A model generated the notes under the pieces. That model was not told where the DNA came from and ran no database searches. It worked only from the letters and a program-made list of their open reading frames with translations. Below are positions 1 through 64,000 of a stretch of 64,000 bases of DNA, piece by piece. Source of the DNA: Mustelus asterias. Taxonomy: Eukaryota. The stretch is taken from contig NC_135804.1 of the NCBI RefSeq assembly GCF_964213995.1, positions 69,378,001 to 69,442,000 of the forward strand. Direction: 5' to 3'. The translations under genes and the position numbers were made by a program. How positions within the stretch are numbered: position 1 is the stretch's first letter; every line of letters begins with the position of its first letter.

Positions 1-1860
1 TAGCGACGCAAAGTATTCATTTAGGATCTCCCCTACTTCTTTGGGCTCTAAGCATAATTACCCATTTTTGTCCCTGAGAGGTCCGATTTTTTCCCTGACA
101 ACCATTTTGCTCCTAACGTATGAATAAAATGCCTTGGGATTCTCCTTAATCCTGTCTGCCAAGGAAATTTCGTGACCCCTTTTTGCTCTTCTAATTCCTC
201 GTTTGAGTTCTTTCCTACTTTCTTTGTATTCCTCCAGAGCTCCCTCCATTTTTACCTGTCTGGGTCTAACGTGCACCACTCTTTTCTGTGTGACCAATCG
301 CTTAATTTCCCTGGTTATCCACGGTTCTCGAATCCTACCCTTCCTATCCTTCTTTTTTACAGGCACATGCCTATCCTGTAGCCCTAACAACAGTTCCTTA
401 AAAGACTCCCACATGCCAGATGTGGATTTACCCTCAAACAGCCTCCCCCAATCAACAGCTGCCAAATTCTGCCTAATACCACTAAAGTTAGCCTTCCCCC
501 AATCCAACACCTTACCCTTGGGACACCACTCATCCTTTTCCATCACTATCCTAAAGCTAACAGAATTGTGGTCACTATTTGCTACATGTTCCCCGACCGA
601 AACTTTGAAGACCTGACCGGGCTCAGGTCCAGTATAGCCCCCTCTCTAGTCGGGCTATCTCCATATTGTTCCAAAGAACCTTCCTGTACGCATTTTACAA
701 CTGCCTCCCCATTCCGACTCCCACCCCGACGCTATTTCCAGTCTATGCCAGGGAAATTGAAGTCTCCCACTACAACAACCCTATTTTTCCTGCACCTATC
801 CGTTATCTCCTGACATATCCGTTCTTCCACTTCCCTTGGGCTGTTGGGGGGCCTGTAGTATACCCCCAACATAGTGACTGCACCCTTCCTGTTGCTGAGC
901 TCCACCCACAGTGACTCGTTACACGACCCCTCTGGATTGTCCTCCCTCTGCACCGCTGTAATATGCTCTCTAACTACTACTGCTACTCCCCCACCTCTTT
1001 TGGCCCCTCCTCTGTCTCACCTAAAACACTTGTACCCCGGAATATTCAGCTGCCAGTCCTGTCCCTCTTTCAAACAAGTCTCTGTCACTGCAACCACATC
1101 CAAATTCCTCGTAAGCATTAAGGCTCTAAGTTCGTCTGTCTTACCTGCTACGCTCCTTGCATTGAAGTAGATGTACTCCAGACCTCCAGGCCCATTGAGG
1201 TCATCCTCCCCCAGAGTGCTCTTCTTCTTTGCCAGCCTTGTCCTGGCCCCAAGTTCGTCCCCAGCCTCTACACTTGTCGACCTAAATTTTTTGATCCCCA
1301 CCCCCCTGCCATATTAGTTTAAACCCACCCGGACTGCACTAGCAAAGCTCCCAGCCTGGATATTCGTGCCCTTCCAATTTAGTTGTGACCCATCCTTGTA
1401 CAGGTGCCCTCCTCTCTTGAAAACTTCCCAGTGATCCAGGAATATGAAGACCTCCCTCCTGGACCAGTCCTTTAGCCAAGCGTTCAATTGTCCTATCTCC
1501 CTATTCCTAGCCTCACTGGCCCTAGGCATTGGGAGCAGCCCAGAGATTGCCACTCTGGAGGCCCTACTTTTTAGCCTATTTCCCAACTCCCTGAATTACT
1601 CTCGGAGGATCCCCCTGCTCTTCCTATCTACGTCATTTGCACCAATGTGTACAATGACATCCGTTTCTTTATCCCCCCCTTTTAATATGCCTCTTATCCG
1701 CTCGGAGACATCCAGTACCCCAGCCCCAGGTAGGCAGACTACCATCCTGGAGTCCCATTCCCAGCCACAGAATCGCCTGTCCGTGCCTCTAACCGACGCG
1801 TCCCCCACCACTATTGCTCTCAATTTCAATTTACTCCTTCCAATTGCTCCTTCCAATTTA
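1..1860 (-). mobile_element. Decayed CR1 LINE, 5' part: ORF1 (SGNH esterase-like) and start of ORF2 (APE endonuclease)
   Basis: ORF1 fragments IVVGDASVRG...IVHIGANDV...LNWKG (1314-1856). APE motifs YFNARS, VAVTET, GVYYRPP, VVVGDFNFPGIDW (732-1301). Linker EPWITREIK...KENPKAFYSYV (58-546). Frameshifted. Confidence 0.9.
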
Positions 1861-1869
1861 CTCCTCTAA

Positions 1870-2235
1870 TTTGCTGTCTTATGTCTTCATATTTCCCCTT
1901 CGTCCATGTAAACGCTTTCCTAGCTTGCCTGATCCTCTCTTTTCCAATGCAAGCATAAAGGAGATAGAGTTGTGATTGCTATCCCCAAGGTGCACTCCCA
2001 CTGAGAGATCTAACACCTGTCCAGGCTCATTGGTCAGTATCAGATCAAGTACAGCCTCTCCTCTTGTAGGCTTGTCCACATGCTGTGTCAGGAAACCCTC
2101 TTGAACAAACCTAACTAACTCCTTCCCATCCAATCCCCTTACCCTCGGGATATTCCAATCTATGTTTGCGAAATTAAAGTCTCCCATCACAACAACTCTA
2201 GTATTATTGCAACTCTCCAGGATCTGTTTTCCTGT
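1870..2235 (-). mobile_element. Separate CR1 ORF2 endonuclease fragment
   Basis: MGDFNFANIDW...FLTQHVDKPTRGEAVLDLIL...GDSNHN, lying upstream of the ORF1 of the adjacent copy, so an independent fragment. Confidence 0.8.
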
Positions 2236-2610
2236 TATCTAACTACTCCTTTATCCAAAACATTGTAAATTTAGTTATCCACAATGAAATTTGGGATGAC
2301 AACTTTGCACAATTCTTGTCGAAATCAAATAAACTACTTTCACAGGATGTCCTTCACCCACAGCACACGTTATTTGTTCAAAGTGCTCCAACCCGTTGAT
2401 TAAACACGATTTTCCTCCCCCAGGATCGTGTTGGCTTTGCCTGCTTGACTTTTTTTCCAAGCATCTTGCCATGGCATCTTTATTAAACCCTTTTAACCTA
2501 TCTCTAAGGCAGATATTAAGATAACTGGCATGATGTTTCCTGCTTTCTGTCGTCCTCCCCTCTTTAATACAAGGTTCTTTGTGGAATTTTATATTCTAAT
2601 GGAACCATGG

Positions 2611-2913
2611 AGGCAGCCTGGTGGCACAGTGCGAAGGACTGCTGCCTCACCGCGCCAGGACCCTGGGTTTGATTCCCAGCTTGGGTCACTGTCTGCGCGG
2701 AGGCTGTACATTCTACCCGTGTCTGTGTGGGTTAGCTCCGGGTGCTCTGGTTTCCTCCCACAGTACAAAAGACGTGACGGTTAGCTGCATTGGCCATATT
2801 ATATTCTCCTTCAGTGTAGCCGAACTGACACCGGAGTATAACGACTAGGCCATTTTCACAGTAACTTCATTGCAGCGTTAATGCAAGCCTATTTGTGACT
2901 AATAGATAAACTT
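2611..2913 (+). mobile_element. tRNA-derived SINE (HE1-like head, CACAGTAACTTCATTGCAG-type tail)
   Basis: Pol III A-box-like GGTGGCACAGTG and B-box-like GGTTTGATTCCC, core GGGTGCTCTGGTTTCCTCCCACAG. Tail shared with copies at about 54630, 55880 and 56570. Confidence 0.8.
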
Positions 2914-3699
2914 CAAATGTATTCTCCGAATCCAGGGATTTTTGGACAGTTAAAACTAATGGAACAGATCCCACAGTTTGCTAAGTTCGAAGTTCCTGCT
3001 CGTTGCAATTTCAAAATTCTGGCGCCAAATAAATTTTTGTTTGGTATTAAATTATTCTCAACACGCATTACACGGTCTTAGACTGGATCTGCATGTGGTA
3101 CCTTTATTTCAATCAGGTAATTCTGCAGTTCTGAAACAAACACTACTTTACATCCTGCCACCACATCTCCACTTCTCAGTATATGATCGTATCATATTGC
3201 TCTTATACCTTTTTGTTTTTAGAACATACTCTATTTACTTTTTGTGTTAGTTAATCCACATTCCAATCAGCTGACAAGTAATTAGTTTCTCTTTACGTAA
3301 TATGTGAATATATTACCAACTCAATATATATGGCCGCCACATTTGAATTTTCACTCAACAGGAAAGAAGCGCCCTACCAGTATGTTCAAGAATTTCATAT
3401 CTATAAACCATCACGTGGTTCAAATTTTGTTTATCGTTCAAAAGAATAAAAATAACTATCTTCTCTTACTCAATAGCTGCAATCCCTGAATTGGGCAACG
3501 TCCCTCTAAAACTAGTTTCATTTTTACAAGTGTTCCCATGTGTTGTTTATAACATGCAGAAAGTAACTAGGCACAGTTCTTTAAATATGGCATGCGGTTC
3601 TGATCAGGGCCGTTCACATGCATTCTGTGTGCCTATAAAGAACTCTTGGAACTCTGGGTTTTGCAATTGCTTTGATGGCCTTTCAAAAGTGTATTAGCC

Positions 3700-6600
3700 A
3701 GGGTTCAGTGTAAGCACATTCCTCTGAGAGTGAAGGGCAAGGCTAGCAGAAGTAAGGAACTCTGGATGACTCGGGATATTGAAGCCCTGGTCAAGAAGAG
3801 GGAGGAGGCACATGACATGCATAAGCAGCTGGGAACAAGTGATTCTCTTGAAGGGGGCGCAGGAGTAGAGTTAAGAGATAAATCAGGAGGAGAAAAATGG
3901 GACAAGAGTTTGTTTTGACAGATGGAGAAGATTTGGCAAAGGAGAATCCAAAGAGTTTCTCCAAATACATAAAGGGCAAAAGAGTACCATGGGATAGATT
4001 AGGGCCTCTTAAGGATCAACAAGGCCATTTATGTGCGGATCCACTAGGACGGGTGATCCTAAGTTAATATTTGTCATCATCAATTAGCCTAACCTCAGTT
4101 GTTGGCAAAATTCTAGAATCCATCGTTAAGGATGAGATTCCTAAATTCTTGGAAGTGCAGGGTCGGATTAAGACAAGTCAGCATGGACTTAGTAAGGGGA
4201 GGTCGTGCCTGACAAACCTGTTAGAGTTCTTTGAAGATATAACAAATAGGTTAGACCAAGGAGAGCCAATGGATGTTATCTATCTTGACTTCCAAAAGGC
4301 CTTTGACAAGGTGCCTCACGGGAGACTGCTGAGTAAAATAAGGGCCCATGGTATTCGAGGCAAGGTACTAACATGGATTGACGATTGGCTGTCAGACAGA
4401 AGGCAGAGAGTTGGGATAAAAGGTTCTTTCTCAGAATGGCAACCGGTGACAAGTGGTGTCCCGCAGGGTTCAGTGTTGGGGCCACAGCTGTTCTCTTTAT
4501 ATATTAACGATCTAGATGACGGGACTGGGAGCATTCTGGCCAAGTTTGCCGATGATACAAAGATAGGTGGAGGGGCAGGTAGTATTGAGGAGGTGGGGAG
4601 GCTGCAGAAAGATTTAGACAGTTTAGGAGAGTGGTCCAAGAAGTGGCTGATGAAATTCAACGTGGGCAAGTGCGAGGTCGTACACTTTGGAAAAAAGAAT
4701 AGAGGCATGGACTATTTTCTAAACGGTGACAAAATTAATAATGCTAAAGTGCAAAGGGACTTGGGAGTCCTAGTCCAGGATTCTCTAAAGGTAAACTTGC
4801 AGGTTGAGTCCGTAATTAAGAAAGCAAATGTAATGTTGTCATTTATCTCAAGAGGCTTGGAATACAAAAGCAGGGATGTACTTCTGAGGCTTTGTAAAGC
4901 ACTGGTTAGGCCCCATTTGGAGTACTGTGAGCAATTTTGGGCCCCACACCTCAGGAAGGACATACTGGCACTGGAGTGGGTCCAGCGGAGATTCACACGG
5001 ATGATCCCAGGAATGGTAGGCCTGACATACGATGAACGTCTGAGGATCGTGGGATTATATTCATTGGAGTTTAGGAGGTTGAGGGGAGATCTGATAGAAA
5101 CTTACAAGATAATGAACGGCTTAGATAGGATGGACGTAGGGAAGTTGTTTCCATTAACAGGGGAGACTAGGACGCGGGGGCACAGCCTTAGAATAAAAGG
5201 GAGTCACTTTAGAACAGAGGGCTGTGGAGGCCGAGACGTTGAGCGTCATCAAGACAGAAATTGATAAATTCTTGATTTCTCGAGGAATTAAGGGCTATGG
5301 GGAGAGAGCGGGTAAATGGAGTTGAAATCAACCATGATTGAATGGTGGAGTGGACTCGATGGGCCGAATGGCCTTACTTCCGCTCCTATGTCTTATGGTC
5401 TTATGGTCTTATTTGCTGTTGAGAAAAACATGGATGTTAGGGAACTTGGGGAAATAAATAGTGATGTTTTGAGGAGTGTACATATTAGAGAGTAAGTGAT
5501 GCTGGACATCTTAAAGCGCATCAAGTTAGATAAATCCCCAGGACCTGGTGAAGTGTATCCCAGGACATTGCAGAAGGCCAGGGAGGAAATTGCGGGTCCC
5601 CTTGCAAAGATATTTGAATCATCGATAGCCACAGGTGAGGTGCCTGAAGATTGGAGGGTGGCAAATGTTGTGACTTTCTTTAAAAAGGGCTGCAGGGAAA
5701 AGCCTGGGAACTATAGGCGAAAGAGCTTCACAACTGTGGTGGGTAAGTTGTTGGAAGGTATTTTGAGGTCAGGATCTATAGACATTTAGAGATGCAAGGA
5801 CTGATTAGGGACATCAGCATGGCTTTGTGAGTGGAAAATCATGTCTCACAAATTTGATTGAGGTTTTTGAAGGGGTAACCAAGAAGGTAGATGAGGGCAG
5901 TGCAGTTGATGTTGTTTACATGGACTTTGGCAAGGCCTTTGACAAGGTACCACATGGTATGTTGTTGCATAAGGTTAAACCTCACGGGATCCAGGGTGAG
6001 GTAGCTAAATGGATAAAAAATTGTCTTGACGGCAGAAGCCAGAGGGTGGTTGTAGAGGGTTGTTTTTTTCAAATTGGAGGCCTGTGACCAGCAGTGTGCC
6101 TCAGGGTTCAGTACTGAGTCCACTGTTAATTGTCATTTATATTAATGGTTTGGATGAGAATATAGGAAACATGGTTAGTATTTTTGTAGATGACACCAAG
6201 ATTGCTGGCATGGTGTACAGGGAAGAAGGTTATCTCATACTGCAACGGGATCTTGATCAATTGATGAATGACAGATGGAGTTTAATTTAGATAAATGCAA
6301 GGTGATGGATTTTGGAAGACTGAAACAGGGCAGGACTTACTCAGTTAATGGTAGGGCGTTGGGGAGAGTTACAGAGCAAAGAGATCTCGGGGTACAGGTT
6401 CATAGCTCCCTGATAGTGCAGTCACAGGTGGACAGAGTGATGAAGAAGGCATTCAGCATGCTTGGTTGCATTGGTCAGAACATTGAATATAGAAATTGGG
6501 ACAACTTGTTGAAGTTGTACAAGACATTGTTAAGGCCACACTTGGAATACTGTGTACAGTTCTGGTCACCCTATTATAGAAGAGATATTATTAAACTAGA

Positions 6601-7095
6601 AAGCATGCAGAAAAGATTTACTAGGGTGCTACCAGGACTTGATGGTTTGAGTTATAAGGAGAGGCTGGATAGACTGGGATTGTTTTCTCTGGAGCGTGGA
6701 ATGCTGAGGGGTGGTATTATAGAGGTCTATGAAATAATGAGGAGCACAGATCAGTTAGATAGTCAATATATTTTCCAAAAGTTAGGGGAGTCTAAAACTG
6801 GAGGGCATAGGTTTCAGGTAAGAGGGGAGAGATACAAAAATGTCCAGAGGGACAATTTGTTCTCATGGAGGCTGGTGAGTGGCTGGAACAAGCAGCCACA
6901 TGTAGTAGTAGAGGCAGGTACAATTTTGTCTTTTAAAAAGCATTTGGACAGTCACATTGGTAAAATGGGTATAGAGGGATATGGGCCAAATGCAGGCAAT
7001 TGGGACTAGCTTAGGGCTTAAAAAAAGTGAGTGGCATGGACAAGTTGGACCGAAGGGCCTGTTTCCATGCTAGAAACCTCTATGACTCTATGACC
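3700..7095 (+). mobile_element. Older CR1 LINE (ORF2 RT half plus 3' tail), split by a nested CR1
   Basis: [59 protein letters not shown]. Tail of CTATGA repeats at about 7080-7094. Confidence 0.88.
4080..5410 (+). mobile_element. Younger 5'-truncated CR1 LINE nested in the older CR1; RT reading frame open
   Basis: 397-aa ORF with [40 protein letters not shown]. 3' UTR GGACTCGATGGGCCGAATGGCC and (CTTATGGT)n tail. Confidence 0.92.
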
Positions 7096-7774
7096 GATAA
7101 GTTAATAAATACTACAGTACAGGTAAACTGCATGTACAGCCGTTCCTTAACAAAGTTATTAAATTGTTGTTTATTGAGAGGTTTGTTATGAATTTGTGGA
7201 TCACTTCAGATCAATAGCTGTTAATTCTGATGTTCATCAAATTACAAAATAATAATTATGATGGGTTACGTAGTTGTATTCGTGATATTCGCATCTATAA
7301 AATAAGGTAAAAAATAAGGGTTCAATTCTTATGACATACTTATTTGAAGAAACATTACATCGTAAATGGTTATGTCTGGCTTATCAGTAATCACTAAACG
7401 TTACAAAGGAACAATTCGGTATCTAGATTACTTTACATTACGCATATGATGTACCTTTTGTATCGGCAATTTCCAGCATTCATTGTATTCAATAAGCCTC
7501 ATTGACCAACAGACATTCTTATATCTATCGCATGCATCCGGCAAGGGAATACCATAATTTTAAGATAAGTGCAAAAACTGAGATACCGTTATTCTGCAGC
7601 GTTTTGAGGAGCAAATAGCTGCATAAAGTACTACATTACCCTTCCAGAATTCATATCCATGGGCATTTTAATCCTGTTTAACGTAAACGTTGTTCTTAGG
7701 CAGAACATTATTTCTATGCAAAATCAAATAACATTTTCAGTGATAATTAGAAAATCCATCCATCGGCATCTTAC

Positions 7775-8086
7775 CTGGGTTAGAACTAGATACCAGGTGA
7801 ACAGATAATTTCGGTGCTTGGAGCGTCCCATGAGACACCAAACAAATGTAAGGCGTTCCTATCTGGATTGGCTGTGACACCTGCAGAATGCTGGAGGCTT
7901 CATAGAGACCTGATTCGTTCAAGCGCTTTGTTGTTTTTATCCCGGTTGTAATCCTGCTTCCATTTTTGTACCAGTGAAAGGTAATAGCCGCCGGGTAAAA
8001 GTCAACTGTTTCGCACTCAAGATGAAGATAGGTGTTTGAATTTCCGTCAGACATTTTCCACTGTATAGTTGGTTCATGAGGAGAAG
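7775..8086 (-). CDS. Paralog B C1-set Ig exon
   Basis: atag|CT...AAC CCA G|gtaaga. Translates ASPHEPTIQWKMSDGNSNTYLHLECETVDFYPAAITFHWYKNG...GLYEASSIL...YICLVSHGTL, which has the C1 hallmarks C..FYP, W, and YxCxVxH. Confidence 0.9.
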
Positions 8087-9766
8087 CTATATTGGGGTTC
8101 AGGGAGAATTTCTCAGTGTTGAATATTTAGAGGATTATAACAATTTATAACCTAATCGCATGCGTATTCTTTAATTATTTTGGAGAAATTTTTATATAAT
8201 GGAACCTCTGCACTTTTTGAATTACCTAAGAACAGCCATATTTATTCGACTTTTTAAAAATGTCACAACCATCAAAACCAACATAGATTTTCTCATTCAG
8301 TGAATCAACTTCAAATGCATTTCGACTTGTTTAAACATTACGGCCTGAAAAGTATTCATTGCATAACAACATCATAAATTAAGTGTTCGTCTGTTTATAG
8401 TTCTGAGGATTATGTTAGCAATGTTGTTCAAAATATTTGCCGAACTGCGCTTCAATTACAACAACTTTGCCGCTCAGAAAAGGTTGCTGATTGTTTGGCA
8501 GTGTGACTTTAATTTGCAGGTGAATTTAAGGGAGACAATTTCTCTTTTGGAACATTGTAAGCTTAGTGAAAGCCCGAGATGCATTGAGGTACGGCCTTTA
8601 ACATTATCCACGTTGCACTATCGCCAACATTTCGATCTTCTCTGTCACGTTAAAGGCAATAGCAGTTCTGCCGCAAAAAAGCCAACTTGAATTGACTACA
8701 CTCTGACCTCACATGCTGAGATCTAATAGAACAGTAATCCTTATGCGTTGAACCATCATTCCAGTGAGGTCAATTGTTTAATCCTGGAATATTTCTGGAA
8801 TCACGCAACCGAATTGATTGTGTTGAAGCACGTTGGGTAGTTCACGGCAAATAGAAAGATCGGACAAGAACGGCCGTTCACGTCATTTCACTTGGGCGTT
8901 CTCACATTTTTGGACGTATAGCTTTACGAAGAATCCTCCCAAAATTATCCCCACAATGATTTAGAAAAAGTACCTCGAGTTCCGTGAAATAACACAATGA
9001 CATACAAGTATTATTGTTTTATAAAGGCGTTCACTGGATAATGTGAGTGATTAAATAGCGATTTACGGTAAACTAGAGAGGCAGGCCTGAGCAACGTAGC
9101 TCCTCCCAATTAAGTTTTAGTCAGAAAGTTCCTTACAGCTAATTAAGATTGAACCTTAAAATATGTATGCTCTTTTTATTATGAGGTCACTATCTAAGAA
9201 ATTTGATGCGTTGATAGTAATCGTACTTTTCAAGAGTGGGAGCATCCGAAAATACAGTTTGGAAGTGTTGGCAGATGTGTGTCTTCATTCGATATCCTAA
9301 GCATTAAATTTTAGGATTGCCAAAATGTATCAAGTATGATAATATTCTGGATAACGTACATGCAAAAGAAATATTTGGCGCTATTCAAATTATATCGGCA
9401 CAACTGGAGTCGAGCCTTATTCCACCATAAAACATGCAGCAGTTTAACTGGATATATTGTTAAATTACATACATGTAATAAATATATTCTATATACATAA
9501 ATACATACATACATATAATTATATATATATATGTATATCCCTTGTCATAATTACATTTCATGCTTTGAAAATATTAGCTGCCGTTTTTGTATGTAGTGAT
9601 AATTCAGAAATACGTAATTGAGGCGACAAAGGCCGAATGATCAAGAAATGCTTCAATAAGGCACAAATCATGCCATCGTGCTACTTTACTTTCCATTTCA
9701 AAGGTGTGTATATAAACATGTTTGAGAGAGGATTCCAAAAATTCCTTCCGCCACAATGACACTTAC

Positions 9767-10081
9767 CGTGGACAACAATTGTTGATCCAGTTCCGTTCGT
9801 CATTCTCGCTCTTCCTTTTTGGACCGCAGCAATAAACCCCGGCGTCTTGGAAACGGACATTAAGGAGCTGGAAGGAGCCTTGCCCTTTTCTCTTAAAAAA
9901 TGTTTCCGCCTGTCTGAGCTGGGTTGCATAAATACACTTTCGTCAAGTCTCCACCAGAAAATATTCACTTCGGAATTATCTGACGGAGGAGTGAACGCAC
10001 AAGCAATGGTAATATTTTCACCGATCTTAACAATCATGTGTCCGGGGCTTTGCGACACCTGGGACTGGGTATAGCAAATAA
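9767..10081 (-). CDS. Paralog B V-set exon (VJ-type) with an internal frameshifted segment
   Basis: ggaag|TT...GTC CAC G|gtaagt. VSQSP...NITIAC...IFWWRL...NGTGSTIVV is in the main frame, while GSFQLLNVRFQDAGVYCCG is in a shifted frame. Confidence 0.88.
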
Positions 10082-10211
10082 CTTCCAAAGAGAGGGATAA
10101 AACATATTATCAATCAATTCAACACTTCAGATCTAAATTGCAGAGTTTCATAGTTGAGTTGGAATACATACAAAGACTATTTTAAAAATAAAAATAAAAT
10201 GCAGCGGATAC

Positions 10212-10262
10212 CTGTCACGGTCATCACCAGGTTCAGTCTGCTCTGAAGAACAGCGAGAACAT
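10212..10262 (-). CDS. Paralog B leader-like exon (defective)
   Basis: Phase-1 donor GTG ACA G|gtatcc, 130 nt from the V acceptor, mirroring ACA G|gt in paralog A. The ATG at 10262 (MFSLFFRAD*) is out of frame with the donor. Confidence 0.5.
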
Positions 10263-11259
10263 TGATATTGGACAAAACAATAACGGTCTTCTGCGAATAA
10301 AGAAGTATCTGGAGAATTTATTGCGGCAACGCCGCAATTGACCTGTTGTAAAATAAGAAATGACGACGTGTGATGCCGCACGTTTTTCATTACACAGCAA
10401 GTTCTTAAATTTAATTTGCGGTTGTTCCTTTGAATTTTGAATGCTTTAAAGCATTGCGAACAGGATCATTAGTATTAACCAAAACAAACACCACACCGAT
10501 CTGCCCGATGTTCTGGATATCTATCGGTTAAATCTGTGTTGGATTTTAACACGGCTGAAGAAAATGGCTGCGCTCGACAAATAAATATCTTGAGGTTTTT
10601 CTTGGACGAACATTGACTGTTCAAAACAACAACAAAAAATCTTTCAGAAGGAGGTGATGCCAATGACCGCAATTAAAAAAAGAGAAAATAGTGTAAATTG
10701 CAGAAATATGATACCTAGCTGCGTCGGTAGATGTTTTGTTTTCTCTTTGCAGGAGCTGCCAGAACGACAACGCTTATGCGAGTTGGCTGGCGTTGCAGTA
10801 AATACCAGACATTATGAAGTAATTTAATTTTACTGCGTTTGAGATCTGTATTTCGTATTTTGCCCGTAGAATAGAACTTAAGAACGCATTCAGTTAATTC
10901 ATCTTATCATTGATAGGCAATTTGGATATTGCAGCCTGCTGCGCTATAGAATGAGATCAGTCGGTAATCTGACGGTGAAATTCATTTCACTTTCTTAACT
11001 GCACAGCGACCCACAATCCTCACCACCCGGAAGCTCTTGACTTCATTTGAAATCAAAAATCAAATTTAGCATTAAATAATTTCAATGACCAGTCCTTCTC
11101 TGCTCTCCAAGGTACATAATTCGAAAGAAAAACGATCCTCTGAGAGAAGAAATCGCCCATCAACTCTGTCTTTAATCAACTTTTCAAACCGGTTTTCCTG
11201 GTTGAGATTCTTTTAGTAAAGGAAACATTCTGGCAGCAGTTACCCTATGAAGCGACTTT

Positions 11260-11790
11260 GGAATCTTACGTATTTCAGTAAGATCAATTGATGATGTTCT
11301 AAACTCCAGCCACGTTAAAGCTCGCAATGCTCAATCTTTTATGATAATACATCCCGTTCGTAGTTAGAGAACCCCCGGCCCCTAATGCAACTATATACCT
11401 TATCGTTTAGGGTGACCGACACTGCAGGCAGTATCAAGGACCGGTCTCAATACTGGCCTGTACAGTTGTAACATAAATGACCTATGTTTCCACATTATAT
11501 AGTCCCTTGCAATAAAGAGTATTCGTTTGCTGCTTAACCATGTCAACGTTTTATGATCCATTTGCGAGAGCAGCAAAATTCCTATTTCCCGCGGCACTCT
11601 GCAATAACTCTTCAATTTTATCGTATTCTGGTATTGTATTTTTCTCTCCGAAGTGGGCAGCCTCAAATTTTCCGACCCAATACTCCATCTTCCAAATACC
11701 TGCCTACTCACTGAAACGATCCATATCCTTTTCCAAATTTTGTGAGCCTCTTTACAACATGTTCTCCTGCCTATTCTTCTCTATGTTTAG
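11260..11790 (-). mobile_element. Old CR1 RT fragment
   Basis: Degenerate FIARD...MLQLYRPVLRPVLD motif. Confidence 0.65.
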
Positions 11791-12649
11791 CAAATTTGGC
11801 TACAGCATGCCAGGCCTCAAAAATCTGTAGGAATTATTTAAATTACTACTTCCAATTTTTGAAATCACGTTTACTCTGCTTGATCAAATTGTGGTTTTCT
11901 AAATGTGCTGCAACTACATCCTTCCGAGTGTATTACAGCATTTGTGCCATGCCCGTTAAAAGGCTAACTGAATTTTGGTTTCCCGTTCTGTGATATCTTT
12001 GTGCTTCCATTGCGTCATATTAATCAGAAAAGCTCCGAGCAGTAAAAAGGTGAAAAGAAAAATCATTTTCCAAATACATTTCACTCCAGCTATTTCACTG
12101 AACTTTAAAAACGCTGAACCGAGAAAACGCAAAATTGAAATAGGTGTTCAGTGGAAGAGAAAATTCAGTTCCATGGTGGAATTGACTCAAAATTCAGTTT
12201 AACCGATAGGCCAAGAAGTTTTATTTCATTTTAGTTAGGTTTCAAAGGAAAACTGGTACATATATAATGGTTGATCTCTGACGCTTGTCATGTCTGATTC
12301 TTGTGTAATAGAGAATTCCCGCATATCTTGAACGCCACACAGGCAGCAGATGAGGCCAATTATTCGATGACTTTAAGATCTCTTGGGGCTAAAAGGGTCA
12401 AGGGAAATGGGGCAAAGCGGGAACATGTTGAATTGGATATCGGCCATGATCATAATGCTTGGCGGGTGAGACTGGAGGAGGAGAATGGCTTACTTCTGCT
12501 CCTCTGCTCTATGCTTCCATTTATATCGTAGACGGATGGTTTATTTTCAATGGCTGGCACCAGAGTTCAAAGAAATATCACAGTTACGAAAAACTGGAAG
12601 CAATATTCTGAAGAATACATTGAGAGTTTCTTATCGTTGTCCAAAGACT

Positions 12650-12965
12650 GAACATAGAACCATAGAATACCTTCAGTGCAGAGGGAGGCCATTCGGCTCA
12701 TCTGGTCTGCACCGATTCCCCAATAGAACATCCCTCCCAGGCACCAACCTAGTAAGCAAATGCATTTAGTCAAATATATCGACCAACCAACATACCTTGG
12801 GAGACGATGGCGCAGTTCCAAATGGCTAATCAACCCAACGTGCATATTTTTAGACTGTGGTAGGAAAGAGGAGCACTGGAAGAAATCTACTGAAACACGG
12901 AGAAAGCACCACACACCAGTTGTACCCGGGTCTCTGGCAGTGCTAACCACTGTGCCACCCAGCTG
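12650..12965 (-). mobile_element. HE1-like SINE with CR1-type 3' tail
   Basis: Reverse complement GGCACAGTGGTTAGCACTG head and CCGAATGGCCTCCCTCTGCACTG...TTCTATG tail. Confidence 0.75.
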
Positions 12966-15900
12966 CCACATGGTCGTTAAATGGTGAATAATGACCATTT
13001 TCCATTCAGTGGAAACTTGATAGGCCGACGGCGTAGTCAATGAAAGGGTATATGATCTATAAGGAAACAATAATCAATTCCAGACACCGTCGATTCGGTG
13101 CCAAATAAAATGGAGGAGCTAAGTATATTTCCGGCCGTTTGACGGGAAATAATACCCATACTAATAATTATGCAGCAGAATAATAATGGCCATATCACGT
13201 TACGTAACTATGGCCAGTGAAATGGTTAAACACAAATATATGTTTATATGAATCCTTTACGCAGTTTACCAACAAGCTTTTTCACTAGTACAGTCCATTC
13301 AGATAAGAAGGGTGAAAGGCCATTAAGGCAAACATTTTGATGATTTGTGTTTATGCTATCCTTTGAGATCAGAGGGGAAGAAGAAAGAAAGATAAAGAAA
13401 GATTTGCCCGGGGAAAGGCCATCATGACAGACGTTTTGTTGATTTGTGTTCTGCCATTAAGACACAGCTGGAATGTTTATGGAAAGTTGAGGCAATGCAC
13501 AATTGATGCAATTAAAAAGCTCACGCCGAATGGATAATACAGTTAAGCAAGTGTAAGGTGAATGTGATTCACTTTATCATCTGAGTGATATCACCTTAAG
13601 CAATAACTCTGAGTAGATAGAGTTAACTTATCCACAGTGATTGCATACGCTAATTACTTGCAATCAAATTTGAAACTATCACTGGTTCTGCTTTCCTGAA
13701 TTCGGGGCTCTGGCTAGTTACAGATTGTGACTGTGATTTTCGGGGAACCTCGCTATATAGCTCAATTAAAAAAGCTGTTTAAGAGAACTCCGTGTTTTGG
13801 TCTGGTTACGTGTAGGGTAAAATTGCCATCAATTAAAATGCTAACATCAAAGCCCGCAACAGCATGAATCGTATTACGGGAATCCTTAACCTCGTCTTTC
13901 GTCTGCCGGGTCTCAGTAAATTTCCATATAATTGAATGTTTTGAATGTTGATACCGAGTAAAATGCAGGGCATGAAATATTGTCTTTTACATATTACTCC
14001 TGATGTGCTGCACTCAAATGTGAAACACATACAGTCATGTGTGGATAAATTATCTGGAAGGCATTATTTCATATATTTTTTAAATTTTATAGCTAGTTCT
14101 GAATTAGAAGACAGCGGCCAACTCGTCTCCTGCAAAACAAAGCTGTGATTCATTTTCTGTATAATTGATTAGCTTTTGTTGTTTGCATGTTTACAAGGAA
14201 GTACACGCTGTGAGAGGTATTGCCTTGTTTACTACATCATCCTTAAGTCTGGCCTTGTTCTGCTTTCACGTGGAACGGAATATTACAAATGCAGGATGAT
14301 ATGGAATCATGCTAGGTAAATGATGAGGAATTGATTTCCTCAAACTATTCGAACTTTGTGGCATTGTGAAGAAGTACAAGGTAGGCATTTAAGCCTGAAA
14401 ATACATCTGGGTCACTGTTATCGTTGGGATGCGTCAGGGCAATACTTCGTAAACATTGCTGTCGGAGCACGACTAGGATTTATTAACAAAGAAAGAAAAA
14501 GACAAATAGGAGACAAGAAAATTAGAAGAAGAAGAGAAGTTGGAAATCGGAGGGAGCTCAGAGGAGAAGAATAAAACGTGAAACATATTACATTTCACTA
14601 TATTTTTATACGTTCGTGCGAATCAGAGTCGATGGCATTCATTGCTTTTCGACATTTTTTTGAACATGGCAGTGAGCATCATTTCACAATTTCTGCTATC
14701 TTGTAGTTTAGACATACCGACAGAGCTATTAGGGAGTTGCTTGAATTGGAGCAGAACATGTTGGCTCTGCTTTGGGGATGAGCCAACAGTTCGTTTTCCT
14801 CCCACGTGACAGACGTCACGGGTTTGAAATATGCTTTTAAAAGCGACTTAATGGGTAGCTATGCTGCAAATTGTAGAAAGTGCACACTGCTGCGCAGCAG
14901 TGATACGGCAAATGCAATTTTACCATGAAGGGATGATGCTCTAATCAAATAGCATATTTTTCTTTGGTTGGCACCTTCCAGCTTCAGTGTTTCTGAAACA
15001 ACAATCGTTCAGCTAAATGTGGAGCCATCCATCCCACATGTTTTGCAAATGATATACAGTCGATGGGGATTCAAGTGGATATTTAATCACAGCAGGATCT
15101 CATGTCCCTGATCTTTCTTATCGTTTTATTTGGCAAACGTAATTGAAGCTTGTGGTATGCTATGACGGTAACAGTTGCACCTTAATGGCTGTACTTTGTC
15201 ACCAAGTGAACAATTCAACTAACGCAATTGACCTTTCCTGGTAGATCTGCACAACCTTTATTTCCAGTAAAGAGATTCATACCTCCGTGAATGCATAAAC
15301 TGACCCTGAATCCGGCAAACTTTCAGGCTGTACACTCCTGACCTTAACCATTCGTTACATGGATTATTTTGTTCCTCATGTCATTCCTGCTTTTCTTACC
15401 AATTGCTTTAAGGCTGCCGCTCTCCTACTCTGCCATTTAATGAGCAGGAACAATTTCTCTCAAGGCATTCTGTCCAAATGATCATGATTTTGAATACATA
15501 TATCATAACCCCTCTCAGCCTATTTTCTCTGCCAGAAAAAAAATGCCTACTTTCCAAACTATGCCAATGCTCAATGTTCTTCATAAGTGAAAACACTGTG
15601 GTGAATAAATCATACTTGATGTCTAATCATGGGAGGAAGGTTATTTATGATACAATTGAACCGTTTGCCTACAGCACTCTCTGCTGATGAACTTCTGTTG
15701 TTCGTCCCACAAGTTGAGTATATTGACACCTAATAACGAATGCATGTTTTCCCTTTTCATCAATTATGCTTACAGTCAGAGGGGAATAACAGTTTTTGCA
15801 CAATCTGTTTATTTTCTTTCCATTTTAAATGGCTTATTGACGACACACTGGGTAACATTTTGTTTTGATGTCAACGACTAAGTCACTTATTTGACTGGTG

Positions 15901-16319
15901 GAAGCCATCCATGCTGGAATTAAAGTTGCAATGAAGTCTGGAACTGGGAGGCTCAAGCATAGATAAGGACTCGTGAGCTGGAAATTGCCTTCCATTGCGT
16001 TCTTCGTGAATGGGACTATTCAATTTGGTTGTTATTGTTTTCATTCATTCCCCCTCCCTCCCCCCGCCCCCTATTTATTGCTGGAGCAAGTACATTAGCA
16101 ATCTGTAAGATGCTTATATGGAAAGCCGAATTCTAGCATCAGTGAAAAATATTGACCAGAGGAATGTTTATTTAGGAATAAACTTTTTCGACAAATTTGC
16201 CGGAATATTTTGGGGGACATTAGTTTTTACTCCTTTCAGTTTGCAATCATAATGAGAGAATCAACGTGGCTGAAAAATAGAATTGCCAGATTTTTCTTAA
16301 TCATTTTATAGGAAATGTG

Positions 16320-16930
16320 TGTCGGTGGCTCGGTCCATCCCGAGTTGACATTCGGAAGGTGGCGGTGAGTTGCCTTCTTGAACCATTGTAGTCCCTGAGG
16401 TCTATGTGCATCACAGTTGTCAGTGAGGGAATTCCAAGATTTTCACCAGCAACAGTGAAGGAAAGGTGAACGACTTTGAAGTCAGAATGGTGAGTGACTT
16501 GGGAGCGGAACCATACTGCTCTTGTTGCACTTGGTGGGAAAGATCGGGAGTTTGGAATGTGCCGCCAAAGGAACCGTGTTAACGTCCTGCAGAACATCTT
16601 GAAGATCGTACACACTGCTGCCACTATTCGTCAGTTGCGAGTGGATTGACCGTTTGTGTAAGGGTTAGCAATCAAGCTGCTTGCTTTCTCCTGGCTAGCG
16701 TCAGGTATCTTGAGTTTTATTGAAGTAGTACTCATCCAGGCAAGTGAAGAGTATTCCACTACTGTCTTGCTTAGTGGCTTGTATATGGTGGACAGGTTTG
16801 AGGTGTCAGGAGCTAAGTAATTCGCTGCAGGATTCCTAGCCGTTGTTCTGTGCTGGTAGTCACAATACATACACGACAGGTTGAGTTCAGTTTCTCGTCA
16901 ATGGTAAACGCCAAGATATTGCTGTTGTGG
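16320..16930 (-). mobile_element. Old LINE (CR1/L2-group) 3' fragment
   Basis: STIYKP..VVEYSSLAWMS and AAVCTIFKM motifs; homologous to 21380-22300. Confidence 0.65.
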
Positions 16931-18149
16931 CCCAAATCTAAGGCCGTGGTGCATTCATTTTTCGCTCATCTGGTTGACGATTTTTGCAAACAATTTACAA
17001 AGAACAAAGAACAATGAAGATTACAGCACAGGAACAGGCCCTTCGGCCCTCCAAGCCTGCCCCGAGCATGTTGCCCGACTGAACTACCCGTCCGGGGTTC
17101 ATATCCATCTATTCCCATCCTATTCATGTATTTATCCAGACGCTCCTTAAAAGTCATTATCGTTACTACCTGCACTACATCCCCGGCAGCGAGTTCCAGG
17201 CACCCACCACCCACTGTGCAAAACAATTGCCTCGTGCGTCTCCTTTAAACCTTGCTGCTCGCAGCTTAAACTTATGCCCCCTAGTAATTGATTCTTCCAC
17301 CCTGGGCAAAAGCTTCTGACTACCCACTCTGTCCATGCCCCTCATAATCTTGTAGACTTCTATCAAGTCGCCCCTCAATCTCCATCGTTCCAATTAAACA
17401 AACGAAATTTCTCCAACCTCTTCTCACAGCTAATGCGCTCCATACCAGGCAAAAAACTGGTAAATCTTTTATGCACCCTCCCCAAAGCCTCCACATCCTC
17501 CTGGTGGTGTGGTGACCAAAATTGAACACTATATTCCAAGTGCGGCCTAACTAAGGTTCTATAAACTGCAGCATAACTTGCCAATTTTTAAACTCAATGC
17601 CCCAGCCGATGAAGACAAGAATACCGTATGCGTTCTTGACTACCTTCTTCATCTGCGTTGCCACTATCAGTGATCTGTGTGCCTGTACACCCAGATCCAT
17701 CTGCCTATCAATATTCTTCAGGGTTCTGCAATTTACTGTATATTTCCCATCTGTATTAGACCTTCCAAAATGCATTATCTCACATTTGTCCAGATTAAAC
17801 TCCATCTGCCATCTCTCTGCCCAAATATCCAACCGATGTATATCCTGCTGTATTCTCTGATGCTCCTCAACACTATCCACAAATCCACCAAGCTTTCTGT
17901 CGTCCACAAACTTACTGATCAAGCCAGTTACATTTTGCTCCAAATTATTTATATAAATGAAAACAGCAAAGGTCCCAAAACTGATCCCTGAGGAACGCCA
18001 CTTGTCACAGCCCTCCATTCAGAAACGCACCTTCCACTGTCTTCTATGAACGACATGATGTGGAGATGCCGGCGTTGGACTGGGGTGGACACAGTAAGAG
18101 TTTTAACAACGCTAGGTTAAAGGCCAACAGGTTTATTTGGTAGTAAATA

Positions 18150-18186
18150 CCATTCGCTTTCGGAGCGCTGCTCCTTCGTCAGATGG
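18150..18186 (-). ncRNA. Minimal type I hammerhead ribozyme motif (U16.1 changed to G, likely inactive)
   Basis: Reverse complement CCAT-CTGACGA-A-GGAGC-AGC-GCTCC-GAAA-GC-GA-ATGG. Confidence 0.75.
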
Positions 18187-20014
18187 AGTGCAAATCTGTT
18201 CTCAAACAAGGCAGAGAGACACAAAATCAAGTTACAGAATACTGATTAGAATACGAATCCCGACAGCCAACCAGATCTTAAAGATACAGACAATGTGGGT
18301 GGAGGGAGCAGTAAGCACAGGTTAAAGAAATGTGTATTGTCTCCAGACAGGACAGCCTGCAAGTCCAGGAGGCAAGCTGTGGGGGGTTACTGATAATGTG
18401 ACATAAATCCAACATCCCAGTTTAGGCCGTCCTCATGTGTGCAGAACTTGGCTATCAGTTTCTGCTCAGCGACTCTGCGTTGCCGTGTGTCATGAAGGCC
18501 GCCTTGGAGAAGGCTTACCTGAAGATCAGAGGCTGAATGCCAGTGACTGCTGAAGAGCTCCCCCACAGGAAGAGAACAGTCTTGCCTGGTGATTGTCGAA
18601 CGGTGTTCATTCATCCGTTGTCATAGCGTCTGCATGGTTTCCCCAATGTACCATGCCTCGGGACATCCTTTCCTGCAGCCTATCAAGTAGACAACGTTGG
18701 CCGAGTTGCAAGAGTAGGTACCGTGTACCTGGTAGATGGTGTTCTCACGTGAGATGATGGCATCCGTGTCGATGATCCGGCATGTCTTGCAGAGGTTGCT
18801 GTGGCAGGGTTGTGTGGTGTCATGGTCATTGTTCTCCTGAAGGCTGGGCAGTTTGCTGCGGACAATGGTCTGTTTGAGGTTGCGCGGTTGTTTGAAGGCA
18901 AGAAGTGGGGGTGTGGGGATGGCACTGGCGAGATGTTCGTCTTCATCAATGACATGTTGAAGGCTCCGGAGGAGGTGGCGTAGCTTCTCTGCTCCGGAGA
19001 AGTACTGGACGACGGAGGGTACTCTGTCCGCCGTGTCCCGTGTTTGTCTTCTGAGGAGGTCGGTGCGGATTTTTGCTGTGGCGCGTCAGAACTGTTGATT
19101 GATCAACAGTTCCAACGCGCCACAGCGAAAAACCGCACCGATCTCCTCAGAAGACAAACATGGGACACGGTGGACAGAGTACCCTTCGTCGTCCAGTACT
19201 TCCCCGGAGTGGAGAAGCTACGGCATCTCCTCCGGAGCCTTCAACATGTCATTGATGAAGACGAACATCTCGCCAAGGCCATCTCCACACCCCCACCTCT
19301 TGCCTTCAAACAACCGCGCAACCTCAAACAGACCATTGTCCGCAGCAAACTACCCAGCCTTCAGGAGAACAGTGACGACGACACCACACAACCCTGCCAC
19401 AGCAACCTCTGCAAGACGTGCCGGATCATCGACACGGATGCCATCATCTCACGTGAGAACACCATCTACCAGGTACACGGTACCTACTCTTGCAACTTGG
19501 CCGACGTTGTCCACCTGATACGCTTCAGGAAAGGATGTCCTGAGGCATGGTACATTGGGGAAACCAGGCAGGACGCTACGACAACGGATGAATGAACACC
19601 GTTCGACAATCACCAGGCAAGACTGTTCTCTTCCTGTGGGGAAGCACTTCAGCAGTCACTGGCATTCAGCCTCTGATCTTCAGGTAAGCGTTCTCCAAGG
19701 TGGCCTTCACGACACACGGCAGCGCAGAGTCGCTGAGCAGAAACTCATAGCCAAGTCCCGCACACATGAGGATGGCCGAAACCGGGATGTTGGATTTATG
19801 TCACATTATCAGTAACCCCCACAGCTTGCCTCCTGGACTTGCAGGCTGTCCTGTCTGGAGACAATACACATCTCTTTAACCTGTGCTTAATGGTCCCTCC
19901 TCCCACATTGTCTGTATCTTTAAGATCTGGTTGGCTGTAGGGATTCGCATTCAAATCAGTATTCTGTAACTTGATTTTGTGTCTCTCTGCCCTGTTTGAG
20001 AGCAGATTTGCACT

Positions 20015-20051
20015 CCATCTGACGAAGGAGCAATGCTCCGAAAGCTAATGG
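20015..20051 (+). ncRNA. Minimal type I hammerhead ribozyme motif, intact core
   Basis: CCAT-CTGACGA-A-GGAGC-AAT-GCTCC-GAAA-GC-TA-ATGG: stem I CCAT/ATGG, stem II GGAGC/GCTCC, palindromic AGCT stem III, CUA triplet. Confidence 0.85.
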
Positions 20052-20510
20052 TATTTACTACCAAATAAACCTGTTGGACTTTAACCTGGTGTTGTTAAAA
20101 CTCTTTCTATGACCGAACCAGTTCTGTATCCATCTTGCCAGCTCACCTCTGACCCCGTGCGACTTCACCTTCTGTACCAGTCTGCCATGAGGGGCCTTGT
20201 TAACGGCCTTACTGAATCCACGCAGACAACATCTACTGACCTACCCTCATCAATCCTCTTCGTCACTTCCTCGAAAAACTCTATCAAGTTAATGGGACAC
20301 GACCTTCCCTTCGCAAAATCATGTTGCTTATTGCTAACACATCTACTTATTTCCAAGTGTGAGTAAATCCTGTCCCAAAGAATCTTCTCCCATAATTTCC
20401 CTCCCACTGACGTAAGGCTCACCAGCCTGTAATTACTTGGATTATCATCAGTACCCTTCTTAAACAAAAGAATAACATTGGCTATTCTCCAGTCCTCTGG
20501 GATCTCCACT

Positions 20511-20921
20511 GTACAGTAAGAAGTCTCACAACACCAGGTTAAAGTCCAACAGGTTTATTTGGTAGCAAATACCATAAGCTTTCGGAGCACAGCTCCTTCG
20601 TCAGATGGAGTGGATATCTGTTCTCAAACAGTGCAAACAGACAGAGAAATCAAATTACAGAATACTGATTAGAATGCAAATCTCTACAGCCAGCCAGGTC
20701 TTAAATGTACAGACAATGTGGGTGGAGGGAGCATTCAACACAGGTTAAAGAGATGTATATTGTCTCCAGACAGAACAGCTAGTGAAATTCTGCAATTCCA
20801 GGAGGCAAGCTGTGGGGGTTACTGATAATGTGACATAAATCCAACATCCCGGTTTAGGCCGTCCTCATGTGTGCGGAACTTGGCTATCAGTTTCTGCTCA
20901 GCGACTCTGTGCTGTCACGTG
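20511..20921 (-). mobile_element. Penelope-like pLTR fragment
   Basis: Closely similar to 18090-18490. Confidence 0.88.
20572..20608 (-). ncRNA. Minimal hammerhead ribozyme motif, intact core
   Basis: Reverse complement CCAT-CTGACGA-A-GGAGC-TGT-GCTCC-GAAA-GC-TT-ATGG. Confidence 0.83.
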
Positions 20922-21379
20922 TAATGGACATTGGTCGAAATGGTGTCGGCAGAATTATTTGCAATGTATGTTTCTGCCAGTTTGCTGTTGGCTAATCGGT
21001 GGGATTATTCTCCTCACTTTGGCATATGATGTTGCAAGGTCGACGGTTCTATGTTTGCGACTGTCTTTTCTGGTGCCTGTTGAGGAGACTGGATTCATTT
21101 ATTTCTTTGTAGCTTTTATACAGGAAAGTGACTTGTTAGGCCATTTCAAATGACATTTAAGGACCGCCCATGTTACTGTGGATCTGGAGTCCAATATTGC
21201 CGAAGCAAGAACTAGTTTCATTTCCGAAATATCATTCGGGACAATAGAGAAGCAGGTACTTTTTTTTACGACAAGCGTTCCTGAGTCTAACTTTTTTAAA
21301 TACCGGTTTTATTGACTGCATTTAAATTCCACGAGCTGCTGATGCAATATTTGACTCGTGTCCGCAATGGAATAGCCTG

Positions 21380-22300
21380 GGCCTCTGACTTACCATGTGC
21401 ACCCACAGCACTTTCCGGGAAATGAATCTCCAGCAGTGGTGCTCCCATGTACTGGCGCTCTTGTCCTGATAGAAGATAGTGGTCTTGGGCTTGAACGGTG
21501 CAGCCTCGGGAGACTTGGTGAGGTACTTGAAGTGCACCTGATAGATGTCACACACTGCTGCCACTATTCATTGCTTTTAGAGGGTTTAAATGTTTTATGA
21601 AGGGATAGCAATCAAACGGGCTGTTTTATCATGGGTGGCGTAAGGCTTCTTGAGTGTTGTGGGATATGCAATCATCCAGACAAGTGCAGAGTGTTGCATT
21701 ACACTCCTGACTTGCGGCTTCTTGCTGTTAGGAAGGGTTTGGGGAGTCTAAGTTAGTTACCAGAGTCTGCTGAGCCTTTGATTTGCTTAGGTAACGACGG
21801 TATTGAAATGGCTGCTCCAATTTAGTCTCTGGTCAAGGGTGAGCCTCATGATGCTTATAGAGTGAAATTCTGTTATCTTAATGCCAGTATGTTTTAGATA
21901 TGCTGTTGTTGCTAATGGTCATTGCCGGGAAATTGTGTGGTGCGAATGCAAATTGCCACTTGTCAGTCCGAGCCTGGATACTGTGCAAATGTTGCTGTCT
22001 TTGCACATGGGCTGCTTCAGTAGCTTATTCGTCAGGAATAGTACTGAACACTGTGCAGTCATTCGCGACATCCACACTTCAGGCCTTTTATTGGAAGGAA
22101 CGTCATTGATGAAACAGTTGAAGATGGTTGGGCCAAGAGCATAGTCTTGCAGTGATACCATCCTCCGCTGTGCCTGTTATGACTCCAATAAACGGAGGCT
22201 TTTCCCCCTGATTCCCATTTACTCCAGTTTTCCTAGGAATCTTGATGTCATACCTGGTCTAATGGTGCCTTAATGTTGAGGGCAGTAACTCTCACCCTAC
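21380..22300 (-). mobile_element. Old LINE RT fragment (CR1/L2-group)
   Basis: ALGPTIFNCFINDVPS and AAVCDIYQVH motifs. Confidence 0.7.
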
Positions 22301-23515
22301 CTCCGTCGACTAGTATTTCAACGTTGCAGATTATTGAATTAATTCCTCGGTTATTATTTGGATCTCCATGCCACATGCGGTTTCAGCTTTTTGGCATGAA
22401 TGTTGTTATGTATTGAATCTTCACCAGTGTAAACCTTCATTTTTATGCACGGCTTATTTAAAATAACAACATGTGAGTAGGATATTGGAGCAAGAGTGTG
22501 CCATTCTACTCCTGGAGCATGTGCCACTCAACAGCTATATCTTGGCTGACCTTCTACCTCAAACTGATTTCCCAGTACAATCCCAATTTCCGGAGATGCC
22601 CTTAGAGTCTAAAGAAATGTCTCACTCAGCCTTCAACGTCCTCAATGACTGAGTCATCAGAGTCTTCTCGTGTAAAGATTCAACACACTTTAAATGGAGA
22701 AATACCTTGCAACTTCATTCAGAAATGGTACACGCATTATTCTGTGACTCTGTCCCATTTTCTTCTAGATTCCCGAGTCAGGAGAACAGCATTAGACGTC
22801 TATACTTTTGAGTCCTGTAAGTGTTTTGTATATTTGAGTGCAACAGAATCTCATTCTTCTCAGCACTGGAAATGTAACGTTTTGACCTCAATCTCTTCCG
22901 ATAGCAAAATCCTCAGTACGCTTTTCTGCACTGGCTGTATAACATGCATTCCCATCACTCGGCAAAAGGATGAAAACTGGACACAATACTGAAGGTGCAT
23001 CTCACCATAGCTCTATAATTGCAGCAAGTATTTTCTCCAATAGTGACCGGCTCTCGCAGTAAATGTAAACATGTTATTTGCCGTCCCACATACTTGCAGC
23101 ACTTGCGTCTTAGCTTTCACGGTCTCATGAACAACGCAACCAAAGTCCATTTATAAATCAACACTTTTCATTCAGTCTTCATTTATGAAAGGTTTTACAT
23201 TACCGTTTCTGCTACATAAGTACATAAATTCAAATGTTCCCATAATATTTTCCAACTTCCGTGTTCCTGCCTGCGCAATAGACCTCTCTCAGTCCTCTTG
23301 AAGCGTCTCTGCTTGCTGCTCGCAACTTACATTTCCATCTAGCATTGTGCCATCTGCAATCATGGAATTCTTTTTACAATTGATCCCCTCATCAAACCCG
23401 TTTATATCATTGCGAATATCTGTTGTCCAAACACTAATCGTTCCTGTTCGCCACTGTTCACAACTACCCAAATCTGAACGGCCTGTTAATTTCCCGTCCC
23501 TGCTTTCTGTTTGTT

Positions 23516-23966
23516 CACGACACACGACAGCGCAGAGTCGCTGAGCAGAGACTGATAGCCAAGTTCCGCACACATGAGGACGGCCTCAACCGGGATCCTG
23601 GGTTCATGTCACACTATCTGTAACCCCCATGACTTGCCTGGGCTTGCAAAATCTCACTAACTGTCCCGGCTGGAGACAATACACATCTCTTTAACCTGTG
23701 CTTAACGCTCTCTCCACTCACATTGTCTGTACCTTTGAGACTTGATTACCTGTAAAGACTCGCATTCCAACCATTATTTTGTAAATTGAGTTTGTGTCTT
23801 TATATGCCCTGTTTGTGAATAGAACTCTCATTTACCTGACGAAGGAGCAGCAAGCGCTCCGAAAGCTAGTGGTTTTTGCGACCAAATAAACCTGTTGGAC
23901 TTTAACCTGGTGTTGTGAGACTTCTTACTGTGTTTACCCCAGTCCAACGCCGGCGTCTCCACATCA
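23516..23966 (+). mobile_element. Penelope-like pLTR (second subfamily)
   Basis: GCAGAGTCGCTGAGCAG...GAGGACGGCCTCAAC and terminal CCAGTCCAACGCCGGCGTCTCCACATCA. Confidence 0.88.
23832..23872 (+). ncRNA. Minimal hammerhead ribozyme motif
   Basis: TTAC-CTGACGA-A-GGAGC-AGCAAGC-GCTCC-GAAA-GC-TA-GTGG. Confidence 0.8.
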
Positions 23967-25244
23967 TTCTGTTTGTTTATCAGCTCTCAATACATGTGAG
24001 TATATTAAAACCTTTCCCGTGCTCGGGTTTTATTCACAACTCTTCTAAAGCTCTTCGAGTTCGGTTATCGGTTCCAGCGGATTTATCAACTTTCAAAAAA
24101 TCTGCTTTCCCCAGCTGTCTTTTAATTTTACTGATTAATTCCAGCTCTTATTGTTCATTAATCCCATTTCTTCCAGTATCTTTGAATCGATTTTCCTCCT
24201 TGATGACAAATGCAAGATTTATTTTGATCATTTTCTGTGCACTTTCTTCTTTCCGGTTTAAACCTTCCTGTTCCTGCCTGTAATTGACTCACATTTGCTA
24301 ATACCTCCCTTGTTCGGAAATAATATATGCTTTTATAGTCAGTTACTATTTTCTTACCAGGTTGGCCACAAATTCCATCTTGAATTTCTTTTTTACGTTT
24401 CTTGGTCTTGGCCATCCATTGCTGAATTCTAAAACAAAATGCGTTGAATCCTCAGATCTGCTGCTCCTTTGAACATTTTATAAGCCTCTTCTTTTGACGT
24501 TATACAACATTTAATTGTTCTTCGTAGCCAGGACTGCGTCACTTTTCTTTGTAATACTCTTACACTTCCTAACGCTTCATTGACAACAAGTTTATTATCA
24601 GCACCCGTCTTATGTTTGGTGCCTGAGCATACTTTTCCAGGAAACAGTGTTGTACACATTCCAGGAATATGCCCTCTAAAACAATAGTGCTAATTGTATT
24701 GATCCAATCCGCATGTGGGTTGAATTCCCCGATTCTTTCTGTATTACCCTAGTTACATGCCTGTCTTATTCCCTGAATTTTACCATGACCCTCATTTTTA
24801 CAGTTGTATGGCGTATACATAAGTCACACCAACCTTTGCTCCCACACTGTTTTTATCCTTTCTTCAGGCAAATTCATTTGACAATTTCACCTTTCCAGAG
24901 AAGTCCATTCCTCGATAAATTACTGAACGCATTCTTTTTTAACATTGCTATTTCATTCCGTTTTCTTTTTCCTGTCCACCCTAAATGTTGAATTACCTCT
25001 GATATGCAGTTCTCAGCATTTTTCAGGCTGCATCCGCATCTGCGCAATGGCAATAAGATCACACCCATTTTCTTCTATTCTTCCATCAGTTGATCCACAT
25101 TTTTGCAAATGCATAACATTTTAGCATTTCTTTTACCATACTTCGGATTTATTTTCTACCATTGCTTGGACGGAGTAACAGGATATTATCTGAAAAATGT
25201 TAGACCGTGAAGTTGTGATGTAGAAAGGCTGTCCTTGTGTACCA

Positions 25245-25917
25245 TTCATTGTAAGCAGGTATGTAGATACAGCAAGTTGTTAGCAAGGCAAATGGCGTGT
25301 TGACCTACGTTGAGGAGTATTTGAGTATGGGGGCAAGGACTTCTCACTGAGGCTGCACAAATCTTGATGAGGTCACAACTGGAGCACTGTGTGTAGTTTT
25401 AGTTTCCTGACCTAGTAAAGTATATACTTGCCATAGAGGGCGCACAATGAAGGTTCACCACACAGATTCTTGGAATGACAGGTTTTCGTGTGAGGAGGGG
25501 TCAACTGTATTCACTGGACTGGAGGGGAATGAGAGATGATCTCATTCATTATTTTTAAATATTGGCAGGACTGAACAGAAATGGTTCAAAGATAATCTTT
25601 CTCCTCCCTGTGAGGCGCAGAACAAATTTAGGATATGGGGTAGGACATTTAGGATTGAGATGAGGAGAAATTTGTTCACTCAGATCGTGCTGAACCCGTA
25701 TTATTGTATAACACAGAAAACTGTGAATACCAAATAACTGAATACATTACATAAGTAAATGGATGCATTCATACCCACGAAAGGGTCAATGGATATGCGG
25801 TGAGAGCAGGAGTATGACGTTGAGCTAAAGGATCAGTCATGATTATGTGGTATAGCAAAGAAGGCTCTACGGTCTTAATGGCTTACTCCTGGGCCTATTT
25901 ATATGGTTTCTATGACT
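25245..25917 (+). mobile_element. Old CR1 3' fragment
   Basis: Degenerate GAGGTCACAACTGGAGCACTGTGTG and CR1-type 3' UTR. Confidence 0.65.
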
Positions 25918-26329
25918 CCAGCTTTTGGTCAGTTGCCTCGAATATTGCACAACTGGACGTAAAAACCTCGGCATCGTTTAGAACAGTTGAGGGTTTTGAG
26001 CTTTACTCCCCTTTCAGGCAGCAGCTTCTTTTGGCAATTGCCTCTTATGGCGATTGCCTCATCTCCCCACTAGTCTTTCTACCGATTACTTTACTGGTCT
26101 AGTTCCAAGCCATAGTATTGCCGACTAAAGTAAATAGGCCATTCATAAATACTTGAATAGGACAGCACAACATGTGATACATCTCAACATTTACCTTCTC
26201 CTTCCTCCGAGCTAAGGTCCCGATTCGCTTCAAGAAGTCGACAATCATCCCTGTACAAAGAAAAGCTATGTTGCGTGCATTAATGACTAGCACGCAGTAG
26301 CTCTAACATCCGTAATTATGAGGTTCTTG

Positions 26330-27556
26330 GGAAGGTTCGTCGTGGGATGCATGAACTCCGCTCTCCCAGATAGCCTGGAGCCACTGCCACAATAGGGTTA
26401 TTGCAAATGCAATTTACGCTCAACCCTGGAACACCTGGATAACAAGGCTCGTACATATTGACTGTAGCTCAACCTTCACCACGATTATCCCAACAAGCCT
26501 CATTTCCAAACGCCGTGGTCTAGGTATTGGCTCCTCCTTCTGAGACTGGATTCTAGACTTCCTTACCCAACAGACCACACTCAGTAAGGATGGGTAACAA
26601 CACCTCCTCCACGATTATCATCAACATTGGTGTCCCCCACAAAGTTATGTCCTCCGCCCCTTACTATATTCATTATACACTTAATACAGCGTGAACAAAC
26701 CCTGCTCCAGCTCCATTTTCAAATGTGTCGATGGCATTAACGTAGTTTCAAACAATTATGTCATGGAGTACAGGAAAGAGATTGAAAAAATGATGAAATG
26801 GTGTGATGAAAATGATCTCTCCCTCAATGTCAATAATACAAATGAGATAGTCATGAACTTCAGGAAAGGTGGTGGAAGACATGCCCCTGGCTACATAGAT
26901 GGTGACGAAATGGAAATGGTCGGCAGCTTGAAGGTTTATAGTGCTCAGATTACCAGCAATCTCTCCTTGTCCTTTCACGCAGATGCTATAGTTAAGGAAA
27001 CCACCAATGCCTCTACCTTCTCAGAAGGATAAGGAAATTCCGCATTTCCCGTAGGACTCTCACCAGTTTACACAGATGCACCATAGAAAGCAACCTTTCC
27101 AGATGCATCGTTGCTTGGAAAGGCTCCTGCTCTGCCAAGTCCGCAAGAAACTACAAAGGATTGTGAGCATAACCAAATCTAATATGCAAAGCAGCCTCAC
27201 ATCCATTGACTCAGTCTACAATTCCTGCTGCCTTGGAAAAGCAGCCAGCATAATCACAGATGCCTCTCACACTAGACATACTCTTTTCCACCTTCTGCCG
27301 TCAGGAAAAAGGCACAAAAGTTTGAAAACACTTACAAACCGAACCAAGAACAGCTTCTTCCCTGCTGCCGTCTGATTTTTGAATGGATGTATATATTTAG
27401 CTGATCTGTTCAATCACCCTAAATGTAACGACAACAAATATTCTTTCCTTCTCCTGTAATCCGTGAACGATATTCATCTATATAGCATGCAAGAACCAAT
27501 ACTTTTCACTGTGTCCCAATAGATGTGATAACAATAAATCAAATCAAAATCAAATG
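26330..27556 (+). mobile_element. Rex1/Babar-type LINE 3' portion, decayed
   Basis: YRKEIEKMMKWCDENDLSLNVNNTNEIVMNFRK; FHLLPSGKR..NSFFPAAV; (CAAAT)n tail. Confidence 0.8.
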
Positions 27557-29308
27557 TCCCCTCAGATTCATTGGTTCAAAGGAGGAGAAGCCCAGTCCAC
27601 CATTTTTTTCCCTCATAGTTGCAAATATCATCTGCTGGCAACACGCTCAATTACTGTGCAATTATTTCTGTAATCTGGTGAACAGAAGAAATATGTTCTT
27701 CAAGTTATAACTGAACTCTCTACTCCAGTGAATAAAGTCGACTCATCATCTCTTCCAGCATAATCTCCCTGCTCTAGTATTATAAATGGACTGATTTCAT
27801 TTGTATTCCTAAACACGTTACTAACCCATCCTGTTACCTTTTGGGATCTGTGGGTAGGCATTCGAACGTCCCTCACTTCTTTTACACTTCCCATAAAACT
27901 CACAACTGTGCATACTTTGTCTGGCTTGACATTGCCAAATGCATCTGCTCAAACGTCAGAAATTCGAATTCAATTTGCCCTTTTTTCTGCCGACCTGGAT
28001 ATTCAATTGATATCTTCTACATTTCTGTCAATCCACTGCAAGTATATTCGTTTCCATTCTTACCTGAACCAGAGTGCATCCCATGGTTTTATGGTAATGT
28101 GAATATGAGTTATTTGTTAGACATTATTTTTTCGAATGCAGTTCTGTTGTTCTAATGATTCACAGCACGACTTGGATATTCAGCTCTGAGCTGCAATGTC
28201 TGTTCTGCATCTATGCCATTTACAACCGAGACCACAAAATGCAGGGCAAATGTCCAAAACAATAGCGGTGATATTCTGCTAAAATTATTCATTTTTGCCC
28301 AAAGAGTTGGAGGATCAGTGGATTACGAGATTAGATGGGCCTGCAGAAAATGACACTCGGCGTGGGAGGCGTGCGGGATGGAGTTCCGGCAGTGATTGAG
28401 ATCGGGTAATTGAAACATGATAAAGCCGTGGTATTTGGAAAAACTGTGGCTCTGTATTTTACAAGATCTGGCCATTATTGTCTTCTCTTAAGCAGACCAA
28501 ATGTATCGGACCAAAGGATTCATGATGCATTGGTATCACTTTCAGAGAGCAGCATGGTGGTCAAAAACATTATTCTGAAACTCCCTAAGCTGTTTGCTCA
28601 CCTATCATTACAGAGACTGCGAGCACTGTTGCAGGAAGCAAGTTGCTGAACAAAAAATATAATGATCTCACAGAACAAGTACCAGCGCAGTGCGAAATTT
28701 GGATAAAATATAGGACACTCCTGTGTTTAGTCGCGAGTCTACCACGAGCACAATATTTCAATGATGTAGCGCGATGGATCGAAATATATGGTATGAGGAC
28801 AAAGGCATCTTTCTATTGCAGGTCGTGGACATGGCCACCTGGTTTAGCATATGTACAGTGATTTATAGCAAAGATAAAAAAATCATTATAGATAAAACTA
28901 TGACCCACTATTTAAATATTTCTCCAACCAATATCTTGAAAATGTTGCTCCATTCAGTTCAATACTGACACATCGGTATCATTATTCCGTTCACATCCAG
29001 TGTCCCCACTGGATGTGGATCCAGTGGCAAGTTTCCGATCTTTAATTGATGATCATGTATTGAGACCGAAGCTGTTCCATTTTGCATCATAAACTGGCAC
29101 AAATCTACCACCTGATGTGCAACTCGGCTTGGATTGGACATAATTTCCTTTCGTACCTGTATGCACCACGATAACAAAAAAAGCTTATTTCTCTCCAAAT
29201 CATCAAAACTTGTGAAAACACAGACAATCCTATGAGAATCTCTGTTTCTGCGTTGCAAAGTTGTCGTACAAATTTGCACACTCATCACGTTATAACACAC
29301 CACTTTGC

Positions 29309-30458
29309 CCTCTTTTTAGGTCAAACCAAATAAACAAACTCAGATTAAGTCGGGATAAAGTAAAAGGGGCAGCTCCCCAAAAGGAGGGGGGACAGCCCGA
29401 ACAGAAAACAAAGTACAAAGGAAACTTAAAAACATCAAATTAAAATGTGATTGTCAGGGTCAATAATGCACCCCAACCCCTGCGGTGCCCAACGGGCGCG
29501 GAAGGCATCAACCGCGCCCGTGGACACTGCATGCTCCCTCTCCAGGGACACCTGGCCGTGAATGTAGCCGCGGTAGAGGGGAAGACAGTCAGGATGGACG
29601 GCCCCCTCGATCGCCTGCTGCCTGGACCGGTAAATGGCGCATTTCGCCAGGCCCAGGAGCAGGTTCACGAGGGGGTCGCCATCCCGACCCTCCTCTCTCC
29701 GCACCGGGTGTCCATAGATCAGGAGCGTGGGACTGAAGTGCAAACAATACATCAATAAAAGGTTCTTTAGGAAAACATAAAGGGAGTGCAGCCTAAGACA
29801 CACAACAAAGACATGGTCCACGGACTCCACAAGGCCACAGAAAGGGCAGTCTTTGGAGCCCGTGAACCAGTGAATCCTACGGTTGTGCGGCACTGCTGCA
29901 TGCATCATCCTCCACCCCAGGTCCCCGACGTAATTGGGGGAGATCGCTCCGTAGAGGGACCTCCAGTGGGGCCCTCCGCCGCCCGGTGGCAACAAGGCCC
30001 GCCAAGGTGTATCCGGGCGACAGGCGAGGAGGCGGTAGTGGAATGTGTGCAGCAGCAGCCCGCACAGGAAAGGCCTCCGCGCAGAAGAAAAAGGCACGGA
30101 GGACATTTCCGCGAGGCGGCTCAGGCTGTGGGGCACCTCACCCAGGGAGGGGGGTTGAGGTTTTTGGCCAAAGTGGAATTCCGTCCGAACAGGGGAACGC
30201 TCGGCCGGGATCCCACCGCACGTCTGCGCCGCCTCGAGTTTGCGTGCAGTTACGGGGCCGAGCACGACCGTCCTAAGGTCTAGGATGGCTTTGGCCGCGT
30301 GCCGGACGGTCGGCCCCGCGCGCTCAGCCAGCACACGGGGACTCATCCAGCCTGCCCCTCCACCATCGAGCATGTCCCCAATTCTGGTCACCCCGGCATC
30401 CACCTGAAGTCATATGGCTGGAGGAGCGCATTCCTGAGCAGCGGCTCTCACACGAGAG
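29309..30458 (-). mobile_element. Tx1/L1-clade LINE 3' end, tandem copy 1
   Basis: DLGWRMMHAAV...CPFCGLVESVDHVFVVC (CCHC zinc knuckle)...LLLGLAKCAIYRSR, followed by a U-rich 3' UTR. Confidence 0.88.
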
Positions 30459-30469
30459 CACCACTTTGC

Positions 30470-31641
30470 CCTCTTTTTAGCTCAAACCAAATAAACAAAC
30501 TCAGATTAAATCAGGATAAAGTAAAAGGGGCAGCTCCCCAAAAAGGAGGGGGAACAGCCCGAACAGAAATCAAAGTACAAAGGAAACTTAAAAACATCAA
30601 ATTAAAATGTGATTATTAGGGTCAATAATGCACCCCAACCCCTGCGGTGCCCAGCGGGCGCGAAAGGCGTCAATCGCGCCTGTGGACACTGCATGCTCCC
30701 TCTCCAGTGACACCTGGCCCGAACGTAGCCGCAGTAGAGGGGAGGACAGTCAGGATGGACGGCCCCCTCGATCGCCCGCTGCCTGGACCGGTAAATGGCG
30801 CGTTTCGCCAGGCCCAGGAGCAGGTTCACGAGGAGGTCGCCATCCCGACCCTCCCCTCTCCGGACCGGGTGTCCGTAGATCAGGAGCGTGGGACAGAAGT
30901 GCAGACAAAACATCAATAAAAGGGTCTTCAGGAAAACATAAAGGGAGTGCAGCCTGAGACACACAACATAGACATGGTCCACGGACTCCACAAGGCCGCA
31001 GAAACGGCAGTCTTCGGAGCCCGTGAACCAGTGAATCCTACGGTTATGCGGAACTGCTGCATGCATCACCCTCCACCCCAGGGCCCCGACGTAATTGGGG
31101 GAGATCCCTCCGTAGAGGGACCTCCAGCGGGGACCTCCGCCACCCGGTGGCAACAAGGCCCGCAAAGGTGTATCCGGGCGACAGGCGAGGAGGCGGTAGT
31201 GGAAGGTGTGGAGCAGCAGCCCGCACAGGAAACGCCTCCGCGCGGTAGAAATAGGCACGGCGGACATTTCCGCGAGGCGGCTCAGGCTGTGGGGCACCTC
31301 ACCCAGGGAGGGGGGTTGAGGTTTCGGGCCAATGTGGAATTCCGTCCGAACAGGGGAACGCTCGGGCGGGATCCCACCACATGCCTGCGCCGCCTCGAGT
31401 TTGTGTGCAGTTTCTGGCCCGAACACAACCGTCCTAAGGTCTAGGATGGCTTTGGCCGCGTGCCGGACAGTCGTCCCCGCACGCTCAGCCAGCATGCGGG
31501 GACTCATCCAGCCCGCCCCTCCGCCATCGAGCACGTCCCCGATTCTGGTCACCCCGGCGTCCACAGCCCTCCTCTCCGCCAGCCACCTGAAGTCATACGG
31601 CTGGAGGAGCGCATTCCTGAGCAGCGGCTGTCGCACGAGAG
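30470..31641 (-). mobile_element. Tx1/L1-clade LINE 3' end, tandem copy 2
   Basis: PLLRN...RIGDVL...CRFCGLVESVDHVYVVC; collinear with copy 1. Confidence 0.88.
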
Positions 31642-32334
31642 CACCACTTTGCACACTGCATCAATTTGTGTGATTTCTACTTCAATCCTTCCAAGGTCAG
31701 TATATATTGTACCCAGTATGTTGCCTCTAGTATTGTGCACAGGGATGCAAATATATGACATGATGCCGAATTTCTGTCCGATTCCCGCACAATTTATTTA
31801 GGCTTGAAATGTTGGTTGGATTCACCATGTTAAGATTGCTTCTGATTTATCACTTTGGATCGAAAAATATGGACGACATCGCATTCGCTGTTGTTGAACT
31901 GCATTTCCCACACTCTGCCCATTCACTCTATCGAATGATAATTTTAATTATCTCAAGATTGTTTCTGGCAATTCATACTTTATCCTGTTAGCCAACCACA
32001 GTATATTTGCAGACTGAAATTGGCTCACGGCTGAATCCTGAGTCGCTGTTCAGTTCATCTTTCTTATATTTAACTAATGTTATAGTTTCCTCACTCACTA
32101 TGCCTCGAAGCTATTCAATCCCTACGAGATGTTTTCTCTCCTCCAAATTAAGGTTTATGCTGCATCATTTTTCATTTCATTTTAGGTGACCGCTGCTTTG
32201 CTAATCTCCAGATTTCCCTTCTCAAACCTCTACCAGCATCTACCCCTATTTCCTCAGTGAAAAGACTTTTTGCAATTTGCACTTTCTGATGGAGCTTCAC
32301 TGCAATGTCTGTAATAGTTTCTTGCATTGCATCG

Positions 32335-33700
32335 GAGAGTGGTGAGTGTGTGTGATTATCTGCATGACGATATTTGTGTGTACAGCTGAGTGTCTGTGTG
32401 CGCGTGTGTGGATTTGTCTTTATGTATGGATTAGAATGAGAGTGTGAGTGTGTGAGGATTAGTGTGTGTATATGTGTGAGGATGAGTGTGTGTATGTGTG
32501 ACGATCAGATTGTGTTCGCGTGTGAGAGGAGTGTTTGTTTACTCGGAGGTGTATGCGTGTGGAGATTAATGTACCAGTATCTACCCCAGTTTCCTTGGTT
32601 AAAAGACTTGTTACAATTTGCATTTTCTGACTGGGCTTTTCTGCAATGTCTGTAGTATTTTATGGTCTTAGATCGGTGAGAGGTGACTGCGTGTGTTTCT
32701 CTGTGAGGATGAGTGTATTCATGTGTGCAGATGAGTCTATGTGTGTGCCTGTGTGTTTCTGTGTGTGCGTGGATTTGTGTAACTGTGCGGGTTACAATGA
32801 GAGTGCGAATGTGTGAGGGTCAGTGTGTATCGGCATGCGTGAGGATCAGTGTGAGGATCCGTTTGTATGCGCGTGTGAGAGAAAATGAGTGTTTGTTTAC
32901 TAGGATGAGTGTTTGTTAGGATGAATCTGTGTGTGTTAAGATGAGTATGTCTGAGGTTGAGTGTCATTTTGTATAAGTGGGTGTGTATATACGTTGATAG
33001 TAGGTTGAGTGAATGTGTGGGGATGGGTTTGTGAGGATATGTGTGCTGGTATATGTGTGAGGTTGATTGTGTGAGCATAAATGTCTGTGTATGTGCGTGT
33101 GCGTCTGTGTGTGATGAGTGTGTGCATATTATGACGAGTTCGTGTGTGTTCGTGTGTGTGTGAGCGATAAAGTGTGTTTTTGTGTGAGAGGATGAGCGTG
33201 TGTGTGAGTGCATATGTGCGTGTGTTTATGTAAGCATGTGTGTGTGTCCGGGTGTGTAGATGTGTGCGCGGAAGTGAGCCCATGTGTTTTAGGATGAATG
33301 TTTGTGCATGAGTGTGGATAGTACGTGCATGTACTAGAATGACTGATTGTGTTATGAGTGTGTGCATCAATATGGATTTGTGTCTGTTGAATGTGTGTGT
33401 ATGTGAGTTTGATTATGCTTGAAGCTAATTGTGATCGTGTTTGCGACAATAAATGTGCGCGCGATAATCTGAGTTTGCCTTTGAGGACAGTTTGCGTGGG
33501 TTAGATATGTGTGCGCGCGTGTGTGGGAGAGAGCAAGATTAGTAAGTATGTGTGAGAGAGAGGTGGGGGATCAGTTCGATTGTCAAATATAAGCGTGTGT
33601 GTGAGAGACCGAGGGGTGAGCAGGAGAGGCGTCTGTGCGTGAATGTGAGGGAAAGAGGAGACTATGTATGAATGTGTGAGGGAGACGGAAGTGTCACGGA
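32335..33700. repeat. Degenerate (TG)n/(TGAG)-rich low-complexity tract
   Basis: Continuous TG-rich sequence that gives spurious His/Thr-rich and Cys/Val-rich ORFs. Confidence 0.9.
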
Positions 33701-34869
33701 AAGAGAAAATCTTGTGTCCGAAACGAGAATCGGTTTTCCAGCATAATACCTGATATTTAAATTACAACGAATAAGATTCCGATATGTTTTAATACCACAA
33801 CAGTGTAATTATTTTCAGCATAACCACCCCTGTAGTCGACACTATTACTTACAGGGGTCAGTGCTCAGCAGCCATTGGAAAATGGGTTGGGCTGGGATTA
33901 AAATCACCTGGATTTGTTGGAGACGAATGTGGTGACTGTTTGGCCGGGATTCTACCATTGCGATGTGCACATTTTCGGGCGCGAAAATTTGGTAAAATCG
34001 GGCATGAGAGGAGGAGCACGGTCTGCGCTCACTTTCGCGCCGCTTTGCACTTTACGGAGGCCTGAAAATGGCCCCATCGGAAACCGCCCAAAACGTGCAC
34101 GACTTCAACTGAAATATTTCTGCATGTATTACAATCCATTTAACGAGCTGCATACCCCACTTTACCAACACTTTCGCCAAATCTGGAATCGATCTGGAAC
34201 AGGCATGTTCGATAAAATTCTCATTCGGGCGCTCGATCAGTGGGGTTAGTAAGGAGACGCCAGACAGCTCTGTGCTGCTCATGGGTGTCCTTTCGTGGTG
34301 GCCATGTTCCGTTTCGGTTCGGGAGGGCTCTGCGAGTGTGCGTGTGTGTCGTGGGGGAGAGGGGGTGAAGTGGGGTGGGAGCGTCTCCTCCACAGAGTGT
34401 TTGATTGTTTGATGTCCAATTTGCAGCACGGACCCGGGTGTCAGCACTGACCTGGCTGGGTCTTGGGGATGCTGCTGGGTCCTAGTGCAAGCAACACTAT
34501 TCCAGCTGGGGGATGTGCCAAAAGCCTTTTGAACTTGCACTGCTCCAGCTCCAGAACTGTTCAAGAAGAAGTGTCTGCTCTGATTACTGCATAAGTTCTG
34601 GGAATTACTGGGTGGGGGGGGGGGGGGGGCAGGGGGGATGGGGAGCTCTGCTCTTGGGGGGCCTGTGGGTGGGGAATGGTAGGTCTGTATTGGTGGGGGG
34701 GGGCTGTGGGTGGGCAATGGGAGGCTGTGTGGGTGGCGGGCCTTTGAGTGGGGGCAATGGGCAGTATGAGCAGTGTGTGTTGCTGGGTGAGGAACAAGCA
34801 GCGGTCCTTAGCCTCCCCTTCCTGAAATCCACCTTCCCAAATGTTCAGATTGATGAGACGGCTTTTGCA

Positions 34870-36080
34870 ATGCAAACGATTGATCTTGTTGTTCTTTTTG
34901 TTGCTGCTTGAGCTGAGGATGTGGAACAGGGATATGAATTGCGGGCAAAGGATGTCTAGGCCTCACCACTTGCAGGCGTAGAGGGACACGGTCAACTGAC
35001 GCAAGAAGTGTCCGCTATTCACCCAGGCGGGGGATGGGGGGGTTGTACGTGAAGGAGGGAATGATGACCCAGGCAGTTCTGCACATGAGTGTCATTTGAA
35101 CAAATGTCAGACACCGTGTGACACTGGCAGTTCTGGTTCCGAAAGGAGACAGTAGAATACCTGTGCAACTTGTTACAGGACCTGGCACTTCAGGGCATGG
35201 TGGTGGGTGCACCCACTCTCAGTGGCTGTCAAATTGATGGGTACTCTGAACTTTTATGCCACTGGCTCCTTACAGACCCCCAGCAGAAATATATGTGGCA
35301 TTTCGCAGTCAGCTGTCCACACAAGTGTCAAGGATGTCACGGATGCCCTGCATGCCCAGGCTGGCCAGTATTTCAGATTTCATCTGGACCAGGCCCAGCA
35401 GGAAGCCGTGGCCAATGGGGGGATGCCTAGTGTGCAGGGGACTATAGACTGCATCCACGTCGCCTCAAGACCCCACTTCAAAATCCATGAAGATTCGTCA
35501 ATGGAAAGAGGTTCCACTCCCTAAATGTGCAATTGGTTTGTGACCGTATCATGAACATTATGCACGTCTGAACCTGGACACCCTGGAGCTCCTCTGTTTT
35601 AGTCTGAGCTCAGGCATACTGGAGGCCTCTGTGGAGGAGCCCAGACTGGAAGGATGTCTCATGGATGACAAGGCGTACCCACTTTGGACTTGGCTGATTA
35701 TGCCTGCATAGAGGCCTATGACTGAGGCGGAGACCCAGTACAATCAGTCTGACGTTGCCACTTATTCTATAGTGGAGAGATGCATAGGGCTCTTGAAAAT
35801 GCAGTTCAGGGGCCTGGTCCACTCTGGCAGGGCCCTACCATACAGTCCCCTGATTTCTTTCCTGATTGCAGTGATGCGCTGTGCCTTTCACAAAACTGCG
35901 CTGCTGAGAGGAGGAGGATGTAGAGGCCGACAGGCCGGGTGTCGCTGAGGAGGAGACTGCCCAGCAGGAGCAGGAGGAAGAGGACCAGGAAGAGGAAGAG
36001 GATCACGCCGAACAATACCACCCAGGTGCTGAATGGCTGGCAGCAAAACGTGGCATACCTAATCACCAGGCACGTTTTGT
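34870..36080 (+). pseudogene. HARBI1-like DDE transposase remnant
   Basis: LSVAVKLMGTLNFYATGS, CGISQSAVH, GMPSVQGTIDCIHV, GFHSLNVQLVCD, DDKAYPL, EAETQYN..IVERCIGLLKMQFR, and an acidic tail. Frameshifts and stops present. Confidence 0.9.
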
Positions 36081-37959
36081 ACCAGGGACCCTTGATTGTG
36101 CCAGTGGGTTTCATTCCTTCCACTCCTCAAGGTCCTATTATCTCCTGCAATACGGTAACACCAGAGTAGTGGTGGGCCTGGGTACGCTGTATTAGCGAGT
36201 TTCTCTGGCAGGCAGGAGGGTGATGGTGACTTGCTAAGCACCATTATGGTGATGCCCTGGTGCAAATTAGTCTGACTGCTACCTGAGCTTTGCATGCACG
36301 CTGGCACCTGGGCCCACAGCTGTGTAGTAGTTGAGGGATCAGTAAACCTCCATACAGGGCAGCAGGGCAGGTGGGATGGGGAAGGGGAGGGAATCAGTCA
36401 ATGGTTCTGGGGAACCAATGGCTTCATTTTCCCACTGACATATCATTGCGGGGCCTCCCCTCAAGGTAAATCTGAGACAAATTAGTCACAGGTGTGTGTA
36501 AACAAATATTTATTCATTACACAATGCTTCTAAATAATAAGTTCTAAGATATAAATGCATGAACGGAAAACTTAAACGTGCTTAAAAATGTATCAAACTA
36601 ATGCAGCCCTCCACCAGTGCCAGCTTAGTGCAATTGCAACTTCCTAATCTTATGTGGCCTACTATTATGTCTTTGTGTCTCGCCAGAATGTATATCAGAG
36701 GTGAAGGGGGCCAGCAGCCTACCCTGCCCCATGGCTTGTGATGCTCTTGGCGGGTACCCTCTGGATAGCCTGGACTTTGAGGGCCGTGGCCAACTTCATG
36801 GGGTCTGGGAAGTGTCCATGACACACTCTTCATTCCCCTGCACCTGAGATGCCCTGGTGCCAGGAAGGGGAAGTCAGAAGGTGCAGCCACAGCCACAGTC
36901 TCCTGGCTGGAAGGCCTTGGAATGACCTCAAACAGTTTCTCTTCCCTTGGGGTTTCTGTGGGCCTCTGGGTCGCTCCATGGGATGGCAGTGCTTCTGTAG
37001 TGAGTTCCAGAAGCTCTGGCATTACCTGGCTACTGCCAGTCCTGGAGGACCACCTGCATCCTACCCATGGTGCTTCAACCCTCTGCAATGAGTTTGGGGC
37101 CACCTGTCAATGGCTGCAGCAAATGCTCCCTGAGACTGGGCCACGCTCTGCAGCCCGTCAGCTATGGCCCTCAGTGACGGGGCCATGTTCTCAAAGGTTT
37201 CTGCCTTAGCCTGCTGTGTCTCAGCACTGTCCCACTGGGTCTCATCCAAGCTCTCGAGTCTCTCCGCCATGGGCCGCAGAATGTTGAGAATCGTGTTAAG
37301 TCCCTCAGCTGGGGCCTGCTGTGACTCGGCCATCATTTGGAGTCTGCCACTCATGGTGAGGATTCCCTGCCCCGGGCTTTCCAACGTGGATGCCACCCTT
37401 GTAGTGTTGGCCTGGGAATCACACAGGACAGGCAACTGAAATTTTTGGGACTCCACCTACAGCCTCACATTCGGTTCAGTTTGGCCGTCAGCCCTGCCTG
37501 CATTTCTTGGCTCTGTTGCTGCATCTCCAACACCTGAGGGAGAAGTGATCTCAGATGGCCCAGCATGTAGTCGGGGGCCACCTGAGTCCTCACCTCCGGC
37601 AGGAACCCGCGTGCCAGAGGCCTCAAACGTTCCCTCCTCCATCCGATGTACATTATCAGATATGCCTTGCTCACCAGGGAGTGACTCAGAAGCTTCACCA
37701 CTAACTGGACCTATTGAGATTATCTGGGATGGTGAGGTAGAAGCTGATGCCAAAAAGGTGCCACCTATGGAAGTCACTTCACCTGCATCACCCGAGGATT
37801 CATCACAGTTCTCGGGACTGGATGTGCATGAACCGCAGTGGAGCCCCCAATGTCAGATTGCCCCGGGGTGTCCGTATCTGTTCCTGCAGCACATGATGCA
37901 AGGTTAAGTGCAAGGGAGGGAGAGGAATCTGGGATGCAAAAGACCTTTCTCTACTGAAC

Positions 37960-38140
37960 ATAGAACAAAGAAGAAAGAAGATTACATCACAGGAACAGGC
38001 CTTTTGGCCCTCCAAGCCTGCAGCGAACTCCCCTGGCAGCGAGTTCCAGGTACCCATCACCTTCAGCGTAAATAAACATGCCTCATGCCTCTCCTTTAAA
38101 CCTTGCACCTCACATCTTAAATCAATGCCCCCGAGTAATT
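37960..38140 (-). mobile_element. Internally deleted CR1 3' fragment inside a Harbinger intron
   Basis: ACAGGAACAGGCCTTTTGGCCCTCCAAGCCTG matches the CR1 tail at 17028-17060. Confidence 0.7.
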
Positions 38141-38307
38141 GCCTCAAATTGAGTGGAGGATGGACAGGTGCTCACTTCCTGAATCCACCCCAACCATGCT
38201 GTCACTGACAGCCTGGATGTCCCCTTCTGTGCATAGCTCCAGCGGCCACTCCTCAAAGGGGCTGACGACCCGGAGGTCACGCTCACCACCCCCTATCTTC
38301 GCCCTCT

Positions 38308-38586
38308 TTTTGATTTGATTTATTATTGTCACATGTATTAACACACAATGAAAAGTATTGTTTCTTGTGCACTATACAGACAAAACATACCGTTCATAGA
38401 GAGGGAAACAAGAGACTGCAGAGTGCAATGTTACAGTTATGGCTAGGATGTAGTTAAAGATCAACTTAATGCAAGGTAAGTCCATTCAAAAGTCTGACAG
38501 CAGTAGGGAAGAAGCTGTTTTTGAGTTGGTTGGTATATGAACTCAGACTTTTGTATCTTTTCCCCGAAGGAAGAAGGTGGAAGAGC
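38308..38586 (-). mobile_element. Rex1/Babar 3' fragment inserted in Myb exon 2
   Basis: FHLLPSGKRYKSL..LKNSFFPTAVRLLN and (TTTGA)n tail. Confidence 0.8.
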
Positions 38587-39846
38587 ATGTGATTGTCAGC
38601 CTTCTGTGGGGAGAGAAGGAGGCATGAGAGAAATGATGGTGTGACTCCTGCACAATATCGGAGGTGGCCAGCAGAGGGCATGCACAGTGATACTTTTTTG
38701 TGGGAGAAGGGGCGGGAGGAGGTGCTTGGGGGTCAGGGGCTGCAAGCATGCAAGGTGCTGGAGGTGAGGGGATCCGGGGATGAATTGGGGGAAGATGCTT
38801 GATGGGATAAAGCACTCACCCTTGCTGCCTGGGTGAGGTCATTGACGTTCTTTCTGCACTGCTTTCCTGTTCTGTTCTGGGGGCCAGTGCCATAGCACAA
38901 ACCGAGGTGGCAAATGCCTCCCAGGCCGTTTGCCCGTAACCCACCCTGGGTCTGCATTCTGCTGGGGGGATGAGGGTGTCCCGCCTCGCCTCTGCAGCAT
39001 CCAGCAACCTGCTGAGTTTGCCCTCTGTGAATCTTGACGCTGGCTTCTTGGACATCTTTTCCTGCACTGCCTGCCTGTTTGGACTTTTTATGGAGTTGCC
39101 GTTGTTATGGCGGATCTGCTGCAGGCAGTTTGAGAGAGTATTCCAGCAAGTTAAATGCAGTTTGCTTGTTAGAAATGAGGGGGAGGCAATTAGACAGAGA
39201 CTGGGGCCTTGTGTAGGTGGGTCTGGGGTGTGGGGAGAGGGGGGGGAGCTGCCACTCTCACTGCGATCAGTAGAGAGGTGGTGACACTCTGCCGGCAATC
39301 CGTGTGGGGAAGGGGATCGCTGCCACTCTGCATGCGATCGATAGTGGAGAAGGGGAACACTGCAATTCTGCCTGCAATCCAGTGTGGGGGAGCAGGACGC
39401 CATTGCCCTGAGTGGTGGTGGTGGCGGGGCGGGGGGGAGGTGGTGGAATAAGGTTGTCTGGAAGATTGTGGGGGTAGGGGGGAATCAATGTCCATGGGGT
39501 TAGGGGGAGGCATTATCTGGCCCCGGCAGGATGTCGCAGTGGAGAGCATTATTTTATTTTTGCGCATGCCCATTTGGATGCTCCGATCAGAGCTACAGGG
39601 CGTTGGGTGTGTCAAACAGGTTTCTGCAGCTAGAATCGTACTCGCTGATAATTTTGCAGGCAGAGTGCATATTGGGGGAGCGGGGGCGCGGGGGGGGGGG
39701 GGGGGGGGAGGCGGGGGGGGGGGGGGAGGTGCGACACACGGGCCCAATGGACGGATCTGAAATCCTCCTCGTCTCAAGTCCGCCAGGCCCTTAGACAAAA
39801 AACGGTAAATAGCGCCTTGCCTCTTTCTCACATATTTATTGAGATT

Positions 39847-41002
39847 AGGCTGCAATTTTGCCATCACGTTGCGTCCGTTTTCGAGTGCCAAAAAGTGGTA
39901 AAGTCGGGAGTGAGCCAATTGGCATGAGCTGTGCCCATTTTTATGTCAGTTCCCACTTTACCAGGGGAAAGAAATCATCAAGATCAGGAGCCCGCCCAAA
40001 ACGTGCGTGATGTCAACTTAAATATTTTTGCATTCATCTCAATGCGAGCTCCACTAGCGAGCTCCATGCCCCAATGTACCAGCCTACCTATTCTTACCAC
40101 TTTGTTTGCCCCAGCAGGATTTGTCTGGAAAACATCTCCCCTTTAAAAGTCGGCTTCTGGCGCTCCATCAGTGAGAGTTAATAAGGAGAGCCTCCTATCA
40201 GATAGCTCAGTGGTGCTCACAGAGGGTCATTTCGTGGCGGCCATGTTGCGTTTCGAGTCGGGAGGAGTTGACAAGAGTTGGGAGGGCGGGGATCTGTTGT
40301 TGTTCATGGTGTTCGATGTCCGGTTTTCAGTATACACTGGGGTCTCAGTACTGACCTCAGGTCTTGGCGATTCTGCTGGGTCCCAGTGCATGCTGCACTG
40401 TTGCAGCTGAGGGAATGTCCTGGAAACCCTTTGAAGTGGCAGTGCTGAAGCCTCAGGACTTCTCCAGCGGCACTGTCTGTAGTCACTACTGCATGGGTTC
40501 CGGGTGTATATTACAGGGTGTAGAATGGGGGCGCTGCCACCCTGTCCGTTATTGGCTGGGGTGGAGGAGGGGGCGGTGGTGCTGCCACTCTAACTGCGGT
40601 TGGTGGTGGGGAGGGCGTGATCGTTCTGGGTGGCAGGGGTTGGGGGATAAGTGGGCCAGTGATGTTGGGCGGGTTCGGGGGGGGGGGGCTCCATCCAATG
40701 TCTGCGGGGGCCAGGGCAAAGGTTTGCGGCCCGGGAGGGATCTGGCAGGGGAGCTATGTTATTTTATATTTTTTTCTGCGTATGGGCACTTAGAGGCTCC
40801 GATCGAAGCTGCAGGCTTTCGGCACCTTAAGCCCCGCCCACAGGTTTCTGCAGCGAGCAACTGACTCGCTGAAAATTTTGCAGCCAGAGTACATATGTTG
40901 GGGCCTCATAACGAACCCAAAAAACAAGTCTCCCAGTTCCACCCAGCCGGCGCTGAGACAAAAAGTGCTAAAATATCGCTCACAGTCAGAAAAATCAGGT
41001 TT
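39847..41002. mobile_element. Non-autonomous Harbinger derivative (both ends, no genes)
   Basis: The left part matches 33942-34150 (TGGTAAA..TCGGG, CGCCCAAAACGTGC, AAATATTT.TGCAT). The right part matches 39550-39680 (GCTCCGATC, CAGGTTTCTGCAGC, CTCGCTGA.AATTTTGCAG). Confidence 0.75.
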
Positions 41003-41029
41003 GCACTTGATTTCTGTGTTTGTACCTAT

Positions 41030-41897
41030 TTCGATTGTCAAGTTTGCTTACGACACCACCATTGTTGGTCGGATCTCAAACAATGACGAGACAGAGTAGA
41101 AGAATGAGATAGAGAATCTGGTTAACTGGTGCGGCGACAATAACCTCTCCTCAATGTCAACAAAATGAAGGAGATTGTCATCGACTTCAGGAAGCGCTTT
41201 GGAGAACATGTGCCTGTCTACATCCATGGGAATGGAGTAGAAAGGGTCGAGAGCTTCAGGTTTTTAGGAATCCAGATCATCAACAACCTGTCGTGGTACC
41301 CCCATGCTGACACTGTAGTTAAGAAAGCCCAGCAACGCCTCTACTTTCTCAGAAGACAAAGAAAATTTGGCATTTCAGCTACGACTCTCACCAACTTTTA
41401 CACATGCAACATAGAAAACATTCTTTCTGATTGTATCATAGCTTGGTATGGCTCCTAATCTGCCCAAGACTGCAAGAAACTACGAAATGTCATGAATGTA
41501 GCCCAATCCATCACGCAAACCGGCCTCCATCCATTGACTCTGTCTACACTTCCCGCTGCCTCAGCAAAGCAGCCAGCATAATTAAGGACCCCACTCACCC
41601 CGGACATTCTCTCTTCCACCTTCTTCCTTCGGGAAAAAGATACAAAAGTCTGAGGTCACATACCAACCGACTCAAGAACAGCTTCTTCACTGCTGCTGTC
41701 AGAACTTTGAATGGATTTACCTTGGTATTAAGTTGATCTTTCTCTGTACACTAGCTATGACTTCAATACTATATTCTGCACTCTCTAATTTCCTTCTCTA
41801 TGAATGGTATGTTTTGTCTGTATAGCGTGCAAGAAACAATACTTTTCACTGTATGTTAATACAAGTGACAATAATAAATCAAATCAAATGAAATCTA
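41030..41897 (+). mobile_element. Rex1/Babar-type LINE 3' portion
   Basis: SIVKFAYDTTIVGRISNNDETE, KEIVIDFRK, KKAQQRLYFLRR, HPGHSLFHLLPSGKR, and (CAAAT)n tail. Confidence 0.88.
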
Positions 41898-44649
41898 ATC
41901 ACAGCAACAAATGCACATTCACATTATAAGAATGCTTGGCGTTCTCGATGGTTTTGGGAGGTCAATACTTTTTCTGTGATTTGAAAGGGTTTGGAAACCC
42001 TGCTATAAACATTTATTCTGTTTAATGCTGCCAATATTTGAATATGACACAGGGAAGCGGGGCAAATCAACAGTTCGGACTGTTCCTTCAGATGACAATA
42101 AAGTGCTATCATCCGAGACTGTTTAACTCTGCATGGGAAATGTGGGATATGGAAATATTCCGGTTAATATATTGTAGCTTGGGGAACTTCTGCAAACATA
42201 TAGCAAATTTAACAGCACGAGATAGAAGGCTCAGTATATGTGTCTGTGCGTGTGTGTGTTTGTGTATGACGGAGAGGGTGAAATTAAGACAGAACCTGTT
42301 CGGGATTTAACAAAAACATGTGGAGATGGAGGAGAAAGGTTCATGTCTAAATCAGTTGTTTGCTGTAACTTGCCAGATCAGAAGATGGGGTGCTGCTGCT
42401 CCAGCTTGTGTTGAGCTTCAATCGAGCATTGCAGCAGGCCAAGGAGGGTACGTGTCATTAGACCAAGGTGCTGAGTTGAAATGATAAGCAACAGGAAGGT
42501 AGTGTCAATCATGAGGTCTGGGCGAAGGTGATCCACAAATCGGAACAAGTCTATGTGTATCCGGCCCAATGCAGAGGACATGACATTGGGAACAGAGAAT
42601 ATATTAAACCAAAGAGATGGAGATGCAAACGAAACTCTGATTAAGCGGAAATGAGTGTTTGGCCTTGAATCATCATTGAATTGCAGTCGGGAATGGGTTA
42701 ATGACCCTTGTCACACGTAAGCATTAAGACCCGAACTCTGTGATTTTGTTTAGAACACTGCAGAGTCCATGTTTTTGTCAGAGTTCGGTGTTTTTCATGT
42801 CTGTGCCAGATAAAAGAAACAGCTATTTCTCTGTCTCCATTTGTTATCAAGACATGCGATTAACCCAGCTCGACTTAAGCTAAACAACCTCCATTTTTAT
42901 GTACCTTTGTTTCACACGATGGAGTTGACATGTATGCCTTCTGTCTTTGAATCACCGTAGATTCATATATATATTCATCATACGTTCTTCATCTTATCCT
43001 GATATGAAGTATTATTCAAACCTGTATGTAGATTAGTTAACTTGTTTGTGCAAAACCTGTGATGTTGTTTCAAGGATATAAATGACGAACAATCGTGGCC
43101 TTGGAGATCGGACAAACTAAGCAGAGGAAGATCCTGCGAAAACAACAAGAATCTCACCATGAACAATGACAGCCATCTCAGAAAATTGCAATGTAATAAG
43201 GGCGGGAACAGGGACATTTATAAACTCTGTTCTTACTTGTGTTCGATGAGAAGCCCTGGGTCCACTGTTAGGAACCTCACTTCTCCCACAATTGTGAAAA
43301 TAAACCTGCATTTTGATCTACTAATAGTGTCAGAGGTTTTTTACCTACAACAGAATCATCATAAAAACATTAGTGTAGAAAAAGGCCATTGAACCCATCG
43401 AGTCTACACCGACCACCATCCCACCCAGTCGTGAGGATGGATGAGAGAAACGGGCAGGTGTTACTCATTGTGCGATTGCACTCTAGGATGGCCATGGAAA
43501 TATTTTTGTAAACGTCAGTCTGATACACGAATGAATGGAACCAAATGAAATCAGACAAACAGTCATGGACTTGACTCTTAGGTCTCTTCTGAAATGGCAA
43601 AGCACATCACATCCAATCAATACCAGGGCAATAAATGCTAGCCCAGGCACATGTGAGTAAGAATTTAAAATAAAATATGGTATAACATCACCGCCCCCGT
43701 CCACCCGCCCCGAAACGTTCGTTCTATAAGGGTTAATTTAATCGCTTCAACATAAGTTTCAATAGAATTATAATCGTTGAGTCCCTCATAATTATCATTA
43801 GCCAGGCGTGTGGCCGTTGGGCAGAACATGAGATGGAGTAGCAAAATAAATTCCGCGAGTACCAGTACAAGCAAAAGAATAACAGTTTGAGGCGAGTAAA
43901 TTTTGGCTCCACAAAAGATCTAGCTAATCTATATGGCACAACTCCGATGTGCGATGGAATGTTCCCCACTTTCCTGGACCAGAGTTTCCTAACACTTGCA
44001 AAGATCGACCAGCATCAACAGTTCCAGAAGTGTACTCCATTTTCTAGGTGCACTGAGGCAAATCACCAAGCGTCCTTCGGCAGCCGCTATGGACAACGCA
44101 AGTAATCGCCCACACCACACAAATAAACACGGCGGGCGATATAGTATCCTGATTTCGATCTTCCAGTCCCGTCGTAGTCGCTGTATTAAAATCCTGCAAT
44201 TTATTTCCTAACAGCAGTGTTGACCTAAATACACGAGGTATACAGAAAGGTTGAGCAAACCTTTATCTTAGCCCGAACAATTAGGCATGAACAAATCATA
44301 TTGAACTTGCTAGTGAACCAGTACAAATAAAACATTAATAGCGAGGCATGCATTCTCCCAACATTGTGGAACCATTTTAAATGTTAAGATTCTTGAGTTG
44401 TGTTTATGTCTTTTGTCACATTATAAACATTTTATCATGGGGAAAACCTCAGGCGTCAGGTATTATACATCAAAATTAGTATTAGAAGATGCACCAGGCA
44501 ATTTGAATTCGCAAATAAATTTGAAGATATTCACAATGTTATATGTCGGTATTTCATGATATCTCATAAAAGTAAAAGTATCCAACAACTGCCGATTGCT
44601 ACTTCATAGTAACAGGCCACAAACTATTGGAGAGGATACAGAGCTGTCA

Positions 44650-47600
44650 CATTACATAGAAATTAAGAGCAAGTGTAGGTCATAGGGCCCATTAAGCCTG
44701 CTCCATCAGTAAATGTGAGCATCGCAGATCTACAATATCAATGCCTTGATGGCTTTAAAATCGAAATGATTTTTTTCTTGAATACATTCTGTGAATTGAC
44801 CTTTAAAGCCGTCTTTGATACATAATTTCATGAATGACCAAACTTTAGGAAAAATAAATCTTTTCTCATCTCTGATGTGCGAAAGATGTGCGGGTTAGGT
44901 TGATTGGCCAGGTTAAAAATTGCCCCTGAGATTCGTAGGTTAGCGGGATTAGCGGGTAAATATGTGGGGGTAGGGCCTGGGTGGGATTGTGGTCGGTGCA
45001 GACTCGATGGGCCGAATGGCCTCCTTCTGCACTGTAGGGTTTCTATGTTTCTATGTTTCTGTCCTAAATGGTTGGCTCCGAATTCTGAGAGTATGTCTCC
45101 TGGTTTGGGAGACCTCAAACAAGGAAAACAACCCTCCTTCATCTAGTCTGTCAATACCTGTTAGAATTGCAGAGGTTTCAATGAGATCTATTCTCATCTT
45201 TCTAAACTCTCATGAATTCAGGCCTGGTTACATCAATCTCTCCTCACAAGAGAGTCTATGATTATGGGCAATTCATGTCCCGTTACCAGCCTAATAAAAC
45301 TCGCTGCACGCATTATATGGCAAGTGTGTCCTTTCTTAGATAGGGAGATTAAAACTGAATGCAATACGCCAGACGTTGTCTCACCAAGGCCCTTCATAAC
45401 TATTGGAAAACATTTCTACTTCTGAACTCAAATCCTTTGACAAGGGAAGGCCAAAATACCGCTTGTCTTCCTAATTGCTTGCTGCACATGGTTCTCCACT
45501 TTCACGGTCTGGCGCACTTAGGTCTCCTTCTACTCCAGTCCTTCCAATATATCAACAATTTAGCAATATTGTTTTTTTTTCTCGCGGAGGTATGTCAACT
45601 CACAATCAGCCACGTTGTACACCATCCGCCATGAGTTTACACATTACTCTACTTGTGTAATTAACCTCGAAGACCCCTTGTGCCCTCTACACAATTCACA
45701 ATTCCACCCAGTTATGTGTCGTGGTGGAATTGTGAATTGAAACTTGGAATCAGTTGGTACCTGTGCATTAATCCTTGTGTCTGCACCACTAATCAAGGCC
45801 TGGCACAGGAAAAAAAATGCAATTTATTTTTCAAAGTTATTTTTCTGTCTGTCGACCGATTCACAATCCATGGCAAGACATTACACCCTTATCCCATGTG
45901 CTAATTGTGCATATTAGCTTCTTAAGATTGACCTTACCAAAAACTTTCAAGGAGTCAATTGCACCGCGCCAATGATTCTCCCTTATCTATTCTACTTGTC
46001 ATATCTTCAAAAATCTGTGATAGATTGTTGAAGCATGATAAACTTTTCATAAACCCATGCAGTATATATATTTTTTCCAATATCCCTGATGCTTCCCAGT
46101 CGTTGTCTTATGGAATCATTTGTTACGTACTCTAGCATCTTCCCCACTAACTGGCCATCTGACCTTTTCAACTTATTTGTTTTACTTTCCCTTCTTTTTT
46201 AAAATAGCGGGGTTACGTTTGCAACCTCCAATCTGTAGGAACTGCCCCACTCTAAGGATTTTTCAAGATGACCATCTATGCTTCCAATATTTCGAGATCC
46301 ACGTCCTGTAATAGTTAGGGGAGAATACCATGCCCTCCTGATTTGTTAGTCATTTGCACTGTTAATTTCTGCAGCACCATGTTCTTACTAAAACAGATTT
46401 CCTTCAACTCCACCTCTCACTAGACTGTTGGTTGCTTCCAAATTCTCAGAGTTTATTAGTGCCCTCCTTTATGAAGACAGATCAACATTATGTGTTCAAT
46501 TTTTCAGCCATTTTTGCGTTTCCCATTGTAATTGTCTCGTCTTCCGGTTGTAAAGAAATTCCATTTGTGTTTTGAAATACTTTATCTTCATATATTTATG
46601 GAAACGTTTAAGAACAGTCGGCATGCTCCCTGCAATTTTACTCTAATACTAAACATTGATTTCTAGACAAAGTAGTTTGTCTTATTTTGCTGAATTCTAA
46701 ATTACCCCCAATAATGAGAGTTTCTTTTCTTCCAGCAGTTTTACATATCTCCTCTTTGGAGTTAATATTATGGTTACTATATTTTTAAGCCATGTTTGAG
46801 CCACCTTTCTTCTTCATTTTGGAACCAGAGAGGTTCCACAGTCTTCCCTAGCCAATTCGCACCTGGTAGCCTCGTATTTCCCTTCATTTAGATTCTGGAC
46901 ACCAGTTTCGGATTCGACGATTTCACACTCCAGCTTACTGATAAATTCTATCGTTTTATGGTTTCTCTTCCTCAAGATCCTTAACTAATACTTTCTCATT
47001 GCACAGTGCCCGTACCAGAATATCCTGCTGTCTGGTTGTTCACTCAACATATTTGAGTAAAAACGATCATACCCAAATTCCAGGAACTTCTCCTCCAGCA
47101 TACCATTGCGAGGTTGGGTTGTCCAATATATGTGCAAATTAATGTCGCCTCGGATTTTAGTTGCATCTTTGTTTCACACATCACTGGGTTTTAAAACATT
47201 ACCTTACAGCTCTACTCATGTTTTGGGACCGACTGACACGGAGTAGAAAGGTGTTCTGTGTTTTGCAGATTCTGGTCTCCAACTATACACATCCCACACT
47301 TTGATTTTCTGAGCCACATTCCTTCCTCACTATTACATTGATTCCATAATACCTCGGAGCAGAATGAGGCCGCTCGGCCCATCGAGTCTGCTCCGCCATT
47401 CAATCATGCCTGACATTTTTCTCATCCCCATTCTCATGCCCTCCTTTACTACCAATGCTATCCCACATTCTCTCCCTTTTTGTCTGTCCTTCCTAAATAG
47501 TGAACAACCCTGAATGTTCAGTTTCCATATTTGTGAACCTGTCGCCATATCTCTGCTCTTGAAGCTGACCATGACAATTTAGATCTAGATGCGCTGTCAA

Positions 47601-48030
47601 TTTCTTTCCATTGGTGCAAATGTGCTGTGTACTGAGATACAAAGCCTTCAGCCTTGACTTTTAAACCTTGATAATTATCTTGACTTTATCTTGCACTATG
47701 ATCCCATTTTCTATACCTTTGTTTTTTTTCCGCCTTAAACTTTTTCTTCTTATATTTTTGCGTTTTGAAACTATCTTGTTGATCCTACCTCTGTTTCCCA
47801 GCTTAGGTTCCCATCTCCCTGTCATTCTAGTTTGAACACGCTCCATCAGAACTCGGAGAACCCCCCATCCACTTGTCACGTGGACATTTGCAGCCCGTCG
47901 AAATGGACTGGTGGAAACTTCCGCAGAACTTGGCACAACGGCCGAGGGATCTGAAACCTTCCCTCCTGTACCAATTCTCCAGCTACGAATTCATCTGGTA
48001 TTTGCCTTTCTGGCTAGCACTTCGTATTGA
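44650..48030 (-). mobile_element. Long, heavily decayed CR1 relic with later SINE/CR1-tail insertions
   Basis: Residual WKLNIQGCSLFRKDRQKG (APE), RT-like and ORF1-like segments in collinear order. Confidence 0.65.
44878..45060 (+). mobile_element. 5'-truncated HE1-like SINE
   Basis: AAAGATGTGCGGGTTAGGTTGATTGGCCA...GACTCGATGGGCCGAATGGCCTCCTTCTGCACTG(TTTCTATG)n. Confidence 0.8.
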
Positions 48031-48102
48031 TAATAATGAATAGTTTATTTTGTTATTACTGCTTAAATAGTTGAATGTATGGGTTGAGTATTAGCGATGA
48101 TG

Positions 48103-48298
48103 TGGTACCTTTTAAGACCTGGCTGGCTGTAGATATTTGCATTCTAATTCGTATTCTGTAACTTGATTTCTGTGTCTGTGCACTGTTGGAGAACAGAGAC
48201 CACTCCATCTGACGAAGGAGCAGCAAGCTCCGAAAGCTTATGGTATTTGCTACCAAATAAACCTGTTGGACTTTAACCTGGTGTTGTGAGACTTCTTA
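48103..48298 (+). mobile_element. Penelope-like pLTR 3' fragment
   Basis: Matches 19915-20105. Confidence 0.85.
48205..48243 (+). ncRNA. Minimal hammerhead ribozyme motif, intact core
   Basis: CCAT-CTGACGA-A-GGAGC-AGCAA-GCTCC-GAAA-GC-TT-ATGG. Confidence 0.83.
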
Positions 48299-50388
48299 TT
48301 GAGTATTAGCAACATATGTAACAGTGAACTAATTGAAACACAGGGCATTACAAGTGTCACAGCCAAAGTGTGTTCCTTTGAGGATCGGGCAGGGTAAACT
48401 CAAAAGCCAACAGGAAATTATTAACTCAGTTATATATGTGCTGCATACTAGTCTGCTGAGGGAAATAAAACTCTATGTTCCAAGAGGCCCTGGTCAGGGT
48501 CTCCCAGACCTCTTTGGATTTCTGGATGGTTGTTGCGGACTGCAGGTTTCTTAATTCTGCACTCTTCAATTGTGAACGAAATGATGAACTATGTAACCGC
48601 ATGACAGGAGACAGAGATTGACGAAGGTGGGGAAAAATGTGCGATCCATTAGAAGAACATGAGTATGATGCTTGACATGGATCTGTGAACAGCAAATCAC
48701 GGCTAAAGGTTTGCTTCAGTTTCGCTGAAGGTCATGCTTTTGGCTTACACTCATCAGGCATTCGCCAGCATACCTAATGCAAAGCAAATAAAAATTCGCG
48801 CTTCACGGGACGAGAGGGCTGTTTGGTTGCAAACGGAAACTGACAGGTAGTTGCTTTGTCATGTAGAATGCAACTGTGAACTAATGACTGACAGATAACC
48901 GCCAAGTCTCGCTGCAGTGAAATATGGCAAGTTGATTCTGATTGGTCAATGCTTTGCCCGAGTTAATCACTATCCTGTTCAGCTAAAACAGTGGCAACGG
49001 AGCAATGTATGTTAATGTTCATTCTCTCTGCAAAGAGGGTCGTGCTTATGAATGTATGCACCTTCTTGGACGCTTATTTTACCACAAAGCAAGCTCTATT
49101 GATGACAATAAATTGAATGTGCACGCCAAGCTGAGTGCAATCAGGATTGTTAGGCAAATGTTTTCCGATCGCCGAATCAAATCTGATGTTTGTCACTGTG
49201 ATTTGAGTTTTGCAGGGACGGACTTTTTGTACAGTGTGAGTAGCTTGCCGAATGCGAAGAGCGACATTTTATGTTGTTCAATATGACCCACAAGTCTTTG
49301 AGGCGTCCGGCCGACATGTCTAAATTACTAGGACATTGATGTTCAGTAATAACGTTATTCATTGTTTTGATAGGCCAAATGTATTTTTCGCCTGACGCTT
49401 TGTTACTTGTGAACATAAATTGCATTGCTGCTGCAAAGTAGAAACATGAAACAAGTAGCTTTAAGTGTTTTTTTTTGCGAGCCCTCACTCTTCTCGGTAA
49501 ACTCACCACTTTTTCTCAGACCGAAAGACGGGGCTTGAAGTCTATTCACGCGTTTGTTTGTGATCGAACTGAGGCGATCTAATGAAGACAGGCCTTACTT
49601 TGCAGGATGATTTCATGCCCCTTATTTCAGAAAAAGTTTGTTGTCGATTGTATGTTTATCCTCTTGTGTGCATAGTCGCTCAGAATGTTCTTTCTCGCAA
49701 TAATAGACGCCATAATAGACGCCGTAGCAAAATTGAAGCTTAGGTGACTATTAGGGAAGAAATAGCATGAAGCTGTAATTGGCAATGAAACGGCATCATA
49801 ACTTCGACGATTTGTATGCTTCCAATTGAAGTTTAAACGAGTTAAGCCACTGCCTCCCCACCACCCACCTCCCCATACACACGCACACACGCACACATAC
49901 ACACAAATACACAGCATCACCAACAGAACGAACTCGGCGGACAAACACATTTCCTCCAGGGCTTGGCGTTGGCCAAAACGTTGCTTTGGATGTTCTGCGG
50001 GTATATACTTATTTCGTCAATATTTATTTGATACATCCAGTTAAGTTGCCATTATTCCTTAGAACATACACCGCACTTTGAACTATTATGTTCAATTGAA
50101 CAAAAATGCTGTCAGCGTAATATTGTGTTTTATTAAATAATGTTTGAGTCCGAAACACAGTTGAATGAGTTGGAGAGCTGTGAGCTAAATGAAACGTTCT
50201 TCCTTTCGACTGGGACTTGGGAAAACGCAGCCAGACACTGTGACGCTAAGCGTGCCTATTAATATTTCCAATTCTGTTCTGCGATATTACGTGTCATTTC
50301 CTCTGGTGCACGTCAGAGTATATGATTATATCTCTATGCGAATCACCGTGCTGTTTGGCAGAGAAGACGTGGCTGCCTGTTCTCAAAT

Positions 50389-50443
50389 ATGTCTGTGCTC
50401 AATGTTGGTATTTTAATGCGGATCATGGCCATCTTTTGCACAG
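50389..50443 (+). CDS. Paralog A exon 1, signal peptide
   Basis: MSVLNVGILMRIMAIFCT, then G|gttgtt (weak donor, phase 1), 109 nt before the V exon. Confidence 0.65.
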
Positions 50444-53400
50444 GTTGTTTTATTTCTCCCTGTGTTGTTTGTTGCCCATGTCTGTTTGTTATCTTGTAAA
50501 CTGTACTGCTACTATGTGTCTTTCATACAATCATTATTCTGTTTTATGATAGCTGGCATTCGCGCTAATTTCCAAGTCTCTCAAGCTCCTGAAAACACGA
50601 ACGCTCTCTTGGGCACAAACGTCACCTTCTATTGCACATTCCCTATTTTTCAAAATGCCTTAAATGTGGAAGTTTACTGGTGGAAACTGGGTGAAAACGG
50701 ATTTCTGCACAGAAGTTCAGACAGCAGGAAGATATTTCTCCGCTTTAAGCAAGGGGGTGCCTCATTTCAGCTCCTGAATATCAGTGCCCGGGATGCCGGT
50801 GTGTATTACTGCGGTGTCAAAACTTTGGAAAACAGGACTGCAAATGGAACCGGCTCAACGATCAAAGTATCAGGTAGGTGACGTTCTGGCACGAAGAAAA
50901 GGAAAGCTCATAGATAGTGTGGTGTTGCCATTATTTTTTACATTAAAATTGTTTATATAATTTGGAAATTCAATCAAATTCTCTTGCCGGGTATGGGCAA
51001 CCTGACCGAAGCCTCCATTTGGAACAGACATAGCCACACCTATGTATTGTTTATGTTTTCAGGCAGGAGTAACATAGTTTAGTTCAGCGAACGTCGTTGT
51101 GTCAAGATATGTAGAGTCCTTGTTCCAGGTGTAGAGTTGAAAAGTGCCATACCTACTTGACATGATTTATTGGTTCTTACATAAGCAAACCTCAATTTCA
51201 TTTAGTGCCCCGGAAACTGATCGAACAATGCCCCTACTTTCGCGTTAAAATGAACGAGTAGCACTATCCGGATAAAAGCCATATCACAATTTCTTATAAA
51301 TGCATTGTTCCCTCAATAAATATTTGAACCGTCTAACAAACGTGTGAACCAAACGCGAGCCAAACATTTGATGAAGTCTGCACAAAATTAAATTTTACAA
51401 CTCTATGGAAGTCTTTAAGTTAGGAATGCTTAGAGTGGATTTTCGCAGTCCTTCTATGTTAAGAAACGATACCTTGCCAAAACTCAATTATACAAGGAAC
51501 TCAATTAACTATAACCAACATTTGACGAGAGCCAAAGTTCATTCAACGATAGCCTATGGCCCGGAATAGATATTGTTTTCACCATAGTTATGTCCCCATA
51601 GTACTATATATTCCGAATCAACAAGCTTTGATTATTGCCTATTTCAATTTGCTCAACAAGACCCTTTTTGAAGTCTTAACGACAAAGAATCTGTACAGAT
51701 CTCCCAACAATTGGAACTTGCAAAACATTATTTTGTTGAGACTGAATTTCCTTTTGCCAGTTACCTGTTGGCAAGAATATGGTAAGGGCTATGTTCCTCT
51801 TATTAATTACAAATTTGATTGTTGAAGTCATATGAATTGGCCGTTCATGGACTAAAAGGCTGCAGAGTGAGAGAAACATGCAACAGACAAGGGAGAGATT
51901 GGATCAATTATTCTTGCGCTGCATCTTTGTAAAGTATTTATTAGTCCTGATTCCCTGCAATTTCCCAATAACCCTCGAATCTATGTTCAAACACTGACAA
52001 ATATATTGGTAAATGATTTCCATGCAAGGAATACAAATTTGTTGCAGTTACTTAACGCTCAAGGAGATCACATCGGATAAAGTAAACGTAATTTGTGCAA
52101 TCAAGAGAAAACGAACCCATAAAATTATTCGTTTTTTTTATTTTGTACCCTTCGCAGTTCCACCAACTCCGTTGAAGATTTTTTCCAAAGTACATGAAGT
52201 AAACTCTTCTTTCCTTGATCTCCTGTGCGAAACCAGTGAGTTTTACCCAAACGTGCTGAATCTCAGTTGGTATAAAGATGGGATTGAGATCAGGAACTGC
52301 ACAGTGACAACCAAGTCATTGAACATAAATGGACTTTATAAAGTTTCAAGTATATTAAAGAGGATGCAACCTGTCAGGAGCACAACTGTTTACACCTGTC
52401 AGGTTTCTCACGTCACACTCCCTGTCCCAGCTAAAGTGGAATTTGCTCTTCTGAACCCCAAGCTAGGTAAGGACCAACATCGTTAACAACTCAATAAACT
52501 GGCGATACACTACTGTGCATTTACATTGTAATTTAACATTGATGGGGCACGACCTAGCTTCAAATACGTTTCAGACATGTAGCGTAGATTCGGAAGCAGT
52601 TCATAACTCCAACGTAAGCGAATGCAAACTCCAGCAAGTCGGCAGCTTTTCGTTGTAACTCGTTGATTCGCCAGGGAGCTTAAATACGTTACTCTACACA
52701 AGTTTAGAAAATTATGCTTTGTAATTAAGTATTTCAGAAATTGCAGCTGCACTCTCAAAGCCGAAATTGTACGTAACTTAGCAAAATAGTTTGTTTCTGA
52801 AAAAAGAGAATCTGCTGAATTATCTGGGATCCTCAATCGTTTAGTGGCAAAAACGCGAAACCCAAATTGACTATTGCAGTTGGATGATATTACCTCCTTA
52901 GTTTCTTATGTAGTGTGTTTTGTTTGTACTTTAGAAAGAATCGGACCTCTCAGGGACAAAAGAGGGGAATTATGCTTAGAACCAAAGGAAGTAGGAGAGA
53001 TCCTAAACTAATACTTTGCATCAGTATTCACAAAGGAGAGGGACATGTTGACTGGGAGTGTCTCAGAGCGATGTGTTGACCGTTAGAAAAAATCTTTAGA
53101 TCACCTTGAGCTCGTGACCCCTCGTGATCGTCACCTCCGACCTGGGAAAAAGCTTCCCACTGTTCACCCTATCTATCCCCTTCATAATCTTGTACACCTC
53201 CATTAGATCTCCCCTCATTCTCCGTCTTTTCAGGGAGAACAACCCCAGTTTACCCAATCTCTCCTCTGAGCTAAAACCCTCCATACATACATAGGATGCA
53301 TAAAATAATCATCTGGCCGTCAAAATAAAAGCATCAGTTTCCTTCCTAATTCGTGGCTTCCCCGCAAATGGACACAAATTAGTTTGATTGTCAACATTTA

Positions 53401-56400
53401 CTAGCGTGGAATAGTTTTGCTGCTTCTCCATCATTTTGAGCAATGCCGATGGTTAAACACGTTCCCATATTATGGTGCACCTGCCCACTTAAGTACCCAG
53501 ACACTAAGTTGACTGATTCCATTGCGACTAAACTGCATCTACTTCCCATCCCTCCTCCCCGCCCCCCCCCCCCCCCCCAAAAAAAAACAAAAATCCGCCT
53601 GGTGCTAAAAAAGCTTGAAAATCTTACACTTACTCACTGAATATGAGCTATTGATTTATTTTGTGAACACCACAGGCATAAAAACCGACATCTGTGGCAA
53701 TCTAAAGAGTAGAGCGGTCTTATTGAAAAAAATTGTTTGCAAATGCATTATAGCTACCACTTTCTCTGCGTTTTTCGACATTCGACCTTAGAAAAAAATC
53801 GCTCTAAATAATTTGTTCCATGAGGCTTTCCTTGTGTAACACACTATTCAGCCTCCCTAATCGAGTTGTCAGGAATCGTTTCTTTCACGTTCATAACGAT
53901 ACTTCGTTGCTGTGAAGCTAATTGAAAATTTGTTCCACATTTTCATCATTCTTCCTTTATTGCAGAGGACTGTTATGTGTGCCACTTTTCAATGCACGAG
54001 AGCCACTTCTCAGGGATAAATTTTCCTCAAATGTAATGGTCTTGTTTTGAACATATCCACGCACAAGTAAAAAACAAATGTTGTCATATGATCACCACTC
54101 TTCTCCATTAACTCACTTAAATAAGGCTCTGACCTGAATTTCATTTATTACCCGATGAGCAATCCAGCAAAGTCTGCTTCGAAAATCGTATCCCAACATA
54201 TTATTCTGGAAGTTTTTACTGAATGCATTCCATGAACTCGGTCTGAAATCTATATTTCCCACTTGCGTTTTCTGAACCAATTCATAAATAAAAGTCGCCC
54301 AAGAACATTATCGTTGTTATAAGGGCTTTTAAATGTGCGATATTGATCGCCCGAACCATTAAATTTGAAGTGAGCCGGTGTTTGAAAATACTTCTAACGT
54401 TGTGTTCTGACGCTTGCTTTTTCATCTATGCACCAACCCTGAACATAAATGTTTATCTCCTTAGTTTGTAACCATTCATATCGCTATTCTAAATAAACCT
54501 TCATTACCCGGAATACCGTACATTACTTCTTCTTTAAAAAAAACTATTACCCAGAAGTATTTCGTCTCCAAGTGCCCCGCTTTTAATTAGCGCTGCTAGA
54601 TGAAACAAGTATTATTTTATTTTTTAGTGTCGCTAGTCGGTTCACATTAACACTGCAATGAAGTTACTGTGAAAATCCTCGAGTCGCCACACTCCGGCTC
54701 CTGCTGGGGAACACTGAGGGAGAATTTAGCATGGCCAATGCACCTAACGGACGCGTCTTTCGGACTGTAGGAGGAAACTGGAGCACCCAAAAGAAACCCA
54801 CGCAGACACGGGGACAACATGCAATAAGTGTTCAAAGCGGGGAATTAAATCCGGGTCCCTGGTGCTGTGAGGCAGCAGTCCTAACCACTGTGCCACCGCA
54901 CCACACCAACTGTCCATTACGTTATCTATCTCTTAGGAACATTTGCTGATTTATCGGTGTTTCCTGACATGGAAATTGTCGCCATTAATCGAGTGACATT
55001 CAGAATCCTCCTGCCATTATCATAGAAACACTACAGTGCAAAAAAGACCATTCGGCCCACGGAGTCCACACCGGTGCTTTGACCAATTATCCCACCCAGG
55101 CTCTCGCCACTGCACTATCCATGTAATCCATACATTTATCTGGGATAAGCTATCCAATACCTAAAAAGTCACCTAACCTGCATATCTTTGCTCTGTGGGA
55201 GGAAACAGCAACGCCCGGCGGAAACCCATGGAGTTTTGCGGAGAATGTGTAAACGCCACACAGAGATCACCCAAGATCGAAATTGAACCCAGGTCCCTCT
55301 AACAGTTAGGCTAACGACTGTACCACTGTGCCACTGTGTCACACGGCTTTATCTATTCTACTTCAGTCATAATATAGCTAGATAGGATATTACTTACTTA
55401 ATATGGTGTCATTATTTTTCGTTGTCAATCAGGTGCTAAATTCCTGTTCAACTCTCAAGTTATTTATCGGAGTACAGCAGGTGCATTCATATTTCTACTG
55501 ATGATCGCCATCACTGGAAGCTCCTGTCACCAAAATAAAAAAGGTAAAAAAGGTCTTTATTCCAGAGTAACCTCAGGATCGTCAAATGTATGAAATTGAA
55601 TAATTTGAGTGAAAGCTAAAAAATGTATGACATTCGATTTGTAAAATGCAACCACGTTCATTTGTTAAGTCTAGTGCCTCGGGGAATTTATAAAGTATCC
55701 TCTCTATTTTGCTCCGTGGTAACCTAATTGAATTATATTTGCCTCACTTTGAGATGCAGTTTAAACAAAATTGTTACCTGGAACAGTATAAGTCAGGCAC
55801 TATGAAGCAGTTATTGTTCTTGTCGTCTGAGTCCTAAACTGTCTTTGCAGTTTTGTTACCATTATAGATGCGCCAAACGGGCGGTACGGTAGCACAATGA
55901 TTAGCACTGCTGCTTCACAGCGCCAGGGAGCTGGGTTCGATTCCTGGCTTGGGTCGCTAACTGTGTGAAGTTTGCGCGTTTTCCCAGTGTCTGCATGGAG
56001 TATCCCCCGGGTGCTCTGGTTTCCTCCCACATTCTGGAAGATGAGTTGATTAGGCGCATTGACCGAACAGGCGCCGGAATGTGGTGACTAGGAGAATTTT
56101 GCAGTAACTTCGTTGCAGCGTTCATGTCAGCGTCACTTGTGACTAATGAATGCAGTTTACATTATCATTTGATATATATTTGGAAAAAAAATCACCGCTC
56201 GTCCCACTGTTTTAGTCATTTATTGTAGGAGGATTGCGTTTCCAAATAATATTTTCATACCAATGCCCAAGTTTTTAATGGAATCAGCCAGATTGTCCTT
56301 CTTTAGAATTTTGCTGATCAATTGAAATTCATGGCGGAATAATACTTTAATTCCTTATCAGGAGTGTGCCGATATGTGGATACTTCAGAACTTCGTGAAC

Positions 56401-59400
56401 AGCAGGTAATTTCATGTCATCTTTTCTCATGTATGGTAAATAAAATAATAAATGATACGCCATTGAATCATTGCACTTAAACTCCACGTTGATCAAATGA
56501 ATTTTACATTTCTTTTTCTACTCACAAACGTTCACAAATATATGTAACCCTTGTTGTGAAAAGCCTGCACAGTGGCACAGTGGTTAGCACCGCTGCTTCA
56601 GCGCCAGGGCCTCGGGTTTCATTCTTGGTTTGGTTCACCGTCTGCGCCGAGTCTGCCAGTTCTCCTCGCGTCTGCGTGGGTTTCCTCCGGGTATTCCAAT
56701 TTCCTCCCACAGTCCAAAGGACGTGCTGGTTCGGTGTATTAGCAATGCTAAATTCTCCTTCAGTATATCCGAACAGGCGTCATTCTTGCGGCGACTGGGG
56801 AATTTTCACAGTAACTTCATTGCAGTGTTAATGCAAGTCCACTGTGACACTAAATAAAATGAAGAAACCGAGGAAACTGCAGTGTTCTGAAGAAATACAA
56901 CTCTAGTTCCAACGATAATGTGTGTACTGTATTTTTCGGAAGTGTATGCGTCGATCATGAACAGCGGAGACCAGTTATTGAAAGTTGTGCAGTTTCTTCT
57001 GTTGATGATTTTGCGAATATCAATGCATGAGTGGGTGCTCGGAATGTGCCACATCAGATTGCAGGCCAGAAACTGCATTGTCTCAGCTCAATGTAAAGAA
57101 AGTCTTCAGAGGGAGGTATCAGAAGTGATCGAAGCCACACTTCAGTCAGTTTCCTCAACAGCGGAAGTGAGATGCCCTGTAAATCAAACAGAATATATAA
57201 ATATTCCGGTGCGTATTGTCACAAATTGTCAAAATTCGACATCAACGTTTCAACTTTCCATCTAGTTTTTATATAATGTGGAAACCAGTTTAAAAACGGA
57301 TTTTATCTGTTCATCTGTGTATAGATAGAGCAGAGGATGAACTAATGTTTAAATTGCATTAGGCTCGAAGAGTTCCGCTATCTTCGAATCAAAGAATCCC
57401 TACAGTGTCGAAAGAGGCCATTCGCCTCATCAAGCCTAGTACGACCATAATCCCATCCAGACGGTATCCCTCTAATCCCACTTAATTATCCCCCTAATCT
57501 CCCTAATACTGAGGGACACTTTGCCATGGCCATTCCAGGTAACCTGCACATCTTTGGAATGTGCAAGGAAACTGGAACAATCGGAAGGAACTGACACAGG
57601 CAACGGAAAAACGTGCTAACTCCACATAGACAGTCACTCGCGGCTGGTTATAAACAGTAGAGTTAAACCGCTCGAGAAATGGACAGCGTTTGACAAAGCA
57701 CGGTGATAAACATAGCATAAACGTGCGTCAAAAGCCTATCTACGCTGTTCCATTAAGCGCGGTCCTTCCACCAAATTTTATATCAGCTATCTTATCCTTT
57801 CTTTTCGGGAAATTATTCAATTTTATAATTATGCATAAAGTGACCGAAAACTTTGAAATTAACAGAATCAAACCGCTGGATTATAGCAGCTAATAGCTGA
57901 CCAAAGTGATTGACACTTTTCCAGAAGTTGCTGAATGAGTGGAAAGAGAAATGCGGTGGCTGGTAGCTATATGGATTATCAAAACGCTTCTGATAATAAA
58001 AGGCATGAGCGACAATTGAACGAAAGTTAAATTTAATTACATAATTCCTACAATGCAGAAAGAGGCATTCCGCCCATCAGGTCGACACGAAAATCCGAAT
58101 AGAAGGCATTATACAGGCGTTTACATTCACTATGACTAAACCATCTAACCTACACATCTTGAGACACTCAGGGACAATTTCAGATGACCAATCTACTTAA
58201 CACACATGATAGAACCGTTAGCAGGAAACTGTAACACCCAGTGGAAACTCATGCAGACATGGGGAGAATGTATTTGATTTGATTTGATTCGTTATTGTCA
58301 CATGTATTAGCATACAGTGAAAAGTATTGTGTCTTGTGCACTAAACAGACAGAGCTTGGCATTCATCGAGAAGACAACGAGAAAGTGCTGAATGTAGAGT
58401 TACAGTCATTGTTAGGGTGTAAAGAAAGATCAACTTAATGCAAGGTAGGACCATTCAAAAGTCTGATGGCAGCAGGGAAGAAGCTGTTCTTGAGTCGGTT
58501 AGCACGTGACCTCAGACTTTTATATTTTTTTCCCGATGGAAGAAGGTGGAAGAGAGAATGTCCGGAGTGCATGGTGCCCTTAATTATGCTGGCTGCTTTG
58601 CCGAGACAGCAGGAAGTGTAGACAGAGTCAATGGATGGGAGGCTGGTTTGCTTGATGGATTGGGTTACATTCACAACCTTTTGTATTTTCTTGTGGCCTT
58701 GGGCAGAGCAGGAGCCATAGCAAGCTGTGGAAGGTGGTGGCAGTTGTAGCTGACATGCCAAATTTCCTTAGTCTTCCTTAGTCTTCTGAGAAAGTGGAGG
58801 CGTTGCTGGGCTTCCTTCACTATTGCGTCGGTACGGGAGGAACAGGACAGGTTGGTAGTGATCTGGACACCTGAAAATCTGAAACTCTTGACCCTTTCTA
58901 CTTCGTCCACATTGATATCGACAACGGCATATTCTCCTCTATGCTTTCTGAAGTTGATGAAAATCTGTTTCGCTCTGTTGACATTGAGGGAGAGATTGTT
59001 GTCGCCGCACCAGTTCACCAGTTTTGAGATGAATTTCATAGAAATAATGGTGTTGACGGCTGAGCTGTAGTCAATAAATAGGAGTCCAACATCGGTCTTT
59101 GTTATCTAGGTGTTCCAGGGATGAGTGCAGGGCCAGGGGGATGGCTCTGCTGTGGACCTGTTGCGGCAGTAGGCAAACTGTAGTGGATCCAGGCAGTCTG
59201 GGAGGCTGGAATTGATTCGTGCCATGACTCGCGTTTGAAACACTTCATAAAGATGGATGTCAGCTCTTGGATGATAGTCATTAAGGGACACTGCATGGCT
59301 TTTCATTGGTTCCGGGATGATGGTCGTCTTCGTGAAGCAGATAGGGACCTAAGATTATTGAAAGGAGAGTTTGAAGATGTCTCCGAATATCCCTGCCAGC

Positions 59401-61929
59401 TGATCACGCAGGACCTGACGGCTCGTCTGTGTACCCCATCGGACCAGTCGCTTTCTGTGGGTTGACCTTCGAGAACGCTGCTCTGACAGCGGCAATGATG
59501 ACCTCATGCACAGGTACATTCAAGACTTCAAGGGTGGAGGGCACGCTCTCAATGATCTCTTGCTCAAAACGGGCATAGAATACATTGAGCTCCTCAGGGA
59601 GGGGTGCGTAGGAGTCCGTGATTTTACATGCCTTCATCTTATAGCCTGTTATGTCTTGCAAACGTTGCCATCGTCGGCGGGGTTCTGTGTGGCTGGCCTG
59701 GGACTCTAGCTTGGTCTGGTACTGTCTTTTGGCATCATTGATGGATCTCCTTAGATCGTTTATGGCTTTCTTGTATAGGTCAGGGTCGCCTGACTTGAAT
59801 GCCTCAGACCGAGAGATAGCAGCCACACAAATGATCTGCCGAGGCTGGAATGGAACACGGTTCCCAGGCACTGGGAGGTAGCATTAAATGAAATTATTTA
59901 CATGCCATGCACATTTGCACAATGGTAGTCGACAGATATTAACAATAATCGGCAAACACTCCGATTGCCAGGTTATAACTGGTTTATTCTCGTAGGGCTA
60001 TGTTGAGACTTTGAAAATTCATGGGATTTATTCAAGACTTCATGAAATAGAACACCACACATTGAAATTTCTTGATGACACAAATATAGGACAGTACGTA
60101 GTCTCACAACACCAGGTTAAAGTCCAACAGGTTTATTTGGCATCACGAGCTTTGGGAACGCTGCTCTCTTTCACCAGTGGGGAGGAGCATTCACAAAGAC
60201 GGCATATATAGACAGTGACTCAATTGCAAGATAATGGTTGGAATGCGAGTCTTCAGAGTTAATCAAGTCTTTACAGGTACTGATAATGCGAATGGGGAGA
60301 GTGATAATTACAGATTAAAGAGGTGTGAATTGTCTCAAGCCAGGCCAGTGAGTAGGATTTTGCAAGCTCAGGCCAAATAGTGGGGGTTACATGTAGTGTG
60401 ACACGAACCCAAGATCCCGTTTGAGGCTGTCCTCATGCATGTGGAACTTGGCGGCTCGGGGATTCTGCATTGTCGTGTGTCACAAGGGATGAACGGACAC
60501 CATGCGAGAATCACCAGACAGGAATGTTCCCTTCCTGTCGGGGAACACGTCAGCAGCCAAAGACATTCAGTCTTCGATCTTCAGGAAAGCGTTCTCCAAG
60601 GCAGACTTCAAGACACATGATAACGCAGAATCCCCGAGCAGAAACTGATACCCAAGTTCACACACATGAAGACGGCTTCAACCATGCTCTTGGGTATATG
60701 TCACACTCCATGTAACCCCACCATTTGGCCTGGGCTTGCACAATCTGTGTGTGGAGTTGTGTGTGTCTGTGTGGAGTTTGCACATTCTCCTCGTGTCTGC
60801 ATGGGTTTCCTCCCGGTGCTCCGGTTTCCTCCCACAGTCCAAAGATACGCGGGTTAGGTTGATTGGCCATGCTAAATTTCCCCTTAGTGTCCTGAGATAC
60901 GTAGGTTGGAGAGATTAGTGGCTAAAATATGTAGGGATATGGAGGTAGGGCCTGGGTGGAATTGTGGTCCGTGCAGACTCGATGGGCCGAATGGCCTCCT
61001 TCTGTACTGTAGGGATTCTATGAATTCTATGAATAATCCTACTAACTGTCCTGGCTTGAGACAATTCACATCTCTTTAACCTGTGAATATCCCTCTCTCC
61101 ACTCGCATTGTTTCTTCCTGCAAAGACTAGATTGTCTGTAAAGACTTGTATTCCAAGCATTCTCTTGCAATTGAGTCTCTGTCAATACATGCCGTCTTTG
61201 TGAACCCACCTCCCCACTCACCTGATGAAGTGGAAGCGCTCCGAAAGCCCGTGATACCAAATAAACCTGTGTTGTGAGACTTCTTACTGTACCCAGCTCA
61301 GTCCAACGCCAGCATCTCCACATCCAAAACATAGGAGTTATTCTAAACCTATTCAAGGAAAGAAGGAAAGGCTTGAAGAGCTGCGCTATTTCATCCGTTT
61401 GGAGAGATATTCTGGGGGCACGGCGACATTGTCTAAAAAACATAGAGCTACAAATTGCATGAGTGGAATTAGGAACAAATTCTAGAGGGAGGGAAAAGTT
61501 CTAACCTTTGCGGGATTGCTTACAAACACGCTGATTGGTTTTGTTCGAATTGTTCCCCGAAACAATGTATTAATAGATTCGTGCCACGTGTGTAAATTCA
61601 AGGGCGACAGAGTCACGAGGCGCTAAATGATTCGCCCCTGTTCCAATGTTCCCATGTATGTTATTTTCACTCTTTTTGAAAGAACATTGATGCAATTTTG
61701 CTGGCAGATAAATAAAATAATGAGCTAACAACATTCTCCATCGTTGACTTCACAGATGGAACAACTCACCACTGATAACAAGCTGGCCTATGCTTCTCTT
61801 GATCTGAGTGGCTTCAAGCAAACTCGGAACCCGAAATCTAATGAGGCAAATACAGAACATGCTCAGCTTAGTACAACGATGCCAAGCAGAGCAATAGAGG
61901 TTATCTACACAGATTCCAGAATCGCATAA
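50389..61929 (+). CDS. Paralog A: V(J)-C1-TM-ITIM Ig-superfamily receptor, SIRP/NCR3-like, 337 aa; join(50389-50443,50553-50873,52158-52466,55433-55543,56362-56405,61756-61929)
   Basis: All introns are GT-AG with phases 1,1,1,1,0. The exons total 1014 nt and are open from ATG to TAA. Confidence 0.82.
50553..50873 (+). CDS. Paralog A exon 2, V-set domain with germline J-like strand
   Basis: tgatag|CT...TCA G|gtaggt. FQVSQAP...NVTFYC...VYWWKL...ASFQLLNISARDAGVYYCGV...ANGTGSTIKVS. Confidence 0.93.
52158..52466 (+). CDS. Paralog A exon 3, C1-set domain
   Basis: cgcag|TT...CTA G|gtaagg. LLCETSEFYPNVLNLSWYKDG...GLYKVSSIL...YTCQVSHVTL. Confidence 0.93.
52930..53290. mobile_element. Two abutting CR1 fragments in opposite orientation
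   Basis: 52930-53095 (+) ERIGPLRDKRGELC linker; 53096-53286 (-) LGLFSLKRRRMRGDLMEVYKIM. Confidence 0.75.
54625..54902 (-). mobile_element. tRNA-derived SINE
   Basis: Reverse complement GCGGTGGCACAGTGGTTAGGACTGCTGCCTCACAGC head; tail as in the 2611 copy. Confidence 0.8.
55018..55335 (-). mobile_element. Old HE1-like SINE
   Basis: Degenerate TGTGGGAGGAAAC core and CATTCGGCCCA tail. Confidence 0.65.
55433..55543 (+). CDS. Paralog A exon 4, stalk and transmembrane segment
   Basis: tcaatcag|GT...AAA G|gtaaaa. GAKFLFNSQVIYRSTAGAFIFLLMIAITGSSCHQNKK. Below the ORF-track length cut-off. Confidence 0.78.
55879..56155 (+). mobile_element. tRNA-derived SINE
   Basis: GGTAGCACAATGATTAGC A-box, GGTTCGATTCC B-box, shared tail. 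Confidence 0.8.
56362..56405 (+). CDS. Paralog A exon 5, short cytoplasmic exon
   Basis: ttccttatcag|GA...CAG CAG|gtaatt. GVCRYVDTSELREQQ. Converts phase 1 to phase 0, as the last exon requires. Confidence 0.62.
56566..56860 (+). mobile_element. tRNA-derived SINE
   Basis: GTGGCACAGTGGTTAGCAC head and CACAGTAACTTCATTGCAGTGTTAATG tail. Confidence 0.8.
58272..59815 (-). mobile_element. Rex1/Babar-type LINE fragment
   Basis: AFKSGDPDLYKKA, LNDYHP, LDPLQFAYCRNRST, WCGDNNLSLNV, AQQRLHFLRRL, and (ATTTG)n tail. Confidence 0.88.
60746..61033 (+). mobile_element. HE1-like SINE inserted in the Penelope arm
   Basis: GTGGAGTTTGCACATTCTCC...GACTCGATGGGCCGAATGGCC(ATTCTATG)n. Confidence 0.82.
61218..61254 (+). 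ncRNA. Degenerate minimal hammerhead motif (a further degenerate copy lies on the - strand at about 60143-60180)
   Basis: TCAC-CTGATGA-A-GTGGAAGCGCTCC-GAAA-GC-CC-GTGA. Stem I is TCAC/GTGA; stem II and U16.1 are damaged. Confidence 0.6.
61756..61929 (+). CDS. Paralog A exon 6, cytoplasmic tail with ITIM
   Basis: cttcacag|ATG. MEQLTTDNKLAYASLDLSGFKQTRNPKSNEANTEHAQLSTTMPSRAIEVIYTDSRIA*. LAYASL fits the ITIM consensus. Confidence 0.8.
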   Translation: MEQLTTDNKLAYASLDLSGFKQTRNPKSNEANTEHAQLSTTMPSRAIEVIYTDSRIA

Positions 61930-62609
61930 CATTGATTCGTCGTGTGGCAACCAATTTAATGTTCCTCTTCATGTCATTTCTCTCTTAAGCATTCTGGAGA
62001 AAACAATCTGCAGCTGTAAAAATGATGACTTGAAAAGTCGCTGAAGACGCTTTTTCAATTTCAGTTCTGGCCGCTTATCAACATTTACAAATAATGCTTT
62101 CCTTGTAACGATCTTCGTTTCTTTTTTTCGCTGGTCCGCGTCCTACGGGAATAGCACTTATTCCCTCATTTCAAACTGAGTTATTTACGATTGTTATTGC
62201 GTTTTACTGATCTGCTAATCGTTATGATGATGCAACATATTTCGGAAGGTGCTGACTTATCAACGTGAAGCTGTGACAGTCACGCACAGAGCACTTTCGA
62301 AAATTGTGCAATTTGCTTTTGAGAAAAGGTAAATGTAAGGAAGCCTTTATCAGAAGCAGAAGTGAAAAAAACAAATAAACCGATCATCACGCAATTCTGT
62401 CCGTCAATAATTCTATATTTTCGGCGATAATTCATTGTCGTGAATGTTAACTTAAACTTATTCTAAACCAGACCAAAGAAACCATTGATAATATTATACA
62501 AGAGATAGAATAGTGTGATGCGCAGTAAGAAAAACAGATTATGTTAATTGTTCCAGGAACGTACATTTTACAATTTCACCAAGTATGGCAGGTGAGAACC
62601 TATGACAGG

Positions 62610-64000
62610 TGAGAATCTAGAAACTATCATTATCACGAAAGACGTAGTGTCGGGCAAGTAAATGGTGCTAAAGCTAGACAAGTCTCCTGGTCCTGATGGA
62701 ATGCATCCCAGGGTATGAAACGAGATGGCGGGAGAAATAGCAATTGCACTCGTGGTAATTTACCAAAATTCGCTGGACTCTGGGGTGGTTCCCGCAGATT
62801 GGAAAACAGCAAATGTGACACCATTGTTTACAAAAAGGAGGTAGACAAAAGCAGGTAACTATAGGCTGATTAGCTTAACTTCTGTAGTAGGGAAAATGCT
62901 TGAACTATCATCAAGGAAGAAATAGCGAGTCATCTGAATATAAATTGTCCCATTGGTAAGACGCAGCATGGGTTCATGAAGGAAAGGTCATGTTTGATTA
63001 ATTTGGTGGAATTCTTTGATAACATTACATGTGCAGTGGACAATGGAGAACCTGTGGATGTGGGGAATCTGGATTTCCAGAAGGCATTTGACAAGGTGCT
63101 GCACCAAAGACTGCTACAGAAGATAAAGGTGCATGGTGTTACGGGTAATGTATTAGCATGGATAGAGGATTGGTTAACTGACAGAAGGCAAAGACTGGTG
63201 GGAAATGGGTGTTTTTCTGGTTGGCGATCAATGACTAGTGGTGTGCCACAGGGATCAGTGTTGGGACCGCAATTGTTTATGATTTACACAGGTGATTTGG
63301 AGTTGGGGACCAAGTATAGTGTGTCAAAATTCGCAGATGACACTAAGATGGGTGAAGGGCAAAGTGTGTAGAGGGCGCTGAAAGTCTGCAAAGGAATATA
63401 TTTAGTCTAACTGAGTGGGGGAGGGTCTGGCAGATGGAGTACAATGTTGGTGAATGTGAGGTCATCTATTTTGGTAGGAATAACAGCACAATGGACTATT
63501 ATTTAAATGGTAAACAAATTGCAGCATGCTGCTGTGCAGAAAGACCTGGGTGTCCTTGTGCAGGAATCTCAAGAAATTGGTTTGCAGGTGTAGCAGGTAA
63601 TTAAGAAGGCAAATTGAATTTTGTCCGTCATTGCTAGATGGATGGAGTTTAAAAACAGCGAGGTTATGTTGCAGCTGTAGAAGGTGCTGGTGAGGCCACA
63701 CCTGGAGTACTGTGTACAGTTCTGGTCGTCTCCTTACTTGAAAAAGGATATACTGGCACTGGAACGGGTGCAGAGGAGATTCACTCGGTTGATTCTGGAG
63801 TCGAGAGGGTTGGCTTATGAGCAGAGACTGAGTAGACTGGGGCTATCCTCATTTGAATTCAGAAGAATGAGGGGAGATCTTATAGAAACATAAGATTATG
63901 AAGGGAATAGATAAGATAGAAGCAGGGAAGTTGTTTCTACTGGCGGGTAAAAGTAGAGCTCGGGGCCACCCCTCAAAATAAGGGGAAGCAAATTTAGGAC
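62610..64000 (+). mobile_element. CR1 LINE RT region, decayed, running off the window
   Basis: [37 protein letters not shown]. Confidence 0.9.

What the first reader, a model, noticed from the sequence alone, without database searches (positions are those of the whole stretch)
50389..61929. Complete non-rearranging, antigen-receptor-shaped (VJ-C1-TM) inhibitory receptor hidden across six exons
Seen: six phase-matched exons give a 337-aa protein with a leader, one V domain whose J-like strand (ANGTGSTIKVS) is in the same exon, one true C1-set domain, a TM segment and an ITIM tail. Three of the exons are invisible in the ORF track, and I found no RSS next to the V. Known: C1-set domains are largely restricted to Ig/TCR, MHC/b2m, tapasin, SIRP and B7-like molecules; mammalian SIRPalpha is V-C1-C1 and NKp30 is a single VJ-type V with an NGT-containing G strand. 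Inference: this is a V-C1 receptor with an NKp30-like V and a SIRP-like tail, the architecture proposed for the pre-RAG ancestor of TCR/IgL chains, and may belong to a poorly characterised cartilaginous-fish multigene family.
Basis: partly seen in the sequence, partly recalled or inferred. Interest (0 to 1): 0.85.

Follow-up and report, generated by a model that had tools for sequence, protein, structure and literature searches.

The report
Shark V-C1 receptor gene with ITIM
This is a real, spliced shark gene for a membrane receptor built like an antibody light chain (one variable plus one constant domain) with an inhibitory-type tail; it belongs to a large, poorly named family found only in sharks, rays and chimaeras.

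Summary
Six GT-AG exons on the + strand (50389-61929) encode 337 aa: split leader, one V exon that includes the J-like strand, one C1-set exon, a TM exon and two tail exons with one canonical ITIM (LAYASL). The product equals RefSeq XP_078066431.1 of Mustelus asterias, auto-named 'immunoglobulin lambda-1 light chain-like', so pipelines already see it.

Spliced contigs of one public run show the V-C1 and C1-TM junctions directly. Depth arithmetic supports leader-V and TM-exon 5. No RSS was found.

The gene belongs to a multigene family found only in cartilaginous fish: 46 of 46 and 54 of 57 database hits. It has one orthologue in each of three other sharks (clade support 100/100). The family mixes ITIM-tailed and short-tailed members.

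Sequence profiles match Ig light chains, UrIg2 and SIRP-alpha about equally, and structure also matches B7-type V-C1 ectodomains. The link to NKp30 is weak. The gene fails the domain-count criteria of SIRP, NCR3 and UrIg/UrIg2. Inhibitory signalling is inferred, not shown.

The scan's first readers noted similar VJ-C1 genes elsewhere in this genome: 5 kb past the window, 10.6 Mb upstream and on other pieces. I found no paper on the family, but key papers were not held.

The parts
50389..50443 (+). Exon 1: start codon and most of the signal peptide (split leader); donor CAG|gt, phase 1
   Evidence: Sequence read; splice table. P0001 residues 1-19 map here. The depth of run X3 in bin 50410-50609 (1.23) equals 91 covered letters at depth 2.7, i.e. 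V-exon letters plus the leader letters inside the laid stretch.
50553..50873 (+). Exon 2: V-set domain with the J-like G strand (ANGTGSTIKVS) in the same exon; phase 1 to 1
   Evidence: Pfam V-set E 1.6e-7 and Ig_3 E 3.7e-8. 100% match to P0001 residues 20-125. X3 contig record 17 lies on 50551-50870 and runs on at 52155.
52158..52466 (+). Exon 3: C1-set constant domain (VYTCQVSH motif); phase 1 to 1
   Evidence: Pfam C1-set E 8.2e-12. The first and best-scoring stretch of the top PDB hit (2rcj_C residues 125-202, 28.5 bits; the entry is titled IgA1 heavy chain) reads like an Ig lambda constant region, which is my recognition of the printed residues. X3 records 17 and 18 join it to exon 2 and exon 4.
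55433..55543 (+). Exon 4: stalk, transmembrane segment (STAGAFIFLLMIAITGSSC) and basic stop-transfer residues; phase 1 to 1
   Evidence: Sequence; hydropathy scan. X3 record 18 lies on 52249-52464 and then on 55431-55541.
56362..56405 (+). Exon 5: short cytoplasmic exon (G)VCRYVDTSELREQQ; phase 1 to 0
   Evidence: Sequence. P0001 residues 266-281 map here. The Scyliorhinus torazame orthologue P0162 has GACRYVENTEHHEKQ at the same place. X3 depth 0.64 in bin 56210-56409 equals 46 letters at depth 2.8.
61756..61929 (+). Exon 6 coding part: ITIM LAYASL, then NTEHAQL and VIYTDS, then stop TAA
   Evidence: Sequence. P0001 residues 280-337 map here.
61930..62394 (+). Inferred 3' UTR, with AATAAA at 62374
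   Evidence: polyA signal found. The length of X3 record 18 (1010 nt) equals 216+111+44+639, which would end near 62394. This is an inference.
7779..10266 (-). Neighbouring paralogue, head-to-head with this gene: leader 10266-10213, V 10100-9756, C1 8087-7779. It equals P0024 (XP_078066426.1). Its TM and tail exons were not found in the window.
   Evidence: tblastn. The C1 exon matches P0024 at 99%. The V exon matches in two reading frames.

Best explanation
This is an intact, transcribed gene of the starry smooth-hound (Mustelus asterias). It encodes a type I membrane protein with a signal peptide, one germline-joined V(J) domain, one C1-set domain, a transmembrane segment and a cytoplasmic tail of about 80 aa.

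The gene is one conserved lineage of a large family that occurs only in cartilaginous fish. The family is built on the same leader-VJ-C1-TM plan and is scattered under inconsistent automatic names. It contains many members with one to several ITIM or ITSM-like tyrosine motifs, and also short-tailed members.

The most likely working model has three steps:
1. The V domain binds a still unknown ligand through its loops.
2. The C1 domain acts as a spacer or a pairing surface.
3. Tyrosine phosphorylation of the ITIM (LAYASL) recruits SH2 phosphatases, so the receptor dampens activation of the cell that carries it. This is how SIRP-alpha works.

Shown here: the gene structure, the domain types, four of five junctions, family membership and orthology. 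Inferred: membrane topology, the inhibitory function, the ligand-binding mode and the cell type.
For: - Exons, phases and GT-AG sites.
- Domain types: Pfam V-set and C1-set.
- Identity with XP_078066431.1.
- Splicing: contigs of run X3 with no mismatches to the window join V to C1 (record 17) and C1 to TM (record 18). X3 has no depth in most intron bins, and its depth fits the leader exon and exon 5.
- Family: 46 of 46 hits and 54 of 57 hits are from sharks, rays or chimaera. Scores fall from 206 to 64 bits at the first non-chondrichthyan hit.
- Conserved V, J-like and C1 motifs and modular tyrosine tails.
- Orthology: Mustelus, S. torazame, Heterodontus and Heptranchias form one clade with 100/100 support.
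- Family census: of 92 V+C1 models, 39 have a TM plus an ITIM tail and 22 have short tails.
- SIRP-alpha signals through ITIMs that bind SHP-1 and SHP-2 (PMC2785349, introduction as shown in the outline).
Against: - Only one canonical ITIM is left. The family's TEY motif reads TEH here, and the distal motif VIYTDS lacks the hydrophobic +3 residue.
- An Arg sits at the outer edge of the TM segment. It is not conserved in the orthologues.
- All 5 listed exonic differences between the window and runs X1/X2 change the amino acid. That fits relaxed constraint as well as diversifying selection.
- Run X3 is not on record as RNA. I infer that from its exon-only coverage.
- The exon 5 to exon 6 junction, the tissue, the cell type, the ligand and phosphatase binding are all unknown.
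Confidence: 0.7

Rival explanations
1. The family is the cartilaginous-fish counterpart (co-orthologues) of the SIRP genes, and this gene is a SIRP-alpha-like receptor that has one C1 domain fewer.
For: - 23 of the 54 chondrichthyan hits carry automatic SIRP-alpha, -beta or -gamma-like names.
- The family profile matches SIRP-alpha 2wng_A over V and the first C1 in one stretch (profile 25-215, chain 4-205, E 5.1e-31) and also SIRP-gamma 4i2x_E.
- The family mixes ITIM-tailed and short-tailed members, as SIRPs do.
Against: - The gene has one C1 domain, not two.
- The few longer models repeat near-identical segments and look like fused or duplicated models.
- Ig light chains and UrIg2 score as high or higher with the same profile.
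- No SIRP of a bony vertebrate appeared.
- SIRP-alpha is not among the 50 structural matches shown.
- The tail resemblance is recalled, not tested.
Confidence: 0.2
2. It is a member of the shark NCR3 (NKp30) family that has kept a C1 domain.
For: - The G strand has an NGT sequon in a GxG context.
- A frog protein named NCR3 aligns end to end with the V exon at 28% identity (E 1e-7).
Against: - NCR3 is described as a VJ-domain gene (PMC12227049, section 7), and here a C1 exon is spliced in.
- The frog NCR3 ranks 134 of the 150 listed.
- No NKp30 chain is in the best 60 PDB matches.
- No protein named NCR3 (the receptor) and no nurse-shark protein is among the family hits, although nurse-shark NCR3 entries exist (accessions named in PMC12227049).
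- First readers of this scan noted NKp30-like loci on other pieces of the genome (unchecked).
Confidence: 0.08
3. It is a B7/butyrophilin-like V-C1 ligand rather than a receptor.
For: - Among two-domain structural matches the best are 4zso_E (Z 15.5, 193 aligned; by its residue numbers probably B7-H6), PD-L2 (Z 14.9, rmsd 2.5), B7-H3, butyrophilins and PD-L1.
- Some family members are auto-named NCR3LG1-like or CD276 homolog.
Against: - All Z values of the 50 rows lie between 13.5 and 15.5, so they are effectively tied.
- Sequence profiles favour Ig light chains, UrIg2 and SIRP.
- The conserved J-like NGTGSxLxV strand and the repeated tyrosine motifs in the tails point to a signalling receptor.
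Confidence: 0.08
4. It is one chain of a germline-encoded, TCR-like dimer, pairing through C1 with the product of the head-to-head neighbour or with itself.
For: [quoted passage not shown]
- Two family genes lie head to head 40 kb apart in the window.
- Many family members have a conserved Cys at the outer edge of the TM segment (GC in the consensus).
Against: - This gene has Ser, not Cys, at that place.
- No pairing was modelled or measured.
- The neighbour's V exon matches its protein in two frames.
Confidence: 0.1
5. The gene is losing its function: a transcribed but decaying family member.
For: - The second tyrosine motif is lost (TEH for TEY), the distal motif is weakened and an Arg sits at the TM edge.
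- 5 of 5 listed exonic variants are non-synonymous.
- Pseudogenised relatives lie nearby according to first readers' notes.
Against: - The 337-codon frame is intact with canonical splice sites.
- Spliced transcripts exist.
- All structural residues of both Ig domains are kept.
- An orthologue is retained in four shark species.
Confidence: 0.08

Closest known systems
SIRP-alpha / SIRP family
   Same: An N-terminal V domain is followed by a C1-set domain, a TM segment and a tail with ITIM-type tyrosines. The family has both long-tailed and short-tailed members. Profile match to 2wng_A over V-C1, E 5.1e-31.
   Different: One C1 domain instead of two. No detectable orthology to bony-vertebrate SIRPs. 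Only one canonical ITIM in this gene. Ligand unknown.
Ig light chains and TCR chains
   Same: V, J-like strand and C1 are collinear. One-stretch profile alignments give 74.0 bits (lambda) and 72.4 bits (kappa). The 46 Foldseek rows printed are chains of Fab or antibody entries. The leader is split and the introns are phase 1.
   Different: V and J lie in one exon, there is no RSS and no rearrangement. The protein has its own TM segment and a signalling tail.
UrIg2 and UrIg (non-rearranging shark antigen-receptor-like genes, PMC12227049)
   Same: Single-exon VJ, split leader and C1-type domains in cartilaginous fish. UrIg2 was likewise auto-annotated as an IgL chain. UrIg2 9dmx_A is the second-best PDB match of the family profile (128.9 bits, summed over three stretches).
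   Different: UrIg has three C domains and is secreted. UrIg2 has nine or more C domains. Here there is one C1 and an ITIM tail. This family also occurs in the chimaera Callorhinchus, whereas the paper speaks of elasmobranchs.
NKp30 / NCR3
   Same: A germline VJ-type V domain with an NGT sequon in the G strand. 28% identity to V domains of a frog protein named NCR3.
   Different: NKp30 has no C domain. The sequence affinity is low.
B7 family (B7-H6, PD-L1/2, B7-H3, butyrophilins)
   Same: The V-C1 two-domain ectodomain has similar geometry (Z 14-15.5).
   Different: The family here has a J-like strand and tyrosine-motif tails. Sequence profiles favour Ig, UrIg2 and SIRP.
PRARP (chicken non-rearranging IgSF genes, Fu et al. 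2019)
   Same: [quoted passage not shown]
   Different: I could not compare them. The paper was not held and no PRARP sequence was at hand. No bird protein was seen among the proteins whose names I looked up.

Membership tests
Unnamed chondrichthyan VJ-C1-TM family | Shared V motifs (YWWK, DSGVYYC, NGTGSxLxV), shared C1 motifs (VPPTPL, FYPE, LTWYKNG, GLYEVSS, VYTCxVSH) and the leader-V-C1-TM plan | tested here: met
   Alignment A1 of 33 members. P0001 scores 386 bits against the family profile. The tree places it in a 4-species clade with 100/100 support.
SIRP | Three IgSF domains: V followed by two C1-set domains (PMC2785349 abstract) | tested here: not met
   One V-set and one C1-set exon. 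The orthologues P0162 and P0157 likewise have one C1.
SIRP | Cytoplasmic ITIMs that bind SHP-1/SHP-2 (SIRP-alpha) | tested here: inconclusive
   One canonical ITIM, LAYASL, is present. Phosphatase binding cannot be tested here.
SIRP | Sequence orthology to SIRP genes of other vertebrates | tested here: inconclusive
   2wng_A scores E 5.1e-31, but Ig light chains and UrIg2 score as high or higher. No bony-vertebrate SIRP appeared.
SIRP | Binds CD47 | not testable with these tools
   No binding assay is available.
NCR3 / NKp30 | A single VJ-type V domain without a C domain | tested here: not met
   A C1 exon is present and spliced into the transcript. NCR3 is called a VJ-domain gene in PMC12227049, section 7.
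NCR3 / NKp30 | V-domain sequence affinity to NKp30 | tested here: inconclusive
   Frog NCR3 aligns at 28% identity, E 1e-7, and ranks 134 of 150. No NKp30 chain is among the best 60 PDB matches.
NCR3 / NKp30 | Linkage to the MHC | not tested
The eight MHC notes listed by the scan are on other pieces (8 of 59 shown).
UrIg / UrIg2 | VJ followed by three (UrIg) or nine or more (UrIg2) C1-type domains (PMC12227049, sections 4 and 7) | tested here: not met
   There is one C1 exon between the V and TM exons, and the transcript contig joins C1 directly to TM.
UrIg / UrIg2 | Single-exon VJ with a split leader | tested here: met
Rearranging Ig/TCR | Separate V and J segments flanked by recombination signal sequences | tested here: not met
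   V and the J-like strand share one exon. There are 0 heptamer-spacer-nonamer matches in the window.
Rearranging Ig/TCR | Collinear V-J-C1 similarity | tested here: met
   One-stretch alignments with lambda (74.0 bits) and kappa (72.4 bits) chains, including the J region. The Foldseek rows printed are chains of Fab or antibody entries.
B7 / butyrophilin | V plus C1-like ectodomain acting as a ligand of CD28- or NKp30-type receptors | tested here: inconclusive
   Structural Z values of 14-15.5 are tied with Ig, MHC and TCR domains. Function was not tested.
PRARP | Non-rearranging V-C-TM genes of birds and other non-mammals (known to me only from the title and from recall) | not testable with these tools
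   The paper was not held and no sequence was available.

The most novel reading that the evidence does not exclude
The family to which this gene belongs may be a third, so far undescribed lineage of non-rearranging antigen-receptor-like (VJ-C1) genes, alongside UrIg and UrIg2. It is membrane-bound, signals through tyrosine motifs, comes in ITIM-tailed and short-tailed forms, and is kept in sharks, rays and also chimaeras. It would then be either the long-sought cartilaginous-fish root of the SIRP genes or a relic close to the single-C1, membrane-bound receptor that the RAG transposon split. Head-to-head gene pairs might encode TCR-like dimers.
Probability: 0.25. Interest if true: 0.75.

Novelty: new variant of a known kind. 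Interest (0 to 1): 0.45.

Why it matters
Receptors that combine a germline-joined V(J) domain with a true C1 domain are rare, and they sit at the centre of the debate on how antibodies and T-cell receptors arose. SIRP-alpha, UrIg and UrIg2 have each been put forward as links to the precursor (PMC2785349; PMC12227049).

This gene shows that cartilaginous fish also keep a large family of one-V, one-C1 membrane receptors with inhibitory-type tails. Automatic annotation scatters that family under at least six unrelated names.

A proper name and phylogeny would clean up shark genome annotation. They would also add a membrane-bound, signalling candidate to the comparison of antigen-receptor relatives, and would give a possible paired inhibitory/activating receptor system to study in the oldest jawed vertebrates. 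The single gene on its own is one ordinary member of that family.

Tried and rejected
- **Alternative fifth exon.** I first took 57165-57211 (reading ...NQTEYINIP) as exon 5, because it has splice-like edges and an ITSM-like motif. I rejected it. The RefSeq product uses 56362-56405, the S. torazame orthologue has the matching peptide, and the X3 depth fits that exon.
- **TM scan.** A hydropathy threshold of 2.2 found nothing. A threshold of 1.7 found the TM exon.
- **ESM Atlas on the V exon** gave only generic V-set clusters.
- **Single-sequence and V-only profile searches of the PDB** were dominated by multi-Ig adhesion proteins and pIgR. They did not single out any receptor family.
- **Structure searches.** Foldseek was saturated by Fab chains. 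The VIA wide search gave tied Z values.
- **Longer family models.** Pfam on P0049, P0064 and P0159, taken with their sequences, showed repeated near-identical segments rather than a real V-C1-C1 plan.
- **Other long ORFs of the window** gave one reverse transcriptase and otherwise no Pfam family.
- **Literature searches.** Searches found no paper on a V-C1-ITIM or SIRP-like family of cartilaginous fish in the held library. This does not show that the family is unpublished, because the papers below were not held.
- **Papers not held:**
  - Fu 2019, PRARP
  - UrIg 2023, PMC10530332
  - Flajnik 2012, PMC3709836
  - Kinlein 2021, shark NCR3, PMC8273117
  - Ohta and Flajnik 2015, PMC4594805
- **Supplements.** I did not open any. 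The supplementary gene tables of PMC12227049 and PMC10751288 may list this family.


Full report
**Observation.** On the + strand between 50389 and 61929 there are six exons, all with canonical splice sites.

| Exon | Coordinates | Length (nt) | Content |
|---|---|---|---|
| E1 | 50389-50443 | 55 | leader |
| E2 | 50553-50873 | 321 | V domain |
| E3 | 52158-52466 | 309 | C1 domain |
| E4 | 55433-55543 | 111 | TM segment |
| E5 | 56362-56405 | 44 | tail |
| E6 | 61756-61929 | 174 | tail and stop |

- The coordinates come from the sequences read and the table. For E5 that table was two to three bases off, and I corrected it by hand.
- The exons sum to 1014 nt, which is 337 codons plus the stop. 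The intron phases are 1,1,1,1,0, the usual pattern of Ig-superfamily genes.
- Pfam calls E2 a V-set domain (E 1.6e-7, 31.9 bits against a cut-off of 26). It calls E3 a C1-set domain (E 8.2e-12, 45.7 bits against 21), with C2-set far behind at 4.1e-4.
- The J-like strand ANGTGSTIKVS lies in the V exon, directly after the YYC motif and an 11-residue loop.
- A heptamer-spacer-nonamer search of the whole window found nothing. The only heptamer between 50301 and 52600 lies inside the C1 exon.

**The gene is already predicted.**
- A search of the V exon against 1.84 billion representative proteins returned P0001, 337 aa, 100% identical over the exon.
- P0001 is XP_078066431.1, 'immunoglobulin lambda-1 light chain-like [Mustelus asterias]', on a contig of 152.9 Mb.
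- Laid back on the window by tblastn, P0001 falls into six pieces that cover residues 1-337.
- I had first picked another fifth exon (57165-57211). The public model, the orthologue and the read depth all argue against it.

**Expression.** The look-up of sequencing runs found four runs of one study. None is on record as RNA. I laid all four on window:50410-56409.
- Runs X1 and X2 cover exons and introns alike, so they look like DNA. They differ from the window by about 2%.
- Run X3 has no depth in most intron bins, apart from repeats. It holds two contigs without any mismatch.
- Record 17 (510 nt) lies on 50551-50870 and runs on at 52155-52251.
- Record 18 (1010 nt) lies on 52249-52464 and runs on at 55431-55541.
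- With the two or three ambiguous letters at each joint, these are the junctions 50873|52158 and 52466|55433.
- The X3 depth of 1.23 in bin 50410-50609 equals 91 letters at depth 2.7. That is the V-exon letters plus the leader letters inside the stretch.
- The X3 depth of 0.64 in bin 56210-56409 equals 46 letters at depth 2.8, which is exon 5.
- The 683 letters of record 18 beyond the TM exon equal 44 + 639. That would end near 62394, twenty bases after the AATAAA at 62374.
- In total, two junctions are seen directly, two are supported by arithmetic, and the last one was outside the 6000 letters allowed.
- Run X4, from the same sample as X3, holds contigs that run from exons into introns, so they are unspliced.

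**Family.**
- With the Heptranchias relative P0007 as query, 46 of 46 hits at E <= 1e-5 came from sharks, rays or the chimaera Callorhinchus.
- With a profile of 33 relatives (A1), 54 of 57 hits were chondrichthyan. Scores fell from 206 bits to 64 bits at the first other hit, a catfish 'CD22-like' protein.
- I looked up names for twenty top hits (P0001 among them), and all twenty were chondrichthyan.
- The automatic names of the 54 hits are inconsistent:

| Automatic name | Hits |
|---|---|
| SIRP-alpha-like | 19 |
| SIRP-beta- or gamma-like | 4 |
| tapasin-related-like | 10 |
| Ig lambda-like | 4 |
| NCR3LG1-like | 4 |
| CD276 homolog | 3 |
| uncharacterised | 10 |

- The alignment shows the family signature: YWWK, DSGVYYC and NGTGSxLxV in V, and VPPTPL, FYPE, LTWYKNG, GLYEVSS and VYTCxVSH in C1.
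- The tails are built of repeated modules with tyrosine motifs of ITIM and ITSM type.
- Of 92 V+C1 models under 430 aa that I held, 39 have a TM segment and at least one ITIM. A further 12 have long tails without a canonical ITIM, 22 have tails under 45 aa (11 of them with a charged residue in or near the TM core), and 19 have no TM. These are gene models and isoforms, so the counts are rough.
- In a maximum-likelihood tree of 63 V-C1 ectodomains, the window's gene pairs with S. torazame P0162 (99/96). Together with Heterodontus P0003 and Heptranchias P0157 it forms a one-per-species clade (100/100).
- The window's second family gene, on the minus strand, is P0024. It has its own orthologues (100/100). 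Its leader is at 10266-10213, V at 10100-9756 and C1 at 8087-7779.

**Tail of this gene.**
- Compared with its orthologues, it keeps the exon 5 peptide and the ITIM (LAYASL against LTYVSL and LTYAAF).
- It reads NTEHAQL where both orthologues have NTEYA.
- It ends in VIYTDS where S. torazame has INYTDV.
- The Arg at the outer edge of the TM segment is not shared by the orthologues.
- The case for inhibition therefore rests on one motif.

**What it resembles.** By sequence, the family profile finds:
- an Ig lambda chain, in one stretch through V, J and C1 (74.0 bits);
- a kappa chain (72.4 bits);
- shark UrIg2 9dmx_A (54.8 + 29.8 + 39.6 bits);
- SIRP-alpha 2wng_A (111.3 bits, best stretch 25-215 on chain residues 4-205);
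- SIRP-gamma.

For the V domain alone, the closest relatives outside the family are multi-V proteins of turtles, lizards and snakes named 'pIgR-like' or 'titin-like', and further down a frog protein named NCR3. No NKp30 or SIRP chain is among the best 60 PDB matches of the V exon or of a V-only profile.

By structure, I folded the orthologue P0162 with alignment A3, not the window's joined product.
- The model has mean pLDDT 78.5 and pTM 0.60, and both Ig domains are mostly above pLDDT 90.
- All 46 Foldseek rows printed (ranks 1-50) are chains of Fab or antibody entries, aligned over 212-223 columns.
- The search over cluster representatives gives tied Z values of 13.5-15.5 for B7-type V-C1 ectodomains, MHC class II and Ig or IgNAR C1 domains, IgNAR and TCR V domains, and UrIg2.
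- The fold confirms 'V plus true C1' but does not choose a family.

**Comparison with the literature.**
- SIRP-alpha has a V and two C1 domains and ITIMs that bind SHP-1/2, and it was proposed as a link to the antigen-receptor precursor (PMC2785349: abstract, introduction and section 16 read).
- UrIg (VJ plus three C, secreted) and UrIg2 (VJ plus nine or more C, TM) are the current candidates from sharks. UrIg2 was also found because it was auto-annotated as an IgL chain (PMC12227049: sections 4, 7 and 13 read).
- PRARP and NKp30 are named as other VJ genes (PMC10751288: passages read).
- This gene fails the domain-count criterion of SIRP, NCR3 and UrIg/UrIg2, and the RSS criterion of Ig/TCR.
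- I file it as a variant of the known kind 'non-rearranging VJ-C1 receptor', in a family of its own.
- Eight library searches found no description of the family. Five directly relevant papers were not held and the supplements were not opened, so I do not claim that it is unpublished.

**Limits.**
- The joined spliced model was not used as a query anywhere. I searched exon by exon and used natural relatives for full-length searches and for the fold.
- The one exception to tell is the name look-up of the public protein P0001.
- The resemblance of the tail modules to the SIRP-alpha tail is recalled and was not tested.

**Verdict.** It is one member of a large VJ-C1-TM receptor family specific to cartilaginous fish. 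That family is annotated only automatically and is, as far as I could see, uncharacterised. It is probably an inhibitory receptor. The family, rather than this single gene, is the interesting object.

Noticed in passing
window 9756-10100 (- strand): The V exon of the neighbouring paralogue matches its RefSeq protein P0024 in two reading frames: 72% over 10100-9756 plus 86% over 9900-9814 in another frame. The C1 exon matches at 99%.
   Followed up: partly
window 57165-57211 (+ strand): A short open stretch reading ...CPVNQTEYINIP has an ITSM-like tyrosine motif, a polypyrimidine-AG before it and GT after it. It may be a decayed or alternative tail module. There is no evidence that it is used.
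   Followed up: partly
window 50553, 50790, 52360, 52445, 52464: All five listed exonic differences between the window and the DNA-like runs X1/X2 change the amino acid (A>V, R>P, K>N, A>T, L>Q). A contig of run X4 carries only one of them. The locus therefore seems to have at least three haplotypes in two samples.
   Followed up: partly
window 52810-53409, 54610-55009, 55810-56209: Stretches in introns 3 and 4 have summed contig depths in the hundreds of thousands to millions in all four runs. They are very abundant interspersed repeats, and many false joints arise between them.
   Followed up: no
window 58671-59871 (- strand) and 4071-5264 (+ strand): Reverse-transcriptase-like ORFs. The first lies in the last intron of the gene. 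The second is an RVT_1 match with E 8e-28.
   Followed up: partly
window 29400-40900: A G+C-rich block (0.53-0.57) holds several long ORFs of 165-350 aa on both strands. None of the seven scanned matches a Pfam family.
   Followed up: partly
proteins P0049, P0064, P0159 (other species): RefSeq models of family members in Scyliorhinus canicula, Amblyraja radiata and Callorhinchus milii repeat near-identical C1, TM-tail or V-C1 segments. These are either fused neighbouring genes or very recent exon duplications.
   Followed up: no
proteins P0002, P0004, P0019, P0084, P0089, P0132: The nearest V-domain relatives outside the family are multi-V proteins of turtles, lizards and snakes under names such as pIgR-like, titin-like or CEACAM1-like. 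At least four of them (P0019, P0084, P0089, P0132) have ITIM tails. This looks like a reptile receptor family that is also badly named.
   Followed up: no
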